A DNA stretch of 58,872 bases, the filler included, from Candidatus Rokuibacteriota bacterium (lineage in GTDB: Bacteria > JAUVQV01 > DATDCY01): NCBI GenBank assembly GCA_031406795.1. It is 4 parts of 4 records of this genome, joined end to end, with 100 filler letters (N's around TTAATTAATTAA, not from the genome) between each part and the next. Parts side by side here need not be neighbours in the genome. Positions count along the whole stretch, not along the records: positions 38,965 to 58,872 come from JANOHV010000267.1; 3 more parts are not named here. One strand, written 5' to 3'. The number at the start of each line of letters is the position of its first letter. Position 1 is the first letter of the stretch. Of the stretch, positions 1 to 58,872 are shown piece by piece. Position numbers and translations under genes: made by a program. The notes below the pieces were generated by a model. It worked only from the letters and a program-made list of their open reading frames with translations. It ran no database searches and was not told the DNA's origin.

Positions 1-36
1 CAGAGCGGCAAACACCGCCCAAGGGAGACTGGCACG

Positions 37-1383
37 ATGACACAACCCGATCGCCCGAGCTTGACCCGCCTGGGGCCCTTTCTGGCCCTGCTCGCATTCC
101 TCGCCACGACGGTCGCCGCAACAGTCGCCGGCGCCGCCGACCAGGCTTCGAACATCGACACCGGCGACACCGCCTGGGTGCTCACGGCCTCCGCGATGGT
201 GCTGCTGATGACTCCGGGCCTGGCCTTCTTCTATGGCGGGCTGGTCCGCCGCAAGAACATCCTCTCGGTTCTGATGCAGTGCTTCGTGATCATCTGCATC
301 GTCTCCATCCAGTGGGTCTTCTTCGGGTACAGCCTCTCGTTCGGCCCCGACCACGGCGGTCTGATCGGCGATCTCTCCTGGTTCGGCCTCAAGGGCGTGG
401 GCGCCGAGCCGCACCCCGCCTACGCGGCGACGATCCCGCACATCGTCTTCATGGCTTTCCAGATGATGTTCGCGGTGATCACGCCGGCTCTGGTGATCGG
501 CGCTTTCGCCGAGCGGATGAAGTTCTCGACGCTCTGCGTCTTCTCGCTCCTGTGGGCGACGATCGTCTATGCGCCGGTGACGCACTGGGTCTGGGGGGAT
601 GGCGGGTTTCTGCGGGCGGCCGGCGCGCAGGATTTCGCCGGCGGGATCGTCGTGCACATCAGCGCAGGCATGGCTGCGCTCGTCGCGGCGCTGATGCTCG
701 GCCGTCGCCTCGGGTACCCGACGAACGTCGCCCCGCCGCACAATCTGCCGCTCGCGGTGCTCGGCGCCGGACTGCTCTGGTTCGGCTGGTTCGGTTTCAA
801 CGCCGGCAGCGCGCTGGGCGCCGGCGCGATCGCCGGCGGCGCGTTCGTCGCGACGCACCTGGCCGGTTCCGCCGCCGGGCTGTCGTGGGCGCTCATCGAG
901 TGGATGCACAACGGCCGCCCGACCGTGCTGGGCATCATCACCGGTTCGGTCGCCGGGCTGGCGGCCGTGACCCCCGCCTCCGGCTTCGTCAAGCCGACCG
1001 GGGCGATCTGGATCGGCATCGGCGCCGCGGTCCTGTGCTACTACACGGCGGTCATCCTCAAGGCGAAGCTCGGCTACGACGACACGCTCGACGCCTTCGG
1101 GGTACACGGCGTCGGTGGGGTCTGGGGGGTGATCGCGACGGGGCTCTTCGCGACGAAGGCGGTGAACGCAGCGGGAGCCGACGGGCTTTTCTACGGCGGT
1201 GGCGCGCTGCTCTGGGCCCAGATCAAGGCCACCGTGGTCACGGCCGGCTGGGCACTTGTCGGGACCTATCTGATCCTCAAGGCGTTGGACGCGCTGATGG
1301 GCCTGCGTGTCAGCGAGCACGAGGAGCGCGTCGGCCTGGACCTGACCGGCCATCGGGAATCGGCGTACACGCTGCTGGACTGA
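37..1383 (+). CDS. amtB: Ammonium transporter (Amt family)
   Basis: Motifs DTAWVL..LMTPGLAFFYGGLVRRKN, FQMMFAVITPAL..GAFAERMKF, DFAGG.VVH, WFGWFGFNAGS, DD.LDAFGVHG; GGGAG RBS upstream. Confidence 0.97.
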   Translation: MTQPDRPSLTRLGPFLALLAFLATTVAATVAGAADQASNIDTGDTAWVLTASAMVLLMTPGLAFFYGGLVRRKNILSVLMQCFVIICIVSIQWVFFGYSLSFGPDHGGLIGDLSWFGLKGVGAEPHPAYAATIPHIVFMAFQMMFAVITPALVIGAFAERMKFSTLCVFSLLWATIVYAPVTHWVWGDGGFLRAAGAQDFAGGIVVHISAGMAALVAALMLGRRLGYPTNVAPPHNLPLAVLGAGLLWFGWFGFNAGSALGAGAIAGGAFVATHLAGSAAGLSWALIEWMHNGRPTVLGIITGSVAGLAAVTPASGFVKPTGAIWIGIGAAVLCYYTAVILKAKLGYDDTLDAFGVHGVGGVWGVIATGLFATKAVNAAGADGLFYGGGALLWAQIKATVVTAGWALVGTYLILKALDALMGLRVSEHEERVGLDLTGHRESAYTLLD

Positions 1384-1555
1384 TGTCCGCGCCGGCGGAC
1401 CGCGACCGGCACGAGCGCGTATCCCCGCAGGCAGCGCGCTGGCTCATCGCTCGCGTGGCTGCACCCGTTCAGTCACGCTGGAGCAAGGCCACGTCGAACA
1501 CACGGCAGCGGGGTTCGTCCTCATGCAGGCCGATTCGTGAAAGTCGGAGCAATTC

Positions 1556-1584
1556 TTGACAGGGTTGTTTCCGGCCAGTACTAA
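1556..1584 (+). promoter_or_regulatory. Putative sigma70 promoter (TTGACA-17 nt-TACTAA)
   Basis: Perfect -35 at 1556-1561, 17-nt spacer, imperfect -10 at 1579-1584, upstream of the ORF at 1636. Confidence 0.45.
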
Positions 1585-1635
1585 TGAAAGCGTATGAACT
1601 ATTTCTCGAAAGGGAACCGTGTGTTCTGTTGTCGG

Positions 1636-1956
1636 ATGCGCCCCGTCCTGCGAACCGCCGTGTCCGTCCTGCTCGTCGTATTGCTGGGGCTGGAGATCTT
1701 GCCGTGGGGGGTTGTCGAGAGCGTGCCCGCCAACTCCGGCGAACAGCGTGAGCGCACCCTCCGCATCGAGCCGCTTCAAGTCTGCGACCACGGGGACTTC
1801 TTCCTCGGCGCCCTGTTCGACCTTCCCGTGCTTCTCCCGGGGGCTTTCTGCCTCTTCACACCGACGGAGTTTCAGCCGCTCGATCAGCTGGCCGTCCCTC
1901 TCGTTCAGGACGGATTTCACCCCGCCATAGACCGCCCTCCCCGACTCTCGGCGTAA
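1636..1956 (+). CDS. Small hypothetical membrane/exported protein (DUF2946-like, C-terminal IDRPPR)
   Basis: N-terminal hydrophobic stretch, a CDH motif and a C-terminal (D)RPP motif typical of small leader proteins upstream of metal/cytochrome operons; start uncertain (1594 or 1636). Confidence 0.5.
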   Translation: MRPVLRTAVSVLLVVLLGLEILPWGVVESVPANSGEQRERTLRIEPLQVCDHGDFFLGALFDLPVLLPGAFCLFTPTEFQPLDQLAVPLVQDGFHPAIDRPPRLSA

Positions 1957-2158
1957 CTCCGATCGCTCCGCGATTGGGGGCGCAGCACCCCTTGGCCCGG
2001 CAGGCTTGGGGTGCCGCTCCGGCTCGGATACTCATCCGCGCCTGGATTCCGTAGCGGCCGCGGCGCGCGCCGTCCACGGTTTCCTCCCCGTATTCAACGG
2101 AGCTATCCCGGGGAATCTCTCCCCGATACCAGCGGGATCGCCGAGAGGAGGAACGACG

Positions 2159-2653
2159 ATGGAGTACTGGGATAACACCATGGGCCCTGATGAGCGGGTG
2201 CGGCTGCGCGCGGGCGCAGTTGAGGCCGTGAGGAACGGCGAAAAAAAACTTCATGTGGCGCGGCGTCTCGGTGTCACCCGGCAGACGCTGCACAACTGGG
2301 TGACGAGGCACCAGTGCGGCGGAACGGCAGCGCTCGCCGCAAAGCCGCGAGGCCGGGTGCGGCGTCAGGTGCTGGAACCCTGGCAGGAGGCGCAAGTCGC
2401 CGGCGCCATCATGCACCTGTCCCCGTCGACGGTGAGCGAGCGCTATACCCGCTGGACGAAGAAGGCTATCGCCGGTTTCGTTGAACTGCGCTTTGGCGTG
2501 CGTCTCAGCGCGTGGCAGGTGGACAGTCACCTGCGAAGATTGGGCTTCGGATCGCACAAGGCGGTGCGTCGGGCGTTTCTGGACAAACAGGCCCGGGTCG
2601 GAACGCCGGGCTGGCTGCCCCAGCCAACGGCGGAGGCGTCACTCCCGCTCTAA
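2159..2653 (+). CDS. IS630-transposase-derived helix-turn-helix protein lacking the DDE domain
   Basis: Strong GAGGAGG RBS; VARRLGVTRQTLHNWV..GG.AAL.AKPRGR, WT..AI...VE.RFGV.LS...V..HLRRLGF..K..RRAF match the IS630 N-terminal HTH and winged-HTH; no catalytic domain seen in any downstream frame. Confidence 0.75.
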   Translation: MEYWDNTMGPDERVRLRAGAVEAVRNGEKKLHVARRLGVTRQTLHNWVTRHQCGGTAALAAKPRGRVRRQVLEPWQEAQVAGAIMHLSPSTVSERYTRWTKKAIAGFVELRFGVRLSAWQVDSHLRRLGFGSHKAVRRAFLDKQARVGTPGWLPQPTAEASLPL

Positions 2654-2815
2654 CGAGAAGAACAGGGGAGCGACGGCGGGTGTTGCCGGGGCGCAGGAGG
2701 ACATCGGCAAACACAAGTGGGAGGAGGTGTGTATCGGGAAACGACAGGATCACTTGCACCGCCCGATCGATTCAGCACACGGGCAATAGCACGGGACGTT
2801 GAAAGGAGACGGACC

Positions 2816-4057
2816 ATGAGACCAATGCGATTCATGCTGACGGTCGCCATAGTCGCTTCGGCGTCGCTCGCCGCTGCGGCGGACGCGCCGAAGAAGGCGT
2901 CGAGCATCGACGAGCTGGCGAAGATGTTCGATTCCACCGGCTGCAGAGAGTGCCACCAGGAGATTTACACGCAGTGGGAGAAATCGCACCACGCGCGTCC
3001 GTTCATGGGCGTGGCCGGGGGCATGATGCTGACCCCGGTCGTGACCGCCAGCGCGTTCAAGGTCGAAAAACCGGAGCAGGCCACCCTCAAGACGTTCCCC
3101 TGCTTCAAGTGCCACCTGCCGCAGGCGCTGCGCTGGGCCGAGGATTCGGTCGCCCAGGAGCTGGCCGCGGCGCTCATGGCCAACCCGCAGGACAAGGCCA
3201 AGGTCGCCAAGCTCCAGATCACCTGTCTGGTCTGCCACTCGGAGACGGCGATCGCGCACCGGCTCAAGGACGGCAACCCCGAGCCGGGGGTGATCTACGG
3301 CAGCAAGGAGGGCGCCCACGACTCCAAGACCCACCCCAAGATGAAGAAGAGCGTCACCCTGGGCCAGTCCATTTTCTGCGGGCAGTGCCACGGCACGGGG
3401 CCGAACTTCGAGTTCGACTACCCCGTCCAGTGCGCGACGCTCTACGGAAGCTACCAGCACAACTATCTCCCGGCCGGCGGCCAGAAATCCTGCCAGGAGT
3501 GCCACATGGCCAAGACGAAGGACGGTTTCGCCGATCACCTGATCGCGCCGAACTTCGACGACAAGGAGGCGACCGCGGCGCTGCTCGCGAAGAGCGTGCA
3601 CCTCACCGTCGACACCCTCGGCTACCAGTGGCTGCGCAAGGCCAACACCTACACCCCGAAGATCGTCGTGAACACCAGGATCACCCACGATGCTGGGCAC
3701 CGCATCCCCGATGGCTGACCCAGCCACAACAGAGTGGTCATGGTAGTGACCGCAAAAACCAAGGACGGGAAGGAAGTCGGTTCGATCGAGAAGAATTACC
3801 ACCCGCAGGGGAGCAGCTGCCGTGACGAGAAGATGGCGTACGGGGCGCAGAATAAGTCCTCGTACATCCGGGACACCAGCCTCCAGCCGCTCCAGACCAA
3901 GGCCGAGAGCATCGAGTTCGACCTGCCGGTCGATGACAAGGGCGCCCCGACCATCCGCACGGTTGACGTGACCGTTGAGTTGATCTACGAGATCCAGAAT
4001 CCCGACAACAAGTTCACCATCACCAGGGTGACCCGGGAGGTGACGCTGGACCGTTAG
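2816..4057 (+). CDS. Pentaheme cytochrome c selenoprotein (ExtKL-like), Sec at UGA 3716-3718
   Basis: AAGGAG RBS, signal peptide, five CxxCH motifs (CRECH, CFKCH, CLVCH, CGQCH, CQECH); GHRIPDG-UGA-PSHNRVV continues in frame into ORF 3734-4057; hairpin just downstream of the UGA. Confidence 0.88.
3734..3753 (+). promoter_or_regulatory. Bacterial SECIS-like hairpin
   Basis: GTGGTCA-TGGTAG-TGACCGC stem-loop starting 15 nt after the in-frame UGA, with G residues in the apical loop. Confidence 0.7.
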
Positions 4058-4212
4058 CGCGATCAGGGAGGTGCGTGGGGGCCAGGCTCGTCCCCGGGGG
4101 GCGGGCCTGGCCTTTCTTCTGGCTGCCCGTCGCGCGCTGCGCGAAACGCAGCTGCGTGTATTACCATCAGAACGGCATGGGCAGAGGAGATGCGGTGGAG
4201 ACGGCGGTACGC

Positions 4213-4689
4213 ATGGACTTGTCGCAATGGGCGGCGAGCGTCGGAATCCGCGCCGGGGCGATCCTCTTTCTCGCGGTCTGGTTACTGGGAACCGTTGGCG
4301 GCTGCGCCCGGGACACGACCAAGTACCCTGAGATCCGAACCCGGGACGGAAACGTGCCGGTCGATCTCTCCGGCATCCGCGCGGAGAGCGGCCGTTTCCA
4401 GAGCTACCGCTCCACCTCGGGCAGGAATGTCGACATCTTCGTCTATCGCGAACGCTCGGGAGCGCCGCACGCGGTGCTCGACGCGTGTCGGACTTGCTAC
4501 CGCTGGAAGAAGGGCTATGTCCTCGACGGCAGGGAAGTGGTCTGTCTCAAGTGCGACATGCGGTTCAAGCTCGAGAGCCTCGCGCAGGGGACCGGCTCCT
4601 GCGTCCCGGTTGCGCTCACTTCTGAGCTGCTCGGGGACTCGCTGATCATCCCCGCCGCGGAACTTGAGGCCGGGGCGGAGTTCTTCTGA
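4213..4689 (+). CDS. DUF2318-family Fe-S-containing lipoprotein
   Basis: DACRTC..KKGY....VVCLKC.MRF...GSC.P Cys pattern; lipobox-like VGGC; start uncertain (4177 or 4213). Confidence 0.75.
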   Translation: MDLSQWAASVGIRAGAILFLAVWLLGTVGGCARDTTKYPEIRTRDGNVPVDLSGIRAESGRFQSYRSTSGRNVDIFVYRERSGAPHAVLDACRTCYRWKKGYVLDGREVVCLKCDMRFKLESLAQGTGSCVPVALTSELLGDSLIIPAAELEAGAEFF

Positions 4690-4744
4690 TTCGGCACTCG
4701 TTCGCGCCCAAAATTCGCTTCTCCCCGGGTTGATGGTCCGGGGA

Positions 4745-5800
4745 TCAGAGCGAACTGCTTGCCCCGGCCTTGCCCCGCTTCCACGCGAAGGCGACACCGA
4801 GAACGCCCGCGAGGACCAGCGTCATGATCGCCCCGACGAACCCGGACAGCGACGTGCCCTTGTCCACCCTCGGCCGAGAGGGGTTTGCCCCCCCCGACTT
4901 AGCGCCTTCCTTCGCGGGCAGGGCGTAGTCGGGAAGCAGGGCCGTCTTCTCCTGGAGCTTCGCGAGCGTGCCGGGGAGACCCTGCGACGGGCCCGCGAGG
5001 TCAGCCGTGCCGGTCACCCTGGCCAGACTCCACTCCAACCCGTCCGGCCGGCTCGAGGCGAACCAGGCCAGGACGCTGCCCGTGAGAAGCGCGGCGAGCG
5101 CGAGCGCCCCCAGCACCGGCGCCAGGCCGCGGCGCGATCCGGATGTCTCCGTCGTGGTGCCCAGCGCCTGCGCGGTCAGCTCGGGCCTGACCTTGAGCAC
5201 ATAGCCGAGGACCGCGGCGCTGACGAACCCTTCGACAATACCGATCGGCAGGTGAATCCCCCCCATCAACGCGGCGAATGGGCCGAAGGTCAGTTCGCTG
5301 CGCCGCGAAAAGAGCGTTTCGAGCACGACCGCCATCGCTCCCATTTCGAGGCCGACGACCGCGGCTCCCACCGCGGCGGCGCTCATGCGGGCGGTGGATG
5401 GGGAGCGTCCCGCCAGGGCGCGAAACAGCGGCAGCCCGATGAAGCAGGGGAAGACGCCGAGATTGAAGACATTGCACCCCAGGGCCAGCAGCCCGCCGTC
5501 GGCGAAGAAGAAAGCCTGGATGACCAGGACCGAGGCGATCGTCAGGAAGGCGGCATAGGGTCCGAGCAGGATCGAGAGCAGCAAGCCGCCGCCGATGTGT
5601 CCGGAGGAACCGGTGCCCGGGATCGTGAAGTTGATCATCTGCGCCGCGAAAATGAAGGCGCCGAGCACGCCCATCAACGGCACCTTGTGATCGTCGAGGG
5701 ATTTCCGGACTCGGCTCGCGCAGAAGGCCAGCGTCGCGCCGGCGACCGTCCAGAAACCCGCTCCAACCGCGGGGGAGAGCAGCGCGTCGGCCATGTGCAT
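4745..5800 (-). CDS. nikMN: ECF-type Ni/Co transporter S component, CbiM/NikM fused to NikN (PDGLE) domain
   Basis: N-terminal MHMADALLS metal-binding motif, FAAQMINF.IPGTGSSGH, GIHLPIG, C-terminal ASS.PDGLE. Confidence 0.88.
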   Translation of the reverse strand: MHMADALLSPAVGAGFWTVAGATLAFCASRVRKSLDDHKVPLMGVLGAFIFAAQMINFTIPGTGSSGHIGGGLLLSILLGPYAAFLTIASVLVIQAFFFADGGLLALGCNVFNLGVFPCFIGLPLFRALAGRSPSTARMSAAAVGAAVVGLEMGAMAVVLETLFSRRSELTFGPFAALMGGIHLPIGIVEGFVSAAVLGYVLKVRPELTAQALGTTTETSGSRRGLAPVLGALALAALLTGSVLAWFASSRPDGLEWSLARVTGTADLAGPSQGLPGTLAKLQEKTALLPDYALPAKEGAKSGGANPSRPRVDKGTSLSGFVGAIMTLVLAGVLGVAFAWKRGKAGASSSL

Positions 5801-5859
5801 GGTCGGCTTCCTATCTGCCACTCTTCATGATTGCCTTGTTGTACTGCCTGAAGCCGCAG

Positions 5860-5887
5860 GTGTTACGAAGACGCGATACAGTGTTAC
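5860..5887. promoter_or_regulatory. GTGTTAC-N14-GTGTTAC direct repeat, candidate NikR operator
   Basis: Two exact GTGTTAC heptamers at 5860-5866 and 5881-5887, 60-90 nt upstream of nikMN; half-site resembles deltaproteobacterial NikR sites. Confidence 0.55.
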
Positions 5888-5899
5888 TGCTCGCGATCC

Positions 5900-6124
5900 C
5901 TACTGCTTCTTGCCGCCGCAGCCGCTGGCCCCTCCGCACCCACTCATGCCGCCCTGAGGCGTCTGGGTCTGCGGGGCCGCGCCCCCCTTGTGACCGCCGC
6001 ACCCGCTCTTCCCGCCGCCACAGGAGGACTTATGGTGGTGTGCACAGCCCGCAGCGCCGGCCCCCGCGAGCAGAGCCGCGAGACTGACGCCGGCCAGAAT
6101 CTGCTTGAGTTCTTTCCGCTCCAT
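5900..6124 (-). CDS. SbtA-like (selenobiotic/thiooxazole RiPP precursor-like) Cys/Gly/His-rich peptide, 74 aa
   Basis: GAAAGGAGA RBS; leader MERKELKQILAGVSLAALLAG resembles SbtA leaders; then AAGC-AHHHK and four S[SG]CGG repeats. Confidence 0.7.
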   Translation of the reverse strand: MERKELKQILAGVSLAALLAGAGAAGCAHHHKSSCGGGKSGCGGHKGGAAPQTQTPQGGMSGCGGASGCGGKKQ

Positions 6125-6354
6125 TTTCGATCTCCTTTCGTTGCCGAGCCATGGCCGGTGCAGCCGGCAGGTTGCGTCGCTGCCTGATGCTCCGGCCCCC
6201 ATCCACCATACATCATGCGCCATCGCCTTGGAACAGCCAGCAGTTTTCACCCCGGTGTCTCGGGGTGATCCGCGCATTGCGCCGATCCCGCGGGCCGCGG
6301 CGCTGCGGTATACTTGCCGGCGGGCATCCACCCAACGGGGGAATCGACTCGCCG

Positions 6355-6771
6355 GTGGTTTACGATACACCTCGGTGCACGCGATTGCACCATGTCGCGC
6401 TTGGCGCCCGCGACGTCGAGCAGATCGCGGCCTTCTACCGCGACCTGCTCGGTCTGGGTGAGGTAAGCCGGCATTTTGAGCCCGACGGACGGCTGCGTTC
6501 AATCTGGCTCGACCTCGGGGGCGCGATTCTGATGGTCGAGCGCACCGAAGAACCCGCCCGTCGCGTACAGGGCGTCGGCGCCGGCCCTTTTCTCCTCGCG
6601 CTCGCCGCTGCGCCCGAGGACCGGGCGGCGTTTGAACGGTCGCTCGCGGCGCACGGGGCCCTCATTGATTCGCGCACGGAGTGCACGACCTACTTCCGCG
6701 ATCCTGAAGGGAACCGCGTCGCCATATCGAACTACTCCCTATCTGCAGAACATGGCAGTACTAATCGGTAA
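6355..6771 (+). CDS. VOC/glyoxalase family protein
   Basis: LHHVAL.ARDVE..AAFY.DLLGL ... TYFRDPEGNRV; start codon uncertain. Confidence 0.8.
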   Translation: MVYDTPRCTRLHHVALGARDVEQIAAFYRDLLGLGEVSRHFEPDGRLRSIWLDLGGAILMVERTEEPARRVQGVGAGPFLLALAAAPEDRAAFERSLAAHGALIDSRTECTTYFRDPEGNRVAISNYSLSAEHGSTNR

Positions 6772-6860
6772 CTAACAAATTCTATAGATACCACACAGTA
6801 CTATTATTACTTGATGCCAATAGCGTTCTGCGCGGTGATAAAATTCAACATTAGCTGCAC

Positions 6861-6873
6861 AATCAACTAGTTA
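6861..6873 (+). promoter_or_regulatory. IHF binding site
   Basis: AATCAACTAGTTA matches WATCAANNNNTTR exactly, in an AT-rich patch just upstream of a sigma54 promoter. Confidence 0.65.
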
Positions 6874-6891
6874 TACGAAATTTATCAGCGG

Positions 6892-6907
6892 TGGCACATG
6901 CTTTGCA
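6892..6907 (+). promoter_or_regulatory. Sigma54 (-24/-12) promoter
   Basis: TGGCACATGCTTTGCA matches TGGCAC-N5-TTGCA exactly. Confidence 0.8.
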
Positions 6908-6974
6908 ATTCCGACCAGTCGAACGGCGAAGGTGCAGTGGGGCATCCGCCGAACGAAGCACAGGAGGAATTGAG

Positions 6975-7775
6975 ATGAAGATCACCAGGAGCATCACCGG
7001 CATTACCGGAGCTTACGCGATGGCACTCGGGCTGGCGCTGGGGGGCATCGTCGCAAGCGTCCCGGGCACCGCGCAGGCCACCCCCTCAACCACCTACTGG
7101 ACCCCGATGACCGTCGACATCCAGTCCTACGGCGTCCTGCACACCGGCGTCGACAACTATTTCACGATCTTTCGCAAGGCCGACGATGGCGGCGGCATGT
7201 TCCCGACCGACCTCGGCCTGACCATGGGCGTGCTGCCCTTCGACAAAGTAAAGATGGAGATCGGCGTCGACCTCCTGGAGTCCTCCGACAACCCGCTCTT
7301 CTTCAACGCCAAGATCGGGATTCCCGAAGACGCTTTCTTCTCCTGGCAGCCGACGGTGCAGGTCGGCATCTTCAACGTCGGCACGAAAACCGATGTCAGC
7401 AACCAGAACATCGTCTTCGGCGTGATCGGCAAGAGCATCCCGGTCCTCGGGCGGATTTCCGCCGGCGCCTACATGGGCAACAAGAAGGTTCTGCTGGACA
7501 AGGACGGCGAGAAGGAGAACACCGGCTTCATGGTGGCCTACGACCGGGCGTTCCTCCCCGTGAAGGACAAGGAGGGGAACGAGTTCAGCCGCATGGTGTT
7601 CGCGGCGGACTACGCCTCTGGCAAGAACGCCCTCGGCGGCGGCGGGGCCGGGCTGTACTATTTCTTCACGAAGGATATCAGCCTGCTCACCGGTCCGGTC
7701 TTCTTCAACGAGGAGTCCATCAACGGCAAGTGGAAGTGGACCGTCCAGTTGGATATCAACACGTCGCTCTTCTAA
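6975..7775 (+). CDS. Putative outer-membrane beta-barrel/porin-like protein
   Basis: GGAGG RBS, signal peptide ending AQA, alternating amphipathic strands, C-terminal WTVQLDINTSLF. Confidence 0.65.
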   Translation: MKITRSITGITGAYAMALGLALGGIVASVPGTAQATPSTTYWTPMTVDIQSYGVLHTGVDNYFTIFRKADDGGGMFPTDLGLTMGVLPFDKVKMEIGVDLLESSDNPLFFNAKIGIPEDAFFSWQPTVQVGIFNVGTKTDVSNQNIVFGVIGKSIPVLGRISAGAYMGNKKVLLDKDGEKENTGFMVAYDRAFLPVKDKEGNEFSRMVFAADYASGKNALGGGGAGLYYFFTKDISLLTGPVFFNEESINGKWKWTVQLDINTSLF

Positions 7776-7805
7776 GTCTCGAAGCGCGGCAGGCCGCATC
7801 GTACT

Positions 7806-7858
7806 GAAGCGTAGGAAACTGCCGGACATTCGGGCGGTTTCCTACGCTTTCGTTTTTT
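7806..7858 (+). terminator. Rho-independent terminator
   Basis: AAGCGTAGGAAAC(TGCC)...(GGCG)GTTTCCTACGCTT stem followed by a T-run. Confidence 0.8.
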
Positions 7859-7956
7859 CAGCAAAGCGAGTGCCGCCTTGACAAGCCGATACGGCCAAGG
7901 CTGCCAAAAAACGCTTGTGGCATACTGACCGTGCAACCGGAGGCTTCGCGAGAATC

Positions 7957-9654
7957 ATGAGAGTCGCGCTGGCGCAAATCAACCCCACGGTCGGGGATCT
8001 GCGCGGGAATCTCGAGAGGATCGCCGCCGCCGCGAGCCGGGCGTGCGCGGCCGGCGCCCGGCTCGTCCTGTTCCCCGAACTGGCCCTGTCGGGTTACCCG
8101 CCTGAAGACCTGTTGCTGAATCCCCTTTTCGTGGCCGAGTGCCGCAACGTGCTCCACGAAGCGGCGCGCCGCAGCGACGGCATCGACGCCGTGATCGGCT
8201 TCCCCGAGGCCGCCGGCGGTCACGTCCACAACGCGGCTGCGCTGTTGCGCGGCGGCGAGGTGGCGGGAATCTCACGCAAGACCGAACTGCCGAATTACGG
8301 CGTCTTCGACGAGCACCGCTACTTCACCCCCGGGGCCGGGCCGCTCGTGGCCGATGCCGGCGGCGCCGGCTGCCTGATCACCATCTGTGAGGACATCTGG
8401 GTGGCCGGCGGCGCAGTCGAACGACTGGCCCGCGAGCGGCGTCCCGCCCTCGTGCTCAATCTCTCGGCTTCCCCCTTTCACGCCGGGAAGCTCGCCGAAC
8501 GCCACGCCGCCGCCGCGCGCTTCGCCCGGGCGGCCGGGGCGCCCATCTGCTACGCCAACCTCGTGGGCGGGCAGGACGAGCTGGTCTTCGACGGCGGCAG
8601 CTTCGTGATGACCGCCGACGGGCGGATCGGCGCCGCCGCGAAGCGTTTCGACGAGGACCTCCTCATCGTCGATTTAACTCCGGGACCGGGCGGAGCGCTC
8701 GTCCCGTCGGCCGCTCTCGCCGCCGCCGGCCCGGACCGTCTCGGCGAGATTCAGGCGGCGCTCGTGCTGGGTACCCGGGACTACCTCGGAAAGAACCGCT
8801 TCACGAAAGCCGTCATCGGCCTCTCGGGCGGCATCGACTCGGCGCTCACCGCGGCCCTCGCCGTGGAGGCGCTCGGCGCGGACCGGGTCGTCGGCGTCTC
8901 GATGCCCTCGCGTTTCAACAGCGGCGAGACCCGGGAGGACGCGGCCCGCGTCGCACGGAACCTCGGCATCCGTTTCCTCGAGATACCGATCGAAGGCGTG
9001 TATCAGGACTACCTGGAACTCCTCGCCGTCCCCTTCGACAACAGCGACCCCGGCGTCGCCGGCGAGAACCTGCAGGCGCGCGTGCGCGGGAACATCCTGA
9101 TGGCGCTCTCGAACCGCTTCGGCTGGCTGGTGCTGACGACCGGCAACAAGAGCGAGACCGCCGTCGGCTACTGCACGCTCTACGGCGACATGGCGGGCGG
9201 GTTCGCCGTCATCAAGGACGTGCCGAAGACGCTGGTCTGGGAGCTCGCCGCGAACCTCAACCGCCGCGCCGGCCGCGAGCTGATCCCCGAAAGCACGATC
9301 GCGCGCGTCCCCTCCGCCGAGCTGCGGCCGAACCAGCGCGACGAAGACTCGCTGCCGCCCTACCCGGTTCTCGACGCCATCCTCGCGGCCTACGTCGAGG
9401 GGTTGCGCTCCCCCGCCGAGATCGCGGCCCTCGGCTTCGACGCGCGCACCGTCGAGCGGGTGATCCGGCTCGTCGATGGTTCGGAATACAAGCGCCGCCA
9501 GGCCCCCCCGGGCGTGAAGATCACCCCGCGGGCCTTCGGCCGCGACCGGCGGCTACCGATCACCAACCGCTGGACCGAACATCTGATGCGCTCCGGCGAG
9601 CCGGGGGCCGGTCGGCGCACCGCCGAGGGAAAGGACGGACAGGAATGCGCGTAG
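7957..9654 (+). CDS. nadE: Glutamine-dependent NAD+ synthetase
   Basis: Nitrilase domain (FPELALSGYPPEDLL, LPNYGVFDE, ICEDIW) plus synthetase domain (GLSGGIDS, ENLQAR.RG, TGNKSE, PSAELRP.Q.D). Confidence 0.96.
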   Translation: MRVALAQINPTVGDLRGNLERIAAAASRACAAGARLVLFPELALSGYPPEDLLLNPLFVAECRNVLHEAARRSDGIDAVIGFPEAAGGHVHNAAALLRGGEVAGISRKTELPNYGVFDEHRYFTPGAGPLVADAGGAGCLITICEDIWVAGGAVERLARERRPALVLNLSASPFHAGKLAERHAAAARFARAAGAPICYANLVGGQDELVFDGGSFVMTADGRIGAAAKRFDEDLLIVDLTPGPGGALVPSAALAAAGPDRLGEIQAALVLGTRDYLGKNRFTKAVIGLSGGIDSALTAALAVEALGADRVVGVSMPSRFNSGETREDAARVARNLGIRFLEIPIEGVYQDYLELLAVPFDNSDPGVAGENLQARVRGNILMALSNRFGWLVLTTGNKSETAVGYCTLYGDMAGGFAVIKDVPKTLVWELAANLNRRAGRELIPESTIARVPSAELRPNQRDEDSLPPYPVLDAILAAYVEGLRSPAEIAALGFDARTVERVIRLVDGSEYKRRQAPPGVKITPRAFGRDRRLPITNRWTEHLMRSGEPGAGRRTAEGKDGQECA

Positions 9655-10322
9655 CGGTCATCATGCACGTGGAAAGCGAGGGGCCCGGCGTCTTCGGGGC
9701 GCTGCTCGCGGCAGCCGGCGCCGAAGTCCGGACCGTCCGGCTGCACCTCGGCGAGGCGCTCCCGGCGCCCGGAGATCTCGACGCCGTACTCTCGATGGGT
9801 GGACCGATGAACGTCTACGAGGAGCAGCGGTACCCCTTCCTGCGCGAGGAGATGCACTTTCTGCAGCAGGCGGCGGCACGCGAACTCCCGGTGCTGGGCA
9901 TCTGCCTCGGCGCCCAGATGATCGCGAAAGCCGCGGGCGCCGCCGTCACGAGAAACCGCGTCGAGGAGATCGGCTGGGGCACCGTGAGCCTGACCGGGGA
10001 GGGACTGGCCGACCCGCTGTTCCGCGGCCTTTCCCCCGTCCTGCCGGTGTTCCAGTGGCACGGGGACACCTTCGCCATACCCGAGGGGGGAGCGCTGCTC
10101 GCCACCGGCGCCGACTGCCATCACCAAGCCTTTCGCTACCGGCGCTCCTGCGGGCTGCAGTTCCACCTCGAGGCCGATGCAGCGCTGCTCAAGAGCTGGT
10201 TTGCCGGCTCGGAGGCCGAGCGCGAGATCCTGCGGCGCCATGGCGAACTCGCCCCGCAGCTGGATCCGCTGGCGCGCGCCTTGTTCGACAACTTCCTCCA
10301 GGAAGCGCGCCGCACGCCCTGA
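9645..10322 (+). CDS. Type 1 glutamine amidotransferase
   Basis: MGGPM.VYE, LGICLGAQ, FQWHGDTF, GLQFHLE (Cys-His-Glu triad); overlaps the nadE stop. Confidence 0.9.
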   Translation: MRVAVIMHVESEGPGVFGALLAAAGAEVRTVRLHLGEALPAPGDLDAVLSMGGPMNVYEEQRYPFLREEMHFLQQAAARELPVLGICLGAQMIAKAAGAAVTRNRVEEIGWGTVSLTGEGLADPLFRGLSPVLPVFQWHGDTFAIPEGGALLATGADCHHQAFRYRRSCGLQFHLEADAALLKSWFAGSEAEREILRRHGELAPQLDPLARALFDNFLQEARRTP

Positions 10323-10337
10323 GGCGATCGCCCTTTT

Positions 10338-12530
10338 TCAGCCGCCCGCTGCCTTCGTGCCGGGGAAGTAGACTTTCATGCAATCGGGGCAGAGCCCGTG
10401 CGAAAATTCTGCTGAGGTGTGAGAGCTGACGTAGGTCTCGATCTGGCTCCAGGAACCCTGGTCGTCACGAATCTTCTTGCACCCCGCGCAAATCGGCAGC
10501 AGCCCGCTCAAGGTCCTGATGTTGGCGGCGGCTTCCTGGAGCTGGGCGATCAGCAACTCCCGTTCCGCCTCGGCCCTGACCCGTCCCGTGGCATCCCGCA
10601 GCACCCCTTCGATCCCGAGAAAAGCGCCGTCGTCGCCTTCGATGATCCGGCACGAGGACTCGAGCTCCAGCGGCTCGCCGCTCTTCTTCCTGGCTCTGAT
10701 GCGATACGCGCTGACGGATTTCTCCGCCTTCAGGACCGCCCTGAAGGCGTCCCGGTCGCGGGGGTCCCTCCAGAACTCCAGGGCATTGCGCCCGATGATC
10801 TCGTCGGGGCTCTGAAAGCCGAAGATGGCCGCGCCGGCCCGATTCATGCTCGTGAACACGCCGGCGGCGTTCACCCGATAGATGCCGTCCAGCGAGGAGT
10901 CGAAGAGGTCCCGGTACATTTTCTCGCTGGATTTCAATGCATCCTCGGCGTTCTTATGCGCGATGAACAGGGCGATTTTGTCAGCGGCGGTCTCCAGCTC
11001 CGGGAGTACGCGCGACGCGAGCGGCTGACGGCTGAACAACGCCATAACGCCCACCGTCTTCCCCTCCACCACGAGCGGATAGCCGGCGAACGTCACGATC
11101 CCCTCTCGCCGCACCCACTGCTGGTCGACGATGTCCGGATCCCCGAGCGCCGCGTTGGTCAGCAGCGGTCGCTGGTCCCGCGCGATGATGCCGATTTTCA
11201 ATTCGCCGAAGCGCTTGAGGCGGTGCTGCCCGGCCAGCCGGGTGGAGAGGCCCGCGCTGGCCTTGAGCTCCAGCGTGTTCGCTTCGCGCCCGAGCGTCCA
11301 GATACGCACCAGAGCCGCGTCGAGGTCCCTGACGAGAAACCCGACGCAGCGCTGGAGGACCGTCTCCAGCGACTTCCCGTCGGTCATCGCCGCGCTGACA
11401 TCGGCGCTCAACCGCAGCAGGCGCCCCTGTTCCTCCAGACCCTCCTGCGCCTTCACCCGCTCGGAGAGTTCGACGTGCAGGCGTTCGTTCGCCTGCAGCA
11501 GCTCGGCAGTGCGTTCTCCGACGAGCCTTTCCAGATCATCGCTGTAGGCGGTGAGCGCGCGCCGGGACTCCTGCATGCTGGCCGCCATCCGATTGAAGGT
11601 CGCGCCCAGCCGGCCAAGCTCATCCCGCGATCGGACCTCGACTCTGGCCTCCAGGTTGCCCCTCCCGATCTCCGCCGCCGCCCGGCTCAGATCGCGGATC
11701 GGCCGCGCGAAGGCGCGCACGGCGAGAAGCGTGACCAGGAGCAGCAGCGCGCCGGTGACCAGCACGACGAGGACGATCCTGGTTCTCGCATGAAGCGCCG
11801 GGACGAAAATGGTTCGCGTCGGAACCTCAAGTGTCAGCGTCCAGCCGTTTCCCGGGTAATCCCGGTAGCCGCGCTCGCGGACGAACACCAGGATCTCTTC
11901 CCCGGTCTTCTCCAGTGGATTGGTGTATCTCAGCGATCCCGAGTGCTGGCCGGCGCGGATGCGCTCGCGCAGTGGCTCCCAATCGGCCGAGGTCTCCTTG
12001 AGCACCCCTTCCCGATTGTAGGTGGAGGCGAGGAGCATCCCGTCGCGATCGACGAGGTCGGCCAGCATCCCGGCCTCGGATCCCCGCGGGCCGGAGACGG
12101 AGCCGCGCACCATTTCATCGAGAAACTCGAGAGCGAGCCGGAAAACTACCACCCCCCGGGGCACCCCCCCGGCGCCCCTGACGACGGCGGCAATGTGAAA
12201 TGCCGGCATCTGCAGGGATTCGGACCGGTGAATGCCGGCGACGAGATCACGCCCCTCCGCGATGCCCGTCCAGTAGGCCTCCGTGGCGTGCCGTTGCCCG
12301 ATCCCGAGGCCCTCGGTGTCGGCGACCCGCACCCGGTCCATCGTGAAGAACGACACGGACCGGTATTCGGTGTGCCAGCGCAGATACCTCGCCAACGCGT
12401 CGGCGATCTGCGGCGGGGCCGCGTCGCCCGATGCGAGCACCGGGTCGGCCGCGAGCGACCTGGCCTCCAGGGTTCTCTCGTGCAGATACGCGTCCAGCCG
12501 CTCCATCGCGTGGAAGGCGCGGTCCTCAAG
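10338..12530 (-). CDS. Membrane sensor: Cache-HAMP-GAF-PAS with C-terminal CxxC/HxxCxxC motif (5' truncated at contig end)
   Basis: TM helix plus HAMP (RPIRDL...DELGRLG.TFNRM), GAF (WVRREG..TFAGYPL), PAS, C-terminal LLPICAGCKKIRDD...FSHGLCPDC. Confidence 0.8.
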   Translation of the reverse strand, partial: LEDRAFHAMERLDAYLHERTLEARSLAADPVLASGDAAPPQIADALARYLRWHTEYRSVSFFTMDRVRVADTEGLGIGQRHATEAYWTGIAEGRDLVAGIHRSESLQMPAFHIAAVVRGAGGVPRGVVVFRLALEFLDEMVRGSVSGPRGSEAGMLADLVDRDGMLLASTYNREGVLKETSADWEPLRERIRAGQHSGSLRYTNPLEKTGEEILVFVRERGYRDYPGNGWTLTLEVPTRTIFVPALHARTRIVLVVLVTGALLLLVTLLAVRAFARPIRDLSRAAAEIGRGNLEARVEVRSRDELGRLGATFNRMAASMQESRRALTAYSDDLERLVGERTAELLQANERLHVELSERVKAQEGLEEQGRLLRLSADVSAAMTDGKSLETVLQRCVGFLVRDLDAALVRIWTLGREANTLELKASAGLSTRLAGQHRLKRFGELKIGIIARDQRPLLTNAALGDPDIVDQQWVRREGIVTFAGYPLVVEGKTVGVMALFSRQPLASRVLPELETAADKIALFIAHKNAEDALKSSEKMYRDLFDSSLDGIYRVNAAGVFTSMNRAGAAIFGFQSPDEIIGRNALEFWRDPRDRDAFRAVLKAEKSVSAYRIRARKKSGEPLELESSCRIIEGDDGAFLGIEGVLRDATGRVRAEAERELLIAQLQEAAANIRTLSGLLPICAGCKKIRDDQGSWSQIETYVSSHTSAEFSHGLCPDCMKVYFPGTKAAGG

Positions 12531-12630
12531 NNNNNNNNNNNNNNNNNNNNNNNNNNNNNNNNNNNNNNNNNNNNTTAATTAATTAANNNNNNNNNNNNNN
12601 NNNNNNNNNNNNNNNNNNNNNNNNNNNNNN
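12531..12630. other. Artificial contig-joining linker
   Basis: 100 nt of N flanking TTAATTAATTAA (stops in all frames). Confidence 0.97.
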
Positions 12631-12960
12631 CGGGTCGTCGCCACCGTCGACGCGGACGGCGTCCAGCGGGTCGCGATCCTCGGCGGCGGCTACTTTTACG
12701 ATCCCAACTACGTCGTCGTGAAGGTGAATGTCCCCGTTGAATTCTCGTTGACGAGGGAGTCCGGCATGACGCCCCACGATTTCGTCATCAAGGCGCCCGA
12801 GGCGGGGATCAATGTTTCCGCTTCCCTGGAGACCAAAGCCCAGCTCGTAAAGTTCACCCCCACCAAGGTCGGGAAGTATCCCTTCATCTGCAGCAAGTCC
12901 TTCTTGTGGATCAACCACCGGAAGAAGGGAATGGAAGGGATGCTCGAGGTCACGGAGTAG
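12631..12960 (+). CDS. Cupredoxin-domain protein (5' truncated)
   Basis: PHDF...GKYPFICSK....NHRKKGMEG gives the H/C/H/M type-1 copper ligand set; frame open to the contig edge. Confidence 0.8.
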   Translation, partial: RVVATVDADGVQRVAILGGGYFYDPNYVVVKVNVPVEFSLTRESGMTPHDFVIKAPEAGINVSASLETKAQLVKFTPTKVGKYPFICSKSFLWINHRKKGMEGMLEVTE

Positions 12961-12984
12961 CGCGGAGCGCTTCGGGAAGCGCCG

Positions 12985-13416
12985 ATGGCCTCCGACAGCG
13001 TCGTCTCCGCACTGCAGCTCGCGCATGTGGTCTTCAACACCACGCTGTTTCTCGGGTTCGTCTCCCAGGGCGTGCTGGGGTGGAGGATCCGGAGCCGGAG
13101 GGTGGCAGGCGTCCCGCAGGATTTCAGCGTGGTCAAACGGCACCGCGCGCGCGGACCGATCCTCGCGAGCCTGCTGCCCGTCGGCTTTCTCGTCGGCCTG
13201 AGCACCGCCTTCCTCCACCATGGGATCTGGGTGCGCTACCCGGCTCATCTCGCCGCCGGCACGGCCCTGTTGGCCCTCGTGGCAGCGGCGGTGCTGGTTT
13301 CGCGGCGGATTCGCGGCGCGCAATCGCGCTGGCGGACACCCCACGGCGCCCTCGGGTTGCTGCTGCTGTGCGCGTATCTCGTCCAGATCTACCTGGGGCT
13401 GAACATCTTTCTGTAG
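12985..13416 (+). CDS. DUF4079-like four-helix membrane protein (possible heme b binding)
   Basis: Four hydrophobic helices with spaced His residues (AHVV, RHR, AHL, PHG). Confidence 0.6.
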   Translation: MASDSVVSALQLAHVVFNTTLFLGFVSQGVLGWRIRSRRVAGVPQDFSVVKRHRARGPILASLLPVGFLVGLSTAFLHHGIWVRYPAHLAAGTALLALVAAAVLVSRRIRGAQSRWRTPHGALGLLLLCAYLVQIYLGLNIFL

Positions 13417-13417
13417 C

Positions 13418-13999
13418 CTAATCCCGGTGTTCGCCCAGGTGGATCATGCCGCCGGAGACGATGAATTTCATCGCCGCCTGCGCCGAGATGCCGACGACGC
13501 GGACCCGCTCGCGCGGGACGATGTAGAGCTCCCCCGAAAAATTGTACGAATGGGGGAAGTAGACGGCGACCTTCTCCCGCAGCCCGAGTTCGGTCAGGTC
13601 ATCCTGCGTGATGAAGCCGAGTTTCTCGAGATCCGAAACGCCGCTCATCTGCACGACGACCGGGTGGCTGAACCGCCGCTCTTTGGCGAACAGCGCCGAG
13701 AGCAGGTCGCGGACGGCGCCCTCGATCATGCCGATCAGCGGCGCGCGCTGCAGAAGCTTGCGGGTGAAGGCCTTGAACGGGCGGGCGATGATGGTCGAGC
13801 CGAGCCACCCGAGCAGGGTCAGCAGGGTCAGCAGCGTGAGGACGCCGAGTCCGGGGATGTGCGTTCCGAAGAACCCCTCCTCGATTCTTCGCACCGGGGC
13901 GTCGACCAGCGTGAAGACCCGGTAGAGGACGTAGGCGGTGATCCCGAGCGGCGCGATGTAGAGGAAGCCCTGGAAGAAGTAACCGACGAGTCGTTTCAC
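13418..13999 (-). CDS. DUF502 domain membrane protein
   Basis: GFL.IAPL.IT.YV, P.IG.I, LGFIT, VAVY.P.SYNFSG, AMKFIVSGG. Confidence 0.85.
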   Translation of the reverse strand: MKRLVGYFFQGFLYIAPLGITAYVLYRVFTLVDAPVRRIEEGFFGTHIPGLGVLTLLTLLTLLGWLGSTIIARPFKAFTRKLLQRAPLIGMIEGAVRDLLSALFAKERRFSHPVVVQMSGVSDLEKLGFITQDDLTELGLREKVAVYFPHSYNFSGELYIVPRERVRVVGISAQAAMKFIVSGGMIHLGEHRD

Positions 14000-14198
14000 A
14001 CCGACATTCTGACCACTTTCCCCCGGCCGTCAAGGGGGAGGCAGCGGCCCGCCCCGGAAATGCCGGGCGCTCCTTGCCAAACGGGGCAATGGGTCCTATC
14101 TTGAACGAAGTTCCCGCGGGGCCGGTTCCGTCACGGGGGGCACCCGGCTGCGGCAGCGGTTCCGGGCTGTTCGGCGACCATGAACGGGGGGAGGGGCC

Positions 14199-14600
14199 AT
14201 GGATTTCTTCGACAAGATGAAGGACGGCATCAGCAAAGGCATCGACACCATCGGCGCCAAGGGCAAGGAGTTGATGGAGGACACGCAGACGCAGCTGCAG
14301 ATCAGCAGCCTGCGGGACAAGAGGAAGAAGGCTCTTGGAGATCTCGGCGCGCTGGCGTACGCCCTGGTGCAGAAGGGGGCGCTCGCCGACGAGGCGGCGC
14401 AGGCGGCGTCCCGGACGATCGGCTCCCTGGATCAGGAGATTGCGGCCAAGCAGGCGCTGCTCGATCAGAGTGGCGACGAAACGAAACCCGCAGGCGCGGT
14501 GGTTCCCAAGGCCGGCTCGGCCCTGGTGAAGTGCGACTGCGGCGCTGAAATCGCCACCGGCGTGAAGTTCTGCTCGGCCTGCGGCAAGCAGCTCGGTTAG
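14199..14600 (+). CDS. Coiled-coil plus zinc-ribbon protein
   Basis: GGAGG RBS; C-terminal C.CG......KFCSACG. Confidence 0.75.
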   Translation: MDFFDKMKDGISKGIDTIGAKGKELMEDTQTQLQISSLRDKRKKALGDLGALAYALVQKGALADEAAQAASRTIGSLDQEIAAKQALLDQSGDETKPAGAVVPKAGSALVKCDCGAEIATGVKFCSACGKQLG

Positions 14601-14615
14601 CGCTCCGGAGATTTT

Positions 14616-16637
14616 TTGGGCGGCGGAAACGTCAAGTCCGGGACGCGCCTCGCCGTCGGTGTGCGTCTGACCTTCTTCGCCGCGTTCTTCGTCGCTGTCA
14701 TCGGGGCGGCGGCGCTTGGCGGGCGATGGGTCTTCTCCCATGCGGTTGCCATCCGCCGCCTCGCCCACGGTCCCACGGACAGCGTCTTTCTCGATGCGGG
14801 CGGCACGCCGTGGTTTCCGCTCGCGCCGCGGCGGCGGGAGGTCGCGCTCGAGCGCGTATCCCCGTCGCTGCGCGCTGCGGTCGTGGCCATCGAGGATCAC
14901 CGCTTCTTCAGCCATCACGGCATCGATCCGCGAGCCGTCGCCCGCGCCCTTGCCCACAATGTGCGCGCGGGCGGGAGGACCGAGGGGGCGAGCACGATCA
15001 CCCAGCAGCTCGCGCGGACGCTCTTTCTCTCCCGCGAGCGATCCGTCAGTCGCAAGGCGCGCGAAGCGCTGCTCGCCCTGCTGCTGGAGTCACAGCTCTC
15101 CAAAAAACGCATCCTCGAACTCTACCTCAACCATGTGCCTCTCGGCGGCGTGTATGGCGTGGAGGCCTTCGCGCTGGATTTCTTCGGCAAGTCCGCCGCC
15201 GACCTCACCCTTGCCGAGGCCGCCCTCCTCGCAGCGGTCATCCGGGCGCCCAGCGCCCTCTCGCCGAGGTCGCACTTCGACGCCGCCCTGTCTCGCAGCC
15301 GCCTGGTGCTCTCGCGCATGCGAGATGTGGGTGCGATCACGGCGGCCGAGGAGCGCGCTGCGCTCGAGGAGAGGGTGCGCATCGCCCCGGAGCCTCCCGC
15401 CGACCTCACGCTCTCGGGCTACGCCCAGGAGTACCTGCGGCGCGCCTTTCGACAGCGCGCCGGCGACGAGGTTCCGGTCGGCTGGCGCATCGGTACCACC
15501 TTTCGGATCGCGTTGCAGCAGGCCGCCGAGGATGCCCTCTCGGAGGGTCTGACGCGCCTGGCCCGCCCGGGTCTGCAGGCGGCCCTCGTTGCGATCGACC
15601 CGCAGACCGGCGACCTTCTTGCGCTCGTGGGGGGCTCCGACTTCCGTGCCTCTCCCTTCAATCGGGCGATCCTCGCGCGGCGCCAGACGGGGTCGGCGTT
15701 CAAACCGTTCGTCTTCGCGGCCGGGCTCGCGCGCGACGGCTCTCCCGTGACGCGCGTCCCCGGCATCGCGTCGCCCGGGTTCGCGGCAGCCCTCCAGGAG
15801 TCCGGCGGGCGCGCGGACCCGGACGATCCGGCAGGATCGCTGACCTGGCGCGAGGCGCTCTTCGAGTCGAACAACGAGGCGGCCGTTGCGGTGCTCCAGA
15901 GCGTCGGCACGCCGGCGGTGCTCGATCTGGCGCTCCAGGTCGGCCTCACGGGGCAGCCGGACGTGCCGTCGCTCGCGCTGGGCACCGGGCTCGCGACACC
16001 GCTCGAGCTCGCCGTCGCCTACGCCCCGTTCGCGAACGGCGGCTGGGCGGTCGACACGCGGGCGATCCGGGCGATCGAGGACCAGCGCGGCGCGGTCATC
16101 TATGAGGATGCCGGGGCGCGGCGCCGCGTCCTCACGGCCCCGGCGGCGTTCCAGGTGCTCTCGATGCTGCAGGACGTCGTGGAGCGCGGCACGGGGGCCG
16201 CGGCGCAGAGCCTCGGCTTCCCGGTCGCCGGGAAGACCGGCACCACCGACGAGTATCACGACGCCTGGTTCGTCGGGTTCTCCTCGCGCCTCGTGGCCGG
16301 CGTCTGGGTCGGGTTCGACCAGCCGAAACCCATCGGCGAGGAGTCCTCCGCCGCCAGAGTCGCCCTGCCGGTCTGGACGGCGTTCATGCGCCGCGCGGCG
16401 GTGGTCCTGCCGCCCGGCGAGTTCGAAGCGCCGCCGGAGATGGAGGCGGTGGAGCTCTGCAGCGTCTCGTTCGAGACCGCCTCGGAGCGGTGCCCGACGT
16501 ACACCGAGCATTTCAAGGCGGGGGACGTCGTGCCGCAGCGCCCCTGCCCGATCCACGGGGGTTCGCTGCGCAAGCGCGTGGGGCGCGCCGTCGGCGGATT
16601 CTTCGAGCGCGTCCGGGGCTTCTTCCAGCGGAGGTGA
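14616..16637 (+). CDS. Class A penicillin-binding protein (PBP1A family)
   Basis: Transglycosylase EDHRF..H.G.D, GASTITQQLAR, RK..E, LELYLN; transpeptidase S.FKP, S.N, KTGT; start uncertain. Confidence 0.9.
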   Translation: MGGGNVKSGTRLAVGVRLTFFAAFFVAVIGAAALGGRWVFSHAVAIRRLAHGPTDSVFLDAGGTPWFPLAPRRREVALERVSPSLRAAVVAIEDHRFFSHHGIDPRAVARALAHNVRAGGRTEGASTITQQLARTLFLSRERSVSRKAREALLALLLESQLSKKRILELYLNHVPLGGVYGVEAFALDFFGKSAADLTLAEAALLAAVIRAPSALSPRSHFDAALSRSRLVLSRMRDVGAITAAEERAALEERVRIAPEPPADLTLSGYAQEYLRRAFRQRAGDEVPVGWRIGTTFRIALQQAAEDALSEGLTRLARPGLQAALVAIDPQTGDLLALVGGSDFRASPFNRAILARRQTGSAFKPFVFAAGLARDGSPVTRVPGIASPGFAAALQESGGRADPDDPAGSLTWREALFESNNEAAVAVLQSVGTPAVLDLALQVGLTGQPDVPSLALGTGLATPLELAVAYAPFANGGWAVDTRAIRAIEDQRGAVIYEDAGARRRVLTAPAAFQVLSMLQDVVERGTGAAAQSLGFPVAGKTGTTDEYHDAWFVGFSSRLVAGVWVGFDQPKPIGEESSAARVALPVWTAFMRRAAVVLPPGEFEAPPEMEAVELCSVSFETASERCPTYTEHFKAGDVVPQRPCPIHGGSLRKRVGRAVGGFFERVRGFFQRR

Positions 16638-18745
16638 CGGGCGTGCTTTCGGGTTCACCCCGACCGATTCTGCTTGCCGTTGTCGCCGCCGGCGTCTCGT
16701 CGGTCGTGACCCAGTTGCTGCTGATCCGCGAGTTTCTCGCGACCTTTCACGGCAACGAGTTCGTGATCGCCTTCATCCTGTTCACCTGGCTGCTCCTCGG
16801 TGGAACGGGAGCCTGGCTTGCGAAGATCGTCGCCGATCGCCGGCCGGCCGGGGCCGGGGCCCTCGGCGGGCTGTCGCTGGCGCTGGCGGGCCTCACGCCC
16901 GCGCTGTTCTTCGCCGTCCGCGGCCTGCGCGACGTCTTCTTCATCCAGGGCACGTCGGTTGGTTTCTATCCGACGCTGGCCTACATCTTCGGCACGCTCG
17001 CGCCCTACTGTCTGCTGGTCGGCTTTCTTCTGCCCTACAGCCTGTTTGTGCTCCGCGCCGGGCGATCCGGCTACTCGGGCGCGTTCGTCTACATGACCGA
17101 CAACCTCGGCGATGCGGCGGGTGGCGCCTTGTTCGCCTTCGCCCTGGTTCACCTGGTTACGCCGCTGCAGGCGGTTCTGATCGCCAACCTGCCGCTTCTG
17201 GGAATCGGTTGGTACCTGGCGGGCTCCGGCAGCCGCTTCAATCCCGCGACCCTGATCGCCGCCGGCGCCGCGCTGGCGCTCCTCGTGGCCGGTGTCTTCG
17301 GGGAAAGGCAGTCGCTCGCGACCGGCGCGGCGCAGCTCGTCCATTATCAGGAGTCCCGCCACGGCCGGATCACGGTCTTCAAGGACCGGGAGCAGTACAC
17401 TCTGTTCAGCGACGGCGCCCCGGTCTTGAGCACCCAGAACCAGGGCGTTGCCGAAGAGGCGATCCATTTCCCGCTCTCGCAGCTGGACGACGTCGACTCG
17501 CTGCTGCTCATCTCGGCCGTGGGCGGCATGCTCGCCGAGGTCGAGAAGTACCGCCCGGCTCGCGTCGATTACGTGGAGCTGGACCCGGCCATGAGTACGG
17601 TCGAGTTCTCGTACGGACTGTTGCGCACGATCCCCGGCCTCGAGATCATCAACCAGGACGCCCGCCGCTGGCTCCGGATGACCGGCCGGAGCTACGACGC
17701 GATCATCGTCAACCTGCGGGAGCCGGAGACCTTCCAGACAAACCGTTTCTTCACCGACCGCTTCTTCGCCCTGGCGAAGAGCCGCCTGGCACCGGGGGGG
17801 ATTCTCTCCTTCAGCATGGAGGGGTTCGACAGCTACCTCGCCGAACCCCAACGCCGGAAGCTCTCGATCCTCAAGGCCACGGTGGGGCGGCACTTCAGGA
17901 ATGTCCTGCTGTTGCCGGGGCAGAGCACGGTTTTTCTCTGCCGCGACCAGCCGATCGATGCCGATATCCCGGCGCGCCTGCGGGCGAAGGGGATCGTCGC
18001 CGACTACATCAGCGGTTACTACGAGGGCGACGTGACGCCCGAACGCATCGAGCGGCTGAACGGGCTTCTCGTCGCCGGAGTTGCCGCGAACCAGGACGCG
18101 TCGCCCCGCCTGATGCGCGTGATGTTTTCGCAGTGGTTCGCCAAGTTCGACTCGTCGCCGGTCTGGTTCGCGACGGCGCTGTGCGTGCTGACGCTGCTGT
18201 ATGTCAGCCGACTCCGCCGCGCGGAATTTTCCCTCTTCACCACCGGCGCCACGGCGATGGGAGCCGAGGTCCTGGTCATATTCGCCTTTCAGATATTCTT
18301 GGGGTATATCTACCGCGAGATTGGCTTGATCATCACCGTGTTTCTGGCGGGGCTGCTGCCCGGCGCGTGGCTGGGCAACCGCTTGAGCGGCCGGGGGAGG
18401 AGCGTCTTGATGGGCACCGATCTTCTGCTCATGCTGTTGTTGGCCGGATTCCTGCTGGCCTTGAGCCAGGGCGGCGACCGGCTGCCGGTGAGTTTCTACC
18501 TCGTCTTCGGGTTCGCCGTGTCTGTTGCCTGCGGCTGCCAGTTTCCGGCGGCGCTGCAGCTCGGCGGCGCCGGCAACACGGCTGCGGCGCGCGTTTTTTC
18601 GGCCGATCTCGTCGGCGCCGCCTGCGGCACCCTGGTGACCAGCGTCGTGTTGATCCCCTGGCTCGGTCTCTTTCCGGCGATCCTGTGCCTGATCAGCCTG
18701 AAGTCCGTGAGCTTTGTGCTCATGGCGGCGACCCATGACGCGTAG
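16634..18745 (+). CDS. Spermidine-synthase-like membrane protein (membrane domain-SAM-fold-membrane domain)
   Basis: QLLLIREF...GNE, central SAM-binding fold (VDYVELDP, DARRWL, YDAIIVN.EP...NRFFT), C-terminal TM block with ADL.GAA.G; GTGA overlap with the PBP stop. Confidence 0.8.
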   Translation: MTGVLSGSPRPILLAVVAAGVSSVVTQLLLIREFLATFHGNEFVIAFILFTWLLLGGTGAWLAKIVADRRPAGAGALGGLSLALAGLTPALFFAVRGLRDVFFIQGTSVGFYPTLAYIFGTLAPYCLLVGFLLPYSLFVLRAGRSGYSGAFVYMTDNLGDAAGGALFAFALVHLVTPLQAVLIANLPLLGIGWYLAGSGSRFNPATLIAAGAALALLVAGVFGERQSLATGAAQLVHYQESRHGRITVFKDREQYTLFSDGAPVLSTQNQGVAEEAIHFPLSQLDDVDSLLLISAVGGMLAEVEKYRPARVDYVELDPAMSTVEFSYGLLRTIPGLEIINQDARRWLRMTGRSYDAIIVNLREPETFQTNRFFTDRFFALAKSRLAPGGILSFSMEGFDSYLAEPQRRKLSILKATVGRHFRNVLLLPGQSTVFLCRDQPIDADIPARLRAKGIVADYISGYYEGDVTPERIERLNGLLVAGVAANQDASPRLMRVMFSQWFAKFDSSPVWFATALCVLTLLYVSRLRRAEFSLFTTGATAMGAEVLVIFAFQIFLGYIYREIGLIITVFLAGLLPGAWLGNRLSGRGRSVLMGTDLLLMLLLAGFLLALSQGGDRLPVSFYLVFGFAVSVACGCQFPAALQLGGAGNTAAARVFSADLVGAACGTLVTSVVLIPWLGLFPAILCLISLKSVSFVLMAATHDA

Positions 18746-19925
18746 CGGCAGGCGACGCTTTCTGAAGTTTGGCGCCCTCTCGCTGGCCGCGGCCTCGTGC
18801 CCGGCCGCGGCCCGAGCCTTCTGGCCCGGCGGCGGCCAGAAAGCCGAGACCTCCGGGGCGGCGGACATTCGCGGGACGATCTTCAAGAACGACGCCCCGG
18901 AGAGTCTCGGGAAGTGGTCGAAGGAAGGCTTTCTGTTCGAGCGGCTCGCGGACGCGAAGGTGGTCTGCGGCGTCTGCCCGAACCGCTGCGTGCTGGCCCC
19001 CGGGGATCGCAGCGTCTGCCGCTCCAAGGTCAACCGCGGCGGCACGCTGTACACGTTGGCCTACGGCAACCCCTGCGCCGTGAACGTCGACCCGATCGAG
19101 AAGAAGCCGCTCTTCCACTTCAAGCCCCGAACCCGGGCGTTCACGATCGCGGCCACCGGCTGCAGCTTTCGCTGTCTGAACTGCCAGAACTGGGAGATCT
19201 CCCAGGCCAGGCCGCACGAAGTCCGCCACCGCGAGCTGTTCCCCCCCGCCGTGGTGCGTGAGGCGCTCAGGAGCGGCTCGGCCTCGGTCGCTTACAGCTA
19301 TTCGGAGGCCACCACCTACTTCGAGTACATGATCGACACCGCACGCCTCGCCCGGGAGGCCGGGCTGAACAACCTCTGGATCTCCAACGGCTTCATCAAT
19401 CGCGCGCCGCTGCTCGAGCTGTGCAAGGTGCTCGGCGCCGCCAACGTCAACCTCAAGTCGTTCAGCGACGAAATCTACCGCAAGCTCAACGGCGGGCGCC
19501 TGCAGCCGGTGCTCAATACCTTCACGACGTTGCACGAACAGGGCGTCCACTTCGAGATGACCAACCTGGTGGTGCCGGGGTACGTGGACGACCCGGAGAT
19601 GGTCAAGCGGATGTGCGGCTGGATCGTCGCCAACCTCGGACCGGACCACCCGCTGCACTTCCTGCGCTTCTTTCCGCTCTACAAGCTCGATCGGCTGGCG
19701 CCGACGCCGCTATCGACGCTGGAGCAGTTCCGCACGCTCGCGATGGCCGAGGGCATCCGCTACGTCTACATCGGCAACATCCCGAACCACGAGGGCGCGA
19801 ACACCTGGTGTCACAACTGCAAGCAACTGCTGGTCGAGCGCCGCGGCTACGCGATTCCGACCTTCGAGATCAAGGGCGGCAGCTGCGGCTACTGCGGCAC
19901 CAGGATTCCCGGGGTCTGGACGTAG
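18735..19925 (+). CDS. amrS: AmmeMemoRadiSam-system radical SAM enzyme with Tat-like signal
   Basis: C..CP..C, DPIEKKPLFHF.P, CSFRCLNCQNWEISQ, PLHF.RFFP.YKL, YVYIGN...CxxC...CxxCG; N-terminal SGRRRFLK. Confidence 0.9.
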   Translation: MTRSGRRRFLKFGALSLAAASCPAAARAFWPGGGQKAETSGAADIRGTIFKNDAPESLGKWSKEGFLFERLADAKVVCGVCPNRCVLAPGDRSVCRSKVNRGGTLYTLAYGNPCAVNVDPIEKKPLFHFKPRTRAFTIAATGCSFRCLNCQNWEISQARPHEVRHRELFPPAVVREALRSGSASVAYSYSEATTYFEYMIDTARLAREAGLNNLWISNGFINRAPLLELCKVLGAANVNLKSFSDEIYRKLNGGRLQPVLNTFTTLHEQGVHFEMTNLVVPGYVDDPEMVKRMCGWIVANLGPDHPLHFLRFFPLYKLDRLAPTPLSTLEQFRTLAMAEGIRYVYIGNIPNHEGANTWCHNCKQLLVERRGYAIPTFEIKGGSCGYCGTRIPGVWT

Positions 19926-19953
19926 CCTGGCAGGCTGCTCAAAAAGGCCTTTT

Positions 19954-20121
19954 TCAGCTGCCTGCCTTGCCGGAGGCGGGAACCGCCCGCTTGAAGGCCC
20001 AGGACTCGATCTTCTTGATCTGCTCGGCCATGGTCACCGACATCGGGACGGTGCGGCCGATGGCTGCCAGCGTGTCCTGATGGGAGAGCGGGCGGCGCTC
20101 GGAGAGGGCCTCGAAGGCGGC
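19954..20121 (-). CDS. C-terminal fragment of a Ycf46-like AAA ATPase (5' truncated at contig end)
   Basis: Minus-strand translation AAFEALSERRPLSHQDTLAAIGRTVPMSVTMAEQIKKIESWAFKRAVPAS matches the typical Ycf46/AAA tail (PLS.TM.E.I...WA..RA..AS). Confidence 0.65.
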   Translation of the reverse strand, partial: AAFEALSERRPLSHQDTLAAIGRTVPMSVTMAEQIKKIESWAFKRAVPASGKAGS

Positions 20122-20122
20122 G

Positions 20123-20222
20123 NNNNNNNNNNNNNNNNNNNNNNNNNNNNNNNNNNNNNNNNNNNNTTAATTAATTAANNNNNNNNNNNNNNNNNNNNNN
20201 NNNNNNNNNNNNNNNNNNNNNN
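20123..20222. other. Artificial contig-joining linker
   Basis: N-run with TTAATTAATTAA. Confidence 0.97.
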
Positions 20223-20223
20223 C

Positions 20224-22482
20224 GAAGTCTCGAAGGCCTTCGACGGGCTCCAGGCGCTCGACCGTCTCGTCGAGACCAAACAGCTCCCCGACGCCATCCT
20301 GCTCGATCTGATCATGCCGCGACTCGACGGCCAGCGCCTGACGCGCTTTCTCAAGCAGGACGAACTCTACGCCGCGATCCCGATCATCATCCTGACCGGG
20401 ATCGCGAGCGAAGACGAGGGCACTATCCTGGCGTTCGGCGCCGACGCCTACATCGCCAAGGGGCGCATCGAAGACACGATGGCGCACGTCTTCGAGACAT
20501 TCCGCTGGCTCGAGAACCGCGCGACCAGCCGGGAGAAGCGCAACGTCGTGCTCGGCGTCGAAAAACTCTACCCGCGCGAGATGACGCGCGAACTGCTCCA
20601 CATCAAGGGCCACCTGGACACCATGCTCGCGATGATGGAAGAAGGCGTGGTCGAGATCGACCAGGACCAGCGGATTCTCTACGCGAACCCCGCCGCCTGC
20701 CGGCTGATCGGGGGCGCCGACCACAAGCTCTTCGGCAAGGTGTTGTCGGAGTTCTTCGACGCGAAGGCCGACTTCGGACGGCACCTCGGCTGCGTTCCCG
20801 CCGAACCGGCGCCGCCGCCGGCCCCGTTCCAGGTCGAGCACGGGCACCGTGTGCTGAGCATCGCCTTCACGAGGCTGCTCGACCAGAGCAACTACTGCGG
20901 CGCGCTGGTCATCATCAATGACGTCACGGCCCACGTTCGCCGCGAGCGCTCGCTGCTCGAGCTGATGGAGGCGATTGTCCGCCACGCGCCGGTCGGTCTG
21001 TGTCTGCTGGAGGCCGGCGAGGTGATCCTCGCGACCAACCCCGCCTTCGGCAGGATCCTGCGCCAGCCCGAGGGCCGCTCCGCCATCGGTTCGCCGCTGC
21101 GGGACTACCTGGTCGGCACGGGTCTGGCCACGGAGTCGCTGCTGCCACCGCTCGCCGACGCGAGTGACGGCGAGACGCGGAGCGTCGAGTTCACGACCGC
21201 GGTTTTCCCCGAGCGCATCGTGCTCACGACGTCGGCGACCGTCGTCGACACGGCGGAGGGGCGCCGCATCCTGCTGCTGATCGAGGACATCACCGAGAAG
21301 GCCGCAATGGAGCGCGACCTGCGCCGGGTGAACGAGGAACTCGCGAAGGCCAATCGCGCCAAGAGCACGTTCCTCTCGATGGTTTCCCACGAACTGCGCA
21401 CGCCACTCTCGGTGGTGCGCGGCTACCTGTCGCTGATCCTGGAGGGCAAGATCGGCCCGGATCCCGAGCGCATCCTGGATGCGCTGCGGGTCGCCGACAA
21501 GCGGGCGCGCCACCTGCAGCACCTGATCGAGGAACTCCTCGACCTCTCGCGGATCGAGTCCGGGCGTCTCTCGCTCCAGAAGGAGCCGATCGCCGTGGGC
21601 AAGCACGTGCGCGAGGTCGTCGAGATGTTCCGCGGCGACCAGGAGCGCAGAAAGCTGTCGATCGACATCGACATCCCGGAAACGCTGCCCAACGCATTGG
21701 CGGACCACGACAAGATTCACCAGATCTTCACCAATTTCCTGTCGAACGCCGTGAAATTTACCGGTGAAGGGGGACGGATCGTCGTGCGCGGCCGCGTCGC
21801 CGGCGTGATGCTCGAGTTCGAGGTCGCCGATACCGGCATCGGCATCCCCGCCGACAAGATCTCCCAGGTCTTCGACAAATTCTACCAGGTCGACTCCTCC
21901 GACAAGCGGATGTATCCGGGGACCGGCCTCGGGCTGGCGATCGTGAAGATGATCGTCACCGCCCTCGGCGGCACGGTCAGCGTCGAAAGCCGGGTCGGCG
22001 AGGGATCGTCGTTCACCTTCACGCTCCCGCTGGCCGGTGCGGCCGTCCCAACCGCGCCGGCTCCCGAGGCGGTGAAACTGCCGACGACCGCGGGCCCCCT
22101 GGCCGCGGGCATGGCCCGCACCCGCGTGCTCATCATCGACGACGACCTCGACACGCTGGCGATGACCAGGCTGCTGCTGCCCGAGAGCCACTACGAGGTC
22201 GTCGAGGCCTACGACGCTTTCGCCGGGCTGCGCGAGTTCTATTTCCGTTCCCCCGACATCGTCCTGGTCGACGCGCTCCTCCCGCTGATGAGCGGGTTGG
22301 AACTCTGCCGCGTCATCAAGTCCAACCCGGAGTGCGGGTCGCTCCCGGTGGTCATCCTCTCGGCCGCCGCGCAGGAGGAGGAGATCCGCAGCGGCTACCG
22401 GGTCGGCGCCGACGCCTACCTCGTCAAACCGTTCCGGTCGCAGGATCTCCTGGACACGATTACCCGCCTCAAGACTCGCTAA
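20224..22482 (+). CDS. Hybrid sensor histidine kinase (REC-PAS-PAS-HisKA-HATPase-REC), 5' truncated
   Basis: ILLDLIMP.LDG; SHELRTPL H-box; NFLSNAVKFT, DTGIGI, GTGLGL; C-terminal REC. Confidence 0.92.
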   Translation, partial: EVSKAFDGLQALDRLVETKQLPDAILLDLIMPRLDGQRLTRFLKQDELYAAIPIIILTGIASEDEGTILAFGADAYIAKGRIEDTMAHVFETFRWLENRATSREKRNVVLGVEKLYPREMTRELLHIKGHLDTMLAMMEEGVVEIDQDQRILYANPAACRLIGGADHKLFGKVLSEFFDAKADFGRHLGCVPAEPAPPPAPFQVEHGHRVLSIAFTRLLDQSNYCGALVIINDVTAHVRRERSLLELMEAIVRHAPVGLCLLEAGEVILATNPAFGRILRQPEGRSAIGSPLRDYLVGTGLATESLLPPLADASDGETRSVEFTTAVFPERIVLTTSATVVDTAEGRRILLLIEDITEKAAMERDLRRVNEELAKANRAKSTFLSMVSHELRTPLSVVRGYLSLILEGKIGPDPERILDALRVADKRARHLQHLIEELLDLSRIESGRLSLQKEPIAVGKHVREVVEMFRGDQERRKLSIDIDIPETLPNALADHDKIHQIFTNFLSNAVKFTGEGGRIVVRGRVAGVMLEFEVADTGIGIPADKISQVFDKFYQVDSSDKRMYPGTGLGLAIVKMIVTALGGTVSVESRVGEGSSFTFTLPLAGAAVPTAPAPEAVKLPTTAGPLAAGMARTRVLIIDDDLDTLAMTRLLLPESHYEVVEAYDAFAGLREFYFRSPDIVLVDALLPLMSGLELCRVIKSNPECGSLPVVILSAAAQEEEIRSGYRVGADAYLVKPFRSQDLLDTITRLKTR

Positions 22483-22505
22483 ACCGCCGCGCGGGGGTCG
22501 CAGCG

Positions 22506-23870
22506 ATGAGTGAACTCGGACTGGCGAAGGAGCGTCTCGGCGGGGCTCTTCAGGAATATCTGCGGACGGCGCCGGGCGGCCGCGGGTTCGTCCGGCTCGC
22601 CGTGCCGGCGCCCGCGGTGGACCTGCCGCGCTGGCTCGCCGCCAACCCGGGCACACCACGCTTCTACTGGTCCGAACGCGGGGGGGCCTTCGAGTGGGCG
22701 GGCGTCGGCGTCGCCGACGAACTCGTCGCCGACGCGGAGGGGGGGGACGCCGCCGCGCCGCTGGCCCGGTTTGCCGCCCGCCGCGCCGCTGACGCGGAAG
22801 GGCTGCGCTACTTCGGCGGACTCTCCTTCGACGCGCGAAAAACGGCGCAGCGCGAGTGGATCCCCTTCGGTTCGGCGCGATTCACGCTCCCGAAATTCGA
22901 AATCACCCGCGAAGGGGAGACCTGGAGCCTGGCCTGCACCCTGGCCGTCGATCCCGCGGCTGCGCGACGCCAGACGCAGCGGCGTTTCGAAGAGGACCTC
23001 TCCCACCTGCGCACCGGCCAGAAGGCGCCGGTGCCGCTGCCGCAACTGCTGCAGCGGACCGACAGCCCCGACCAGGCGGCCTGGGTCCGGGTCGTCGAGG
23101 ACGTGCTGCACCGGATCGAACACGGGCCGCTGCAGAAGGTGGTGCTCGCGCGCCGCACTGATTTCCGGTTCGCCGAAGCCCCGGACCCGTTCCTGCTGCT
23201 GCAACGGCTGCGCGCGGCGAACCCGGCGGGATTTCATTTCGCGTTCCAGCCGCAGGAGGATTCGACCTTTCTCGGCGTCTCCCCGGAGCGTCTCTACCGC
23301 CGCGAGGGTCGCCGCATCCTCTCCGAGGCGGTCGCCGGCACCCGACGCCGCGGCGACTCCGAGCACGAGGACCAGGCGATGGGCGATGCGCTCCTCGAGT
23401 CGGAGAAGGACCGCCGCGAACACCGCTTCGTCGCCGACGAGGTCGGCCGCAAGCTCGACGGTCTCTGCCGCACATACCACGCCGACCGCGAGGTTTCGCT
23501 GCTGAAGCTCGCCCGCCTCCAGCATCTGCGCCGCGGCTTCGAGGGCACGGTGCGCCCCGGCGTGGACGACGCGGCCATCGTCGCGGCGCTGCACCCGACG
23601 CCGGCCGTCGCCGGCAACCCCACGGCGGCGGCGGTCGCCGAAATCGCCAGGCGCGAGCCGTTTCACCGCGGCTGGTACGCCGGACCGCTCGGCTGGGTCG
23701 GCGCCGGCGGCGCCGATTTCACCGTCGCCATCCGCTCCGGGCTCCTCAGCGGCAACCGGCTGGCGCTCTTCACCGGCGCGGGCATCGTCCGCGGATCGAT
23801 GCCGCACGCGGAGTGGGAAGAGTTGGAAAACAAGCTCGCCGGGTTCGTCCGGGTGATCGGCGCGCCATGA
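22506..23870 (+). CDS. menF: Isochorismate synthase
   Basis: KVVLAR, FLGVSPERL, EAVAGT, KDRREH, LHPTPAV.G.P, RGWYAG..G, VAIRSGL, GAGIV.GS. Confidence 0.92.
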   Translation: MSELGLAKERLGGALQEYLRTAPGGRGFVRLAVPAPAVDLPRWLAANPGTPRFYWSERGGAFEWAGVGVADELVADAEGGDAAAPLARFAARRAADAEGLRYFGGLSFDARKTAQREWIPFGSARFTLPKFEITREGETWSLACTLAVDPAAARRQTQRRFEEDLSHLRTGQKAPVPLPQLLQRTDSPDQAAWVRVVEDVLHRIEHGPLQKVVLARRTDFRFAEAPDPFLLLQRLRAANPAGFHFAFQPQEDSTFLGVSPERLYRREGRRILSEAVAGTRRRGDSEHEDQAMGDALLESEKDRREHRFVADEVGRKLDGLCRTYHADREVSLLKLARLQHLRRGFEGTVRPGVDDAAIVAALHPTPAVAGNPTAAAVAEIARREPFHRGWYAGPLGWVGAGGADFTVAIRSGLLSGNRLALFTGAGIVRGSMPHAEWEELENKLAGFVRVIGAP

Positions 23871-25630
23871 ACCCCGAGGCGACCGCGCGCCTGAACACGC
23901 TTTGGGGCCGCCTCATCGTGGAGGAGCTCGTCCGCTGCGGCGTGGCGTTCGTCAGCATCTCCCCGGGCTCGCGATCGACACCGCTGGCCGCGGCCGTCGC
24001 CGGCAGCGGGCGCCTCGCGAGCGCGATCTGGCTCGACGAGCGCGGTGCCGCCTTTCATGCGCTCGGTCGCGCCCGCGCCTGCGGCCGGCCCGCCGCGCTG
24101 ATCTGCACGTCGGGGACCGCGGTGGCCAACTACCTGCCCGCCGTGGTCGAGGCCTCGCAGGACGGGGTCCCCCTCGTGGTGATCACCGCGGACCGGCCGC
24201 CCGAATTGCTCGACGCCGGCGCGAACCAGGCGATCCGACAGCCGGGGATCTTCGGCGATTACCTGCGCTGGTCGTTCACCCTGCCCGCCCCCGACGCGGA
24301 GATCTCCGGCCGCCTGGTGCTCTCCACCGTCGACCAGGCGCTGCACCGCGCGCTCGGCCCGCCGGCCGGCCCCGTGCACATCAACTGCATGTTCCGCGAA
24401 CCGCTCGAGCCCGTCGCCGCGGAGCCCTGGCCCGACGATCTCCCCCGGCGCTGGCGTGAAGGCACCCGACCGCTCACGACGTACGCGCGCCCCGTGACGA
24501 CTCTGGCGGCGGAGTGCCTCGAGCCGATCGCCGCGGCCATCGCGGCGGCGCGTCGCGGGTTGGTGCTGATCGGCAGCCTCCCCGGCGACAGCGATCGCGC
24601 TGCCGCCGCGGCCCTCGCGGACCGGCTCGGCTGGCCCGTGGCGACCGACATCCGCTCGGGCCTGCGTCTCGGCCCGGGGCCCGCCAACCGCATCCCCTGC
24701 CTCGACCAGCTCCTGCTCAGCACGCGGCTGCGCTCGTCGTTCGCCCCGGATGTCGTCCTGCACCTCGGCGGTCAGCCAGTCTCCAAACGCATCGCCCAGG
24801 CGCTGGCCGCGCTGCCGGATGCCGCCGTGATCGCGGTGCGGGAGCATCCCTTCCGCGACGACCCCGAACACCGCGCCGCGCACCGCGTGCAGGCCGACAT
24901 CGGGCGCTTCTGCGAGCTGCTCGCCCGGGAGGCCGACCCGGGCAGCTCGGCGGCCGCGGGCGCGTGGGGAGCGCGGCTGCGGGAACTCTCGGGGCGCGCG
25001 GATGAGCAGATCGCCGCCTTCGTCCGCGCGGCCCCCTTCGGCGAGATCGCGGCGGCGCGCATCGTCTCGCGGGAAATCCCGGCCGAGCATGGCCTGTTTC
25101 TGGCCAACAGCATGCCGATCCGCGACATGGAATTTTTCGCGGACACGAGCGGCCCCCGCGTCCCGGTCGCAGCCAACCGCGGGGCGAGCGGTATCGACGG
25201 GGTTGTCTCCACCGCCGCCGGGTTCGCCTGCGGCCTCGGCCGGGGCGCGACCCTGATGATCGGGGATCTCTCGCTGCTGCACGACCTGACCGCGCTGATC
25301 CACCTGCGCGCGCTGCCGCAGCCGCTTGTGATCGTGGTGCTCAACAACGGGGGCGGCGGCATCTTCCACTTCCTGCCCATCGCCCGGCGGCCAGAACTGC
25401 TCGACCCGTGGTTCACGGCGCCGCACGACGTCGATCTCGGCGGCCTCCAGGGTCTCGTCGGCGTTCCCTGCCACCGCCCCGGAAGCGCCGCGGAGTTCGC
25501 CGCGGTCTACCGCGAAGCCTGCGCGAGCGGGGCCCCGGCGATCATCGAGGTGCGCACCGACCGTGCCGGGAATCTCGCGGCGCACCGCGCCCTCGGGGAG
25601 GCGATCGTCGCCGCCGTCGAGGCCCCCTAG
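23867..25630 (+). CDS. menD: SEPHCHC synthase
   Basis: SPGSRSTPL, DERGAAF.ALG, CTSGTAVANY.PAVVEA, TADRP.EL...GANQ, NRGASGIDG, GDLS.LHD, NNGGG.IF. Confidence 0.96.
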   Translation: MNPEATARLNTLWGRLIVEELVRCGVAFVSISPGSRSTPLAAAVAGSGRLASAIWLDERGAAFHALGRARACGRPAALICTSGTAVANYLPAVVEASQDGVPLVVITADRPPELLDAGANQAIRQPGIFGDYLRWSFTLPAPDAEISGRLVLSTVDQALHRALGPPAGPVHINCMFREPLEPVAAEPWPDDLPRRWREGTRPLTTYARPVTTLAAECLEPIAAAIAAARRGLVLIGSLPGDSDRAAAAALADRLGWPVATDIRSGLRLGPGPANRIPCLDQLLLSTRLRSSFAPDVVLHLGGQPVSKRIAQALAALPDAAVIAVREHPFRDDPEHRAAHRVQADIGRFCELLAREADPGSSAAAGAWGARLRELSGRADEQIAAFVRAAPFGEIAAARIVSREIPAEHGLFLANSMPIRDMEFFADTSGPRVPVAANRGASGIDGVVSTAAGFACGLGRGATLMIGDLSLLHDLTALIHLRALPQPLVIVVLNNGGGGIFHFLPIARRPELLDPWFTAPHDVDLGGLQGLVGVPCHRPGSAAEFAAVYREACASGAPAIIEVRTDRAGNLAAHRALGEAIVAAVEAP

Positions 25631-25646
25631 CCCCCCCGCGCGAGTC

Positions 25647-26441
25647 GTGAGTCTTCTGAAATTCCTGCAGAGCGGCCCGCCGGATGCGCCCGCGGTCCTG
25701 CTGCTGCACGGCTTCATGGGAAGCCGGCTCGACTGGCAGCCCCTGGCGGCGGTTCTGGCGCGCTCGCACTGCTGCCTCGCGGTCGATCTGCCCGGTCACG
25801 GGGAGACCGGCGATCCGGGGGACGAGAGCCGGTGGAGCCCGGACGGGTGCGTCGCCGCGCTCGCGGGCCTGCTCGCCGCGGCCGGCGGCGGGAGCGTCGT
25901 CGGCTACTCCCTCGGCGGGCGTCTCGCGCTGCAACTCGCGGTCGAGTACCCCGATCTCGTCACGCGGGCGACCATCGTCTCATCGTCGCCGGGGATCGCG
26001 GACGAAGCCGCGCGCCAGACCCGCCGCGCTGAGGACGAGCAGCGCGCCTGCGCGTTGGAGACGCTGGGGCTCGAGCCCTTCCTCGACGCCTGGTACCGGC
26101 AGCCGCTCTTCGCGCAGCTGCGCGAGCACCCGGCGTTCCCGGCGGTGCTCGAGCGCCGCCGGCGCAACGACCCGCGACTGCTCGCCCGCTCGCTGCGAAC
26201 GATGGGCGCCGGGGTGCAGCGGTCCCTGTGGGGCGATCTTGCCGGCGTCCGCACGCCGCTGCTCTTCCTCGCCGGCCAGCGCGACGTCAAGTTTGCGGCA
26301 CTCGCCTTCGACGCCGTCGCGCTTTGCCCGCGGGCCGAGGCCGTGGTGCTGCGCGGCAGGGGCCACGCGCTGGTCGAGGAGGACCCGGAAGCGGTGGCCG
26401 ACGAAACGACGGGCTTTCTCGACTCGCGCCGGGCCGACTGA
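25647..26441 (+). CDS. menH: SHCHC synthase (alpha/beta hydrolase)
   Basis: [33 protein letters not shown]; operon context. Confidence 0.9.
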
Positions 26442-26538
26442 ACGCCGCCGGCCGCGTTCCCTCTTGTTGGTCGGCGCTCGCCGGCTTACCATGGCGGACA
26501 CGCGAACCGCCGAGTGCGGGCAACGACGGGGAGGAATC

Positions 26539-27360
26539 ATGGCACAGATCGACTGGTGCGAAGCTCGGAGTTTCACCGACATTCTCTACCACAAGGCCGA
26601 GGGAATCGCGAAGATCACGATCAACCGGCCGCGGGTGCGCAACGCCTTCCGGCCGCAGACGGTGGTCGAGATGATGCGGGCGCTCGAGGATGCGCGCGAC
26701 GACGCGACGATCGGCGTCGTGATCCTGACCGGCGCCGGCGACAAGGCCTTCTGCTCCGGCGGCGACATCAGCGTGCGCGGCAACGACGGCTACAAGGACG
26801 ACCAGGGCGTCGAGCGCCTGAACGTGCTGGATTTCCAGCGGCAGATCCGCACCTGTCCGAAGCCGGTGATCGCGATGGTCGCCGGCTACGCGATCGGCGG
26901 CGGGCACGTGCTGCACCTGCTCTGCGACCTGACGATCGCCGCGGACAACGCGCGCTTCGGCCAGACCGGGCCGCGCGTCGGCTCGTTCGACGGCGGCTAC
27001 GGCGCCAGCTACATGGCGCGCATCGTCGGCCAGAAGAAGGCGCGCGAGATCTGGTTTCTCTGCCGCCAGTACGACGCGCAGCAGGCCCTCGCGATGGGGC
27101 TCGTGAACACCGTGGTGCCGCTCGCGCGGCTCGAGCAGGAGACGGTCGCCTGGTGCCGCGAGATTCTCGCGAACTCGCCGCTGGCGATCCGCTGCCTGAA
27201 GGCCGCGCTGAACGCGGACTGCGACGGCCAGGCGGGGCTGCAGGAGCTGGCCGGCAACGCGACGCTGCTCTTCTACATGAGCGAGGAGGGGCAGGAGGGG
27301 CGAAACGCGTACCTCGAAAAACGGAAACCCGATTTCTCGCGCTTCCCGAAGCGACCGTAG
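26539..27360 (+). CDS. menB: 1,4-dihydroxy-2-naphthoyl-CoA synthase
   Basis: [69 protein letters not shown]. Confidence 0.98.
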
Positions 27361-27367
27361 CGGGGCG

Positions 27368-28462
27368 ATGACGCGCATCGCGCGGCTCGGTATTCGGTCC
27401 TGGGAGTTGCCTTTGGCGCGGCCGCTGCGTGTCGGCGGCCGGACCTTCGAGCGCCGGAGCGGATTGCTCGTTGTCCTGGAGGACGGCGACGGGCACGCCG
27501 GGATCGGCGAGACGGCGCCGCTGCCGGGCCTGCACGCCGAGAGCGTCGAGGAAGCCGCGGCGCAGCTGCTCGCGCTGGCGGGGCAACTGGAAGGCGAGAC
27601 CATCCCCGGGGAGTGCCCAGCTCTTGCAGGCGCCTTCGAGAGCTGGCTGGGAGGCCGCAGGCTGCACCCATCGGTGCGGACCGGCGTCGAGGGGGCGATC
27701 CTGACGCTGCTCGCCGACCGCGCCGGGACGGACCTCCCGCATCTGCTCGCAGCCAACCCGGCCGCGCAGGTGCGCATCAACGGACTGCTCGACGGTGACG
27801 CTGCGGCGGTGCTCGAGAGCGCCGCGCAACTGGTTCGAAGCGGCTACACCGCGCTCAAGCTCAAGGTCGGGAGGCGGGACGCCGCTCAGGAGGCGCAGCT
27901 CGTGGCCGCCGTGCGGGGGCTCGTCGGGCCGGCGGTCGCATTGCGTCTCGACGCCAACCGCGCCTGGGATCTGGCAGCGGCCCGGCAGTTCGCGAGCCGT
28001 GTGGCATCCGCCGGCATCGAGTACCTCGAAGAGCCGTTGCGCGACGCGAGCGACCTCGCGGCCTTTGTCGCGGACTCACCGCTGCCCGTCGCCCTCGACG
28101 AAACGCTCCTCGATTTCTCGCCGCACGCGCCCCCGCCGCTGCGGGGGGTCGCCGCGCTGGTGCTGAAGACTTCGGTCCTCGGCGGGTACGAGCGCTCGCA
28201 GGCCTGGGCGCGCCTGGCGCGGCGCGAGGGGCTCTCGTCCGTCGTGAGCGCCGCGTTCCCCTCCGCGGTCGGGATGGCGCTCGATGCCGCGTTCGCCGCC
28301 GCTCTCGGTGGCGAGACCGCCCACGGACTCGGCACCTCCGCCGCGCTTGCCGCTGACCTCGGACGTGCACCTCTGCCGATCGTCTATGGAAGCATCGACG
28401 CGCGACGCCTGCCGTTCCGACCGGGAGACTTCAATCTCGAGGGGACCCGTGCCCTGCGCTAG
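27368..28462 (+). CDS. menC: o-succinylbenzoate synthase
   Basis: GE.APLPG...E, KLKVG, LRLDANRAW, EYLEEP, ALDE, GLGT. Confidence 0.9.
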   Translation: MTRIARLGIRSWELPLARPLRVGGRTFERRSGLLVVLEDGDGHAGIGETAPLPGLHAESVEEAAAQLLALAGQLEGETIPGECPALAGAFESWLGGRRLHPSVRTGVEGAILTLLADRAGTDLPHLLAANPAAQVRINGLLDGDAAAVLESAAQLVRSGYTALKLKVGRRDAAQEAQLVAAVRGLVGPAVALRLDANRAWDLAAARQFASRVASAGIEYLEEPLRDASDLAAFVADSPLPVALDETLLDFSPHAPPPLRGVAALVLKTSVLGGYERSQAWARLARREGLSSVVSAAFPSAVGMALDAAFAAALGGETAHGLGTSAALAADLGRAPLPIVYGSIDARRLPFRPGDFNLEGTRALR

Positions 28463-30032
28463 GCGCACGCGCCCTGCCGCCCGGTTTCCGCTCGAGATCC
28501 GGGTGGCCCGCACCCCGGAGTCGCCGGCGTTGATCTTTCGCCCCGGCATGCTGCCCCGCGGGGAATCACTCTTTCCCGGGGGCGTCCCGGCCCTGCGAGC
28601 GCCGGACGAGACGGATCCTCTCCCTGCGTCCGACCGCCTCGAGACGGTGACATTCCGCGAACTCGACCGGCTGACCCTGGCCATCGCCCGCTCCTTCGCC
28701 GCTCACGGAATCGCCGCCGGCGAACGCGTTGGACTGCTGCTCCGTTCGGGACCCGCCTACCCGGCGCTGCTCCTGGGGCTGCTGCGCGCCGGCGCGGTCG
28801 CGGTCCCGGTCAGCACCCGGGTACCGGAAACGGCAGTGCCCCCGCTGCTCCACCGCATCGGCTGTCGGCGGCTCGTTGCCGATCGCGGCGAACCGGGCGC
28901 CGCGGCGGGGCTGACGATCATCGATTCGTCGGAGCTTCTCCTTGAGGCCGGGAGTCAGCGTTCCGCAGCAGCCGCAGCGCTCGAGGGCGCACGCCTGCCG
29001 CCGTTCGACCCCGGGGCGGACGCGACGGTCGTCTTCACCTCCGGCAGCACTGGCGCGCCGAAGGCTGCGCTGCACTCCTTCGAGAGCCACTGGGCGAGCG
29101 CGGTCGGCGCGAACCGCAACCTCCCGCTGCGCCCCGGCGACCGCTGGCTGCTCACGCTGCCGCTCTGGCACGTCGGCGGACTGGCGATCGTCTTCCGCTG
29201 CCTGCACGGCGGCGCGGCGATCGCCTTCGCCGGGGAGAAGGAGCCGCTCGCCGACGCAATCGCCGGCCTCCGCGCGACCCACGTCTCGCTGGTCCCCACC
29301 CAACTCTACCGCCTGCTACGCGAGCCGCGCGGGCGTGCGGCACTGCGCGGCCTCAAGGCAGTTCTGCTCGGCGGCGGTCCGGCTGCGCCCGTGCTGATCG
29401 AGGAGGCGCTGCAGGCCGGCACGCGCCTCCTCACCAGCTACGGCTCGACGGAGACGGCCTCGCAGGCGACCGCGACGGCACCCGGCGACCCGCCGGAGGC
29501 GCTGAACACCGCCGGCCGGCCCCTCGCCTTTCGCCAGGTCGCCATCACCGCGGATGGCGAGATTCTCGTCCGGGGTCGCACGCTCTTCCGCGGCTACCTC
29601 GAGGAGTCGGGGACGCGCGCGGCACGCGACCCGGCGGGATGGTTCCACACCGGGGACCTCGGGCACTTTGACGCGGATGGCCGCCTGAATGTCACCGGAC
29701 GGCGCGACACGATGTTCATCTCGGGCGGCGAGAACATTCACCCCGAGGAGATCGAGCGCGAGATCCTGCGCTTCCCGGGCGTGCTCGAAACGATCGTCGT
29801 GCCGGTGCCGGACGCCGAGTTCGGCGCCCGCCCGGCGGCGTTTCTGCGCACGGTAGACGAACATCTTCCCGCCGCTGCAGATCTCGAGCGCTTTCTGCGG
29901 CAGAGGCTCCCTGGGTTCAAGGTGCCGGTGCGCTACCTGGCGTGGCCGACCGTTAAAGTGGGGCTCAAGCCCGACCGCCGCGCGCTTGCGGCGTTGGCGC
30001 CGACTGACCCAGAAACATTGATTTATCCCTGA
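28449..30032 (+). CDS. menE: o-succinylbenzoate-CoA ligase
   Basis: FTSGSTG.PK, LPL.HVGG, SLVPTQL.RLL, SYG.TE.ASQ, WF.TGD.G, GR.D.MFISGGENI.PEEIE; start uncertain (28449 or 28548). Confidence 0.92.
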   Translation: MPCARRTRPAARFPLEIRVARTPESPALIFRPGMLPRGESLFPGGVPALRAPDETDPLPASDRLETVTFRELDRLTLAIARSFAAHGIAAGERVGLLLRSGPAYPALLLGLLRAGAVAVPVSTRVPETAVPPLLHRIGCRRLVADRGEPGAAAGLTIIDSSELLLEAGSQRSAAAAALEGARLPPFDPGADATVVFTSGSTGAPKAALHSFESHWASAVGANRNLPLRPGDRWLLTLPLWHVGGLAIVFRCLHGGAAIAFAGEKEPLADAIAGLRATHVSLVPTQLYRLLREPRGRAALRGLKAVLLGGGPAAPVLIEEALQAGTRLLTSYGSTETASQATATAPGDPPEALNTAGRPLAFRQVAITADGEILVRGRTLFRGYLEESGTRAARDPAGWFHTGDLGHFDADGRLNVTGRRDTMFISGGENIHPEEIEREILRFPGVLETIVVPVPDAEFGARPAAFLRTVDEHLPAAADLERFLRQRLPGFKVPVRYLAWPTVKVGLKPDRRALAALAPTDPETLIYP

Positions 30033-30389
30033 ACCCAGCAGAACAAGGGCCGCTATTACGAAACCCTGGAGGAGAGTTCGCGCGGGTGGCACGAAGGCGC
30101 TCACGATTCCTGGCCATTTATCAACTACGTGCTCTTCATCATGAAGACCGCCTACCGGGAATTCGCGGATCGGGTGGGCGAGACGAAGGCCCCGCGCGGC
30201 TCGAAGCGGGAATTGATTCTGGAGGCGATCGGCAGGCACACGGGCGACTTTACGATGGCCGAACTGGAGCGGGATTGCCCCGGGGTAAGCCGCGAGATGA
30301 TCCGGCGGGTACTGCGCGAGGAGCGGGTGAAAGGCCAGGTTGCCTGCGTGGGACGCGGACCAGCCGCCAGGTGGGCGGAGAGGAGGTAA
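30033..30389 (+). pseudogene. C-terminal remnant of a Fic-family protein
   Basis: YYETLEESSRGWHEG.HD.WPF..Y.L..AYREF..RVG...RGSK...CPGVSR.M.RRVL...GRGP.ARW resembles Fic C-termini; no start or HPF catalytic region. Confidence 0.65.
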
Positions 30390-30518
30390 TTACCTCCAGG
30401 TGGAGGTACTAGTAGGGGTACTAAGCAGACCGCACTCGTTTCTGCTGCGAATACCCCGCATGCCGGATGCATCCTTAATCATGGTGCACCACCTCCTTAC
30501 AACCATTTGATATATCAC

Positions 30519-30548
30519 TTGACAAAACAGATACCATATTCTTATATT
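30519..30548 (+). promoter_or_regulatory. Sigma70 promoter of the XRE-ImmA gene, with nearby palindromes
   Basis: TTGACA (30519-30524), 18 nt, TATATT; palindromes TGATATATCA (30508-30517) and TTGATGTCAA (30547-30556). Confidence 0.55.
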
Positions 30549-30603
30549 GATGTCAAGCCGCCGAAGCAGACACATCAAAGCAGACGGCCCATGGGGGGAG
30601 CAA

Positions 30604-31740
30604 ATGATTGACAAGGCACTAGCTGCACGCTTGAAGTCTGCCCGTGAGCAAGTTGGGTTGTCTCTAACAGATGCCTCGAGTCGTCTCGGCATCACGAATT
30701 ACCAGACGCTCAGCAAGATCGAGGCTGGCGAAAGGGCGCTGAAGGCCGCCGAGCTTTCCACCTTTGCGCGTGTGTACTATGCCTCGGTTAATCAACTTCT
30801 CGGACTTGAGGAGATACGCCCGCCCGCAACATTTCTTTGGAGAAGTGAAGGCATGAGCGAGCAGCGCCTCGAAGCTGAAAGCAGTATTTCAAGACGCTGC
30901 GCGCACTTTGTTGCGCTTGAGAAAACCCTCGGTGTGCCCCGTACGGAGGGATTCCCGTGCTTGGTCAAGGGACGGGAGGGGATCCGCACCGACGGAGACG
31001 TGGACAACGTTGCGTCCAAGGCGGGCAACCTGCTGAGTCTTGGCAAGCGCCCCGCGTGCTCGCTTGCCAAGGTCTTGGAGCAGGAATACGGGGTCAAACT
31101 TCTCTACCTCCCGCTATCCGATGCCGGCTCCGCAGCGTCGATCGTCCACCCGGACTGGGGGGCTGTTATTGCAGTGAACAGCGAGGAAGCCCCCTGGCGC
31201 CGAGCCTACGATCTGGGACATGAACTCTTCCACCTCCTCACTTGGGACGCAGTGATGCCGGAAGAAACGGATAACGCCGACTTGCACAGGGATATCGAGA
31301 AGAAAGCCAATCGCTTTGCATCGACTCTACTCCTGCCCGATAGCGAGATACGAAGCGAACTGCGGAAACTGTCGGCGGAATCGAACTCCATCGCCTTTTC
31401 CGACCTCGTGGATCTCGCCCGCGAGTTCGGCGTTTCCACGAAGGCGCTTCTCTACCGCATGGCTAATCTCCGCTTTCTGGCCTGGGATCATGCGGATGAA
31501 CTTGCCAAGAGCGAGGAGCTGTCAAGCATCGACAAGAATAAGCGCAAGGGCGATTGGGGACCGCCTCCCAGGTCCGAACGGTTTGACTTTCTCGCTGTCC
31601 AGAGCTTGAGAAAGGGACTGATTTCCCGAGGCAAGTTCGCAGAGATGGTCGAAATCGACCGGAGCGATATTGACTCGTTCATCGAAGGGTATGGCCTGAT
31701 GGAGACCGAAGGTGGGCAGGTTGAGATTATGGCTTCTTGA
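30604..31740 (+). CDS. XRE-family HTH fused to ImmA/IrrE zinc metallopeptidase
   Basis: RLKSAREQVGLSL...LSKIEAGER HTH; R..YDLGHELFHLL (HExxH); EKKANRFASTLLLP. Confidence 0.9.
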   Translation: MIDKALAARLKSAREQVGLSLTDASSRLGITNYQTLSKIEAGERALKAAELSTFARVYYASVNQLLGLEEIRPPATFLWRSEGMSEQRLEAESSISRRCAHFVALEKTLGVPRTEGFPCLVKGREGIRTDGDVDNVASKAGNLLSLGKRPACSLAKVLEQEYGVKLLYLPLSDAGSAASIVHPDWGAVIAVNSEEAPWRRAYDLGHELFHLLTWDAVMPEETDNADLHRDIEKKANRFASTLLLPDSEIRSELRKLSAESNSIAFSDLVDLAREFGVSTKALLYRMANLRFLAWDHADELAKSEELSSIDKNKRKGDWGPPPRSERFDFLAVQSLRKGLISRGKFAEMVEIDRSDIDSFIEGYGLMETEGGQVEIMAS

Positions 31741-32233
31741 CGCAGACGTCATCATCGACCTGCTCGGGTTCGACGTCTTCGACAAGCTCGTTAAGACCCA
31801 CGAGGTGCACGTCGCATCGACCGTAGCGGGGGAAGTCCTGTATTTCAAACGAGATGGCGAAAAATTCTCCGTCGATTTTCGCCAGACGTACGTCGAGCCC
31901 GGCCGGGTAAAGGAAGTATCCGCCTCAGTTGAGGAGCTTGGAGACATCATCAAGAAACTGCCGCCGATTAAGCGCGATGGTCTCCATCCAGGAGAGCTGG
32001 AGTCCATCGCAATACTTGTGCGGGTGCCTGAGTTGACCTTCTGTTGCTGCGACGCGGCTTCCATTCGCATACTTCCAGTGTTTGACCTGGCCGAGCGCGG
32101 GATATCTACGGAGAACCTGCTTCGGCAGAGCGGGTTATTGAAGCCCGGGCTCCAGGACAGGCACACGGAGGAGTATTTTCAAAGCAACTTGCGAATTGGC
32201 CAGAAGGAGAACATCCTTTCGCGGCGCTGGTAA
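31721..32233 (+). CDS. PIN-domain protein
   Basis: LLDADVIIDL, V..E, LHPGELESIAI, C.CD..; overlaps the 3' end of the ImmA gene. Confidence 0.72.
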   Translation: MRLWLLDADVIIDLLGFDVFDKLVKTHEVHVASTVAGEVLYFKRDGEKFSVDFRQTYVEPGRVKEVSASVEELGDIIKKLPPIKRDGLHPGELESIAILVRVPELTFCCCDAASIRILPVFDLAERGISTENLLRQSGLLKPGLQDRHTEEYFQSNLRIGQKENILSRRW

Positions 32234-32340
32234 TGCCTTCCAGCGGACCCACTTCAGCCGACGGAGCAACCGACGCTCCTGATTTTCCATCCCTTCGCTT
32301 CCAGACGCTTTGCCTTGTCTTCACGCATGGTCGTACTCCT

Positions 32341-32766
32341 TCAGTCTGCGACAGCAGGAGTCGCCAGATATGGCGCGAACGCGGACCGCACCGCGTCCGG
32401 CAGCGGGCACGCTACTCCCGCGGCCGGGTCCAGCGCCGCGTGCACCGTCGTCACGCTGCCGGCCTCCCGGCCGTCCGCGAGCAGAAAGCGGTAGCCGATC
32501 GTGAACGAGCGCTCCCCGAGCGCCCGGACGACGACCCGCACGGCGAGCCGGTCACCCACCGCGAGCGGAGCTCGGTAATCCGCCTCGGCGTGGACGACGG
32601 GAAACAGCACCGCCCGGTCGCGAATGGTCTGCGCGATCGGCTGGCCGATGTGCTCGAGAAACTCCTCCAGCGCCGCGTGCGCGAAGCGGAATTGCGCGCC
32701 GTAAAACATGAAACCGGCCACATCGGTATCGTAGAGACGGACGATCGACTCGCAGCTGAATTCCAC
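32341..32766 (-). CDS. Hotdog-fold acyl-CoA thioesterase, probable DHNA-CoA hydrolase
   Basis: VRLYDTDVAG..FY....FAH.A.EEFL, P.VHAEADY.APL..GD; next to the men operon. Confidence 0.75.
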   Translation of the reverse strand: MEFSCESIVRLYDTDVAGFMFYGAQFRFAHAALEEFLEHIGQPIAQTIRDRAVLFPVVHAEADYRAPLAVGDRLAVRVVVRALGERSFTIGYRFLLADGREAGSVTTVHAALDPAAGVACPLPDAVRSAFAPYLATPAVAD

Positions 32767-32786
32767 CGCTCCCTCCGCTTGCTGGT

Positions 32787-33323
32787 TTACGGCTTTATCG
32801 GGGGCTCGCGCCAGGCAGCAGCGGGCCGGGCAAGATCGGTGCGCAAGTCCGCGGGGACGAGCAGGACCTCCGACGCCCCCTCGCGCCGCAGATAGCTGCT
32901 GGCGAAGTCAGGACCGCGCCCGCCGACGATAAACCCGGCGATGACGTTTCCGGTGGAGCCTTCAAGCTGCACGGCGATCCCCTGCCCGGCATCCGTCTCG
33001 TAAGCGGCCTGCTTCGCCGGATTGGTCGAGACGACCGTGCCCTCGCGCGCGTCGACCAGCTTCGCCAGCAGCGCCTCCACGGCAGCGGCGTCCGCCGGCG
33101 CCTTCGCCGCGCCCAGTTTCCACGCGCCGCCCGCGCGGGTCAGTACCACTTCGGCGCCGGCTCTGGTCGCGCGGACCCCGGCGACATCCCCGGCCTTCAG
33201 ACCCGGGAAGAGTGCCACCCGGTCGCGCGGCCGCTCGACGCTGCCCGGCCCCTGGAAGTACCAGGCGCCCGCCGCGCACCCGAGCAGCACGCCGAGCAGC
33301 ACGCGCGTCTTGCGCGTAATCAC
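32787..33323 (-). CDS. DUF4340-domain protein
   Basis: N-terminal TM anchor, W......PAD...V..LL..L, YLR..G..EV; follows a GldG-like gene. Confidence 0.7.
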   Translation of the reverse strand: MITRKTRVLLGVLLGCAAGAWYFQGPGSVERPRDRVALFPGLKAGDVAGVRATRAGAEVVLTRAGGAWKLGAAKAPADAAAVEALLAKLVDAREGTVVSTNPAKQAAYETDAGQGIAVQLEGSTGNVIAGFIVGGRGPDFASSYLRREGASEVLLVPADLRTDLARPAAAWREPPIKP

Positions 33324-34900
33324 CCTTCGAGCCCCGAACGCCGGCGGGAGTTGAGCCGCAGCATCCCGAACAGCGCGATCAGCAGCGGCACCCCGATGAT
33401 ATTGACCACCTTGATGAACGACTTGGCCCGGTCGGAGACGGCGGGGAGCAGACGCTCGTCGGCGGTACGCGAGCGGATGCCGATCAACTCCGGGCCGAGC
33501 GTCATCCAGTCGACCGCGTTGAGCAGAAACGTGCCATTTTCGGGGAATTGCCGCAGAAAATCCGGCTGTGCGAGACGGGAGGTGCCGACGACGAGCATCG
33601 AAGTCGCGACGCTCTGCGCACGGAACTTGGCCGCCGGGCTGCCGGCCGGGGCGGTGGGGGGAACCTTGTCGCGCCAGAAACTCGGGAAGCGGCCGGCGAG
33701 CAGCACGACGAGCGGCCGGTCGGCGGCCGGGGTCCGCGCGGGATCGACTTCACGCCGCGGCTGCGGGGAGAAGTCGTAGTTCTCGGACACCGCGTAAGCC
33801 TCCCGGGAGCTGCGCGCCAGGATTGTCGTCTTGACGTCGCCGCTGGCGGGCGATGCCGGATCGAGGCTGCTGGCCCAGGGGAGCACGATGCTCTCGAGCC
33901 GGGAGCTCACGGGGTGTTCGCGGTCGAGCGCCGCGCCGGGAACGCGCACCCACCATGGGTAGTCGACACTGAATTGCATGAACCCGGAAGAGAAGGTGGC
34001 GGGCGCGCTCAAATGCGGCTCGGCGACGACGTCGCGCGCGAGCTTGACGCCGTAGCGCTCCAGCAGCTCATGCACGCCGGACTCGGCGGGGACCGCCGTC
34101 AGCGTCCCCGCCGGTATTTCGAAGTGATCGACGAGGAAAACCGCGCGTCCGCCACGCATGATGAACTGGTCGAGCGCGTAGCGCGCCTGTTCCGACAAGG
34201 AGCGCGGACCCGCGACGACCAGGGTTTCGACGTCGTCGGGAACCTTCGTCAGCTCGTCCGGCTCGATCAGCTGCAGATCGTAGAGCCGGGCGAGTTCGTG
34301 CCGCAGCGGGTCGCCGCCGCGTGCACCCGGTTCGGCCTCGGGGACGCCGAACCAGCCGACCACTTTCTTCCCCGGGTTCGTCAGGCGCAGCAGCGCCGCG
34401 GTCAGTTCGTACTCGAGATTCCCCGCGTCCTCGACGACGGGGATCACCTCCTGGCGCCCGCCGTGCAGCAGCGCGAGGCCGAGATAGACGCTGGTGAGCT
34501 GGAGCTGGTCGCGCTTGATGACTTCGAGCTGCATCCGGGGAATCCCGAGGGCGCGCAACCGCTGCTCGGTGGCGGGATCGTCGCCCGGATCCGCGAACTC
34601 GATCTCGAGCCGGCCGCGGGAAAACGCCCGGTACTCCTCGAGCAGGTCCCGGACCTGCCGGCGCAGTTCCGCCAGGTACGGCGGCAGGTTGCGGCTGAAA
34701 TAGACGTTGATCACGACCCGGTCATCGAGGCCGCCGAGCAACTTCTTCGTCGTGGGCGCGAGGCTGTAGTCGCGTCGCTCGGTGAGGTCCCACCGGGAGA
34801 ACCAGCGCTGCGCGACGACGTTGGCCGCGATGAGTATCCCGGCGATGATCGCGGTCTGAGCGATCCGGTTGAGCCGTACCAGGTGCCGTTTGGCCGCCAT
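33320..34900 (-). CDS. GldG-family ABC transporter auxiliary component
   Basis: RWDLT....YSL...T..LL..L, DLL.EY, DP, LEYELT, LDQFIMRGG, N..FLLN.VDW. Confidence 0.85.
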   Translation of the reverse strand: MAAKRHLVRLNRIAQTAIIAGILIAANVVAQRWFSRWDLTERRDYSLAPTTKKLLGGLDDRVVINVYFSRNLPPYLAELRRQVRDLLEEYRAFSRGRLEIEFADPGDDPATEQRLRALGIPRMQLEVIKRDQLQLTSVYLGLALLHGGRQEVIPVVEDAGNLEYELTAALLRLTNPGKKVVGWFGVPEAEPGARGGDPLRHELARLYDLQLIEPDELTKVPDDVETLVVAGPRSLSEQARYALDQFIMRGGRAVFLVDHFEIPAGTLTAVPAESGVHELLERYGVKLARDVVAEPHLSAPATFSSGFMQFSVDYPWWVRVPGAALDREHPVSSRLESIVLPWASSLDPASPASGDVKTTILARSSREAYAVSENYDFSPQPRREVDPARTPAADRPLVVLLAGRFPSFWRDKVPPTAPAGSPAAKFRAQSVATSMLVVGTSRLAQPDFLRQFPENGTFLLNAVDWMTLGPELIGIRSRTADERLLPAVSDRAKSFIKVVNIIGVPLLIALFGMLRLNSRRRSGLEG

Positions 34901-34909
34901 CGCCCGCCT

Positions 34910-35620
34910 CTACCCGCGCCTCTGCAGCCGGCGGGTGGTCAGATAGAGGAAGAAGAAGATCACCGCCGCGAAGTACAGCAGGTCGCGGCTGTCGACCACC
35001 CCGCGGCCGATGCTCCAGAAATGGGCGCCCATCCCGGCCGCCGCCAGCAGGGGGGCGAGCGAGGCGGGCGCGGCCACGACGACGAAATCCTCGCCGGCCA
35101 CGAAAAGCACGAAGGTCATCGCGACCCCGGCCAGATAGGCCACGATCTGGTTCTCGGTGAGCGTCGAGGCGTAGATGCCCACGGCCAGTCCGGCCGCCCC
35201 GAAGAACAACAGCCCGAGATAGCCGGCGAGGACTGGTCCGCGGTCGGGGCTTCCCAGGGCGAAGACGGTGACCGCGATCGGGATCGTCCCGGCGAGACTG
35301 ACCAGGAGCAGGCCGAGACCGCCGAGGAACTTGCCGAGGACCGCCTCGCGCTCGCGCACCGGCCAGGTCAGCAGCACTTCGAGCGTGCCGAACTTGCGCT
35401 CCTCGGACACCATGCGCATGGTCAGCGCCGGCAGCAGGAAGACCAATGTCCACGGCAGCAGGCTGAAGAAGCCGCGCATGGTCGCCTCCCCCCGCAGGAA
35501 GTAGGTGCGGAAGAAGAACCAGTTCGTGAAGGCCAGGAAGACCACGAGATACGCGTAGGCCACCGGGGTGATGAAGGCGCCCCGGAACTCCTTCTTCGCG
35601 ATGGCCCAGATGGCGCGCAT
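34910..35620 (-). CDS. ABC-2 transporter permease (GldF-like)
   Basis: IAKKE....F.TP.AY, PALTMR..SEE.K.GT.E.LLT.P, S.LT.NQIVA, RGV.DSRD. Confidence 0.9.
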   Translation of the reverse strand: MRAIWAIAKKEFRGAFITPVAYAYLVVFLAFTNWFFFRTYFLRGEATMRGFFSLLPWTLVFLLPALTMRMVSEERKFGTLEVLLTWPVREREAVLGKFLGGLGLLLVSLAGTIPIAVTVFALGSPDRGPVLAGYLGLLFFGAAGLAVGIYASTLTENQIVAYLAGVAMTFVLFVAGEDFVVVAAPASLAPLLAAAGMGAHFWSIGRGVVDSRDLLYFAAVIFFFLYLTTRRLQRRG

Positions 35621-35623
35621 GAG

Positions 35624-36562
35624 CTACTTGCCCTCCCCGCCGGTGAGCTTGATGAAGACATCCTCGAGCGAGAGCCGTTCGGCGTGCAGTTCGCGCAGTC
35701 CCCAGCCGCGGCGGGCGACGGCGGCCGCAAGCTCCTCGCGCGGGTCGGCGCCGACGTCGCAGCGCACGCGAAAGCGCGGCACCCCCGCCTCCTCGCCGAG
35801 GTCGACGCATTCGACGACTCCGGGGACCGCGGCGAGTTCCCGGGCGATCAGCTCGCGCGGCCCACGGACCGCCAGGTCGACGAATTCGCTGCCGCGCGCC
35901 TGGGCGGCCAGCTCGGCGGTCGTCCCCTGGCCGACCAGGTGCCCTTCGTTGAAGATGACCACCCGCTGGCAGGTCGCCTCGACCTCGGGGAGGATGTGCG
36001 AGCTGAGCAGCACGGCCTTCTCGCTGCCGAAGGCGCGGATCAACTCGCGGATTTCGATGATCTGTGTCGGGTCGAGCCCGACCGTCGGTTCATCGAGGAT
36101 CAAGACCTCGGGATCGTGCACCAGCGCCCCGGCGAGCCCGACGCGCTGCCGATACCCCTTGGAGAGCTGGCCGATGATGCGCCCGCGCACCGGCCCGAGC
36201 CCGCAGCCTTCGAAGGCCCGCCCGACCAACCGCGCCTTGGCCGCGCGGGGGACTCTGCGAACGTCGGCGACCAGTGAGAGGTACTCCGCGACGGTCATGT
36301 CGAAATAGAGGGGGTTGTTCTCCGGCAGGTAGCCGAGGCGACGACGGACCTCGAGCGGTTCGGCGGCGACATCGAAGCCGGCCACCGTCGCGCTGCCCGT
36401 GTCCGCGGAGAGGAAGCAGGAGAGAATGCGCATCGTGGTGGTCTTGCCGGCGCCGTTGGGCCCGAGCAGGCCGAGGATTTCGCCACGGGCGACGGCGAAG
36501 GAGACGTCGTCGACGGCGAGCGTCCCCCCGAACCGCTTGCTCACTCCGGCGACCGATATCAT
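35624..36562 (-). CDS. ABC transporter ATP-binding protein (GldA-like)
   Basis: GPNGAGKTT, LSKGYRQRVGLA, ILDEPT.GLDP.Q, SSHIL.EV. Confidence 0.95.
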   Translation of the reverse strand: MISVAGVSKRFGGTLAVDDVSFAVARGEILGLLGPNGAGKTTTMRILSCFLSADTGSATVAGFDVAAEPLEVRRRLGYLPENNPLYFDMTVAEYLSLVADVRRVPRAAKARLVGRAFEGCGLGPVRGRIIGQLSKGYRQRVGLAGALVHDPEVLILDEPTVGLDPTQIIEIRELIRAFGSEKAVLLSSHILPEVEATCQRVVIFNEGHLVGQGTTAELAAQARGSEFVDLAVRGPRELIARELAAVPGVVECVDLGEEAGVPRFRVRCDVGADPREELAAAVARRGWGLRELHAERLSLEDVFIKLTGGEGK

Positions 36563-36709
36563 GGGCGTCAGCCTTCCTGTATCAGGACATTCCCCGCTGC
36601 CCGGCACCGGGCGGATTCACGCCTCCGGCCCGTGGTTGGGGCGTTGCTGAAAAATACTCACATTTTCGCCGGTGTCAATTCTACACTGCCAGAGCGGACA
36701 GGGTATATT

Positions 36710-36736
36710 GGAACAAACAAGGCGGCGAGGGTGTCT
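36710..36736 (+). promoter_or_regulatory. Candidate ECF-sigma autoregulatory promoter (GGAACAA-N16-GTCT)
   Basis: Sigma-E-like -35/-10 elements directly upstream of the ECF gene start. Confidence 0.45.
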
Positions 36737-36741
36737 TCAGC

Positions 36742-37395
36742 GTGACGGATGCGACCGGTGACGGAGGGCGGGATGCGGCTCCAGGGGTGGACCCTGATGC
36801 AGAGACGGTGCGTCGGGCGCGCACCGGGGATCAGGGGGCTTTCGAGCGGCTGGTGCTGAACCACCAGCGGCGGACGTTCAACGTTGCCTACCGGATTCTC
36901 GGCGACTACGACGAAGCCCTCGACCTCACGCAGGAGGTCTTCATCCAGGCCCACCGCAGTCTCGGTCAGTTCCGGGGCGAGGCGCGCTTCGGCAGCTGGC
37001 TGCTCGCGATCGCGGTCAACCACTGCCGCAACCGCCTCAAGCTCTGGAAACGTCGCGCGCGGTCGAAGCACGAGAGCCTCAGCGCGCCGATCGGCGATGA
37101 AGGATCGGATCTGCGGCGCGAACCGCCCGACCCCGGCACGACCGCGGTCGAGGCTCTGGAGGGCCGCCAGCTCGAGGAGCTGGTGAGCGAGGAGATGATG
37201 CACCTGGACGACGAGTTTCGCGCCGTGCTCGTGCTGCGCGACGTGCAGGAGGTGGCCTACGAGGAGATCGCCCGCATGCTCGAACTGCCGGTCGGCACCG
37301 TGAAGTCCCGTCTGCACCGGGGACGGACGGAATTGCGCGAACGGGTGCGGCGGCGCCTCGCGCCTCGCGACGGCGGGGAGTCGGGGCGCCCATGA
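36742..37395 (+). CDS. ECF sigma-70 factor (RpoE/SigW-like)
   Basis: GD..AFE.LV, A.DL.QEVF, F.GEARF.SWL..IAVN, YEEIA.ML..PVGTVKSRL.RGR; start uncertain. Confidence 0.92.
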   Translation: MTDATGDGGRDAAPGVDPDAETVRRARTGDQGAFERLVLNHQRRTFNVAYRILGDYDEALDLTQEVFIQAHRSLGQFRGEARFGSWLLAIAVNHCRNRLKLWKRRARSKHESLSAPIGDEGSDLRREPPDPGTTAVEALEGRQLEELVSEEMMHLDDEFRAVLVLRDVQEVAYEEIARMLELPVGTVKSRLHRGRTELRERVRRRLAPRDGGESGRP

Positions 37396-38594
37396 GCGCG
37401 CATTCCTGCAGGCACGTCCGCGCGGATCTCTCGGCCTATCTCGACGGCGACCTTGACGCCGGGCTGGCCGACAAGACCCGCGCCCACCTCGCCGGCTGCG
37501 CCGCCTGCCGGTCGGAGCTCGAACTGCTTCGCCTCACCGTCGGCGCTTTGCATCGACTGCCCGACCTGCCGCCGCCAGCCGCCATCCTGAGCGGGGTCCG
37601 CGCCCGGCTGCGGCCCGAGCCCTGGCACCGGCGACTCTTCGGCGCTCCCTGGCATTTCAACTTCCCGCTCGGTGCGGCGGCCACCCTCCTGGTCGCCATC
37701 GGCATTTCGCTGCTGCTGGCACGCTATCCGGAGATGCCGAAATCGGTTGCGCCTGGTCCCATCCTGCAGGCGCCTTCGCTGCCCGCGAAGAAGACGCAGG
37801 CGGTGGCGGCGCCGGATGCGCCTCCCGCGCCCGCGGCAAGAGAAAATGTTGCCAGGCGACGTTCCCGCGTCCCATCCGCTCCGCCCGCTCCGGCAGCCGA
37901 GGCAACGCCGCCAGCCGCAGCGCCAAAGGATGCCGGGCGGGAGGATGCGTCGGTCAGGCAGCAGCTTGCGGCCGCCCCATCCCGCGCTGTCATCCCGGCC
38001 CAACAAGCGGCCCAAGAACCGGCGAAGGAACGCACAGTCATGTTCGACGATGACTCCGCGGTGCGGGCCGCCACGGGGCAGTCAGCCCCGATTCGCGACT
38101 CAGTCGCCGCCGACGAAATCGACGGCGCCTACCGGGCGACGACCCCGGCGACCGCGAGACAGAAGGAATCCCGCGCGCTCCTCGAGGAGAAGGCCGACAG
38201 CGGCGGTGCGCGGGGATCGGTCCGGGTCGCGGAAGAGCGGGAACCGAATGAGCAGGTGATCGAGGTAGTCTGCCAGCTGCGCCCGGGCGGCGACACGGCG
38301 AGCGACCTCGAACAATTCCTCCGCCGCGAGGGCGCCTTCATTCTCGAGGTCAGCGCGCTTGAACCGCCGGCGCTGCGCGAGGCGGCCGCCCGGCATCGCG
38401 AGCGGCTCGGCCGGCTGTCCGGAACCTCGCGGGGATGGACGATGACCGTCCGCGTTCAGGCGCCCGCGCTCGCCCGACTCCTCGAGGCACTCGCGCAGAG
38501 AACCGGCCTGCGCATCCTCGAACAGCCGGCCATCCCCGCCACTGCGGAGAGTTCCACCGGAGCGCTCGAACTGCGCCTCACGGTTCTGCAGTAG
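37392..38594 (+). CDS. Zinc-finger (zf-HC2) anti-sigma factor
   Basis: C.....LSAYLDG.L......HLAGCAAC (HxxxCxxC), TM helix, Pro/Ala-rich linker; ATGA overlap with the sigma gene. Confidence 0.85.
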   Translation: MSAHSCRHVRADLSAYLDGDLDAGLADKTRAHLAGCAACRSELELLRLTVGALHRLPDLPPPAAILSGVRARLRPEPWHRRLFGAPWHFNFPLGAAATLLVAIGISLLLARYPEMPKSVAPGPILQAPSLPAKKTQAVAAPDAPPAPAARENVARRRSRVPSAPPAPAAEATPPAAAPKDAGREDASVRQQLAAAPSRAVIPAQQAAQEPAKERTVMFDDDSAVRAATGQSAPIRDSVAADEIDGAYRATTPATARQKESRALLEEKADSGGARGSVRVAEEREPNEQVIEVVCQLRPGGDTASDLEQFLRREGAFILEVSALEPPALREAAARHRERLGRLSGTSRGWTMTVRVQAPALARLLEALAQRTGLRILEQPAIPATAESSTGALELRLTVLQ

Positions 38595-38623
38595 CCGCGC
38601 GCGGAGTTCTGCGGCGGCCTGCG

Positions 38624-38864
38624 CTACTCGCCCTCGCCCAGGAGCAGTTCGGCGTAACCGATCTTCTTGAAGCCATTCGGGACGGCGAAATCAGCGGAAG
38701 GGAACTCCTTGACCGTCACCGAGGTGACCTCGATCGTGCTCTTTTCGCCGACGAAGTAGAGCACTTGCCGCAGCGGGTGACCGCCGGCACGCAGGTTGCG
38801 ATAGGAGGCGCTCTCCTCGTAACCCTGGCTCAGCCCCGCCCCGCCGTCGAGCATCTTCTGCATC
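38624..38864 (-). CDS. C-terminal fragment of an exported protein (DUF4412-like)
   Basis: Ends ...PLRQV...EVTSV.VKEFPSADFAVPNGFKK; truncated by the linker. Confidence 0.4.
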
Positions 38865-38964
38865 NNNNNNNNNNNNNNNNNNNNNNNNNNNNNNNNNNNN
38901 NNNNNNNNTTAATTAATTAANNNNNNNNNNNNNNNNNNNNNNNNNNNNNNNNNNNNNNNNNNNN
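38865..38964. other. Artificial contig-joining linker
   Basis: N-run with TTAATTAATTAA. Confidence 0.97.
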
Positions 38965-38966
38965 GC

Positions 38967-39599
38967 AAGCCCTTCGACGCGGGGCGGACCGGCCTGACCC
39001 TCGGCGAGGGGACCGCGGCGCTGCTGCTCACTTCGCCCGACCGGGCCCGCCGCGACGGTCGCGAACCGGTCGGCGAACTGCTCGGCTGGAGCGCCTCCAA
39101 CGACGCAGTCCACATCACCGCGCCGGCCCGCGACAGCCGCGGGCTGATCCAGGCGATAAGGGCCGCGCTCGCCCGCGCCGGGATCGGGCCGGGCGACATT
39201 GCCGGCGTGAGTGCGCACGGCACCGGCACCATATACAATGACCTGATGGAGCTCAATGCGTTCAGGGCGGTCTTCGGGGAGCAGAGCGTCCCCGTCTACG
39301 GCGTCAAGGGGGCGCTCGGCCACACGCTCGGCGCGGCCGGCGCGATCGAGGCGACGATTGCGCTGCGTGCGCTCGCCGAGGGGGTCGTTCCGGGGACCGT
39401 GGGTTGCACAGTCCCCGACGCGGCGGCCGCCGGCATGGTCCGCCTGGAACCCACGCCGCTGTGCGGCAGCCGGATGCTGCTGACCAACTCCGGCTTCGGC
39501 GGCGTCAACGCCGCGCTCGTTCTCGGCGGAAGGCCGCATGGGCCGTGCGCAAGCGTGGCCCCCTGCCTGCGAAGCGGTTTCACCCCGAGGTTGAAATGA
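38967..39599 (+). CDS. Beta-ketoacyl-ACP synthase (FabF-like), C-terminal part (5' truncated)
   Basis: KPFD..R.GLTLGEG, SNDA.H.TAP, AHGTGT..ND..E, K...GHTLGAAG, NSGFGG.N. Confidence 0.9.
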   Translation, partial: KPFDAGRTGLTLGEGTAALLLTSPDRARRDGREPVGELLGWSASNDAVHITAPARDSRGLIQAIRAALARAGIGPGDIAGVSAHGTGTIYNDLMELNAFRAVFGEQSVPVYGVKGALGHTLGAAGAIEATIALRALAEGVVPGTVGCTVPDAAAAGMVRLEPTPLCGSRMLLTNSGFGGVNAALVLGGRPHGPCASVAPCLRSGFTPRLK

Positions 39600-40327
39600 A
39601 AGTCTTCGTGACCGGTGTCGGCTGGGCCGGCACGGCGGGCATGGGCACCGGGCGGGGCTCGACGCCGTTCGCTCTGCCGCCGGGTGAACTGCCGCCGATT
39701 TCGCGGCACGAGGTCTTCCCCGAGGCCGACAGCAGGTTCGGCCGGCTCGACGCATTCTCGCGCCTCGCGCTGGCCGGCGTCGCACTGGCGCTGCGCGATG
39801 CGGGCCTCGAAACGTGGACGCAGCCGCGCGCGACGGCAATCGCGGCCTCGACCATCTACGGCTGCACGGGCACGGACCTGGACTACCTGGCGACGCTCGG
39901 CGACGCTCCCGGTCTCGCCAGCCCGCAGCTGTTCGCCTACACGCTGCCGAACGTCTTCCTCGGCGAAGCCGCGATCCGCTTCGGCCTGACCGGCCCGACC
40001 CTCATCGTCAGCGACGAAGACGGCTCCGGGTCGGCCGCCCTCGAGACGGCGCTCGACTACCTCGCCGCGGGCGGCGACACGGCGCTGGCCGGCATCTGCG
40101 ACCTGGCGCGGCCCGCGCAGCTGCCGGCGCGCGTCGATCCTACGCCGGGGGCGCTGTTTCTCGTTTTCGAACGCCGGCCGACGCTCGAGCCGCTCGGGGC
40201 TTTGAACTGGCCTGAAGAACGACTTCCGCACCCGGACGGCAGCCACGGGCTGCGGGCGCTGGCGACGCGCCTGTGCACCGGGAACCGCACGGATCGTCCG
40301 TCCGGATTCGTTTACGGTCAACCATGA
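39596..40327 (+). CDS. Ketosynthase N-terminal-like / chain-length-factor protein
   Basis: VFVTG.G, RFGRLD.FSRL, ASP.LF.YTLPN...GE.AI..GL.GP; no catalytic Cys at the expected position. Confidence 0.75.
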   Translation: MKVFVTGVGWAGTAGMGTGRGSTPFALPPGELPPISRHEVFPEADSRFGRLDAFSRLALAGVALALRDAGLETWTQPRATAIAASTIYGCTGTDLDYLATLGDAPGLASPQLFAYTLPNVFLGEAAIRFGLTGPTLIVSDEDGSGSAALETALDYLAAGGDTALAGICDLARPAQLPARVDPTPGALFLVFERRPTLEPLGALNWPEERLPHPDGSHGLRALATRLCTGNRTDRPSGFVYGQP

Positions 40328-40348
40328 ACAGGAATGATCCGAGTATTC

Positions 40349-40462
40349 GGGCGGGAGTAAATCCCGCCCCTACATTGTTCTCGATCCGGATTCTAACCGG
40401 ATGGAACCCCGCCCAGGCATCGTCAACGATCCGGGTTGTAGGGGAGGGTTTCACACCCTCCC
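40349..40462. repeat. Inverted pair of GTAG-type REP palindromes (REPIN-like)
   Basis: GGGCGGGAGTAAATCCCGCCCCTACA (40349-40374) and TGTAGGGGAGGGTTTCACACCCTCCC (40437-40462). Confidence 0.7.
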
Positions 40463-40529
40463 ATGAGAAATTTCAAATATCTCCGATTCGAAGGTTTTCA
40501 AGGATCCGCACAACACGAAAGGAAACGGC

Positions 40530-41795
40530 ATGAAGGCAACCATCCTCTACCCCTCCTGGCCGAAACTGCAGCGCCAGACGGAATTTCATCTCCCCCCGCA
40601 CGGGCCGGTGGTGTTCGCGGCCGCGCTCCCGCCGGAGGTGGAGGTCGAGTTCTTCGACGACAACCTCCAGCAGATCCCGTTCACGACCGACACCGACGTC
40701 GCGGCGCTCTCGGTCATGCTCTCCTGTCAGCTGCCGCGCGCGTTCGAAATCGCCGACCGCTACCGCGCACTCGGCGTCCCGGTGCTGATGGGCGGGATCG
40801 CGGTGATGCTGCACGCCGAGGAGGCGGCCCGCCACGCCGACAGCGTCTTTCTCGGCGAGGCCGAGGGGCGCATGGAGCAGGTCTTCGCCGACCTGCGGGA
40901 GAAACGCCTGCAGCCGGTCTACGATTTCATGAAGGTCCACCCGGACATCGCCCTGGTCGGCACCGCGCGGCGCGAGATCCTCGCCCGCGAGCTCTACAAC
41001 TACCGCGGCGTCCAGATGCTCGATCTCGTCCACGCCTCGCGCGGCTGCCGCTTCAACTGCGCCCCCTGCTGCGCCGAGTACCTCGGGGGCCGCAAGTTCC
41101 GGCCGCGCCCGGTCGCGAAGGTCATCGCGGAGATGGAGTCGATCCCGAACAACCGCCTCTTCATCGTCGACAATTCGCTGGCGCAGGACAAGAGCTGGCT
41201 GCGCGAGCTGTTCACCGCGATGATCCCGCTGAAGAAGATCTGGGTCTCCCACCCGATCCTCGACGACGACGAGATCCTGGACCTCGCGGCGAAGGCGGGG
41301 TGCTGGTACGTCTACCAGGCGATCTTCGACACCTCGAACAAGATCCGCAATCGCATCCAGCGGCTCAAGGACCACGGCATCGCCGTCGAGGGGACGATCC
41401 TGCTCGGCACCGACGACCAGGACGAGGCCGGCCTCAAGCGACTCGTGGAGTTCCTGCTGGAGATCGGGCTGGAGGTCGCCGAGTTCACGATCATGACGCC
41501 TTTTCCGCACTCGCCGGTCCGCGCCCAGATGGAGCGCGAGGGCCGCATCCTGACCAACGACCTGAGCAAGTACACCGCCGACAAGGTCGTCTTCCAGCCG
41601 AAGCAGATGACTCCCGAGAAGCTCCAGGAGCTCTACTTCTGGGCCTGGGACACCTTCTACGCCAACGGCGGCCAGCAGCTGAAGATGGGCGAGCTGTTCG
41701 CCAAGGGCATGCTGAAGGAAGTCCACAACGGCACCTATCGCCGCTACGACCAGCAGCGGGAGCGGGGATTCCAGCGGCGGCGCGAGACGCCGTGA
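40530..41795 (+). CDS. B12-binding radical SAM protein
   Basis: N-terminal cobalamin-binding domain (V.MGG, GEAE); SRGCRFNCAPC (CxxxCxxC); TPFP.SP. Confidence 0.9.
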   Translation: MKATILYPSWPKLQRQTEFHLPPHGPVVFAAALPPEVEVEFFDDNLQQIPFTTDTDVAALSVMLSCQLPRAFEIADRYRALGVPVLMGGIAVMLHAEEAARHADSVFLGEAEGRMEQVFADLREKRLQPVYDFMKVHPDIALVGTARREILARELYNYRGVQMLDLVHASRGCRFNCAPCCAEYLGGRKFRPRPVAKVIAEMESIPNNRLFIVDNSLAQDKSWLRELFTAMIPLKKIWVSHPILDDDEILDLAAKAGCWYVYQAIFDTSNKIRNRIQRLKDHGIAVEGTILLGTDDQDEAGLKRLVEFLLEIGLEVAEFTIMTPFPHSPVRAQMEREGRILTNDLSKYTADKVVFQPKQMTPEKLQELYFWAWDTFYANGGQQLKMGELFAKGMLKEVHNGTYRRYDQQRERGFQRRRETP

Positions 41796-43150
41796 GTCGG
41801 ATCTTCTTCGTCTGCGGCAACCGCTGCGTCGACCCCTACCCCGTCTACCCGATGGGGATGGCGGTCGTCTCGGCAGCGCTTGCGGCGCGGGGACACGAGG
41901 TCCGGCAGTACGACCTGCTCTCTTCCGGGTTGGATCTGGCGGCGCTGGGCGCGGCGGCGCGGGCGTACGCCCCGGATGTCATCTGCTACTCGTTGCGCAA
42001 CGTCGACACCGAGGATCACCTCAACCCTGACGACTGGCTGCTGGATGCGGACCGCCTGGCCATCGGCGCGCTGCGCGAGGCCTCCGGCGCCCCGATCGTG
42101 CTCGGGGGCTCCGGGTTCTCCGTGCTGCCGGAGGAGCTGCTCGAATTCCTCGGGGCGGACTACGGCATCGTCGGCGAGGGGGAACACGCGGCCTGCGAGC
42201 TCGTGGAGGCGCTCGCCGCGGGGAAGCCCTGGCCCCGGCTGGTGCGCTCCCGGGAATTGCCGGCCGCGGCCGACATCGGCTGCCCCCGCTACGACGCGGC
42301 GATCGTCCCGTATTACCAGAAGACCGCGGGCCTGATCGGGCTGCAGACCAAGCGCGGCTGCCCCCATGCCTGCGCGTACTGCAGCTACCCGCTGATCGAG
42401 GGCACCCGCGTCCGCCACCGCGATCCGCGAGAGGTCGTCGACGACCTCGAAACGCTGAAACGCGATTTCGGCGTCGACAATGTCTTCTTCACCGACTCGA
42501 TCTTCAACGACGCCGCGGGCGGACATCTGGCGCTGGCCGAGGAGATGGTGCGCCGCGGCACGAACATCCGCTGGGCCTCGTTCTTCCGCCCGCAGCGGCT
42601 CGAGCGCGCCCAGCTCAGACTGCTCAAGCGCGCCGGCCTCTACGCCGTCGAGCTGGGCACGGACGCGACCGACGACGCCACGCTGGAGGCGCTCGGAAAG
42701 GGGTTTTCGTTCGACGAGGTCGTCCGCTCAGCGCAGGCGTGCGCCGACGAGGGGCTCCTCGTGGCCCACTACGTGATGTTCGGGGGGCCGGCAGAGACGC
42801 CGGAAACCGTGGCGCGCGGCCTGGCCAACCTGAAGCGGCTGCCGACCGCAGTGGTCTTCGCGTTCGTCGGCGTGCGGATCTTCCCGCAGACACGACTGCG
42901 CGAGCGCGCGGTGCAGGACGGGATCATCGCCGATGGCGACTCGCTGCTGCGGCCCACTTACTACATCTCCCCGCAGGTGCGCCAGCCCGAGCTGGAGAGC
43001 TCGATCGCCGCGGCGTTCAACAAGCGCCGCCACTGGGTCTTCCCCCCCTCCGACATCCGGATCCGCCTGCAGGTGATGCACCGCTTCGGCTTCCGCGGGA
43101 TCCTCTGGGATCAGCTGCTGGCCCTCGACCCCGGCCCGGCGGAGAGCTGA
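41792..43150 (+). CDS. Lipid-biosynthesis-type B12-binding radical SAM protein
   Basis: PYPVYP.G, S.RNVD, LGGSGFS..PE, QTKRGCPHACAYC.YP.IEG, FFTDS.FN. Confidence 0.9.
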   Translation: MSRIFFVCGNRCVDPYPVYPMGMAVVSAALAARGHEVRQYDLLSSGLDLAALGAAARAYAPDVICYSLRNVDTEDHLNPDDWLLDADRLAIGALREASGAPIVLGGSGFSVLPEELLEFLGADYGIVGEGEHAACELVEALAAGKPWPRLVRSRELPAAADIGCPRYDAAIVPYYQKTAGLIGLQTKRGCPHACAYCSYPLIEGTRVRHRDPREVVDDLETLKRDFGVDNVFFTDSIFNDAAGGHLALAEEMVRRGTNIRWASFFRPQRLERAQLRLLKRAGLYAVELGTDATDDATLEALGKGFSFDEVVRSAQACADEGLLVAHYVMFGGPAETPETVARGLANLKRLPTAVVFAFVGVRIFPQTRLRERAVQDGIIADGDSLLRPTYYISPQVRQPELESSIAAAFNKRRHWVFPPSDIRIRLQVMHRFGFRGILWDQLLALDPGPAES

Positions 43151-43156
43151 CCGGCG

Positions 43157-44605
43157 ATGTCGCCGCTCGACGAGCGCCGCATCCTGCTCGTGCACCCCCT
43201 CGGGTACGGGGCCTCCTCCGCCGCTGGCGACATCTCGCGCAAGGCGAACATCATGCCGCCGCTCGGACTGGCGATGCTGGCGGCCTACCTGGAGCGGCGC
43301 GGGTTCACCGCCGACATCGTCGACTGCTACGCCGACCCCGCCGCCGACCGGGGCATCCGCGAGTACCTGAGCGACCGCCGTCCGGCGCTGCTCGGCTTCT
43401 CGTGCACCACCTCATCGTTCCTCGACGGGGTCCGTCTCGCGACCGCAGCCAAGGAGCTGTTGCCCGGAGTGACCACGGTGTTCGGCGGGCCGCACGTCTC
43501 CGCGCTACGCGAACAGGTCCTGCGCGATTACCCCGCGGTGGACCTGGTGGTGGTCGGCGAGGGGGAGGAGACGCTGTGCGATCTGCTCGAGGGCGGGGCC
43601 GCCGCGCCCAAGGGGGTGCCCGGGATCGTCTACCGCGACAGCGCCGGCGAGCCGCTCTTCACGGGGCGCCGGAAGACCAGCCTCGAGTTGGACTCGCTGC
43701 CGCTTCCGGCCTACGACAAGCTCAAGGGCTATCCCGGCGCCTACAGCCTGCCGATCTTCAACTACCCGCGCACGCCGAACACCAGCTGCATCAGCAGCCG
43801 CGGCTGCCCGTACGCCTGTTCCTACTGCGACCGCTCGGTCTTCGGGCGCAGCTTCCGCTACAACTCGGCCGAGTACCTGTACGAACACCTGCGCCACCTT
43901 CACGAGCGCTACGGCATCCGCCACATCAACTTCTACGACGACCAGTTCACCTTCCACCGGGCGCGCGTCGAGAAGTTCTGCCAGCTGATGCTCGAGAAGC
44001 CCCTCGGCATGACCTTCAACTGCGCCGTGCGGGCCGAGCACGTCGACCCCGCACTGCTGGCGCTGATGAAGCGCGCCGGCTGCTGGATGGTCAGCCTGGG
44101 CATCGAGACCGGGGACGAGCAGCTGCTCGCGCAGCACCGGCAGCGGCCGAATCTCGACCTGCTGGCGCAGACCATCCGCGCGATCGCGGCGGCCGGCATC
44201 CGCACCAAGGGGCTGCTGATGATGGGCCTGCCCGGGGAGAGCGAGGCGAGCATCCGTCGCAGCATGGACTACGTCTTCTCGCTGCCGCTGGACGATTTCA
44301 ACCTCTCCAAGTTCACGCCGTTCCCCGGCGCCCCGCTCTACGAGACGATCCGGGAACTCGGCGAGTTCGACGAAGACTGGGAGAAGATGGACTGCATGCA
44401 CTTCCAGTTCGTGCCGCGGGGCATGACGCGGGAGCGGCTCGAGGAGCTCTTCATCCTCTTCTACAAGACGCACTTCAAGCGCCCGCGCGTCTTCTTCGGC
44501 TATCTCGCGATGCTGTGGAAATCGCCCGACTCCTGGCGGCGCTTCCTCGCGGATCTCGGCTCCTACCTCAGCTTCACGCGCAGCAACAAGCGCCTGGGCA
44601 ACTAG
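43157..44605 (+). CDS. B12-binding radical SAM protein
   Basis: PPLGL..LAAYL, GGPH.S, GEGE, SRGCPYACSYC, FYDD.F, GIETG, GLPGE. Confidence 0.92.
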   Translation: MSPLDERRILLVHPLGYGASSAAGDISRKANIMPPLGLAMLAAYLERRGFTADIVDCYADPAADRGIREYLSDRRPALLGFSCTTSSFLDGVRLATAAKELLPGVTTVFGGPHVSALREQVLRDYPAVDLVVVGEGEETLCDLLEGGAAAPKGVPGIVYRDSAGEPLFTGRRKTSLELDSLPLPAYDKLKGYPGAYSLPIFNYPRTPNTSCISSRGCPYACSYCDRSVFGRSFRYNSAEYLYEHLRHLHERYGIRHINFYDDQFTFHRARVEKFCQLMLEKPLGMTFNCAVRAEHVDPALLALMKRAGCWMVSLGIETGDEQLLAQHRQRPNLDLLAQTIRAIAAAGIRTKGLLMMGLPGESEASIRRSMDYVFSLPLDDFNLSKFTPFPGAPLYETIRELGEFDEDWEKMDCMHFQFVPRGMTRERLEELFILFYKTHFKRPRVFFGYLAMLWKSPDSWRRFLADLGSYLSFTRSNKRLGN

Positions 44606-44614
44606 GCGCGCACC

Positions 44615-45763
44615 GTGGACACGGCACCCGCGCGCCTGCTCGTCGCAATCCCCGTCTACAACCACGGCCGGACGCTGCGCGAGGTCGTGCAGCGCGCGCT
44701 GGCCGTCCACCCCGACGTGCTCGTCGTCGACGACGGGAGCACCGACGGGGGCGGGGAGACCCTGCAGGGGCTGCCGGTGCGCGTGCTGAGGCACGCATGC
44801 AATCTCGGCAAGGGGCAGGCCATCCTGACCGCCGCGCGCGAGGCGCAGCGGCTCGGCATGACCCATCTGGCAACCATCGACGCGGATGGCCAGCACGACC
44901 CGGCGGACCTGCTGAACTTCCTCCCGCTGCTGAAAAGCGCGCCTGAAGCGCTGGTGGTCGGCACACGGCGCTTCGGCGCGGATGTCCCCGGCCTGTCGCG
45001 CTTCGGCCGTTCGTTCTCGAACTTCTGGCTGCGGGTGCAGACCGGCGTCGATCTCGGCGACACCCAGAGCGGCTTCCGCGTCTATCCGGTCGCCGTGCTG
45101 CTCGAACTGCCGCTGCGCGAGTCCGGCTACACCTTCGAGAACGAGGTGCTGGTGCGGGCGGCCTGGGCGAAGGTGCCGCTGCGCGAAGTGAGCATCTCGG
45201 TGATCTACCCGTCGGACCGCGTGTCGCACTTCCAGCTGTTGCGCGACAACGCCCGCGCCAGCGCCCTGAACGCCCGGCTGACGATGCGGACCATCCTCCC
45301 CTGGCCGCACCACACCCTGGCCGCCGACCGGCCCCCGGGCGTCTCCGCGCTGCATCCGCTGCGCGCCATCCGGGTCCTGCTCTCTGAGAACACCACCCCC
45401 CGGGAGCTGGCGCTGGCCGCGGCGCTGGGTGTCTTCATCGGCACGTTGCCGCTGATCGGCGTCCACACCCTCGTGCTGCTGATCGCCGCCAGCTATCTGC
45501 GCCTGAACCGCCTGGCGACGATCACCGCGAGCCAGCTCACCATCCCGCCGTTCGTCCCGGCGCTCGCGATCGAGGTCGGCTACTACCTGCGCCACGGAAC
45601 ATTCCTGACCGAATTCACGCTGAAGACCATCGGCAGCGAAGGGCTCGACCGGCTCTGGGAGTGGTTTCTCGGGTCGCTGCTGCTCGGCCCGGCGCTCGGG
45701 CTGGGCGTCGGTGCCCTTACCTATCTGGCGGCCGCGCTATTGCGCCGGCGCTCGAATGCCTGA
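44615..45763 (+). CDS. Glycosyltransferase family 2 fused to DUF2062
   Basis: IPVYN, VVDDGSTD, N.GKG.A, DADGQH, DTQSGFRVYP; C-terminal membrane domain (TP.ELALA.ALG.FIG..P). Confidence 0.88.
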   Translation: MDTAPARLLVAIPVYNHGRTLREVVQRALAVHPDVLVVDDGSTDGGGETLQGLPVRVLRHACNLGKGQAILTAAREAQRLGMTHLATIDADGQHDPADLLNFLPLLKSAPEALVVGTRRFGADVPGLSRFGRSFSNFWLRVQTGVDLGDTQSGFRVYPVAVLLELPLRESGYTFENEVLVRAAWAKVPLREVSISVIYPSDRVSHFQLLRDNARASALNARLTMRTILPWPHHTLAADRPPGVSALHPLRAIRVLLSENTTPRELALAAALGVFIGTLPLIGVHTLVLLIAASYLRLNRLATITASQLTIPPFVPALAIEVGYYLRHGTFLTEFTLKTIGSEGLDRLWEWFLGSLLLGPALGLGVGALTYLAAALLRRRSNA

Positions 45764-46709
45764 GGAGCCGGGCCCGCCGCGCGAAATCCGGCGCACCTGG
45801 AGCAGCCGCAGCGTCGGCTCCCGGCTGCAGCACGGCTCCTTCCACCTGCTGCTGCGCGCCGGCGGACTGCGCGCCGCGTACGCGCTGCTCTACCCGGTCG
45901 TCGCCTGGTACACGCTCTTTCGTCCGTCGGTTCGCCGCCGGGGCTCTTACTACCTCGCGCGCCGGTTCCCCGGCCGCTCGCTGCCCGGGCGGCTGAGCGA
46001 CTCCTACCGCCACTCGCTCGAACTCGGCAAGGCGCTCGTGGACCGCGACGCCGTCGGCCTGCTCCCGCCTGGCGCGATCACGGCCACCCTGCGCGAACGC
46101 GGTGTGCTCCTCGATCTGCTGCGCGAGGGACGCGGCCTGATCCTGCTGATCTCGCACGTAGGCTCCTGGCAGGCGATGATGCCGGCGCTCTCGCTGCTGG
46201 ACGCCCCGGTCAACCTGCTGATCCAGCGGGAGGAAGGGGACATCGATCGCCGCTACTTCGAGCTGCGGGGCAAGGCCTGCCCGTTCCGGATCATCGACCC
46301 GCGCGGGTTTCTCGGCGGCGCCATCGAAATGGTTGCAGCGCTCAAACGCGGCGAAGTGCTCTGCGTGATGGGGGACCGCGTCTTCGGCGACGCCCGCGGC
46401 GCGCTGCCGGTCGATTTCCTGGGCGCTCCCGCCCCGTTCCCGACCGGGCCCTACAAGATCGCGGCGGCCACCGGGGCGCCGATCGCCGTGCTCTTCTCGG
46501 TGAAGACGGCGCCGGCGACCTACCAGATGGTCTTCGCCGGCGTGCTGCGCGTCCCGCAGAGCGCCGGCCGCGGGGCGCAGGCCTACCGGCCATACATGGA
46601 GGAGTACGTGCGCCTCCTGGAGGGGTGCGTGCGAGACCACCCCTTTCAATTCTTCAATTTCTTCGACATGTGGGCCGTCCCGGACGGAGAACCGAAGGAG
46701 AACCGATGA
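45756..46709 (+). CDS. LpxL/LpxP-like (lysophospholipid) acyltransferase
   Basis: G.ILL.SH.G.W, L..GE.LC.MGDR, FLG..A.FP.GP, P.QFFNF.D.W. Confidence 0.85.
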   Translation: MPEEPGPPREIRRTWSSRSVGSRLQHGSFHLLLRAGGLRAAYALLYPVVAWYTLFRPSVRRRGSYYLARRFPGRSLPGRLSDSYRHSLELGKALVDRDAVGLLPPGAITATLRERGVLLDLLREGRGLILLISHVGSWQAMMPALSLLDAPVNLLIQREEGDIDRRYFELRGKACPFRIIDPRGFLGGAIEMVAALKRGEVLCVMGDRVFGDARGALPVDFLGAPAPFPTGPYKIAAATGAPIAVLFSVKTAPATYQMVFAGVLRVPQSAGRGAQAYRPYMEEYVRLLEGCVRDHPFQFFNFFDMWAVPDGEPKENR

Positions 46710-46744
46710 GGCTGCACTCGCACCGTCAGAATACGACTCGTTTC

Positions 46745-46823
46745 GTCATTCCGGCGAAATCCGGGATCCCGTCATCTGCTGGAGACGCAATTCCGCTGAA
46801 CACCGGTTTTCGCCTGAGTGACG
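46745..46823. repeat. Degenerate CGTC-type REP inverted pair
   Basis: CGTCATTCCGGCGAAATCCGGGATCC and, inverted, CTGAACACCGGTTTTCGCCTGAGTGACG. Confidence 0.55.
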
Positions 46824-46843
46824 AATTATTGCCTGACCACCGA

Positions 46844-47695
46844 ATGACGTCTCGAGGGCTGCGACTCTGCCGCGCCGTCGTCGCGTGCGCGGCGCTGATC
46901 TCCGTCTCGCTGCCCGCGGCGGCAGCGGGCGGGCCGAAGGTGCTGCACGTGCCGGCGGATCTCTTCGCCGCAAGCGGGCCCCTCGGCGCGCTCGAGATCG
47001 ACGGCTGCCGGATCCTGCTCGCCGACGGGCCGGGCGGCTCGGCGCTGCGTGTCTCGCCGGCCATGGCCAGGCGCGGATTCCGCGACCTCCCCTTCTCGCT
47101 GCCACCGCTCGAACAGGAGGTGGTCTTCGGGCCGCTCGCGACTACGCTGCGCCTGAGAATCCCCGGGCGCGACGCGGCCGACCCGGCGACTACGATTCAG
47201 AGCACCCGCGCGGCGCTGCGGATAGCCGGCGCAAGCATCGAGCTGACCGTCGTCTTCGAGGATCAGGGACCGGAGCTGACCGGCGAGTACTACGCCACCG
47301 ACCCCGACACCGGCAAGGGCGGGTGGGTGCATGCGCTCGACGTGGAGGCCGACGACCTGAGGATCGCGGTCTCCTTCCCGATCCTGGCGCAGGGCGCCAC
47401 ATTGAGTCTCGGCGCGCCGACGGCGAGCGCCGCTTTCTCGTTCGCCGTTTCCGCGAGCGGGTTCGCCGGGCTGGCTCTGGACGGCACCTTCGCGAAGGAC
47501 GTGGTGAAATCCGCCCTCGAGCGCGCCGTCGCGGACGCGCTCAAACTCGATGCCTACCGCGCGCCCCTCGCCGCCGCGGTCACTACCTGGCTCCGCGAGG
47601 GCCCCTTCCAGGGTCTGGCGCTGCGGGAAATCAGGCTCCAGCCGACTGCGGACGGCGGCCTGGATCTGCAGGCGATCACGATCGCGGATCCCTGA
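46844..47695 (+). CDS. Hypothetical exported protein
   Basis: Signal-peptide-like N-terminus (AVVACAALISVSLPAAAA), host-like codon usage; no family recognised. Confidence 0.55.
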   Translation: MTSRGLRLCRAVVACAALISVSLPAAAAGGPKVLHVPADLFAASGPLGALEIDGCRILLADGPGGSALRVSPAMARRGFRDLPFSLPPLEQEVVFGPLATTLRLRIPGRDAADPATTIQSTRAALRIAGASIELTVVFEDQGPELTGEYYATDPDTGKGGWVHALDVEADDLRIAVSFPILAQGATLSLGAPTASAAFSFAVSASGFAGLALDGTFAKDVVKSALERAVADALKLDAYRAPLAAAVTTWLREGPFQGLALREIRLQPTADGGLDLQAITIADP

Positions 47696-47705
47696 CTGGC
47701 TCTTG

Positions 47706-48011
47706 ATGAAGCACTGTACCCTTGTGTTGCTGCCGGGGCTCGACGGCACGGGCGAGCGGTTCGGTGCGCCCCGCGGTCGTCGCGGCGCGTGTCCGAGCGC
47801 TGATGAACGTCGCACCAGGGCGCAACTTCGGGCAACGGCGCTCCCGCTGCTCTACCTGCAGGCGCTGCGGCGCGAGATACAGGATCTGCGAAACGACGGG
47901 TACACCACGGACTCGATGCGGGAGTTCCTGCGGGACATGATCGCGAACCTCAACGGGATGTACCACGTCATGACGGTGAACCCGAGGCTCCGGGCGGTGG
48001 AGCGGCCCTGA
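47706..48011 (+). pseudogene. Internally deleted alpha/beta-hydrolase remnant fused to an unrelated tail
   Basis: LVLLPGLDGTG and PLLYLQA motifs only ~30 aa apart, nucleophile region missing. Confidence 0.45.
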
Positions 48012-48053
48012 CGCCTTCTGCCTCGGAGAGCCATGCCCACGAGAATATGAGGC

Positions 48054-48089
48054 TTGACGGCAATGCAGCATATTGCTACATTTGTAGCA
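48054..48089 (+). promoter_or_regulatory. Sigma70 promoter with overlapping palindromic operator
   Basis: TTGACG-17 nt-TACATT; perfect palindrome TGCTACA-TT-TGTAGCA (48074-48089) covering the -10. Confidence 0.7.
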
Positions 48090-48117
48090 TTATGAACATG
48101 CGGTCAGGAGGTGGGGT

Positions 48118-48516
48118 ATGGCAAGTCCCATGAGATTGGCTTCAGCACTGATAGCGGCAGCGGAAAAGGAAGCGGCAATCCAGAAACGCTCGGTTCCCAA
48201 ACAGATCGAATTCTGGGCGGAATTGGGCCAGGCAGTGGAGCACACCATCGGATTCGCTGACGTAATCGCCATTACCCAGGGCCTGAAACGGATCGAACTG
48301 GAGCCTCTGGTTTCAGCCACCGCTGATCCGGACGATGTGTTCGACAACCTGGAGGCACGCAGGAGAAGCGGAACCCTTTCCGAAAAAGTCACCTCAGCCG
48401 CTTTCTCTTACGAAGCCAGCAAACGCCGTCCGGGTTTTCTGGAGAGGGTGAACAACCTCAGCGGGAAACGGGAAACCGGACGATTTCAAAACGGTGAATT
48501 CACTGTTCACCAATGA
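48118..48516 (+). CDS. ParD-like antitoxin family protein
   Basis: P.RL...L...A......KRS.PKQIE.WA.LG (RHH-type ParD-like); GGAGG RBS. Confidence 0.75.
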   Translation: MASPMRLASALIAAAEKEAAIQKRSVPKQIEFWAELGQAVEHTIGFADVIAITQGLKRIELEPLVSATADPDDVFDNLEARRRSGTLSEKVTSAAFSYEASKRRPGFLERVNNLSGKRETGRFQNGEFTVHQ

Positions 48517-49103
48517 CTGAAATCAGACAGCTCTGGCTGCTCGCAGGTGGTAATGGCGCCGGGAAATCCACCTTCTACCGCTTGTTTCTGGAACCCCGCG
48601 GCATCAAGTTCATCAATGCGGATCTGATCGCCAGGGAGATTGCCCCGGAACATCCTGAAGCCGCGAGCTATAAAGCCGCCAGCCTGGCAGAACGTTTTCG
48701 ATCGGACTTGCTGAATCAGGGCCTGTCTTTTTGTTTTGAAACCGTGTTCTCCCATGTATCGAAAATCGACTTCACCGGCAGAGCCAAAGCCCTGGGCTAT
48801 GAGGTGATTCTGGTCTTCATCCATCTTGAAAGCCCGGAACTCAACGCAGCCCGGGTTAGCCAGCGAGTCAGCGAAGGCGGCCACGATGTGCCTGCCGACA
48901 AGATCCGCAGCCGAATTCCCCGGACCATGAAGAACATCGCGACCATTCTCCCTGTAGTAGATTCAGCCTGGCTCTTGGACAACTCGTCCCGGGAAAACCC
49001 CTTTCAACAGGTCGCCGTGGTCCGTCTGGGCCGTAAACGCATCCTGGTCGATCCCCTGCCGGCCTGGGCTGAAGAAATCCTCCGCGCCTGCCATGAGCAC
49101 TAA
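48513..49103 (+). CDS. Zeta-toxin-like P-loop kinase/ATPase
   Basis: LAGGNGAGKST, FINAD.IA, SF.FETVFS, RV.QRV..GGH.VP..KI..R, DNS. Confidence 0.85.
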   Translation: MTEIRQLWLLAGGNGAGKSTFYRLFLEPRGIKFINADLIAREIAPEHPEAASYKAASLAERFRSDLLNQGLSFCFETVFSHVSKIDFTGRAKALGYEVILVFIHLESPELNAARVSQRVSEGGHDVPADKIRSRIPRTMKNIATILPVVDSAWLLDNSSRENPFQQVAVVRLGRKRILVDPLPAWAEEILRACHEH

Positions 49104-52100
49104 CTACTGTGGTGACACTCGCAGCACCGGGGAAACCGGGCAAGACGGTCTCGTCGCGGTCGTGGCCGAGAAGCCGTCGGTCGCTCGCGATATCGCGGCA
49201 GTGCTCGGCGCCACGAAAAAGGGCGGCGGTTGCCTGATCGGCGCCCGTCACATCGTCACCTGGGCGATCGGCCATCTCGTCGCGCTACCGGAGCCGCACC
49301 AGATCAAGCCCGAGTGGAAGGCCTGGCGGCGAGCGCTGCTGCCGATGCTGCCGGACATCTGGCCGCTGGTCGTCGCCGAGCGCGTGAAGGAGCAGTACGA
49401 GGCGGTTCGCAGAGTCCTCACCGACACACGCGTTGCCGAAGTCGTCTGCGCGACCGATGCCGGCCGCGAAGGGGAGCTGATCTTCCGGCAACTCTACGAA
49501 GCGACGGGCTGCACGAAGCCGGTGAAACGTCTGTGGATCTCCTCCCTGACGCCCGATGCGATCCGCGCTGGCTTTGCCCGCCTGCGACCCGCGCGAGACT
49601 TCGACCGATTGGCCGACGCGGCCCGCGGCCGCAGCCGCGCCGACTGGCTCGTCGGCATGAATTTCTCCCGGGCCTTCACGCTCGCGGGCGACGAGATGCT
49701 CACCGTCGGCCGGGTGCAGACTCCGACCCTGGCCATGGTCGTCGAGCGGGAACTGGCAATCCGGGCCTTCGTCCCCCAGGAGTACCTCGAGGTCGTCGCG
49801 ACGTTCGAGGGGGAGAACGGACACTACCGCGGCACGTACTTCGACCCCGCGGTCAAGGAAGACGGCGGCACGCGGTTCCCGCAGGACGGCGGGGCGGCCC
49901 GGTGCATCGTTTCGCGCGCGACAACAGGCGCCACGGCGATTGCCGCCGTCGACGCACAGACGAGGCGGACGCCGCCGCCGCTGCTCTTCGACCTCACGGA
50001 ACTACAGCGCCACGCGAATCGCCTCCTCGGCTGGAGCGCCAAGAAGACGCTCGAGGTGGCGCAGCGGCTCTACGAGGTGAAGAAGGCAATCACCTATCCG
50101 CGCACCGATAGCCGCCACCTGTCGAAAAGCGTTGCCGAGACGCTGCCGGAGGTGCTCCGCGCCCTCGCGCCCGCGTACGGCGCGCTCTTTGCACCCGGAA
50201 CCCTCGAGCGGCCGCTCGGCAGCCGCTTCGTCGACGACGCGAAAGTCACCGACCACCACGCGATCATCCCGACCCGGCTCGTGCCCGACAGCAAAGGTGA
50301 CGAGCGCGCGCTCTACGACGTGATCGTCAGGCGTCTGATCGCCGCCTGGCATCCGGAGCACGTCGCGGCGACGACAACCGTCGTCACGGCGATCACCGGC
50401 CGCGAATTCCTCGATCGCTACCGTTCAAGTGGCACGATGGTGCAACAGACCGGTTGGAAGGCGGTCGAGCCGGAGCCGCAGCGCCGCAAAAAGAGCGAGG
50501 AAGAAGACGACGCCACGCCGACGCTGCCGCCCGGCCTCAAAGTCGGCCAGCCGCAGCGGGTCGCCGCGATCGACACCCGCGAGCGAAAAACCCGGCCGCC
50601 GAAGCGCTTCACGGATGCCACGCTGCTCACCGCGATGGAGACCTGCGGCAAGACGCTCGACGAGAAAGAACTTGCCGCGGCGATGCGCGAAAGCGGCCTG
50701 GGCACGCCGGCGACCCGGGCGGATATTCTCGAGAACCTGCTGGCGCGCGCCTATCTCGAGCGCAGCGCCAAGACACTCGTCGCCACCGACAAGGGGATCA
50801 GGCTGATTGCGCTTGTCCACCCGTCGGTGAAGAGTCCGGCGTTGACGGGGCGCTGGGAGGCCCAGCTGGCGCGGCTTCAGCGCGGCGAGGGGCGGCTCGA
50901 CGCCTTCATGGCCGGGATCGAAGAATATGTGCGCGAAATCGTCGGCGAGACGGTGCCCGCTCGGAGCTGCGCGCCGCCGGGGTCCCCCGCTTCGCGCCAC
51001 CCCTTTGTCCAGAGCGTGATCCAAGGCGACGAGTCCCTACGAAACGTTCCGCCAACCCGCGAGCCGGTTCCCGCGGCCGGCCTCGGCGAGCTGCTCACGC
51101 GCGTCTTCGGCCACACGGGCTTCCGGCCGTTCCAGGAGGACGTCTGCCGCGCCGTGACCGCGGGCCGCGACGCGCTGCTCGTTATGCCGACCGGCGCCGG
51201 CAAATCGCTCTGCTACCAGCTCCCCGGACTCGCGCGCGCCGGCACGACGCTGGTCATCTCCCCCCTGATCGCGCTGATGGAAGACCAGGTCGCCAAGCTG
51301 CGAGCGCTCGGGCTGGCCGCCGCACGCATTCATTCGGGCCTCGAGCGTCTGGCCGCGAACCAGGTTTGTTGCGATTACCTGGAAGGCAAGCTCGACTTCC
51401 TGTTCATCGCGCCGGAGCGGCTCGCGTTCAAAGGCTTCACCGAGATGCTCGCGAAGCGCACGCCGGCGCTGGTCGCGGTGGATGAGGCGCATTGCATTTC
51501 GCACTGGGGTCACGACTTCCGCCCCGACTACCGGCTGCTCGGCGCACGGCTGCCTTCATTGCGGCCCGCGCCGGTGATCGCCCTGACCGCCACCGCAACG
51601 CCGCGCGTCCAGGACGACATCAAAGCGCAGCTCGGACTGACCGGCGACGCGCGTTTCATCCACGGCTTCCGCCGGACGAATATTGCCGTCGAAGTGCTCG
51701 AGGCGCCGCCCAGCCGGCGCGCCGAGCTGGTGCTCGCGGCGCTCGCGGACCCGGCGCATCGGCCGGCAATCGTCTATGCGCCGACCCGCCGCGAGGCCGC
51801 GGCGCTGGCAGCCGACCTGCAGAGCCACGTCCGCGCGGTCGCCTACCACGCCGGGCTGGCTTCGAAAGAGCGCGATGAGGTGCAGCGCCGCTTCCTCGGG
51901 GGCCGCGCCGAGGTCATCGTCGCGACGATCGCTTTCGGGATGGGGATCGACAAGCCGGACGTCCGGACCGTCATCCACACCGGCCTGCCCGGCAGCGTCG
52001 AGGGGTATTACCAGGAGATCGGACGCGCGGGTCGGGACGGTCTGCCGTCAAAGGCAATCCTGCTGCATTCCTACGGGGACACGCGCACGCATGAATTCTT

Positions 52101-53067
52101 TCTCGGGCGCGACTATCCCGAGCCGGCAATCCTCGAGAAGGTGTTTGGCGGACTGCGGCCGGAGCCGATCGCTGCGGAGGAGCTGTGCCGCGGCGTGAAG
52201 ATCGACGCCGAGGTGTTCGAGAAGAGCCTCGAGAAGCTCTGGATGTTCGGTGGCGCCCTCGTCACGCCCGAGGGGGACGCCTCTCGCGGCGTCGAGGGCT
52301 GGCGCCGTCCCTACGAGGAACAGCGAGAGCACCGCAAGACCCAGCTCGACCTGATGCGCCGCTTCGCAAACGGCTCTTCCTGCCGGATGCTCCAGCTCGT
52401 CAGGCACTTCGGCGACCAGGAAGACTCCGGCGCCCGCTGCGGCATCTGCGACATCTGCGCGCCCGCAGGCGGCACCGTGACCCGACTGCGCCGCGCCGAC
52501 CCGCAGGAACAAGCCGCGCTCGGCCGCGCACTGGCGCTGCTGCGCGGTCGCGACGGCCAGGGGACCGGGCAGCTCCACCGCGAGGTGCAGGGAGCGTTCC
52601 CGAAGCTGGACCGGCGGATCTTCGAGGCGCTTCTCGGCGGCCTGGCGCGCGGCGGCCTTGTCAGGATCGAGGACGACCAGTTCGAGAAGGACGGCCAGAC
52701 GATCCGCTTCCACCGCGTGTACCTGACGGATCAGGGGCGGCGGGCCGACGCGGTGATCGAGGCGCAGATTCCTGTTGCGCCACCGTCGACAAGCACCGGG
52801 AGGCGGGGGAAGAAGTTGTCAGCGAAGACTGGCGGGGTGACGCAGCGGGAGAAGTCGCCAGCGCTTTTCGAGGCACTCCGCCAGTGGCGGCTCGAAGAGG
52901 CCCGGCGGCGGCAGGTGCCGGCCTTCAGGATCCTGAGTAACCAGTCGCTGCTCGACATCGCGGCCAGAAAACCGAGCACTAACGCCGAGCTGCTCGAGGC
53001 CTCCGGGATCGGCCCGTCCCGCCTCAAGCAGTACGGGAAGCGCCTGCTGCAGATCGTGCGGGGTTGA
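49093..53067 (+). CDS. DNA topoisomerase III - RecQ helicase - HRDC fusion protein (1324 aa)
   Basis: Type IA motifs AEKPS, ATDAGREGE, GRVQTPTL, ITYPRTDS, GLGTPATRA; RecQ motifs MPTGAGKSLCYQ, DEAHCIS.WGHDFRPDY, AFGMGIDK.DVR, QEIGRAGRDG, Zn-binding CR..CGICDIC; C-terminal HRDC; single uninterrupted ORF. Confidence 0.93.
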   Translation: MSTNYCGDTRSTGETGQDGLVAVVAEKPSVARDIAAVLGATKKGGGCLIGARHIVTWAIGHLVALPEPHQIKPEWKAWRRALLPMLPDIWPLVVAERVKEQYEAVRRVLTDTRVAEVVCATDAGREGELIFRQLYEATGCTKPVKRLWISSLTPDAIRAGFARLRPARDFDRLADAARGRSRADWLVGMNFSRAFTLAGDEMLTVGRVQTPTLAMVVERELAIRAFVPQEYLEVVATFEGENGHYRGTYFDPAVKEDGGTRFPQDGGAARCIVSRATTGATAIAAVDAQTRRTPPPLLFDLTELQRHANRLLGWSAKKTLEVAQRLYEVKKAITYPRTDSRHLSKSVAETLPEVLRALAPAYGALFAPGTLERPLGSRFVDDAKVTDHHAIIPTRLVPDSKGDERALYDVIVRRLIAAWHPEHVAATTTVVTAITGREFLDRYRSSGTMVQQTGWKAVEPEPQRRKKSEEEDDATPTLPPGLKVGQPQRVAAIDTRERKTRPPKRFTDATLLTAMETCGKTLDEKELAAAMRESGLGTPATRADILENLLARAYLERSAKTLVATDKGIRLIALVHPSVKSPALTGRWEAQLARLQRGEGRLDAFMAGIEEYVREIVGETVPARSCAPPGSPASRHPFVQSVIQGDESLRNVPPTREPVPAAGLGELLTRVFGHTGFRPFQEDVCRAVTAGRDALLVMPTGAGKSLCYQLPGLARAGTTLVISPLIALMEDQVAKLRALGLAAARIHSGLERLAANQVCCDYLEGKLDFLFIAPERLAFKGFTEMLAKRTPALVAVDEAHCISHWGHDFRPDYRLLGARLPSLRPAPVIALTATATPRVQDDIKAQLGLTGDARFIHGFRRTNIAVEVLEAPPSRRAELVLAALADPAHRPAIVYAPTRREAAALAADLQSHVRAVAYHAGLASKERDEVQRRFLGGRAEVIVATIAFGMGIDKPDVRTVIHTGLPGSVEGYYQEIGRAGRDGLPSKAILLHSYGDTRTHEFFLGRDYPEPAILEKVFGGLRPEPIAAEELCRGVKIDAEVFEKSLEKLWMFGGALVTPEGDASRGVEGWRRPYEEQREHRKTQLDLMRRFANGSSCRMLQLVRHFGDQEDSGARCGICDICAPAGGTVTRLRRADPQEQAALGRALALLRGRDGQGTGQLHREVQGAFPKLDRRIFEALLGGLARGGLVRIEDDQFEKDGQTIRFHRVYLTDQGRRADAVIEAQIPVAPPSTSTGRRGKKLSAKTGGVTQREKSPALFEALRQWRLEEARRRQVPAFRILSNQSLLDIAARKPSTNAELLEASGIGPSRLKQYGKRLLQIVRG

Positions 53068-53073
53068 AGGGCT

Positions 53074-53106
53074 GAAAACCGGGACAAATAAATCTGTCCC
53101 GTTTTC
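53074..53106. terminator. Hairpin after the topB-recQ gene (terminator or REP-like)
   Basis: GAAAAC(C)GGGACA-AATAAATC-TGTCCCGTTTTC inverted repeat. Confidence 0.5.
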
Positions 53107-53132
53107 GAGTTTCCTTTACACTGCCATCAACC

Positions 53133-53600
53133 ATGTCCTACGAGACTGAGTGGCAGACCCGCAAGAAACGCATCGACAGCCGTCTCAAGGCCCTCGGCTG
53201 GTCGATCAGGCCGTATTCCGACCACCTGAACCTCGAAACCCTGACCGCCACCGCCGTCGAGGAACTTCCCGCCAGGAACGGCCCGGCGGACTACGGACTT
53301 TTCGTCGGCGGTCAACTCCTCGGCATCATCGAGGCCAAGAAGGTCACCGTGAACCCCCAGAACGTCCTCGAACAGGCGAAACGCTACGCCGCCGGGGTCA
53401 ACCAGCCTGCCGGTGACTGGGACAGCCTCAGGGTGCCATTCCTGTACGCCACCAATGGCACCATCGTCTGGCACCTCGACACCCGGCAGGCAAAGCGGGT
53501 GTCCCGGACCCTCAGTAATTTCCACACCCCGGACGCGATGAGCGGCCTGTTCACGCAAGACTTGCGCTCCGCCGCTGCCTGGCTCAAGGGGACACCCCCG
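53133..53600 (+). pseudogene. hsdR: Type I restriction enzyme HsdR N-terminal remnant
   Basis: E..TR..RID..L...GW, ADY.LF......IEAKK, EQA.RYA, PF.YATNG, FHTP; recognisable similarity ends near 53600, no helicase domain, no hsdM/S. Confidence 0.75.
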
Positions 53601-53694
53601 AGCAGATCGACACGGTGGTTTCGCCAAGACCATTGGACGGAGTATTACCCAAAAATCACTTGTCAAGACCGAAAAGCACCAAACGGTCAACGGT

Positions 53695-54108
53695 TCATGC
53701 AAGCTTTGTTTTCAGCCCCACCGTCATTGCCGCGGCTACCCGGCGATTATCCGCGGAGGCGAATAATTCGGCGCCCCAGGCCACGGCGCATGCGACATGG
53801 AGCGCGTCCATGGTGCGCACGGGCGTGGTTTCCAGGATTTCGATGCTCGTGCGCACGACGTCCGGGGTCAGGTTGATAACGACGGTATCGCGCACATCCT
53901 GAGCGAGGCTCTGCTTGGCCTGGGCATAGCCGCGGCGGGTCAGGCTTTTCTCGCGCAACCGACGGTTCAACGCCGAGATGATTTCCGGAACGCAAATGAC
54001 GCTCAGGCAGAGCTCATCTGCTTGAGCGCAGAGGATCTCGACCTCTTCGCTCCCTGGCTCTTCAACAAAGCGCTTCGCGAACGCCGAGGAATCAAGGAAG
54101 AGCTTCAT
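53695..54108 (-). CDS. vapC: VapC-family PIN toxin
   Basis: MKLFLDSSAFAKRFVEE.GS, E..SALNR, RTMDALHVACA, F.SAD.R. Confidence 0.88.
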   Translation of the reverse strand: MKLFLDSSAFAKRFVEEPGSEEVEILCAQADELCLSVICVPEIISALNRRLREKSLTRRGYAQAKQSLAQDVRDTVVINLTPDVVRTSIEILETTPVRTMDALHVACAVAWGAELFASADNRRVAAAMTVGLKTKLA

Positions 54109-55300
54109 GCTCCCGCTCCTCGATGATCGCGGCCGCCAAACCTGCACCCGTTGTCGCCAAGTGCAATGCCGGGCGTTTCCATGACGGTTGTTCAACCGTC
54201 TTATCCGCCGAATCGTAACGCTTCCGCAGGTCGTTGTTCCATTCGTGCTTCAGGCGGCCGTCGTGCTGCAATCGTCCGACCACGATCCCGGCATCTATCC
54301 TGTGCACATCGGCAAACCCACGAACGGAATGGGGGGTGTAGATCCCATGCTTGAGAAAACGCTCATAGACCTTGGGTGGAATAAGTGTATCGGCGGCGAA
54401 ACGGTCGGCTGCAACCTCCTGTTCCACCTGCTCAGGAGCGGCGCAGCCATCTTCAAGAAACACGGATTGACGGTCGTGCAAAAGGAGATGACCTAATTCG
54501 TGAAAGAGACTGAACCAGAAGATATCGGCCCACTTCCCGCGGATGGTCAGCAGGATCACTGCCTTTTCGCGCCCGAGCCAGAAGGTCGCCCCGTGGGCCT
54601 TCGTGCCGGGGAAATGGGGGCAGACAACCAAGGCAACCCCGGCGCTGGCCAGGAGTTCGCTCAAGGGCCCCAGGAATTCGTTCGGCGTCAGTGGGGTCAT
54701 CGCCCTGATCTTTGTGAGGGATTCCTGGAGTAAAGGCTTATTGAAAGGAGCACACTCAATCGCCTGGGCCCTGATCTCCCCCATCCTGAGCCATGCGGCG
54801 ACAGCATGGCACGAATGCCCCTGTCTCGGTGACTTGCCGTAACGGAACGCAGCCTGGTAACGCCGGACCTCGAGCACAGAATGCAGCGTGGCTACGCCGA
54901 AGAAACGCTGCAACTCCGCGACTTTCTCGATCGGCTGCGTGTGCCGTGCAACCGCGCCAAGCTTCACCAGATCCTGATAACAGAAGGTATCGACAAGTCC
55001 GGCCTCGGCTTTCAATAGCTCCTGTTCGCGCGCTTTCTCCTGCCTGACGAGGGAGAGACGGTACTCGGACTCCAGCCCGAGCCAGATATGGGCCGGCACT
55101 CCGACCACTTTCTCGAGCTGAAGGGCGGTGTCCGCGGTGATGGCCTTCTCGCCCTTGAAGATCTGGCTCAGCTTGGAGGCAGGACGGGCCATCCTCGTCG
55201 CCAACTCGTCCTTGGTCATCCCAAGCTCCCCGATGACCTCCTCGAGGTACTCCCCCGGAGGGATGGCCAGATCGGAATGTGCCACCGACTCAGTCCTCAT
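54092..55300 (-). CDS. higA: HigA antitoxin fused to ImmA/IrrE peptidase, with a VapB-like C-terminal tail
   Basis: AIPPGEYL.E.....GM...ELA.RM, IT.DTALQLE.V.G.PA..WL.LE..Y; D.FWFSLFHELGH; E..AD.FA. Confidence 0.88.
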   Translation of the reverse strand: MRTESVAHSDLAIPPGEYLEEVIGELGMTKDELATRMARPASKLSQIFKGEKAITADTALQLEKVVGVPAHIWLGLESEYRLSLVRQEKAREQELLKAEAGLVDTFCYQDLVKLGAVARHTQPIEKVAELQRFFGVATLHSVLEVRRYQAAFRYGKSPRQGHSCHAVAAWLRMGEIRAQAIECAPFNKPLLQESLTKIRAMTPLTPNEFLGPLSELLASAGVALVVCPHFPGTKAHGATFWLGREKAVILLTIRGKWADIFWFSLFHELGHLLLHDRQSVFLEDGCAAPEQVEQEVAADRFAADTLIPPKVYERFLKHGIYTPHSVRGFADVHRIDAGIVVGRLQHDGRLKHEWNNDLRKRYDSADKTVEQPSWKRPALHLATTGAGLAAAIIEEREHEALP

Positions 55301-55592
55301 AGTGCTTGCTCACCCCCTCGATCATAACGATTTCGAGCCGATCGCCTTCCAGCGTGAAGATCAAGCGCTGGTAATCCGTCAGATTGACCGCCCACTGGCC
55401 CTGGCGTTTACCCTTGAGCTGGTGGCACCTGAGTGCGGGGAGTCGTTTCAACTCATCGATGTCGCGGGCCGCCTTGATGATATTGACGCGCTGGATGTAC
55501 TTCCGCGCCACGGGTTCCCCATAGGCTTTGACAGCTTCGCCAGAGCGTTCATAGTAACTTTGCAGCTTCCGGGTCCGGAACCTGACGTCCAC
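55290..55592 (-). CDS. higB: HigB toxin (plasmid maintenance killer, RelE fold)
   Basis: V.F....L, H.LKG.R.GQWAV.L....RLIF, IE.VS.HYE; upstream of higA. Confidence 0.88.
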   Translation of the reverse strand: MDVRFRTRKLQSYYERSGEAVKAYGEPVARKYIQRVNIIKAARDIDELKRLPALRCHQLKGKRQGQWAVNLTDYQRLIFTLEGDRLEIVMIEGVSKHYED

Positions 55593-55620
55593 GCGCCCTC
55601 TCACATGCCTTCATAATCCT

Positions 55621-55639
55621 CTTTACCTTTAGGGTAAAG
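55621..55639. promoter_or_regulatory. Palindromic operator upstream of higBA
   Basis: CTTTACC-TTTAG-GGTAAAG. Confidence 0.6.
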
Positions 55640-55879
55640 ACAATATGGGGCGTGATCAGCAATCTGTCAATAGTCTTCTATACCTCAGGGGTGAAGAACT
55701 GTTTGCGACATCTGTGCGGGCGCCTCATCGACCCCCTCACCTCCTCCGACACCCCGGGCCGTTTCTCATCGTCATCCGACTGCGGGATGACTGCGCTCGG
55801 ACAATATCAATCTGCTGCGGATGACTTACGAGGAACCGGAAGAAGCGTTGCCTCCGGTGTTTTCCGCCGGGAGAGCACC

Positions 55880-56821
55880 CTAGAAATTGAAGTGCAGGCC
55901 GAGGCCGAGGTAGTCGATCTCGTCGGTGTAGAATTGACCGTTCGGCGAGTGCCCCTGGAAGTATTCGACGAGCACCTGAAGATTCCTCGTCCCGAGCCAG
56001 CGCTGGAACTCGAGCCCCGCCCGCAGCGACACATCCGCCGCCCAGGCGTTCTCCTCCCGGTACTGGACGTCGGCGGCCGCGATGGGGCGGATCCCCGACC
56101 CCGACCCCGGCCACGGGCTGCGGAACTCGAGGCCCGACTGCAGCGACAGGGGCTTCAGGGTGGACGGCTCCCGCTCGAAGATGGAGCCGCCGCCGACGCA
56201 CAGCCGCAGCACGTCTCCGAAGAACTCGTAGGAGAGCCGGAGGTCGACGGCCTGGTAACTCAGGTTGACGCGGTTGTCGCCGGAGTTGCTGAGGATGTAC
56301 TCGTCCCCGAGGTGGCTGCTCTGGTGGAACAGGCGGCCCAGGGCGGAGAACCGGTCCCAGCGGAAGCCGAGCACGACCCCGACGATGTAATCGGCGTTGA
56401 CCAGATCGCTCGACGGCGAACTGAGGTCGAAGAAAGAGAAGACACCGGCCTGTATTCCCGCCTCCCACCACGCCTTGCCGATCTTGTCGCGGTAGACGAT
56501 GAAGCTCTCGCCGAAGCTGACGGCTGCCACGCTGCCGAGCTTCGGATCGTCGAGGTACCCCTGGTAGGCGAGGGCAAAGTGGGGCCAGCGCGGGTCCGCG
56601 ATGAGCGGCTTGAAGAGATCGCCGCCCGGCAGAAATCCGATCGCGAGTTCCCGAGGCGCAGTCGCGTCGACCGTCCCGGCCGCGGCGTAGCCGGCGAGAG
56701 AGGCGTCGGTCGCGGTATCGGCCGCCCGTCCCGCCGGGGGCGCCGCGAGCACCAGCAGCAGGACCGCGCCCAACGCGAGGATTCGCTTCGCTTTCGTGTT
56801 CGAGTCGCGCGCAGCGTCCAT
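55880..56821 (-). CDS. DUF1207-like outer-membrane beta-barrel protein
   Basis: Signal peptide, LF.PLIADPRWP.F, LVNADY, R.FHQSSHLGDEY, G.SP.GQFY, C-terminal GLHFNF. Confidence 0.75.
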   Translation of the reverse strand: MDAARDSNTKAKRILALGAVLLLVLAAPPAGRAADTATDASLAGYAAAGTVDATAPRELAIGFLPGGDLFKPLIADPRWPHFALAYQGYLDDPKLGSVAAVSFGESFIVYRDKIGKAWWEAGIQAGVFSFFDLSSPSSDLVNADYIVGVVLGFRWDRFSALGRLFHQSSHLGDEYILSNSGDNRVNLSYQAVDLRLSYEFFGDVLRLCVGGGSIFEREPSTLKPLSLQSGLEFRSPWPGSGSGIRPIAAADVQYREENAWAADVSLRAGLEFQRWLGTRNLQVLVEYFQGHSPNGQFYTDEIDYLGLGLHFNF

Positions 56822-56822
56822 C

Positions 56823-57908
56823 TCAAACCACCGGCGGCGGGAAGTACCGCTCGAGGCGGGTGAAAAGCGACTTGTCCCCGTCGAGCCTGATCTCGCCGCT
56901 CGCCAGCGCTTCGCGGACGTCGATCTGCCGCATGAACACCTTGGCCCAGGTAGCCGCCGGGGTCGTCAAGCGCAGATCGCAGGTCGCGGATTTCTCCTGC
57001 GCCAGGGTCGCCTTGCCGTGGTCCACGCTCACGCGGAAGTGCCCGCCCGTGTCGGTGAAATCGAACTGCAGCACGAACCGCTTCTTCGCCGTGGCCACGG
57101 TATCGACACTGCGCACCATTTCGCTGAGCAGTACCCGCATGTCGCCCAGCACCAGCGCGCGCACCGCCGAGACGTCGAGCGCCCGGGGCCCCAGGCTGCG
57201 GGCATGCTCCCAGTAGATGTTGGCGTACTGCTGGAAGTGGTGCAGGTCGGACGACAGCGGCGTCGCGGCCCGGGCGGCCGTTTCGGCGGTGATCTCCCCT
57301 CGGGTGGCCAGTTCGATCCCCGCCTGTTCGAACGCCGTTTCGATCACCTTGATGGTCTTCGGCTTTGCCAGGTCGAACTGCAGCAGGTAGGACTCGGGCC
57401 GGATGATCCCCCCGGCCAGCTCCGTGCCGATCGCCGCGGCGAACAGTTCGAAGGCCTTCGTCGCGGCAGCGAAATTCTCCTCGCCGCGGAACGCGCCCAC
57501 CAGCAGATACGCGAGCTTCTTCGGCCAGTGCTCCGGGTCGCGCACCGTGTTGCGGATCAGTCCCCCCGGCGTGGGCACGAAGCCTTCCTTGGTCCAGGCG
57601 AAGGTCCGGTCGAGGAAGACCTTCACGAAGCTGCTCGGGCCGTAGGCGTTGAGAGGCGACAGGAACACGACGATGTCCGCCGCCTGGAATTTCTTCATGA
57701 CCGAGGGCATGTCGTCTTTGTGGATGCAGACGCCCGGGTGCACCAGCCAACAGCTGTAACACCCCACGCAGTGCTTGATCTGCAGCGCGCACAAGTCGAC
57801 CACGTCCAGCTCGGCGCCGCCGCTGCTGACTCCGGCCAGGAACAGTTTCGACAGACGTTGCGTATACCCGTTCTTGCGGGGGTTGCCCATGAGCGCGAGG
57901 ATCTTCAC
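56823..57908 (-). CDS. Iron-sulfur flavoprotein (flavodoxin-like) fused to SCP2 lipid-binding domain
   Basis: G.PRK.GYT, CVGCYSCW....G.C..KDDM, AD......P, K.FLDR; C-terminal LQF.F...G......D.G...L.G.I.LDGD (SCP2). Confidence 0.8.
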   Translation of the reverse strand: MKILALMGNPRKNGYTQRLSKLFLAGVSSGGAELDVVDLCALQIKHCVGCYSCWLVHPGVCIHKDDMPSVMKKFQAADIVVFLSPLNAYGPSSFVKVFLDRTFAWTKEGFVPTPGGLIRNTVRDPEHWPKKLAYLLVGAFRGEENFAAATKAFELFAAAIGTELAGGIIRPESYLLQFDLAKPKTIKVIETAFEQAGIELATRGEITAETAARAATPLSSDLHHFQQYANIYWEHARSLGPRALDVSAVRALVLGDMRVLLSEMVRSVDTVATAKKRFVLQFDFTDTGGHFRVSVDHGKATLAQEKSATCDLRLTTPAATWAKVFMRQIDVREALASGEIRLDGDKSLFTRLERYFPPPVV

Positions 57909-58378
57909 GGTTTCCCCTGCATCATGGCCAGGGTCAGGGTCCCCTTGGCGATCACCTTGCGCTTCACCATGGCTTCAACCTCGTAGGTGTAGAGTGCGCC
58001 GAAGTTCCGGTCGGCCCGGGCGGTCATTTCCAGGGTCTCCCCCGGATAGGCGGGATTGACGTACTTCATGTTCGCGGCGGCCAGGTGAAAGATCTCAGGA
58101 GTTTCGCTGGCCTCGCCACCCCTGAGCTGCTTGGTGAACCCCCAGAGCAGGCCGCTGGACTGGGCCAGCGCGTCCGTGACCAGCACCCCGGGCATGATCG
58201 CCAGCCCGGGAAAATGCCCGGCGAAGAACGCCTCGTCGGGCCTGATGAACCATTCGGTCGCGATCGTCTTGTCGGGCACCATCTTCGTCACCTTGTCCAC
58301 GAACAGGAAGGGCGGCCGGTGCGGCAAGATGGCACGGATCTGTTCCAGCGTGAACGAATGCGTCGTCGTGCCTTTCAC
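57905..58378 (-). CDS. 3-hydroxyacyl-ACP dehydratase (FabZ family)
   Basis: ILPHRPPFLFVD, FF.GHFPG..IMPGVL..DALAQ (Asp at the catalytic acid position). Confidence 0.88.
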   Translation of the reverse strand: MKGTTTHSFTLEQIRAILPHRPPFLFVDKVTKMVPDKTIATEWFIRPDEAFFAGHFPGLAIMPGVLVTDALAQSSGLLWGFTKQLRGGEASETPEIFHLAAANMKYVNPAYPGETLEMTARADRNFGALYTYEVEAMVKRKVIAKGTLTLAMMQGKP

Positions 58379-58394
58379 GCGCCACCCCGGCGGT

Positions 58395-58872
58395 TCACGA
58401 TTTCACTTCCCACACGGTCCCCTGATCGAGCTCACGCAGGTTCGCGCCGATCGCCCGTTCGACGCGCGCGATCAGCGACGCCAGCGTCTCCTTTTCCTGC
58501 AAGCGCACGGGCTCCAGAAACCGCAACGTGAAGTTGATGGTGCGCGGCGGGAAGATGCTGCCCGGCCGCTTGGCCATGAACGGCAGGTCGGACTGCAGCA
58601 CCACGGGCACGATCGGAACGCCCGCCGAGCGGGCCAGCCTGAAGGCGATATCGCGAAACGGCAGCAGCCGCCCGGTGACCGAACGCGTCCCCTCGGGAAA
58701 GACGATGATGTTGCGCCCGGCCGCCAGCACACCCTGCGCCCGCTGCACGGCGGTGGTCAGGGAGCTGAGCGAGCCGGCTTCCACGCTGATGAAATCCATG
58801 TACTTGACGAAGCCCGAATACAGCACGTTGCGGCCGTAGGCGGCCTTGATGATCACCGCGGAGTCGGGCACC
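58395..58872 (-). CDS. PlsC-like acyltransferase (start lies beyond the window)
   Basis: IIVFPEGTRS..G.L.PF...AF.LA......IVPV. Confidence 0.85.
   Translation of the reverse strand, partial: VPDSAVIIKAAYGRNVLYSGFVKYMDFISVEAGSLSSLTTAVQRAQGVLAAGRNIIVFPEGTRSVTGRLLPFRDIAFRLARSAGVPIVPVVLQSDLPFMAKRPGSIFPPRTINFTLRFLEPVRLQEKETLASLIARVERAIGANLRELDQGTVWEVKS

Follow-up and report, generated by a model that had tools for sequence, protein, structure and literature searches.

A topoisomerase III-RecQ fusion conserved across bacterial phyla is a candidate single-chain enzyme for DNA decatenation and dissolution

To our knowledge, cooperation between RecQ helicases and topoisomerase III (Topo III) is universal, and all studies of it have dealt with multi-protein assemblies. 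In eukaryotes, the assemblies are Sgs1-Top3-Rmi1 and BLM-TOP3A-RMI1/2. In these, a RecQ-family helicase with an HRDC domain is physically linked to an enzyme of the Topo III class through the helicase N-terminus and the RMI1 OB-fold loop. BLM-TOP3A is medically important; recruitment and stoichiometry complicate mechanistic work on the RecQ-Topo III system. In E. coli, RecQ and TopB are two proteins that meet on SSB-coated DNA. Listeria monocytogenes encodes the same families in adjacent genes on the same strand, 23 nt apart, with recQ first (locus L121; recQ at 2980-4752, topo III at 4776-6929). According to two papers, the separate enzymes divide the work: RecQ unwinds and Topo III passes strands, in catenation, decatenation, and the resolution of converging forks (PMC7245102, PMC2647321). 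PMC7245102 also calls reverse gyrase the unique natural fusion of these units. Reverse gyrase is a single chain that joins an SF2 helicase-type module, which is minimal and has a latch, to a type IA topoisomerase.

The gene described here encodes Topo III and RecQ as one polypeptide. It was found in a window (the whole stretch of DNA analysed, 58,872 nucleotides with filler) from a Candidatus Rokuibacteriota genome, a 278-contig metagenome bin with 3% contamination. The original prediction was of one uninterrupted 1324-codon fusion of Topo III, RecQ, and HRDC. Translation, Pfam, and NCBIfam all bear this out; the frame begins with ATG and has no internal stops. The features are listed in Table 1. 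Positions first assigned to Tyr335 (50095), Walker A (51184), DEAH (51481), and the linker (50950-51081) all agree with the translation. The layout is a complete Topo III core, then a disordered linker of 44 residues, then a complete RecQ with helicase core, zinc site, winged helix, and HRDC domain. Codon GC content at the three positions (0.71/0.50/0.86) is typical for coding sequence of the contig. The gene was also said to have host-like GC content. Its value, 0.69-0.70, does match the conserved flanks of the contig; the immediate flanks are lower, at 0.59-0.63.

Table 1. Features of the fusion gene and its surroundings, in window coordinates.
Feature	Position	Strand	Basis
Whole ORF: topoisomerase III core, linker, RecQ helicase; 1324 aa	49093..53067	+	Open frame; Pfam, NCBIfam
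TOPRIM domain, residues 22-151, with E26 and D122-A-G124-R-E126	49156..49545	+	Pfam Toprim, 36.4 bits; E. coli Topo III alignment
Type IA topoisomerase core, domains II-IV, residues 171-606	49603..50910	+	Pfam Topoisom_bac, 360 bits
Putative catalytic Tyr335 codon (ITYPRTDS)	50095-50097	+	E. coli Topo III chain alignment
Linker 1, residues 620-663, Pro/Ala/Gly/Ser-rich, predicted disordered	50950..51081	+	pLDDT, family composition
Short dispersed genus repeat, one copy in frame within linker 1	50966..51018	.	Genome matches, aligned copies
RecQ helicase core, residues 664-1005	51082..52107	+	Pfam DEAD 678-840, Helicase_C 889-983; TIGR00614; 1OYW alignment
Walker A, MPTGAGKS	51184-51207	+	RecQ helicase core
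DEAH, residues 797-800	51481-51492	+	RecQ helicase core
Extra helix-helix-helix-strand-strand (winged-helix-like) insert in Zn-binding subdomain, residues 1011-1065	52123..52287	+	AlphaFold secondary structure, both models
RecQ zinc site: Cys1097, Cys1116, Cys1119, Cys1122	52381..52458	+	E. coli RecQ Cys-cluster alignment
RQC-position winged helix with long beta-hairpin, residues 1137-1211	52501..52725	+	AlphaFold model, Foldseek
Linker 2, residues 1216-1256, basic, disordered	52738..52860	+	pLDDT 46-69
HRDC domain, residues 1257-1322	52861..53058	+	Pfam HRDC, 76.7 bits
Variable stretch, 8.8 kb, containing the fusion	48012..56824	.	78 bp instead in same-genus G001
ParD-like antitoxin ORF, directly upstream	48118-48516	+	Pfam
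Zeta_toxin/AAA_33-like kinase ORF, directly upstream	48513-49103	+	Pfam
HSDR_N-only ORF, downstream of fusion	53133-53876		Pfam

The topoisomerase half passes the topB cut-offs of NF005829 (644.4, cut-off 597) and TIGR01056 (562.5, cut-off 515.75; residues 23-621). Residues E26, D122, E126, and Y335 align to positions 7, 103, 107, and 328 of the E. coli Topo III chain; we take position 328 to be the catalytic tyrosine. R337 aligns to position 330. The domain architecture and catalytic motifs had been described as intact, and we find a single deviation: at chain position 105, the second TOPRIM Asp of E. coli Topo III, the fusion has Gly124 (DAGREGE). Of 160 long family proteins (at least 1100 aa), 150 have ATDAGREGE, and we read Gly124 as a subfamily trait. 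It is probably a functional variant and not damage. The stand-alone Topo III at locus L003 has CDAGREGE. In Foldseek comparisons, this half matched E. coli Topo III structures best, with E of about 1e-44 to 1e-45 and TMt of 0.81-0.84, and matched Topo I chains less well (E about 1e-31 to 1e-32). Hence, the predicted model is nearer to Topo III than to Topo I, and has the toroidal four-domain fold. The type is bacterial, with E about 1e-45 for E. coli Topo III versus about 6e-30 for human TOP3A. Alignment to E. coli TopB extends over chain positions 4-605 of 640-659, and the linker replaces the remainder. Judged by this alignment, the half is a Topo III core without any C-terminal DNA-binding tail, and the flexible linker and RecQ are there instead.

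The RecQ half passes the family cut-off of TIGR00614 recQ_fam (388.1 bits, cut-off 219.8) and falls below that of the canonical RecQ equivalog (TIGR01389, 497.8 versus 640.2). K704, DEAH 797-800, and Cys1097/1116/1119/1122 align to RecQ motifs of the E. coli core (1OYW). Pfam RecQ_Zn_bind matches residues 1075-1122 (35.3 bits) and Pfam RQC has no match in the fusion protein. At the RQC position, AlphaFold predicts a winged helix of three helices and a beta-hairpin, with pLDDT of about 90 in a model of pLDDT 92.6. Foldseek alignments between the model and RecQ cores that have the winged helix cover 584-594 columns. The insert in the Zn-binding subdomain adds about 65 residues compared with E. 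coli RecQ. It is not specific to fusions, because a stand-alone RecQ of the same clade, P0154, has the same truncated RecQ_Zn_bind match. Of 105 family members, 9 have a short HRDC domain or none.

Both halves are conserved. Across 105 full-length fusions, with 37-87% identity, D122, E126, Y335, R337, K704, DEAH 797-800, and the four zinc cysteines are invariant, and E26 is retained in at least 90%. For the 160 family proteins of at least 1100 aa, the tyrosine motif is present in 158, PTGxGKS in 157, and DEAH in 159. Comparison with a same-genus copy (L109) gives dN/dS of 0.20 for the topoisomerase core and 0.12 for the helicase core; the linkers are at 0.46-0.60, with linker 1 at 0.60. Hence, both halves are under purifying selection.

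Logically, a fusion in a metagenome bin could be an artefact: a chimeric assembly at the linker, a contaminant contig, or a decaying pseudogene. The contig number and contamination level of the bin would allow this, and a dispersed repeat is located exactly at the junction. The repeat has 28 additional matches in its own genome and dozens more copies, of 85-97% identity, in three same-genus genomes (G001-G003). The segment is missing from a homologue with 87% identity (P0002). Note that a genus-specific repeat within the linker ties the gene to its genus, and so argues against an artefact. The original prediction called for a check across the linker, where a stop or misassembly might lie, and neither was found. 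Contigs of 1871 nt, from two independent sequencing runs, cover 49633-51503 with 2-5 differences, bridging the junction, and the frame is open. Furthermore, each half matches the same continuous gene in L109 (86% nucleotide identity) and the same protein, P0002 (about 87%). Both contig ends are syntenic with G001, at 86%. Among the 80 best species-level loci, 78 span the junction; of these, 73 keep a single frame, and the five with frameshifts are the remaining point in favour of decay. The junction is also spanned in 63 of the 150 best representatives of 50%-identity clusters. With an open frame and low dN/dS, we consider an artefact extremely unlikely. As an RNA element, the repeat folds no better than shuffled sequence (z = 0.74), so a role in RNA structure is unsupported.

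We then considered how tightly the two halves are coupled. Linker 1 has pLDDT below 50 for residues 624-651. Across the family, it ranges from 11 to 153 residues (median 52), is unconserved, and is composed of 17% P, 13% A, 13% G, and 10% S. Linker 2 ranges from 0 to 81 residues. The AlphaFold model of residues 1-1200 has a pLDDT of 91 and pTM of 0.60, and the RecQ half alone has pTM of 0.83, where pTM is a weak proxy for contact. These properties bear on the second proposal of the original prediction, a new ATP-dependent topology enzyme. In such an enzyme, the helicase would be allosterically coupled to the topoisomerase gate, and would drive net supercoiling with ATP, as in reverse gyrase. 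Like reverse gyrase, the fusion places a helicase and a type IA core in one chain, and the active sites of both are conserved. The clade-specific winged-helix-like insert could be a coupling element. In addition, separate RecQ and Topo III already alter plasmid linking number, according to PMC7245102. However, the insert is not confined to fusions, as the profile match of stand-alone P0154 indicates, and the disordered, variable linker and low pTM, despite confident halves, do not suggest a rigid interface. Nor was any closer likeness to reverse gyrase detected. The domain order is opposite, with the topoisomerase N-terminal in the fusion, and the helicase is a RecQ complete with zinc, winged-helix, and HRDC domains. 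The reverse gyrase profile TIGR01054 rgy scores 104.2 bits, versus a cut-off of 471.7, and the 48 Foldseek matches listed include no reverse gyrase chain. Fusion hosts are labelled as lineages from soil, freshwater, and sediment. We therefore regard an allosteric topology enzyme as improbable.

The gene is not a rarity; it belongs to a large, old family that extends across several phyla. Most members are from Acidobacteriota and Myxococcota, the latter as had been guessed, and carry the automatic name 'DNA topoisomerase 3'. The expectation that no biochemical characterisation exists agrees with our full-text search, which found no description or characterisation of the family in print. The fusion tree has 5 changes of phylum label, where the minimum is 4. 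It thus tracks taxonomy, which fits a long-kept cellular gene. We also followed the suggestion to look for separate topB and recQ genes. In five of six fusion-bearing genomes (G000, G041, G042, G043, and G045) nothing other than the fusion exceeds the topB cut-off. The sixth, G044, has a separate topB too, but no other RecQ. For recQ the outcome differs, since the genome studied here has two further RecQ-family genes. One, on contig C248, scores above the fusion (recQ_fam, 534.6 bits) and has a full RecQ_Zn_bind match, full RQC, and HRDC. Hence, the RecQ half of the fusion is not needed as the only RecQ of the cell.

Next, we turned to the genomic setting. The zeta-like gene stops with TAA at 49101-49103, overlapping the start of the fusion, so that the ORFs share 11 nt. 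The only promoter-like site within 47900-53400 is at 48054-48082. Thus the predicted overlap with a zeta-toxin gene, and the hsdR remnant, are present. However, the toxin-antitoxin genes next to the fusion are a local feature of this genome: a relative in the same genus, of 80% identity, does not have them. The copy at L109 is flanked by phosphofructokinase, hydrolase, and SH3 genes, with no ParD/zeta pair upstream. Also in the variable stretch are a PIN gene and a gene of the HTH-IrrE type, with a match to PD-Lambda-2_B (E 1e-31). The stretch has no tRNA, its borders lack direct repeats of 8 nt or more, and no integrase domain was found among the contig ORFs scanned. The fusion is missing at the syntenic site in G001, and was not found in congeners G001-G003 (completeness 78-95%). 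Hence, the gene is accessory within its genus, and dispensable at genus level. It is 77% identical to a copy in a genome whose TopA is only 43% identical, and was probably acquired by old transfer from Acidobacteriota.

Such a setting invites a role in a mobile element or in defence against phages, either as a DpdF-like helicase of a modification/restriction system or as an island maintenance gene. The surrounding ParD/zeta-like pair, HSDR_N ORF, PIN gene, and HTH-IrrE gene, the overlap with the zeta-like gene, the absence from three congeners, and the horizontal origin are all in keeping with this. So is a match to the PADLOC DpdF profile PDLC02865, at 1563.7 bits. Note that the PADLOC match is circular, since this 1499-position profile matches both halves and was evidently built from such fusions. 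Conversely, the NCBIfam DpdF model NF041063 scores 206.9 against a cut-off of 550. No dpd-type domain is present among the contig ORFs scanned, and no conserved neighbour, dpd-type or otherwise, recurs in 81 fusion loci, where the commonest neighbour family is found in 6. At a coverage of 80% or more of the fusion protein, no hit remains among the matching plasmid records, of which there are at least 5000, or among 70 phage records. With a copy at L109 free of toxin-antitoxin genes, a largely vertical phylogeny, and the fusion as sole Topo III in most genomes checked, a defence or mobile-element role seems unlikely.

The best-supported reading is the first of the two original proposals, a covalently coupled machine for decatenation and dissolution, because conservation and selection act on both halves and most fusion-bearing genomes checked have no other Topo III. 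Against it count the dispensability of the gene at genus level, its toxin-antitoxin and defence-like neighbours here, Gly124, the PADLOC 'DpdF' match, and the two further RecQ-family genes of this genome. We infer, with a probability of roughly 0.7, that the protein is a functional bifunctional enzyme, in which a flexibly tethered RecQ would feed strand passage by Topo III. Briefly, the RecQ half would open duplex DNA, driven by ATP, or bind forks and junctions via its winged-helix and HRDC domains. This would provide the single-stranded DNA needed by a type IA enzyme. The tethered Topo III core would then cut one strand through Tyr335, with TOPRIM-bound Mg2+, and pass a second strand or duplex through the gate. 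Duplex DNA would thereby be catenated and decatenated in a helicase-dependent manner, converging replication forks and hemicatenanes would be unlinked, and double Holliday junctions would be dissolved with no crossover. The tether would substitute for recruitment by SSB in E. coli, and by the Sgs1/BLM N-terminus and RMI1 in eukaryotes. It would act by keeping both activities at high local concentration, and not through a rigid interface of the reverse gyrase kind.

The enzyme families are those of E. coli RecQ and TopB, which work with SSB, and the chemistry is expected to be the same. The fusion differs in being one polypeptide, with a non-canonical RecQ, a winged-helix-like insert, and Gly for the second TOPRIM Asp. 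The Listeria pair, with 41% identity to the fusion, is unfused and in the opposite order, and we know of no study of it. With the eukaryotic dissolvasome, the fusion would have substrates in common (double Holliday junctions, hemicatenanes, and late replication intermediates), and the coupling is covalent instead. No RMI1-like partner was found among neighbours in the 81 fusion loci. A bolder version, which we put forward only tentatively, is a self-sufficient single-chain dissolvasome that acts without SSB or an RMI1-like partner. In this version, RecQ translocation would be coupled to the Topo III gate, to dissolve double Holliday junctions and unlink late replication intermediates. Coordination would be set by the 1011-1065 insert and tether length, and the fusion would be the only Topo III pathway in many Acidobacteriota and Myxococcota.

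Whichever version applies, the family is a natural, conserved RecQ-Topo III in a single chain, with fixed 1:1 stoichiometry, from mesophilic bacteria, and could be a minimal model. It allows tests of how the type IA gate is coordinated with translocation by the helicase, and of whether a tether is by itself sufficient for dissolution. A structure of the full-length protein bound to a junction also comes within reach. The statement that reverse gyrase is a unique fusion, in PMC7245102, suggests that the topo III-RecQ family went unnoticed, and the family corrects it. The annotation 'DNA topoisomerase 3', and the PADLOC 'DpdF' profile, hide or mislabel its members. If the fusion merely equals the sum of its parts, the gain is an annotation fix and a Rosetta-stone confirmation of the bacterial RecQ-TopB partnership.

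The fusions also have relatives consisting of one half. In a tree of the RecQ half (101 rows, quick method), fused and stand-alone forms are intermixed, and well-supported branches require 14 changes or more; many of the representatives may, in fact, be fragments from the ends of contigs. Some stand-alone RecQs of the clade are real, because for eight of them on large contigs no topo III match (E up to 1e-8) was present within the 10 kb fetched around each. Short 'topo-only' relatives are 574-725 aa long, with 55-75% identity, and many are labelled partial. The Holophagales locus L087 has two frame changes.

The original prediction was of one uninterrupted 1324-codon reading frame encoding topoisomerase III, RecQ and HRDC regions. 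The open frame and six Pfam domains bear this out, and the motif coordinates that accompanied the claim are all correct (see table). Against NCBIfam models, the N-terminal 620 residues score above both topoisomerase III cut-offs (644.4 against 597 for NF005829; 562.5 against 515.75 for TIGR01056). The C-terminal part exceeds the cut-off of the RecQ family model TIGR00614 (388.1 against 219.8) and falls below that of the canonical RecQ equivalog (497.8 against 640.2). Scores were also below the cut-offs for reverse gyrase (104.2 against 471.7) and DpdF (206.9 against 550). Note that a 1499-position PADLOC profile labelled 'DpdF', PDLC02865, matches the fusion at 1563.7 bits, in three stretches and over both halves. 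This profile was evidently built from topoisomerase III-RecQ fusions, which may thus be mislabelled as Dpd defence genes.

Features of the fusion protein (residues) and of the surrounding DNA (window positions)
Feature	Position	Strand	Remarks
ParD-like antitoxin	48118-48516		overlaps kinase by 4 nt
Zeta_toxin/AAA_33-like kinase	48513-49103		stop overlaps fusion ATG; 11 nt shared with fusion start
Fusion ORF	49093-53067	+	ATG start; 1324 codons; frame unbroken
Toprim	residues 22-151	+	Pfam
Topoisom_bac	residues 171-606	+	Pfam, 360 bits
DEAD	residues 678-840	+	Pfam
Helicase_C	residues 889-983	+	Pfam
Extra helix-helix-helix-strand-strand insert	residues 1011-1065	+	AlphaFold model
RecQ_Zn_bind	residues 1075-1122	+	Pfam
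Winged helix with long hairpin	residues 1137-1211	+	AlphaFold model
HRDC	residues 1257-1322	+	Pfam
HSDR_N-only ORF	53133-53876		247 aa; HSDR_N nuclease-domain match at residues 48-120
PIN-domain ORF adjoining HTH_3 + Peptidase_M78 (ImmA/IrrE) gene	53695-55300	-	

Alignment to solved chains places E26, D122, E126 and Y335 of the fusion at positions 7, 103, 107 and 328 of E. coli Topo III. Similarly, MPTGAGKS (K704), the DEAH box (797-800), the aromatic loop, QEIGRAGRDG and the zinc cysteines (1097, 1116, 1119 and 1122) align to E. coli RecQ. We take the aligned E. coli positions to be the catalytic ones. No catalytic residue of either half varies among 105 full-length fusions of 37-87% identity, E26 excepted (kept in at least 90%). 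The sole deviation noted from E. coli Topo III is Gly124, in place of the middle TOPRIM aspartate. Of 160 long family proteins, 150 have ATDAGREGE, and CDAGREGE occurs in one stand-alone topoisomerase III of an unrelated genome. Gly124 is probably a subfamily trait. The AlphaFold model of the RecQ half (pLDDT 92.6, pTM 0.83) shows two RecA lobes, the zinc site, the HRDC domain and a disordered basic stretch. In Foldseek searches, it matched RecQ and BLM cores (4TMU, E 1e-34; 1OYW, TMt 0.74). A model of residues 1-1200 (pLDDT 91.0) matched E. coli Topo III structures best (TMt 0.81-0.84), with Topo I ranking lower.

The joint is real, an artefact being very improbable. In Logan, a 1871-nt contig from each of two runs, belonging to one study that is possibly the source, spans 49633-51503 with 2-5 differences. 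These contigs run from the topoisomerase core, over the linker, to the DEAH box. Furthermore, both halves are 86% nucleotide-identical to one continuous 1385-codon gene on the metagenome contig L109. Nor is the contig a contaminant of the genome bin: at both ends it is syntenic, at 86%, with the same-genus genome G001.

Topoisomerase III-RecQ fusions are a large family rather than a curiosity. Among the other best matches listed from a 5.8-billion-protein collection (1302-1477 aa), all 119 have Topoisom_bac, DEAD, Helicase_C and RecQ_Zn_bind, and 118 have HRDC. Where named, these matches are 'DNA topoisomerase 3/III', with one 'RecQ family helicase'. In one-genome-per-species contigs, at least 653 relatives were confirmed. 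The junction is spanned in 78 of the best 80 of these loci, 73 in a single frame. By record titles, the 80 are Acidobacteriota-type (53), Myxococcota/'delta' (16), Competibacteraceae/Gammaproteobacteria (7) and others (4). Using query residues 330-1130, both halves were found in 53 of the 150 best 50%-identity representatives, and junction-crossing fragments in 10 more; junction-spanning representatives reach down to 36-39% identity. At E <=1e-200, at least 6 (perhaps 7) of 301 genomes evenly sampled from the phylum of genome G041 carry a fusion. In a FastTree phylogeny of 58 full-length fusions, the phylum label changes just 5 times, against a minimum of 4. The gene is old and, for the most part, vertically inherited. 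Two further proteins have a RecQ of this clade behind a different N-terminal module. In P0167 (1400 aa) the module is a Ser/Thr kinase with nine Sel1 repeats. In a 954-aa protein (L088, 4711-7575), which matches the RecQ half at 70% identity, the N-terminal 430 residues have no assigned domain.

Only window positions 38965-58872, the last 19,908 bases, form contig C278 of the source genome. Positions 1-38964 lie off it, so no feature should be read across 38964/38965. Where the window has 48012-56824, G001 has 78 bp. This variable stretch holds the ParD-like/zeta-like pair, the fusion, the HSDR_N-only ORF, and PIN, HTH-IrrE and DUF1207 genes; neither a tRNA nor a border repeat turned up for it, nor an integrase domain among the ORFs scanned. 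The predicted overlap with a zeta-toxin gene is real. The only promoter-like site within 47900-53400 is at 48054-48082, so the ParD-like, zeta-like and fusion genes may be co-transcribed. The HSDR_N ORF overlaps the convergent PIN ORF by 182 nt at its 3' end. It may thus be an over-long call, or else a remnant, and nothing nearby encodes an hsdR helicase part. The HTH_3 + Peptidase_M78 gene matches PADLOC PD-Lambda-2_B (E 1e-31), and congeners have DNA 85-96% identical to 54213-55695 on other contigs (G003:C272, G002:C89 and C145). The conserved flanks (40530-47695 and 55880-58871) resemble a lipid-related cluster. Two B12-binding radical SAM genes, a GT2-DUF2062 gene and a lipid A acyltransferase-like gene lie on one side, and genes for DUF1207, FMN_red-SCP2, FabA-like and acyltransferase proteins on the other.

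Among 6 species of its phylum in the genome collection searched, the source genome alone has the fusion. L109 carries the fusion, shares a left-hand hydrolase remnant with the source genome, and encodes a phosphofructokinase 88-90% identical to those of the source genome and its congener G002. Part of the genus has thus carried the gene since before those members diverged. L109 has no toxin-antitoxin genes, the ParD-like/zeta-like pair being absent upstream of its fusion. Outside the genus, the nearest relatives are Thermoanaerobaculia-type (sister L071, 99% support in the tree of 58). The fusion of one such genome, G136, is 77% identical to ours, while TopA is only 43% identical between the two genomes (64-90% within the genus, over matched pieces). 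This difference suggests that the gene was acquired from Acidobacteriota long ago, by horizontal transfer.

Between the fusion gene and its L109 copy, dN/dS is 0.12 for the helicase core, 0.20 for the topoisomerase core, 0.24 for the zinc and winged-helix regions, 0.58 for HRDC and 0.46-0.60 for linkers. A check for separate topB and recQ genes in the source genome found no other match above the topB cut-off, and two further RecQs: one canonical (C248), one with an N-terminal extension (C103). Its other type IA gene is TopA, with four Toprim_C_rpt repeats, split across two contig ends. Four of five other fusion-bearing genomes examined have no further topB-class gene; G044 has a separate topB and no other RecQ. 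The acidobacterial G043 has two copies (C1:270397-273609 and C4:1123782-1126994), both 1428-aa frames with near-identical scores. The fusion has no conserved neighbour, the commonest family occurring in 6 of 81 loci (538 ORFs). None of at least 5000 matching plasmid records, and none of 70 phage records, covers >=80% of the protein. A role in defence or a mobile element, as the local toxin-antitoxin-like genes might suggest, is unlikely.

Most likely, the fusion acts as separate RecQ and Topo III do, with the partnership hard-wired. Passages of PMC7245102 and PMC2647321 describe the cooperation of the separate proteins, in which RecQ unwinds the DNA and the single strand so exposed serves Topo III for strand passage. 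Outcomes include catenation/decatenation, converging-fork resolution and, in eukaryotes, double-Holliday-junction dissolution. The fusion's Topo III core lacks a C-terminal DNA-binding extension of its own; substrate targeting would be supplied by the RecQ winged-helix and HRDC domains. In Listeria monocytogenes (L121, NZ_LR134400.1, 2980-6929), an independent case, recQ and topB are adjacent genes, in that order, 23 nt apart on one strand. This record is filed as a plasmid yet carries guaB and pbpD1. The RecQ-Topo III system is known; its single-chain form is apparently new. The full-text literature, subscription journals being beyond our scope, yielded no description of a natural fusion. A passage of PMC7245102 has hyperthermophiles 'uniquely' fusing helicase and topoisomerase units, as reverse gyrase. 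Term searches found no 'RecQ' in the main text of a 2024 review of type IA diversity (PMC10969213), and no mention of such a fusion in a 2009 phylogenomics review (PMC2647321). Fusion sequences are already public, auto-annotated.

Across the family, 11-153 residues (median 52) separate the last topoisomerase helix from RecQ motif 0; this tether is rich in Pro/Ala/Gly/Ser and unconserved in sequence. Disorder is predicted at residues 624-651 (pLDDT < 50). In the 1200-residue model the halves are confident but pTM is only 0.60; the RecQ half modelled by itself reaches 0.83. The models hint that the joint is flexible and that the halves share no fixed interface. A supercoiling enzyme with allosteric coupling is an improbable alternative. 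The linker-coding DNA includes, in frame, a short dispersed repeat (about 50966-51018), which matches 28 other sites in the source genome and, at 85-97% identity, dozens in its congeners. Its RNA folds no better than shuffled sequence. The segment is absent from P0002, an 87%-identical homologue, and so the linker has tolerated an in-frame repeat insertion. Linkers of P0007 and P0125 comprise ~125 residues of tandem peptide repeats, which suggests repeat expansion or repeat-element insertion elsewhere in the family.
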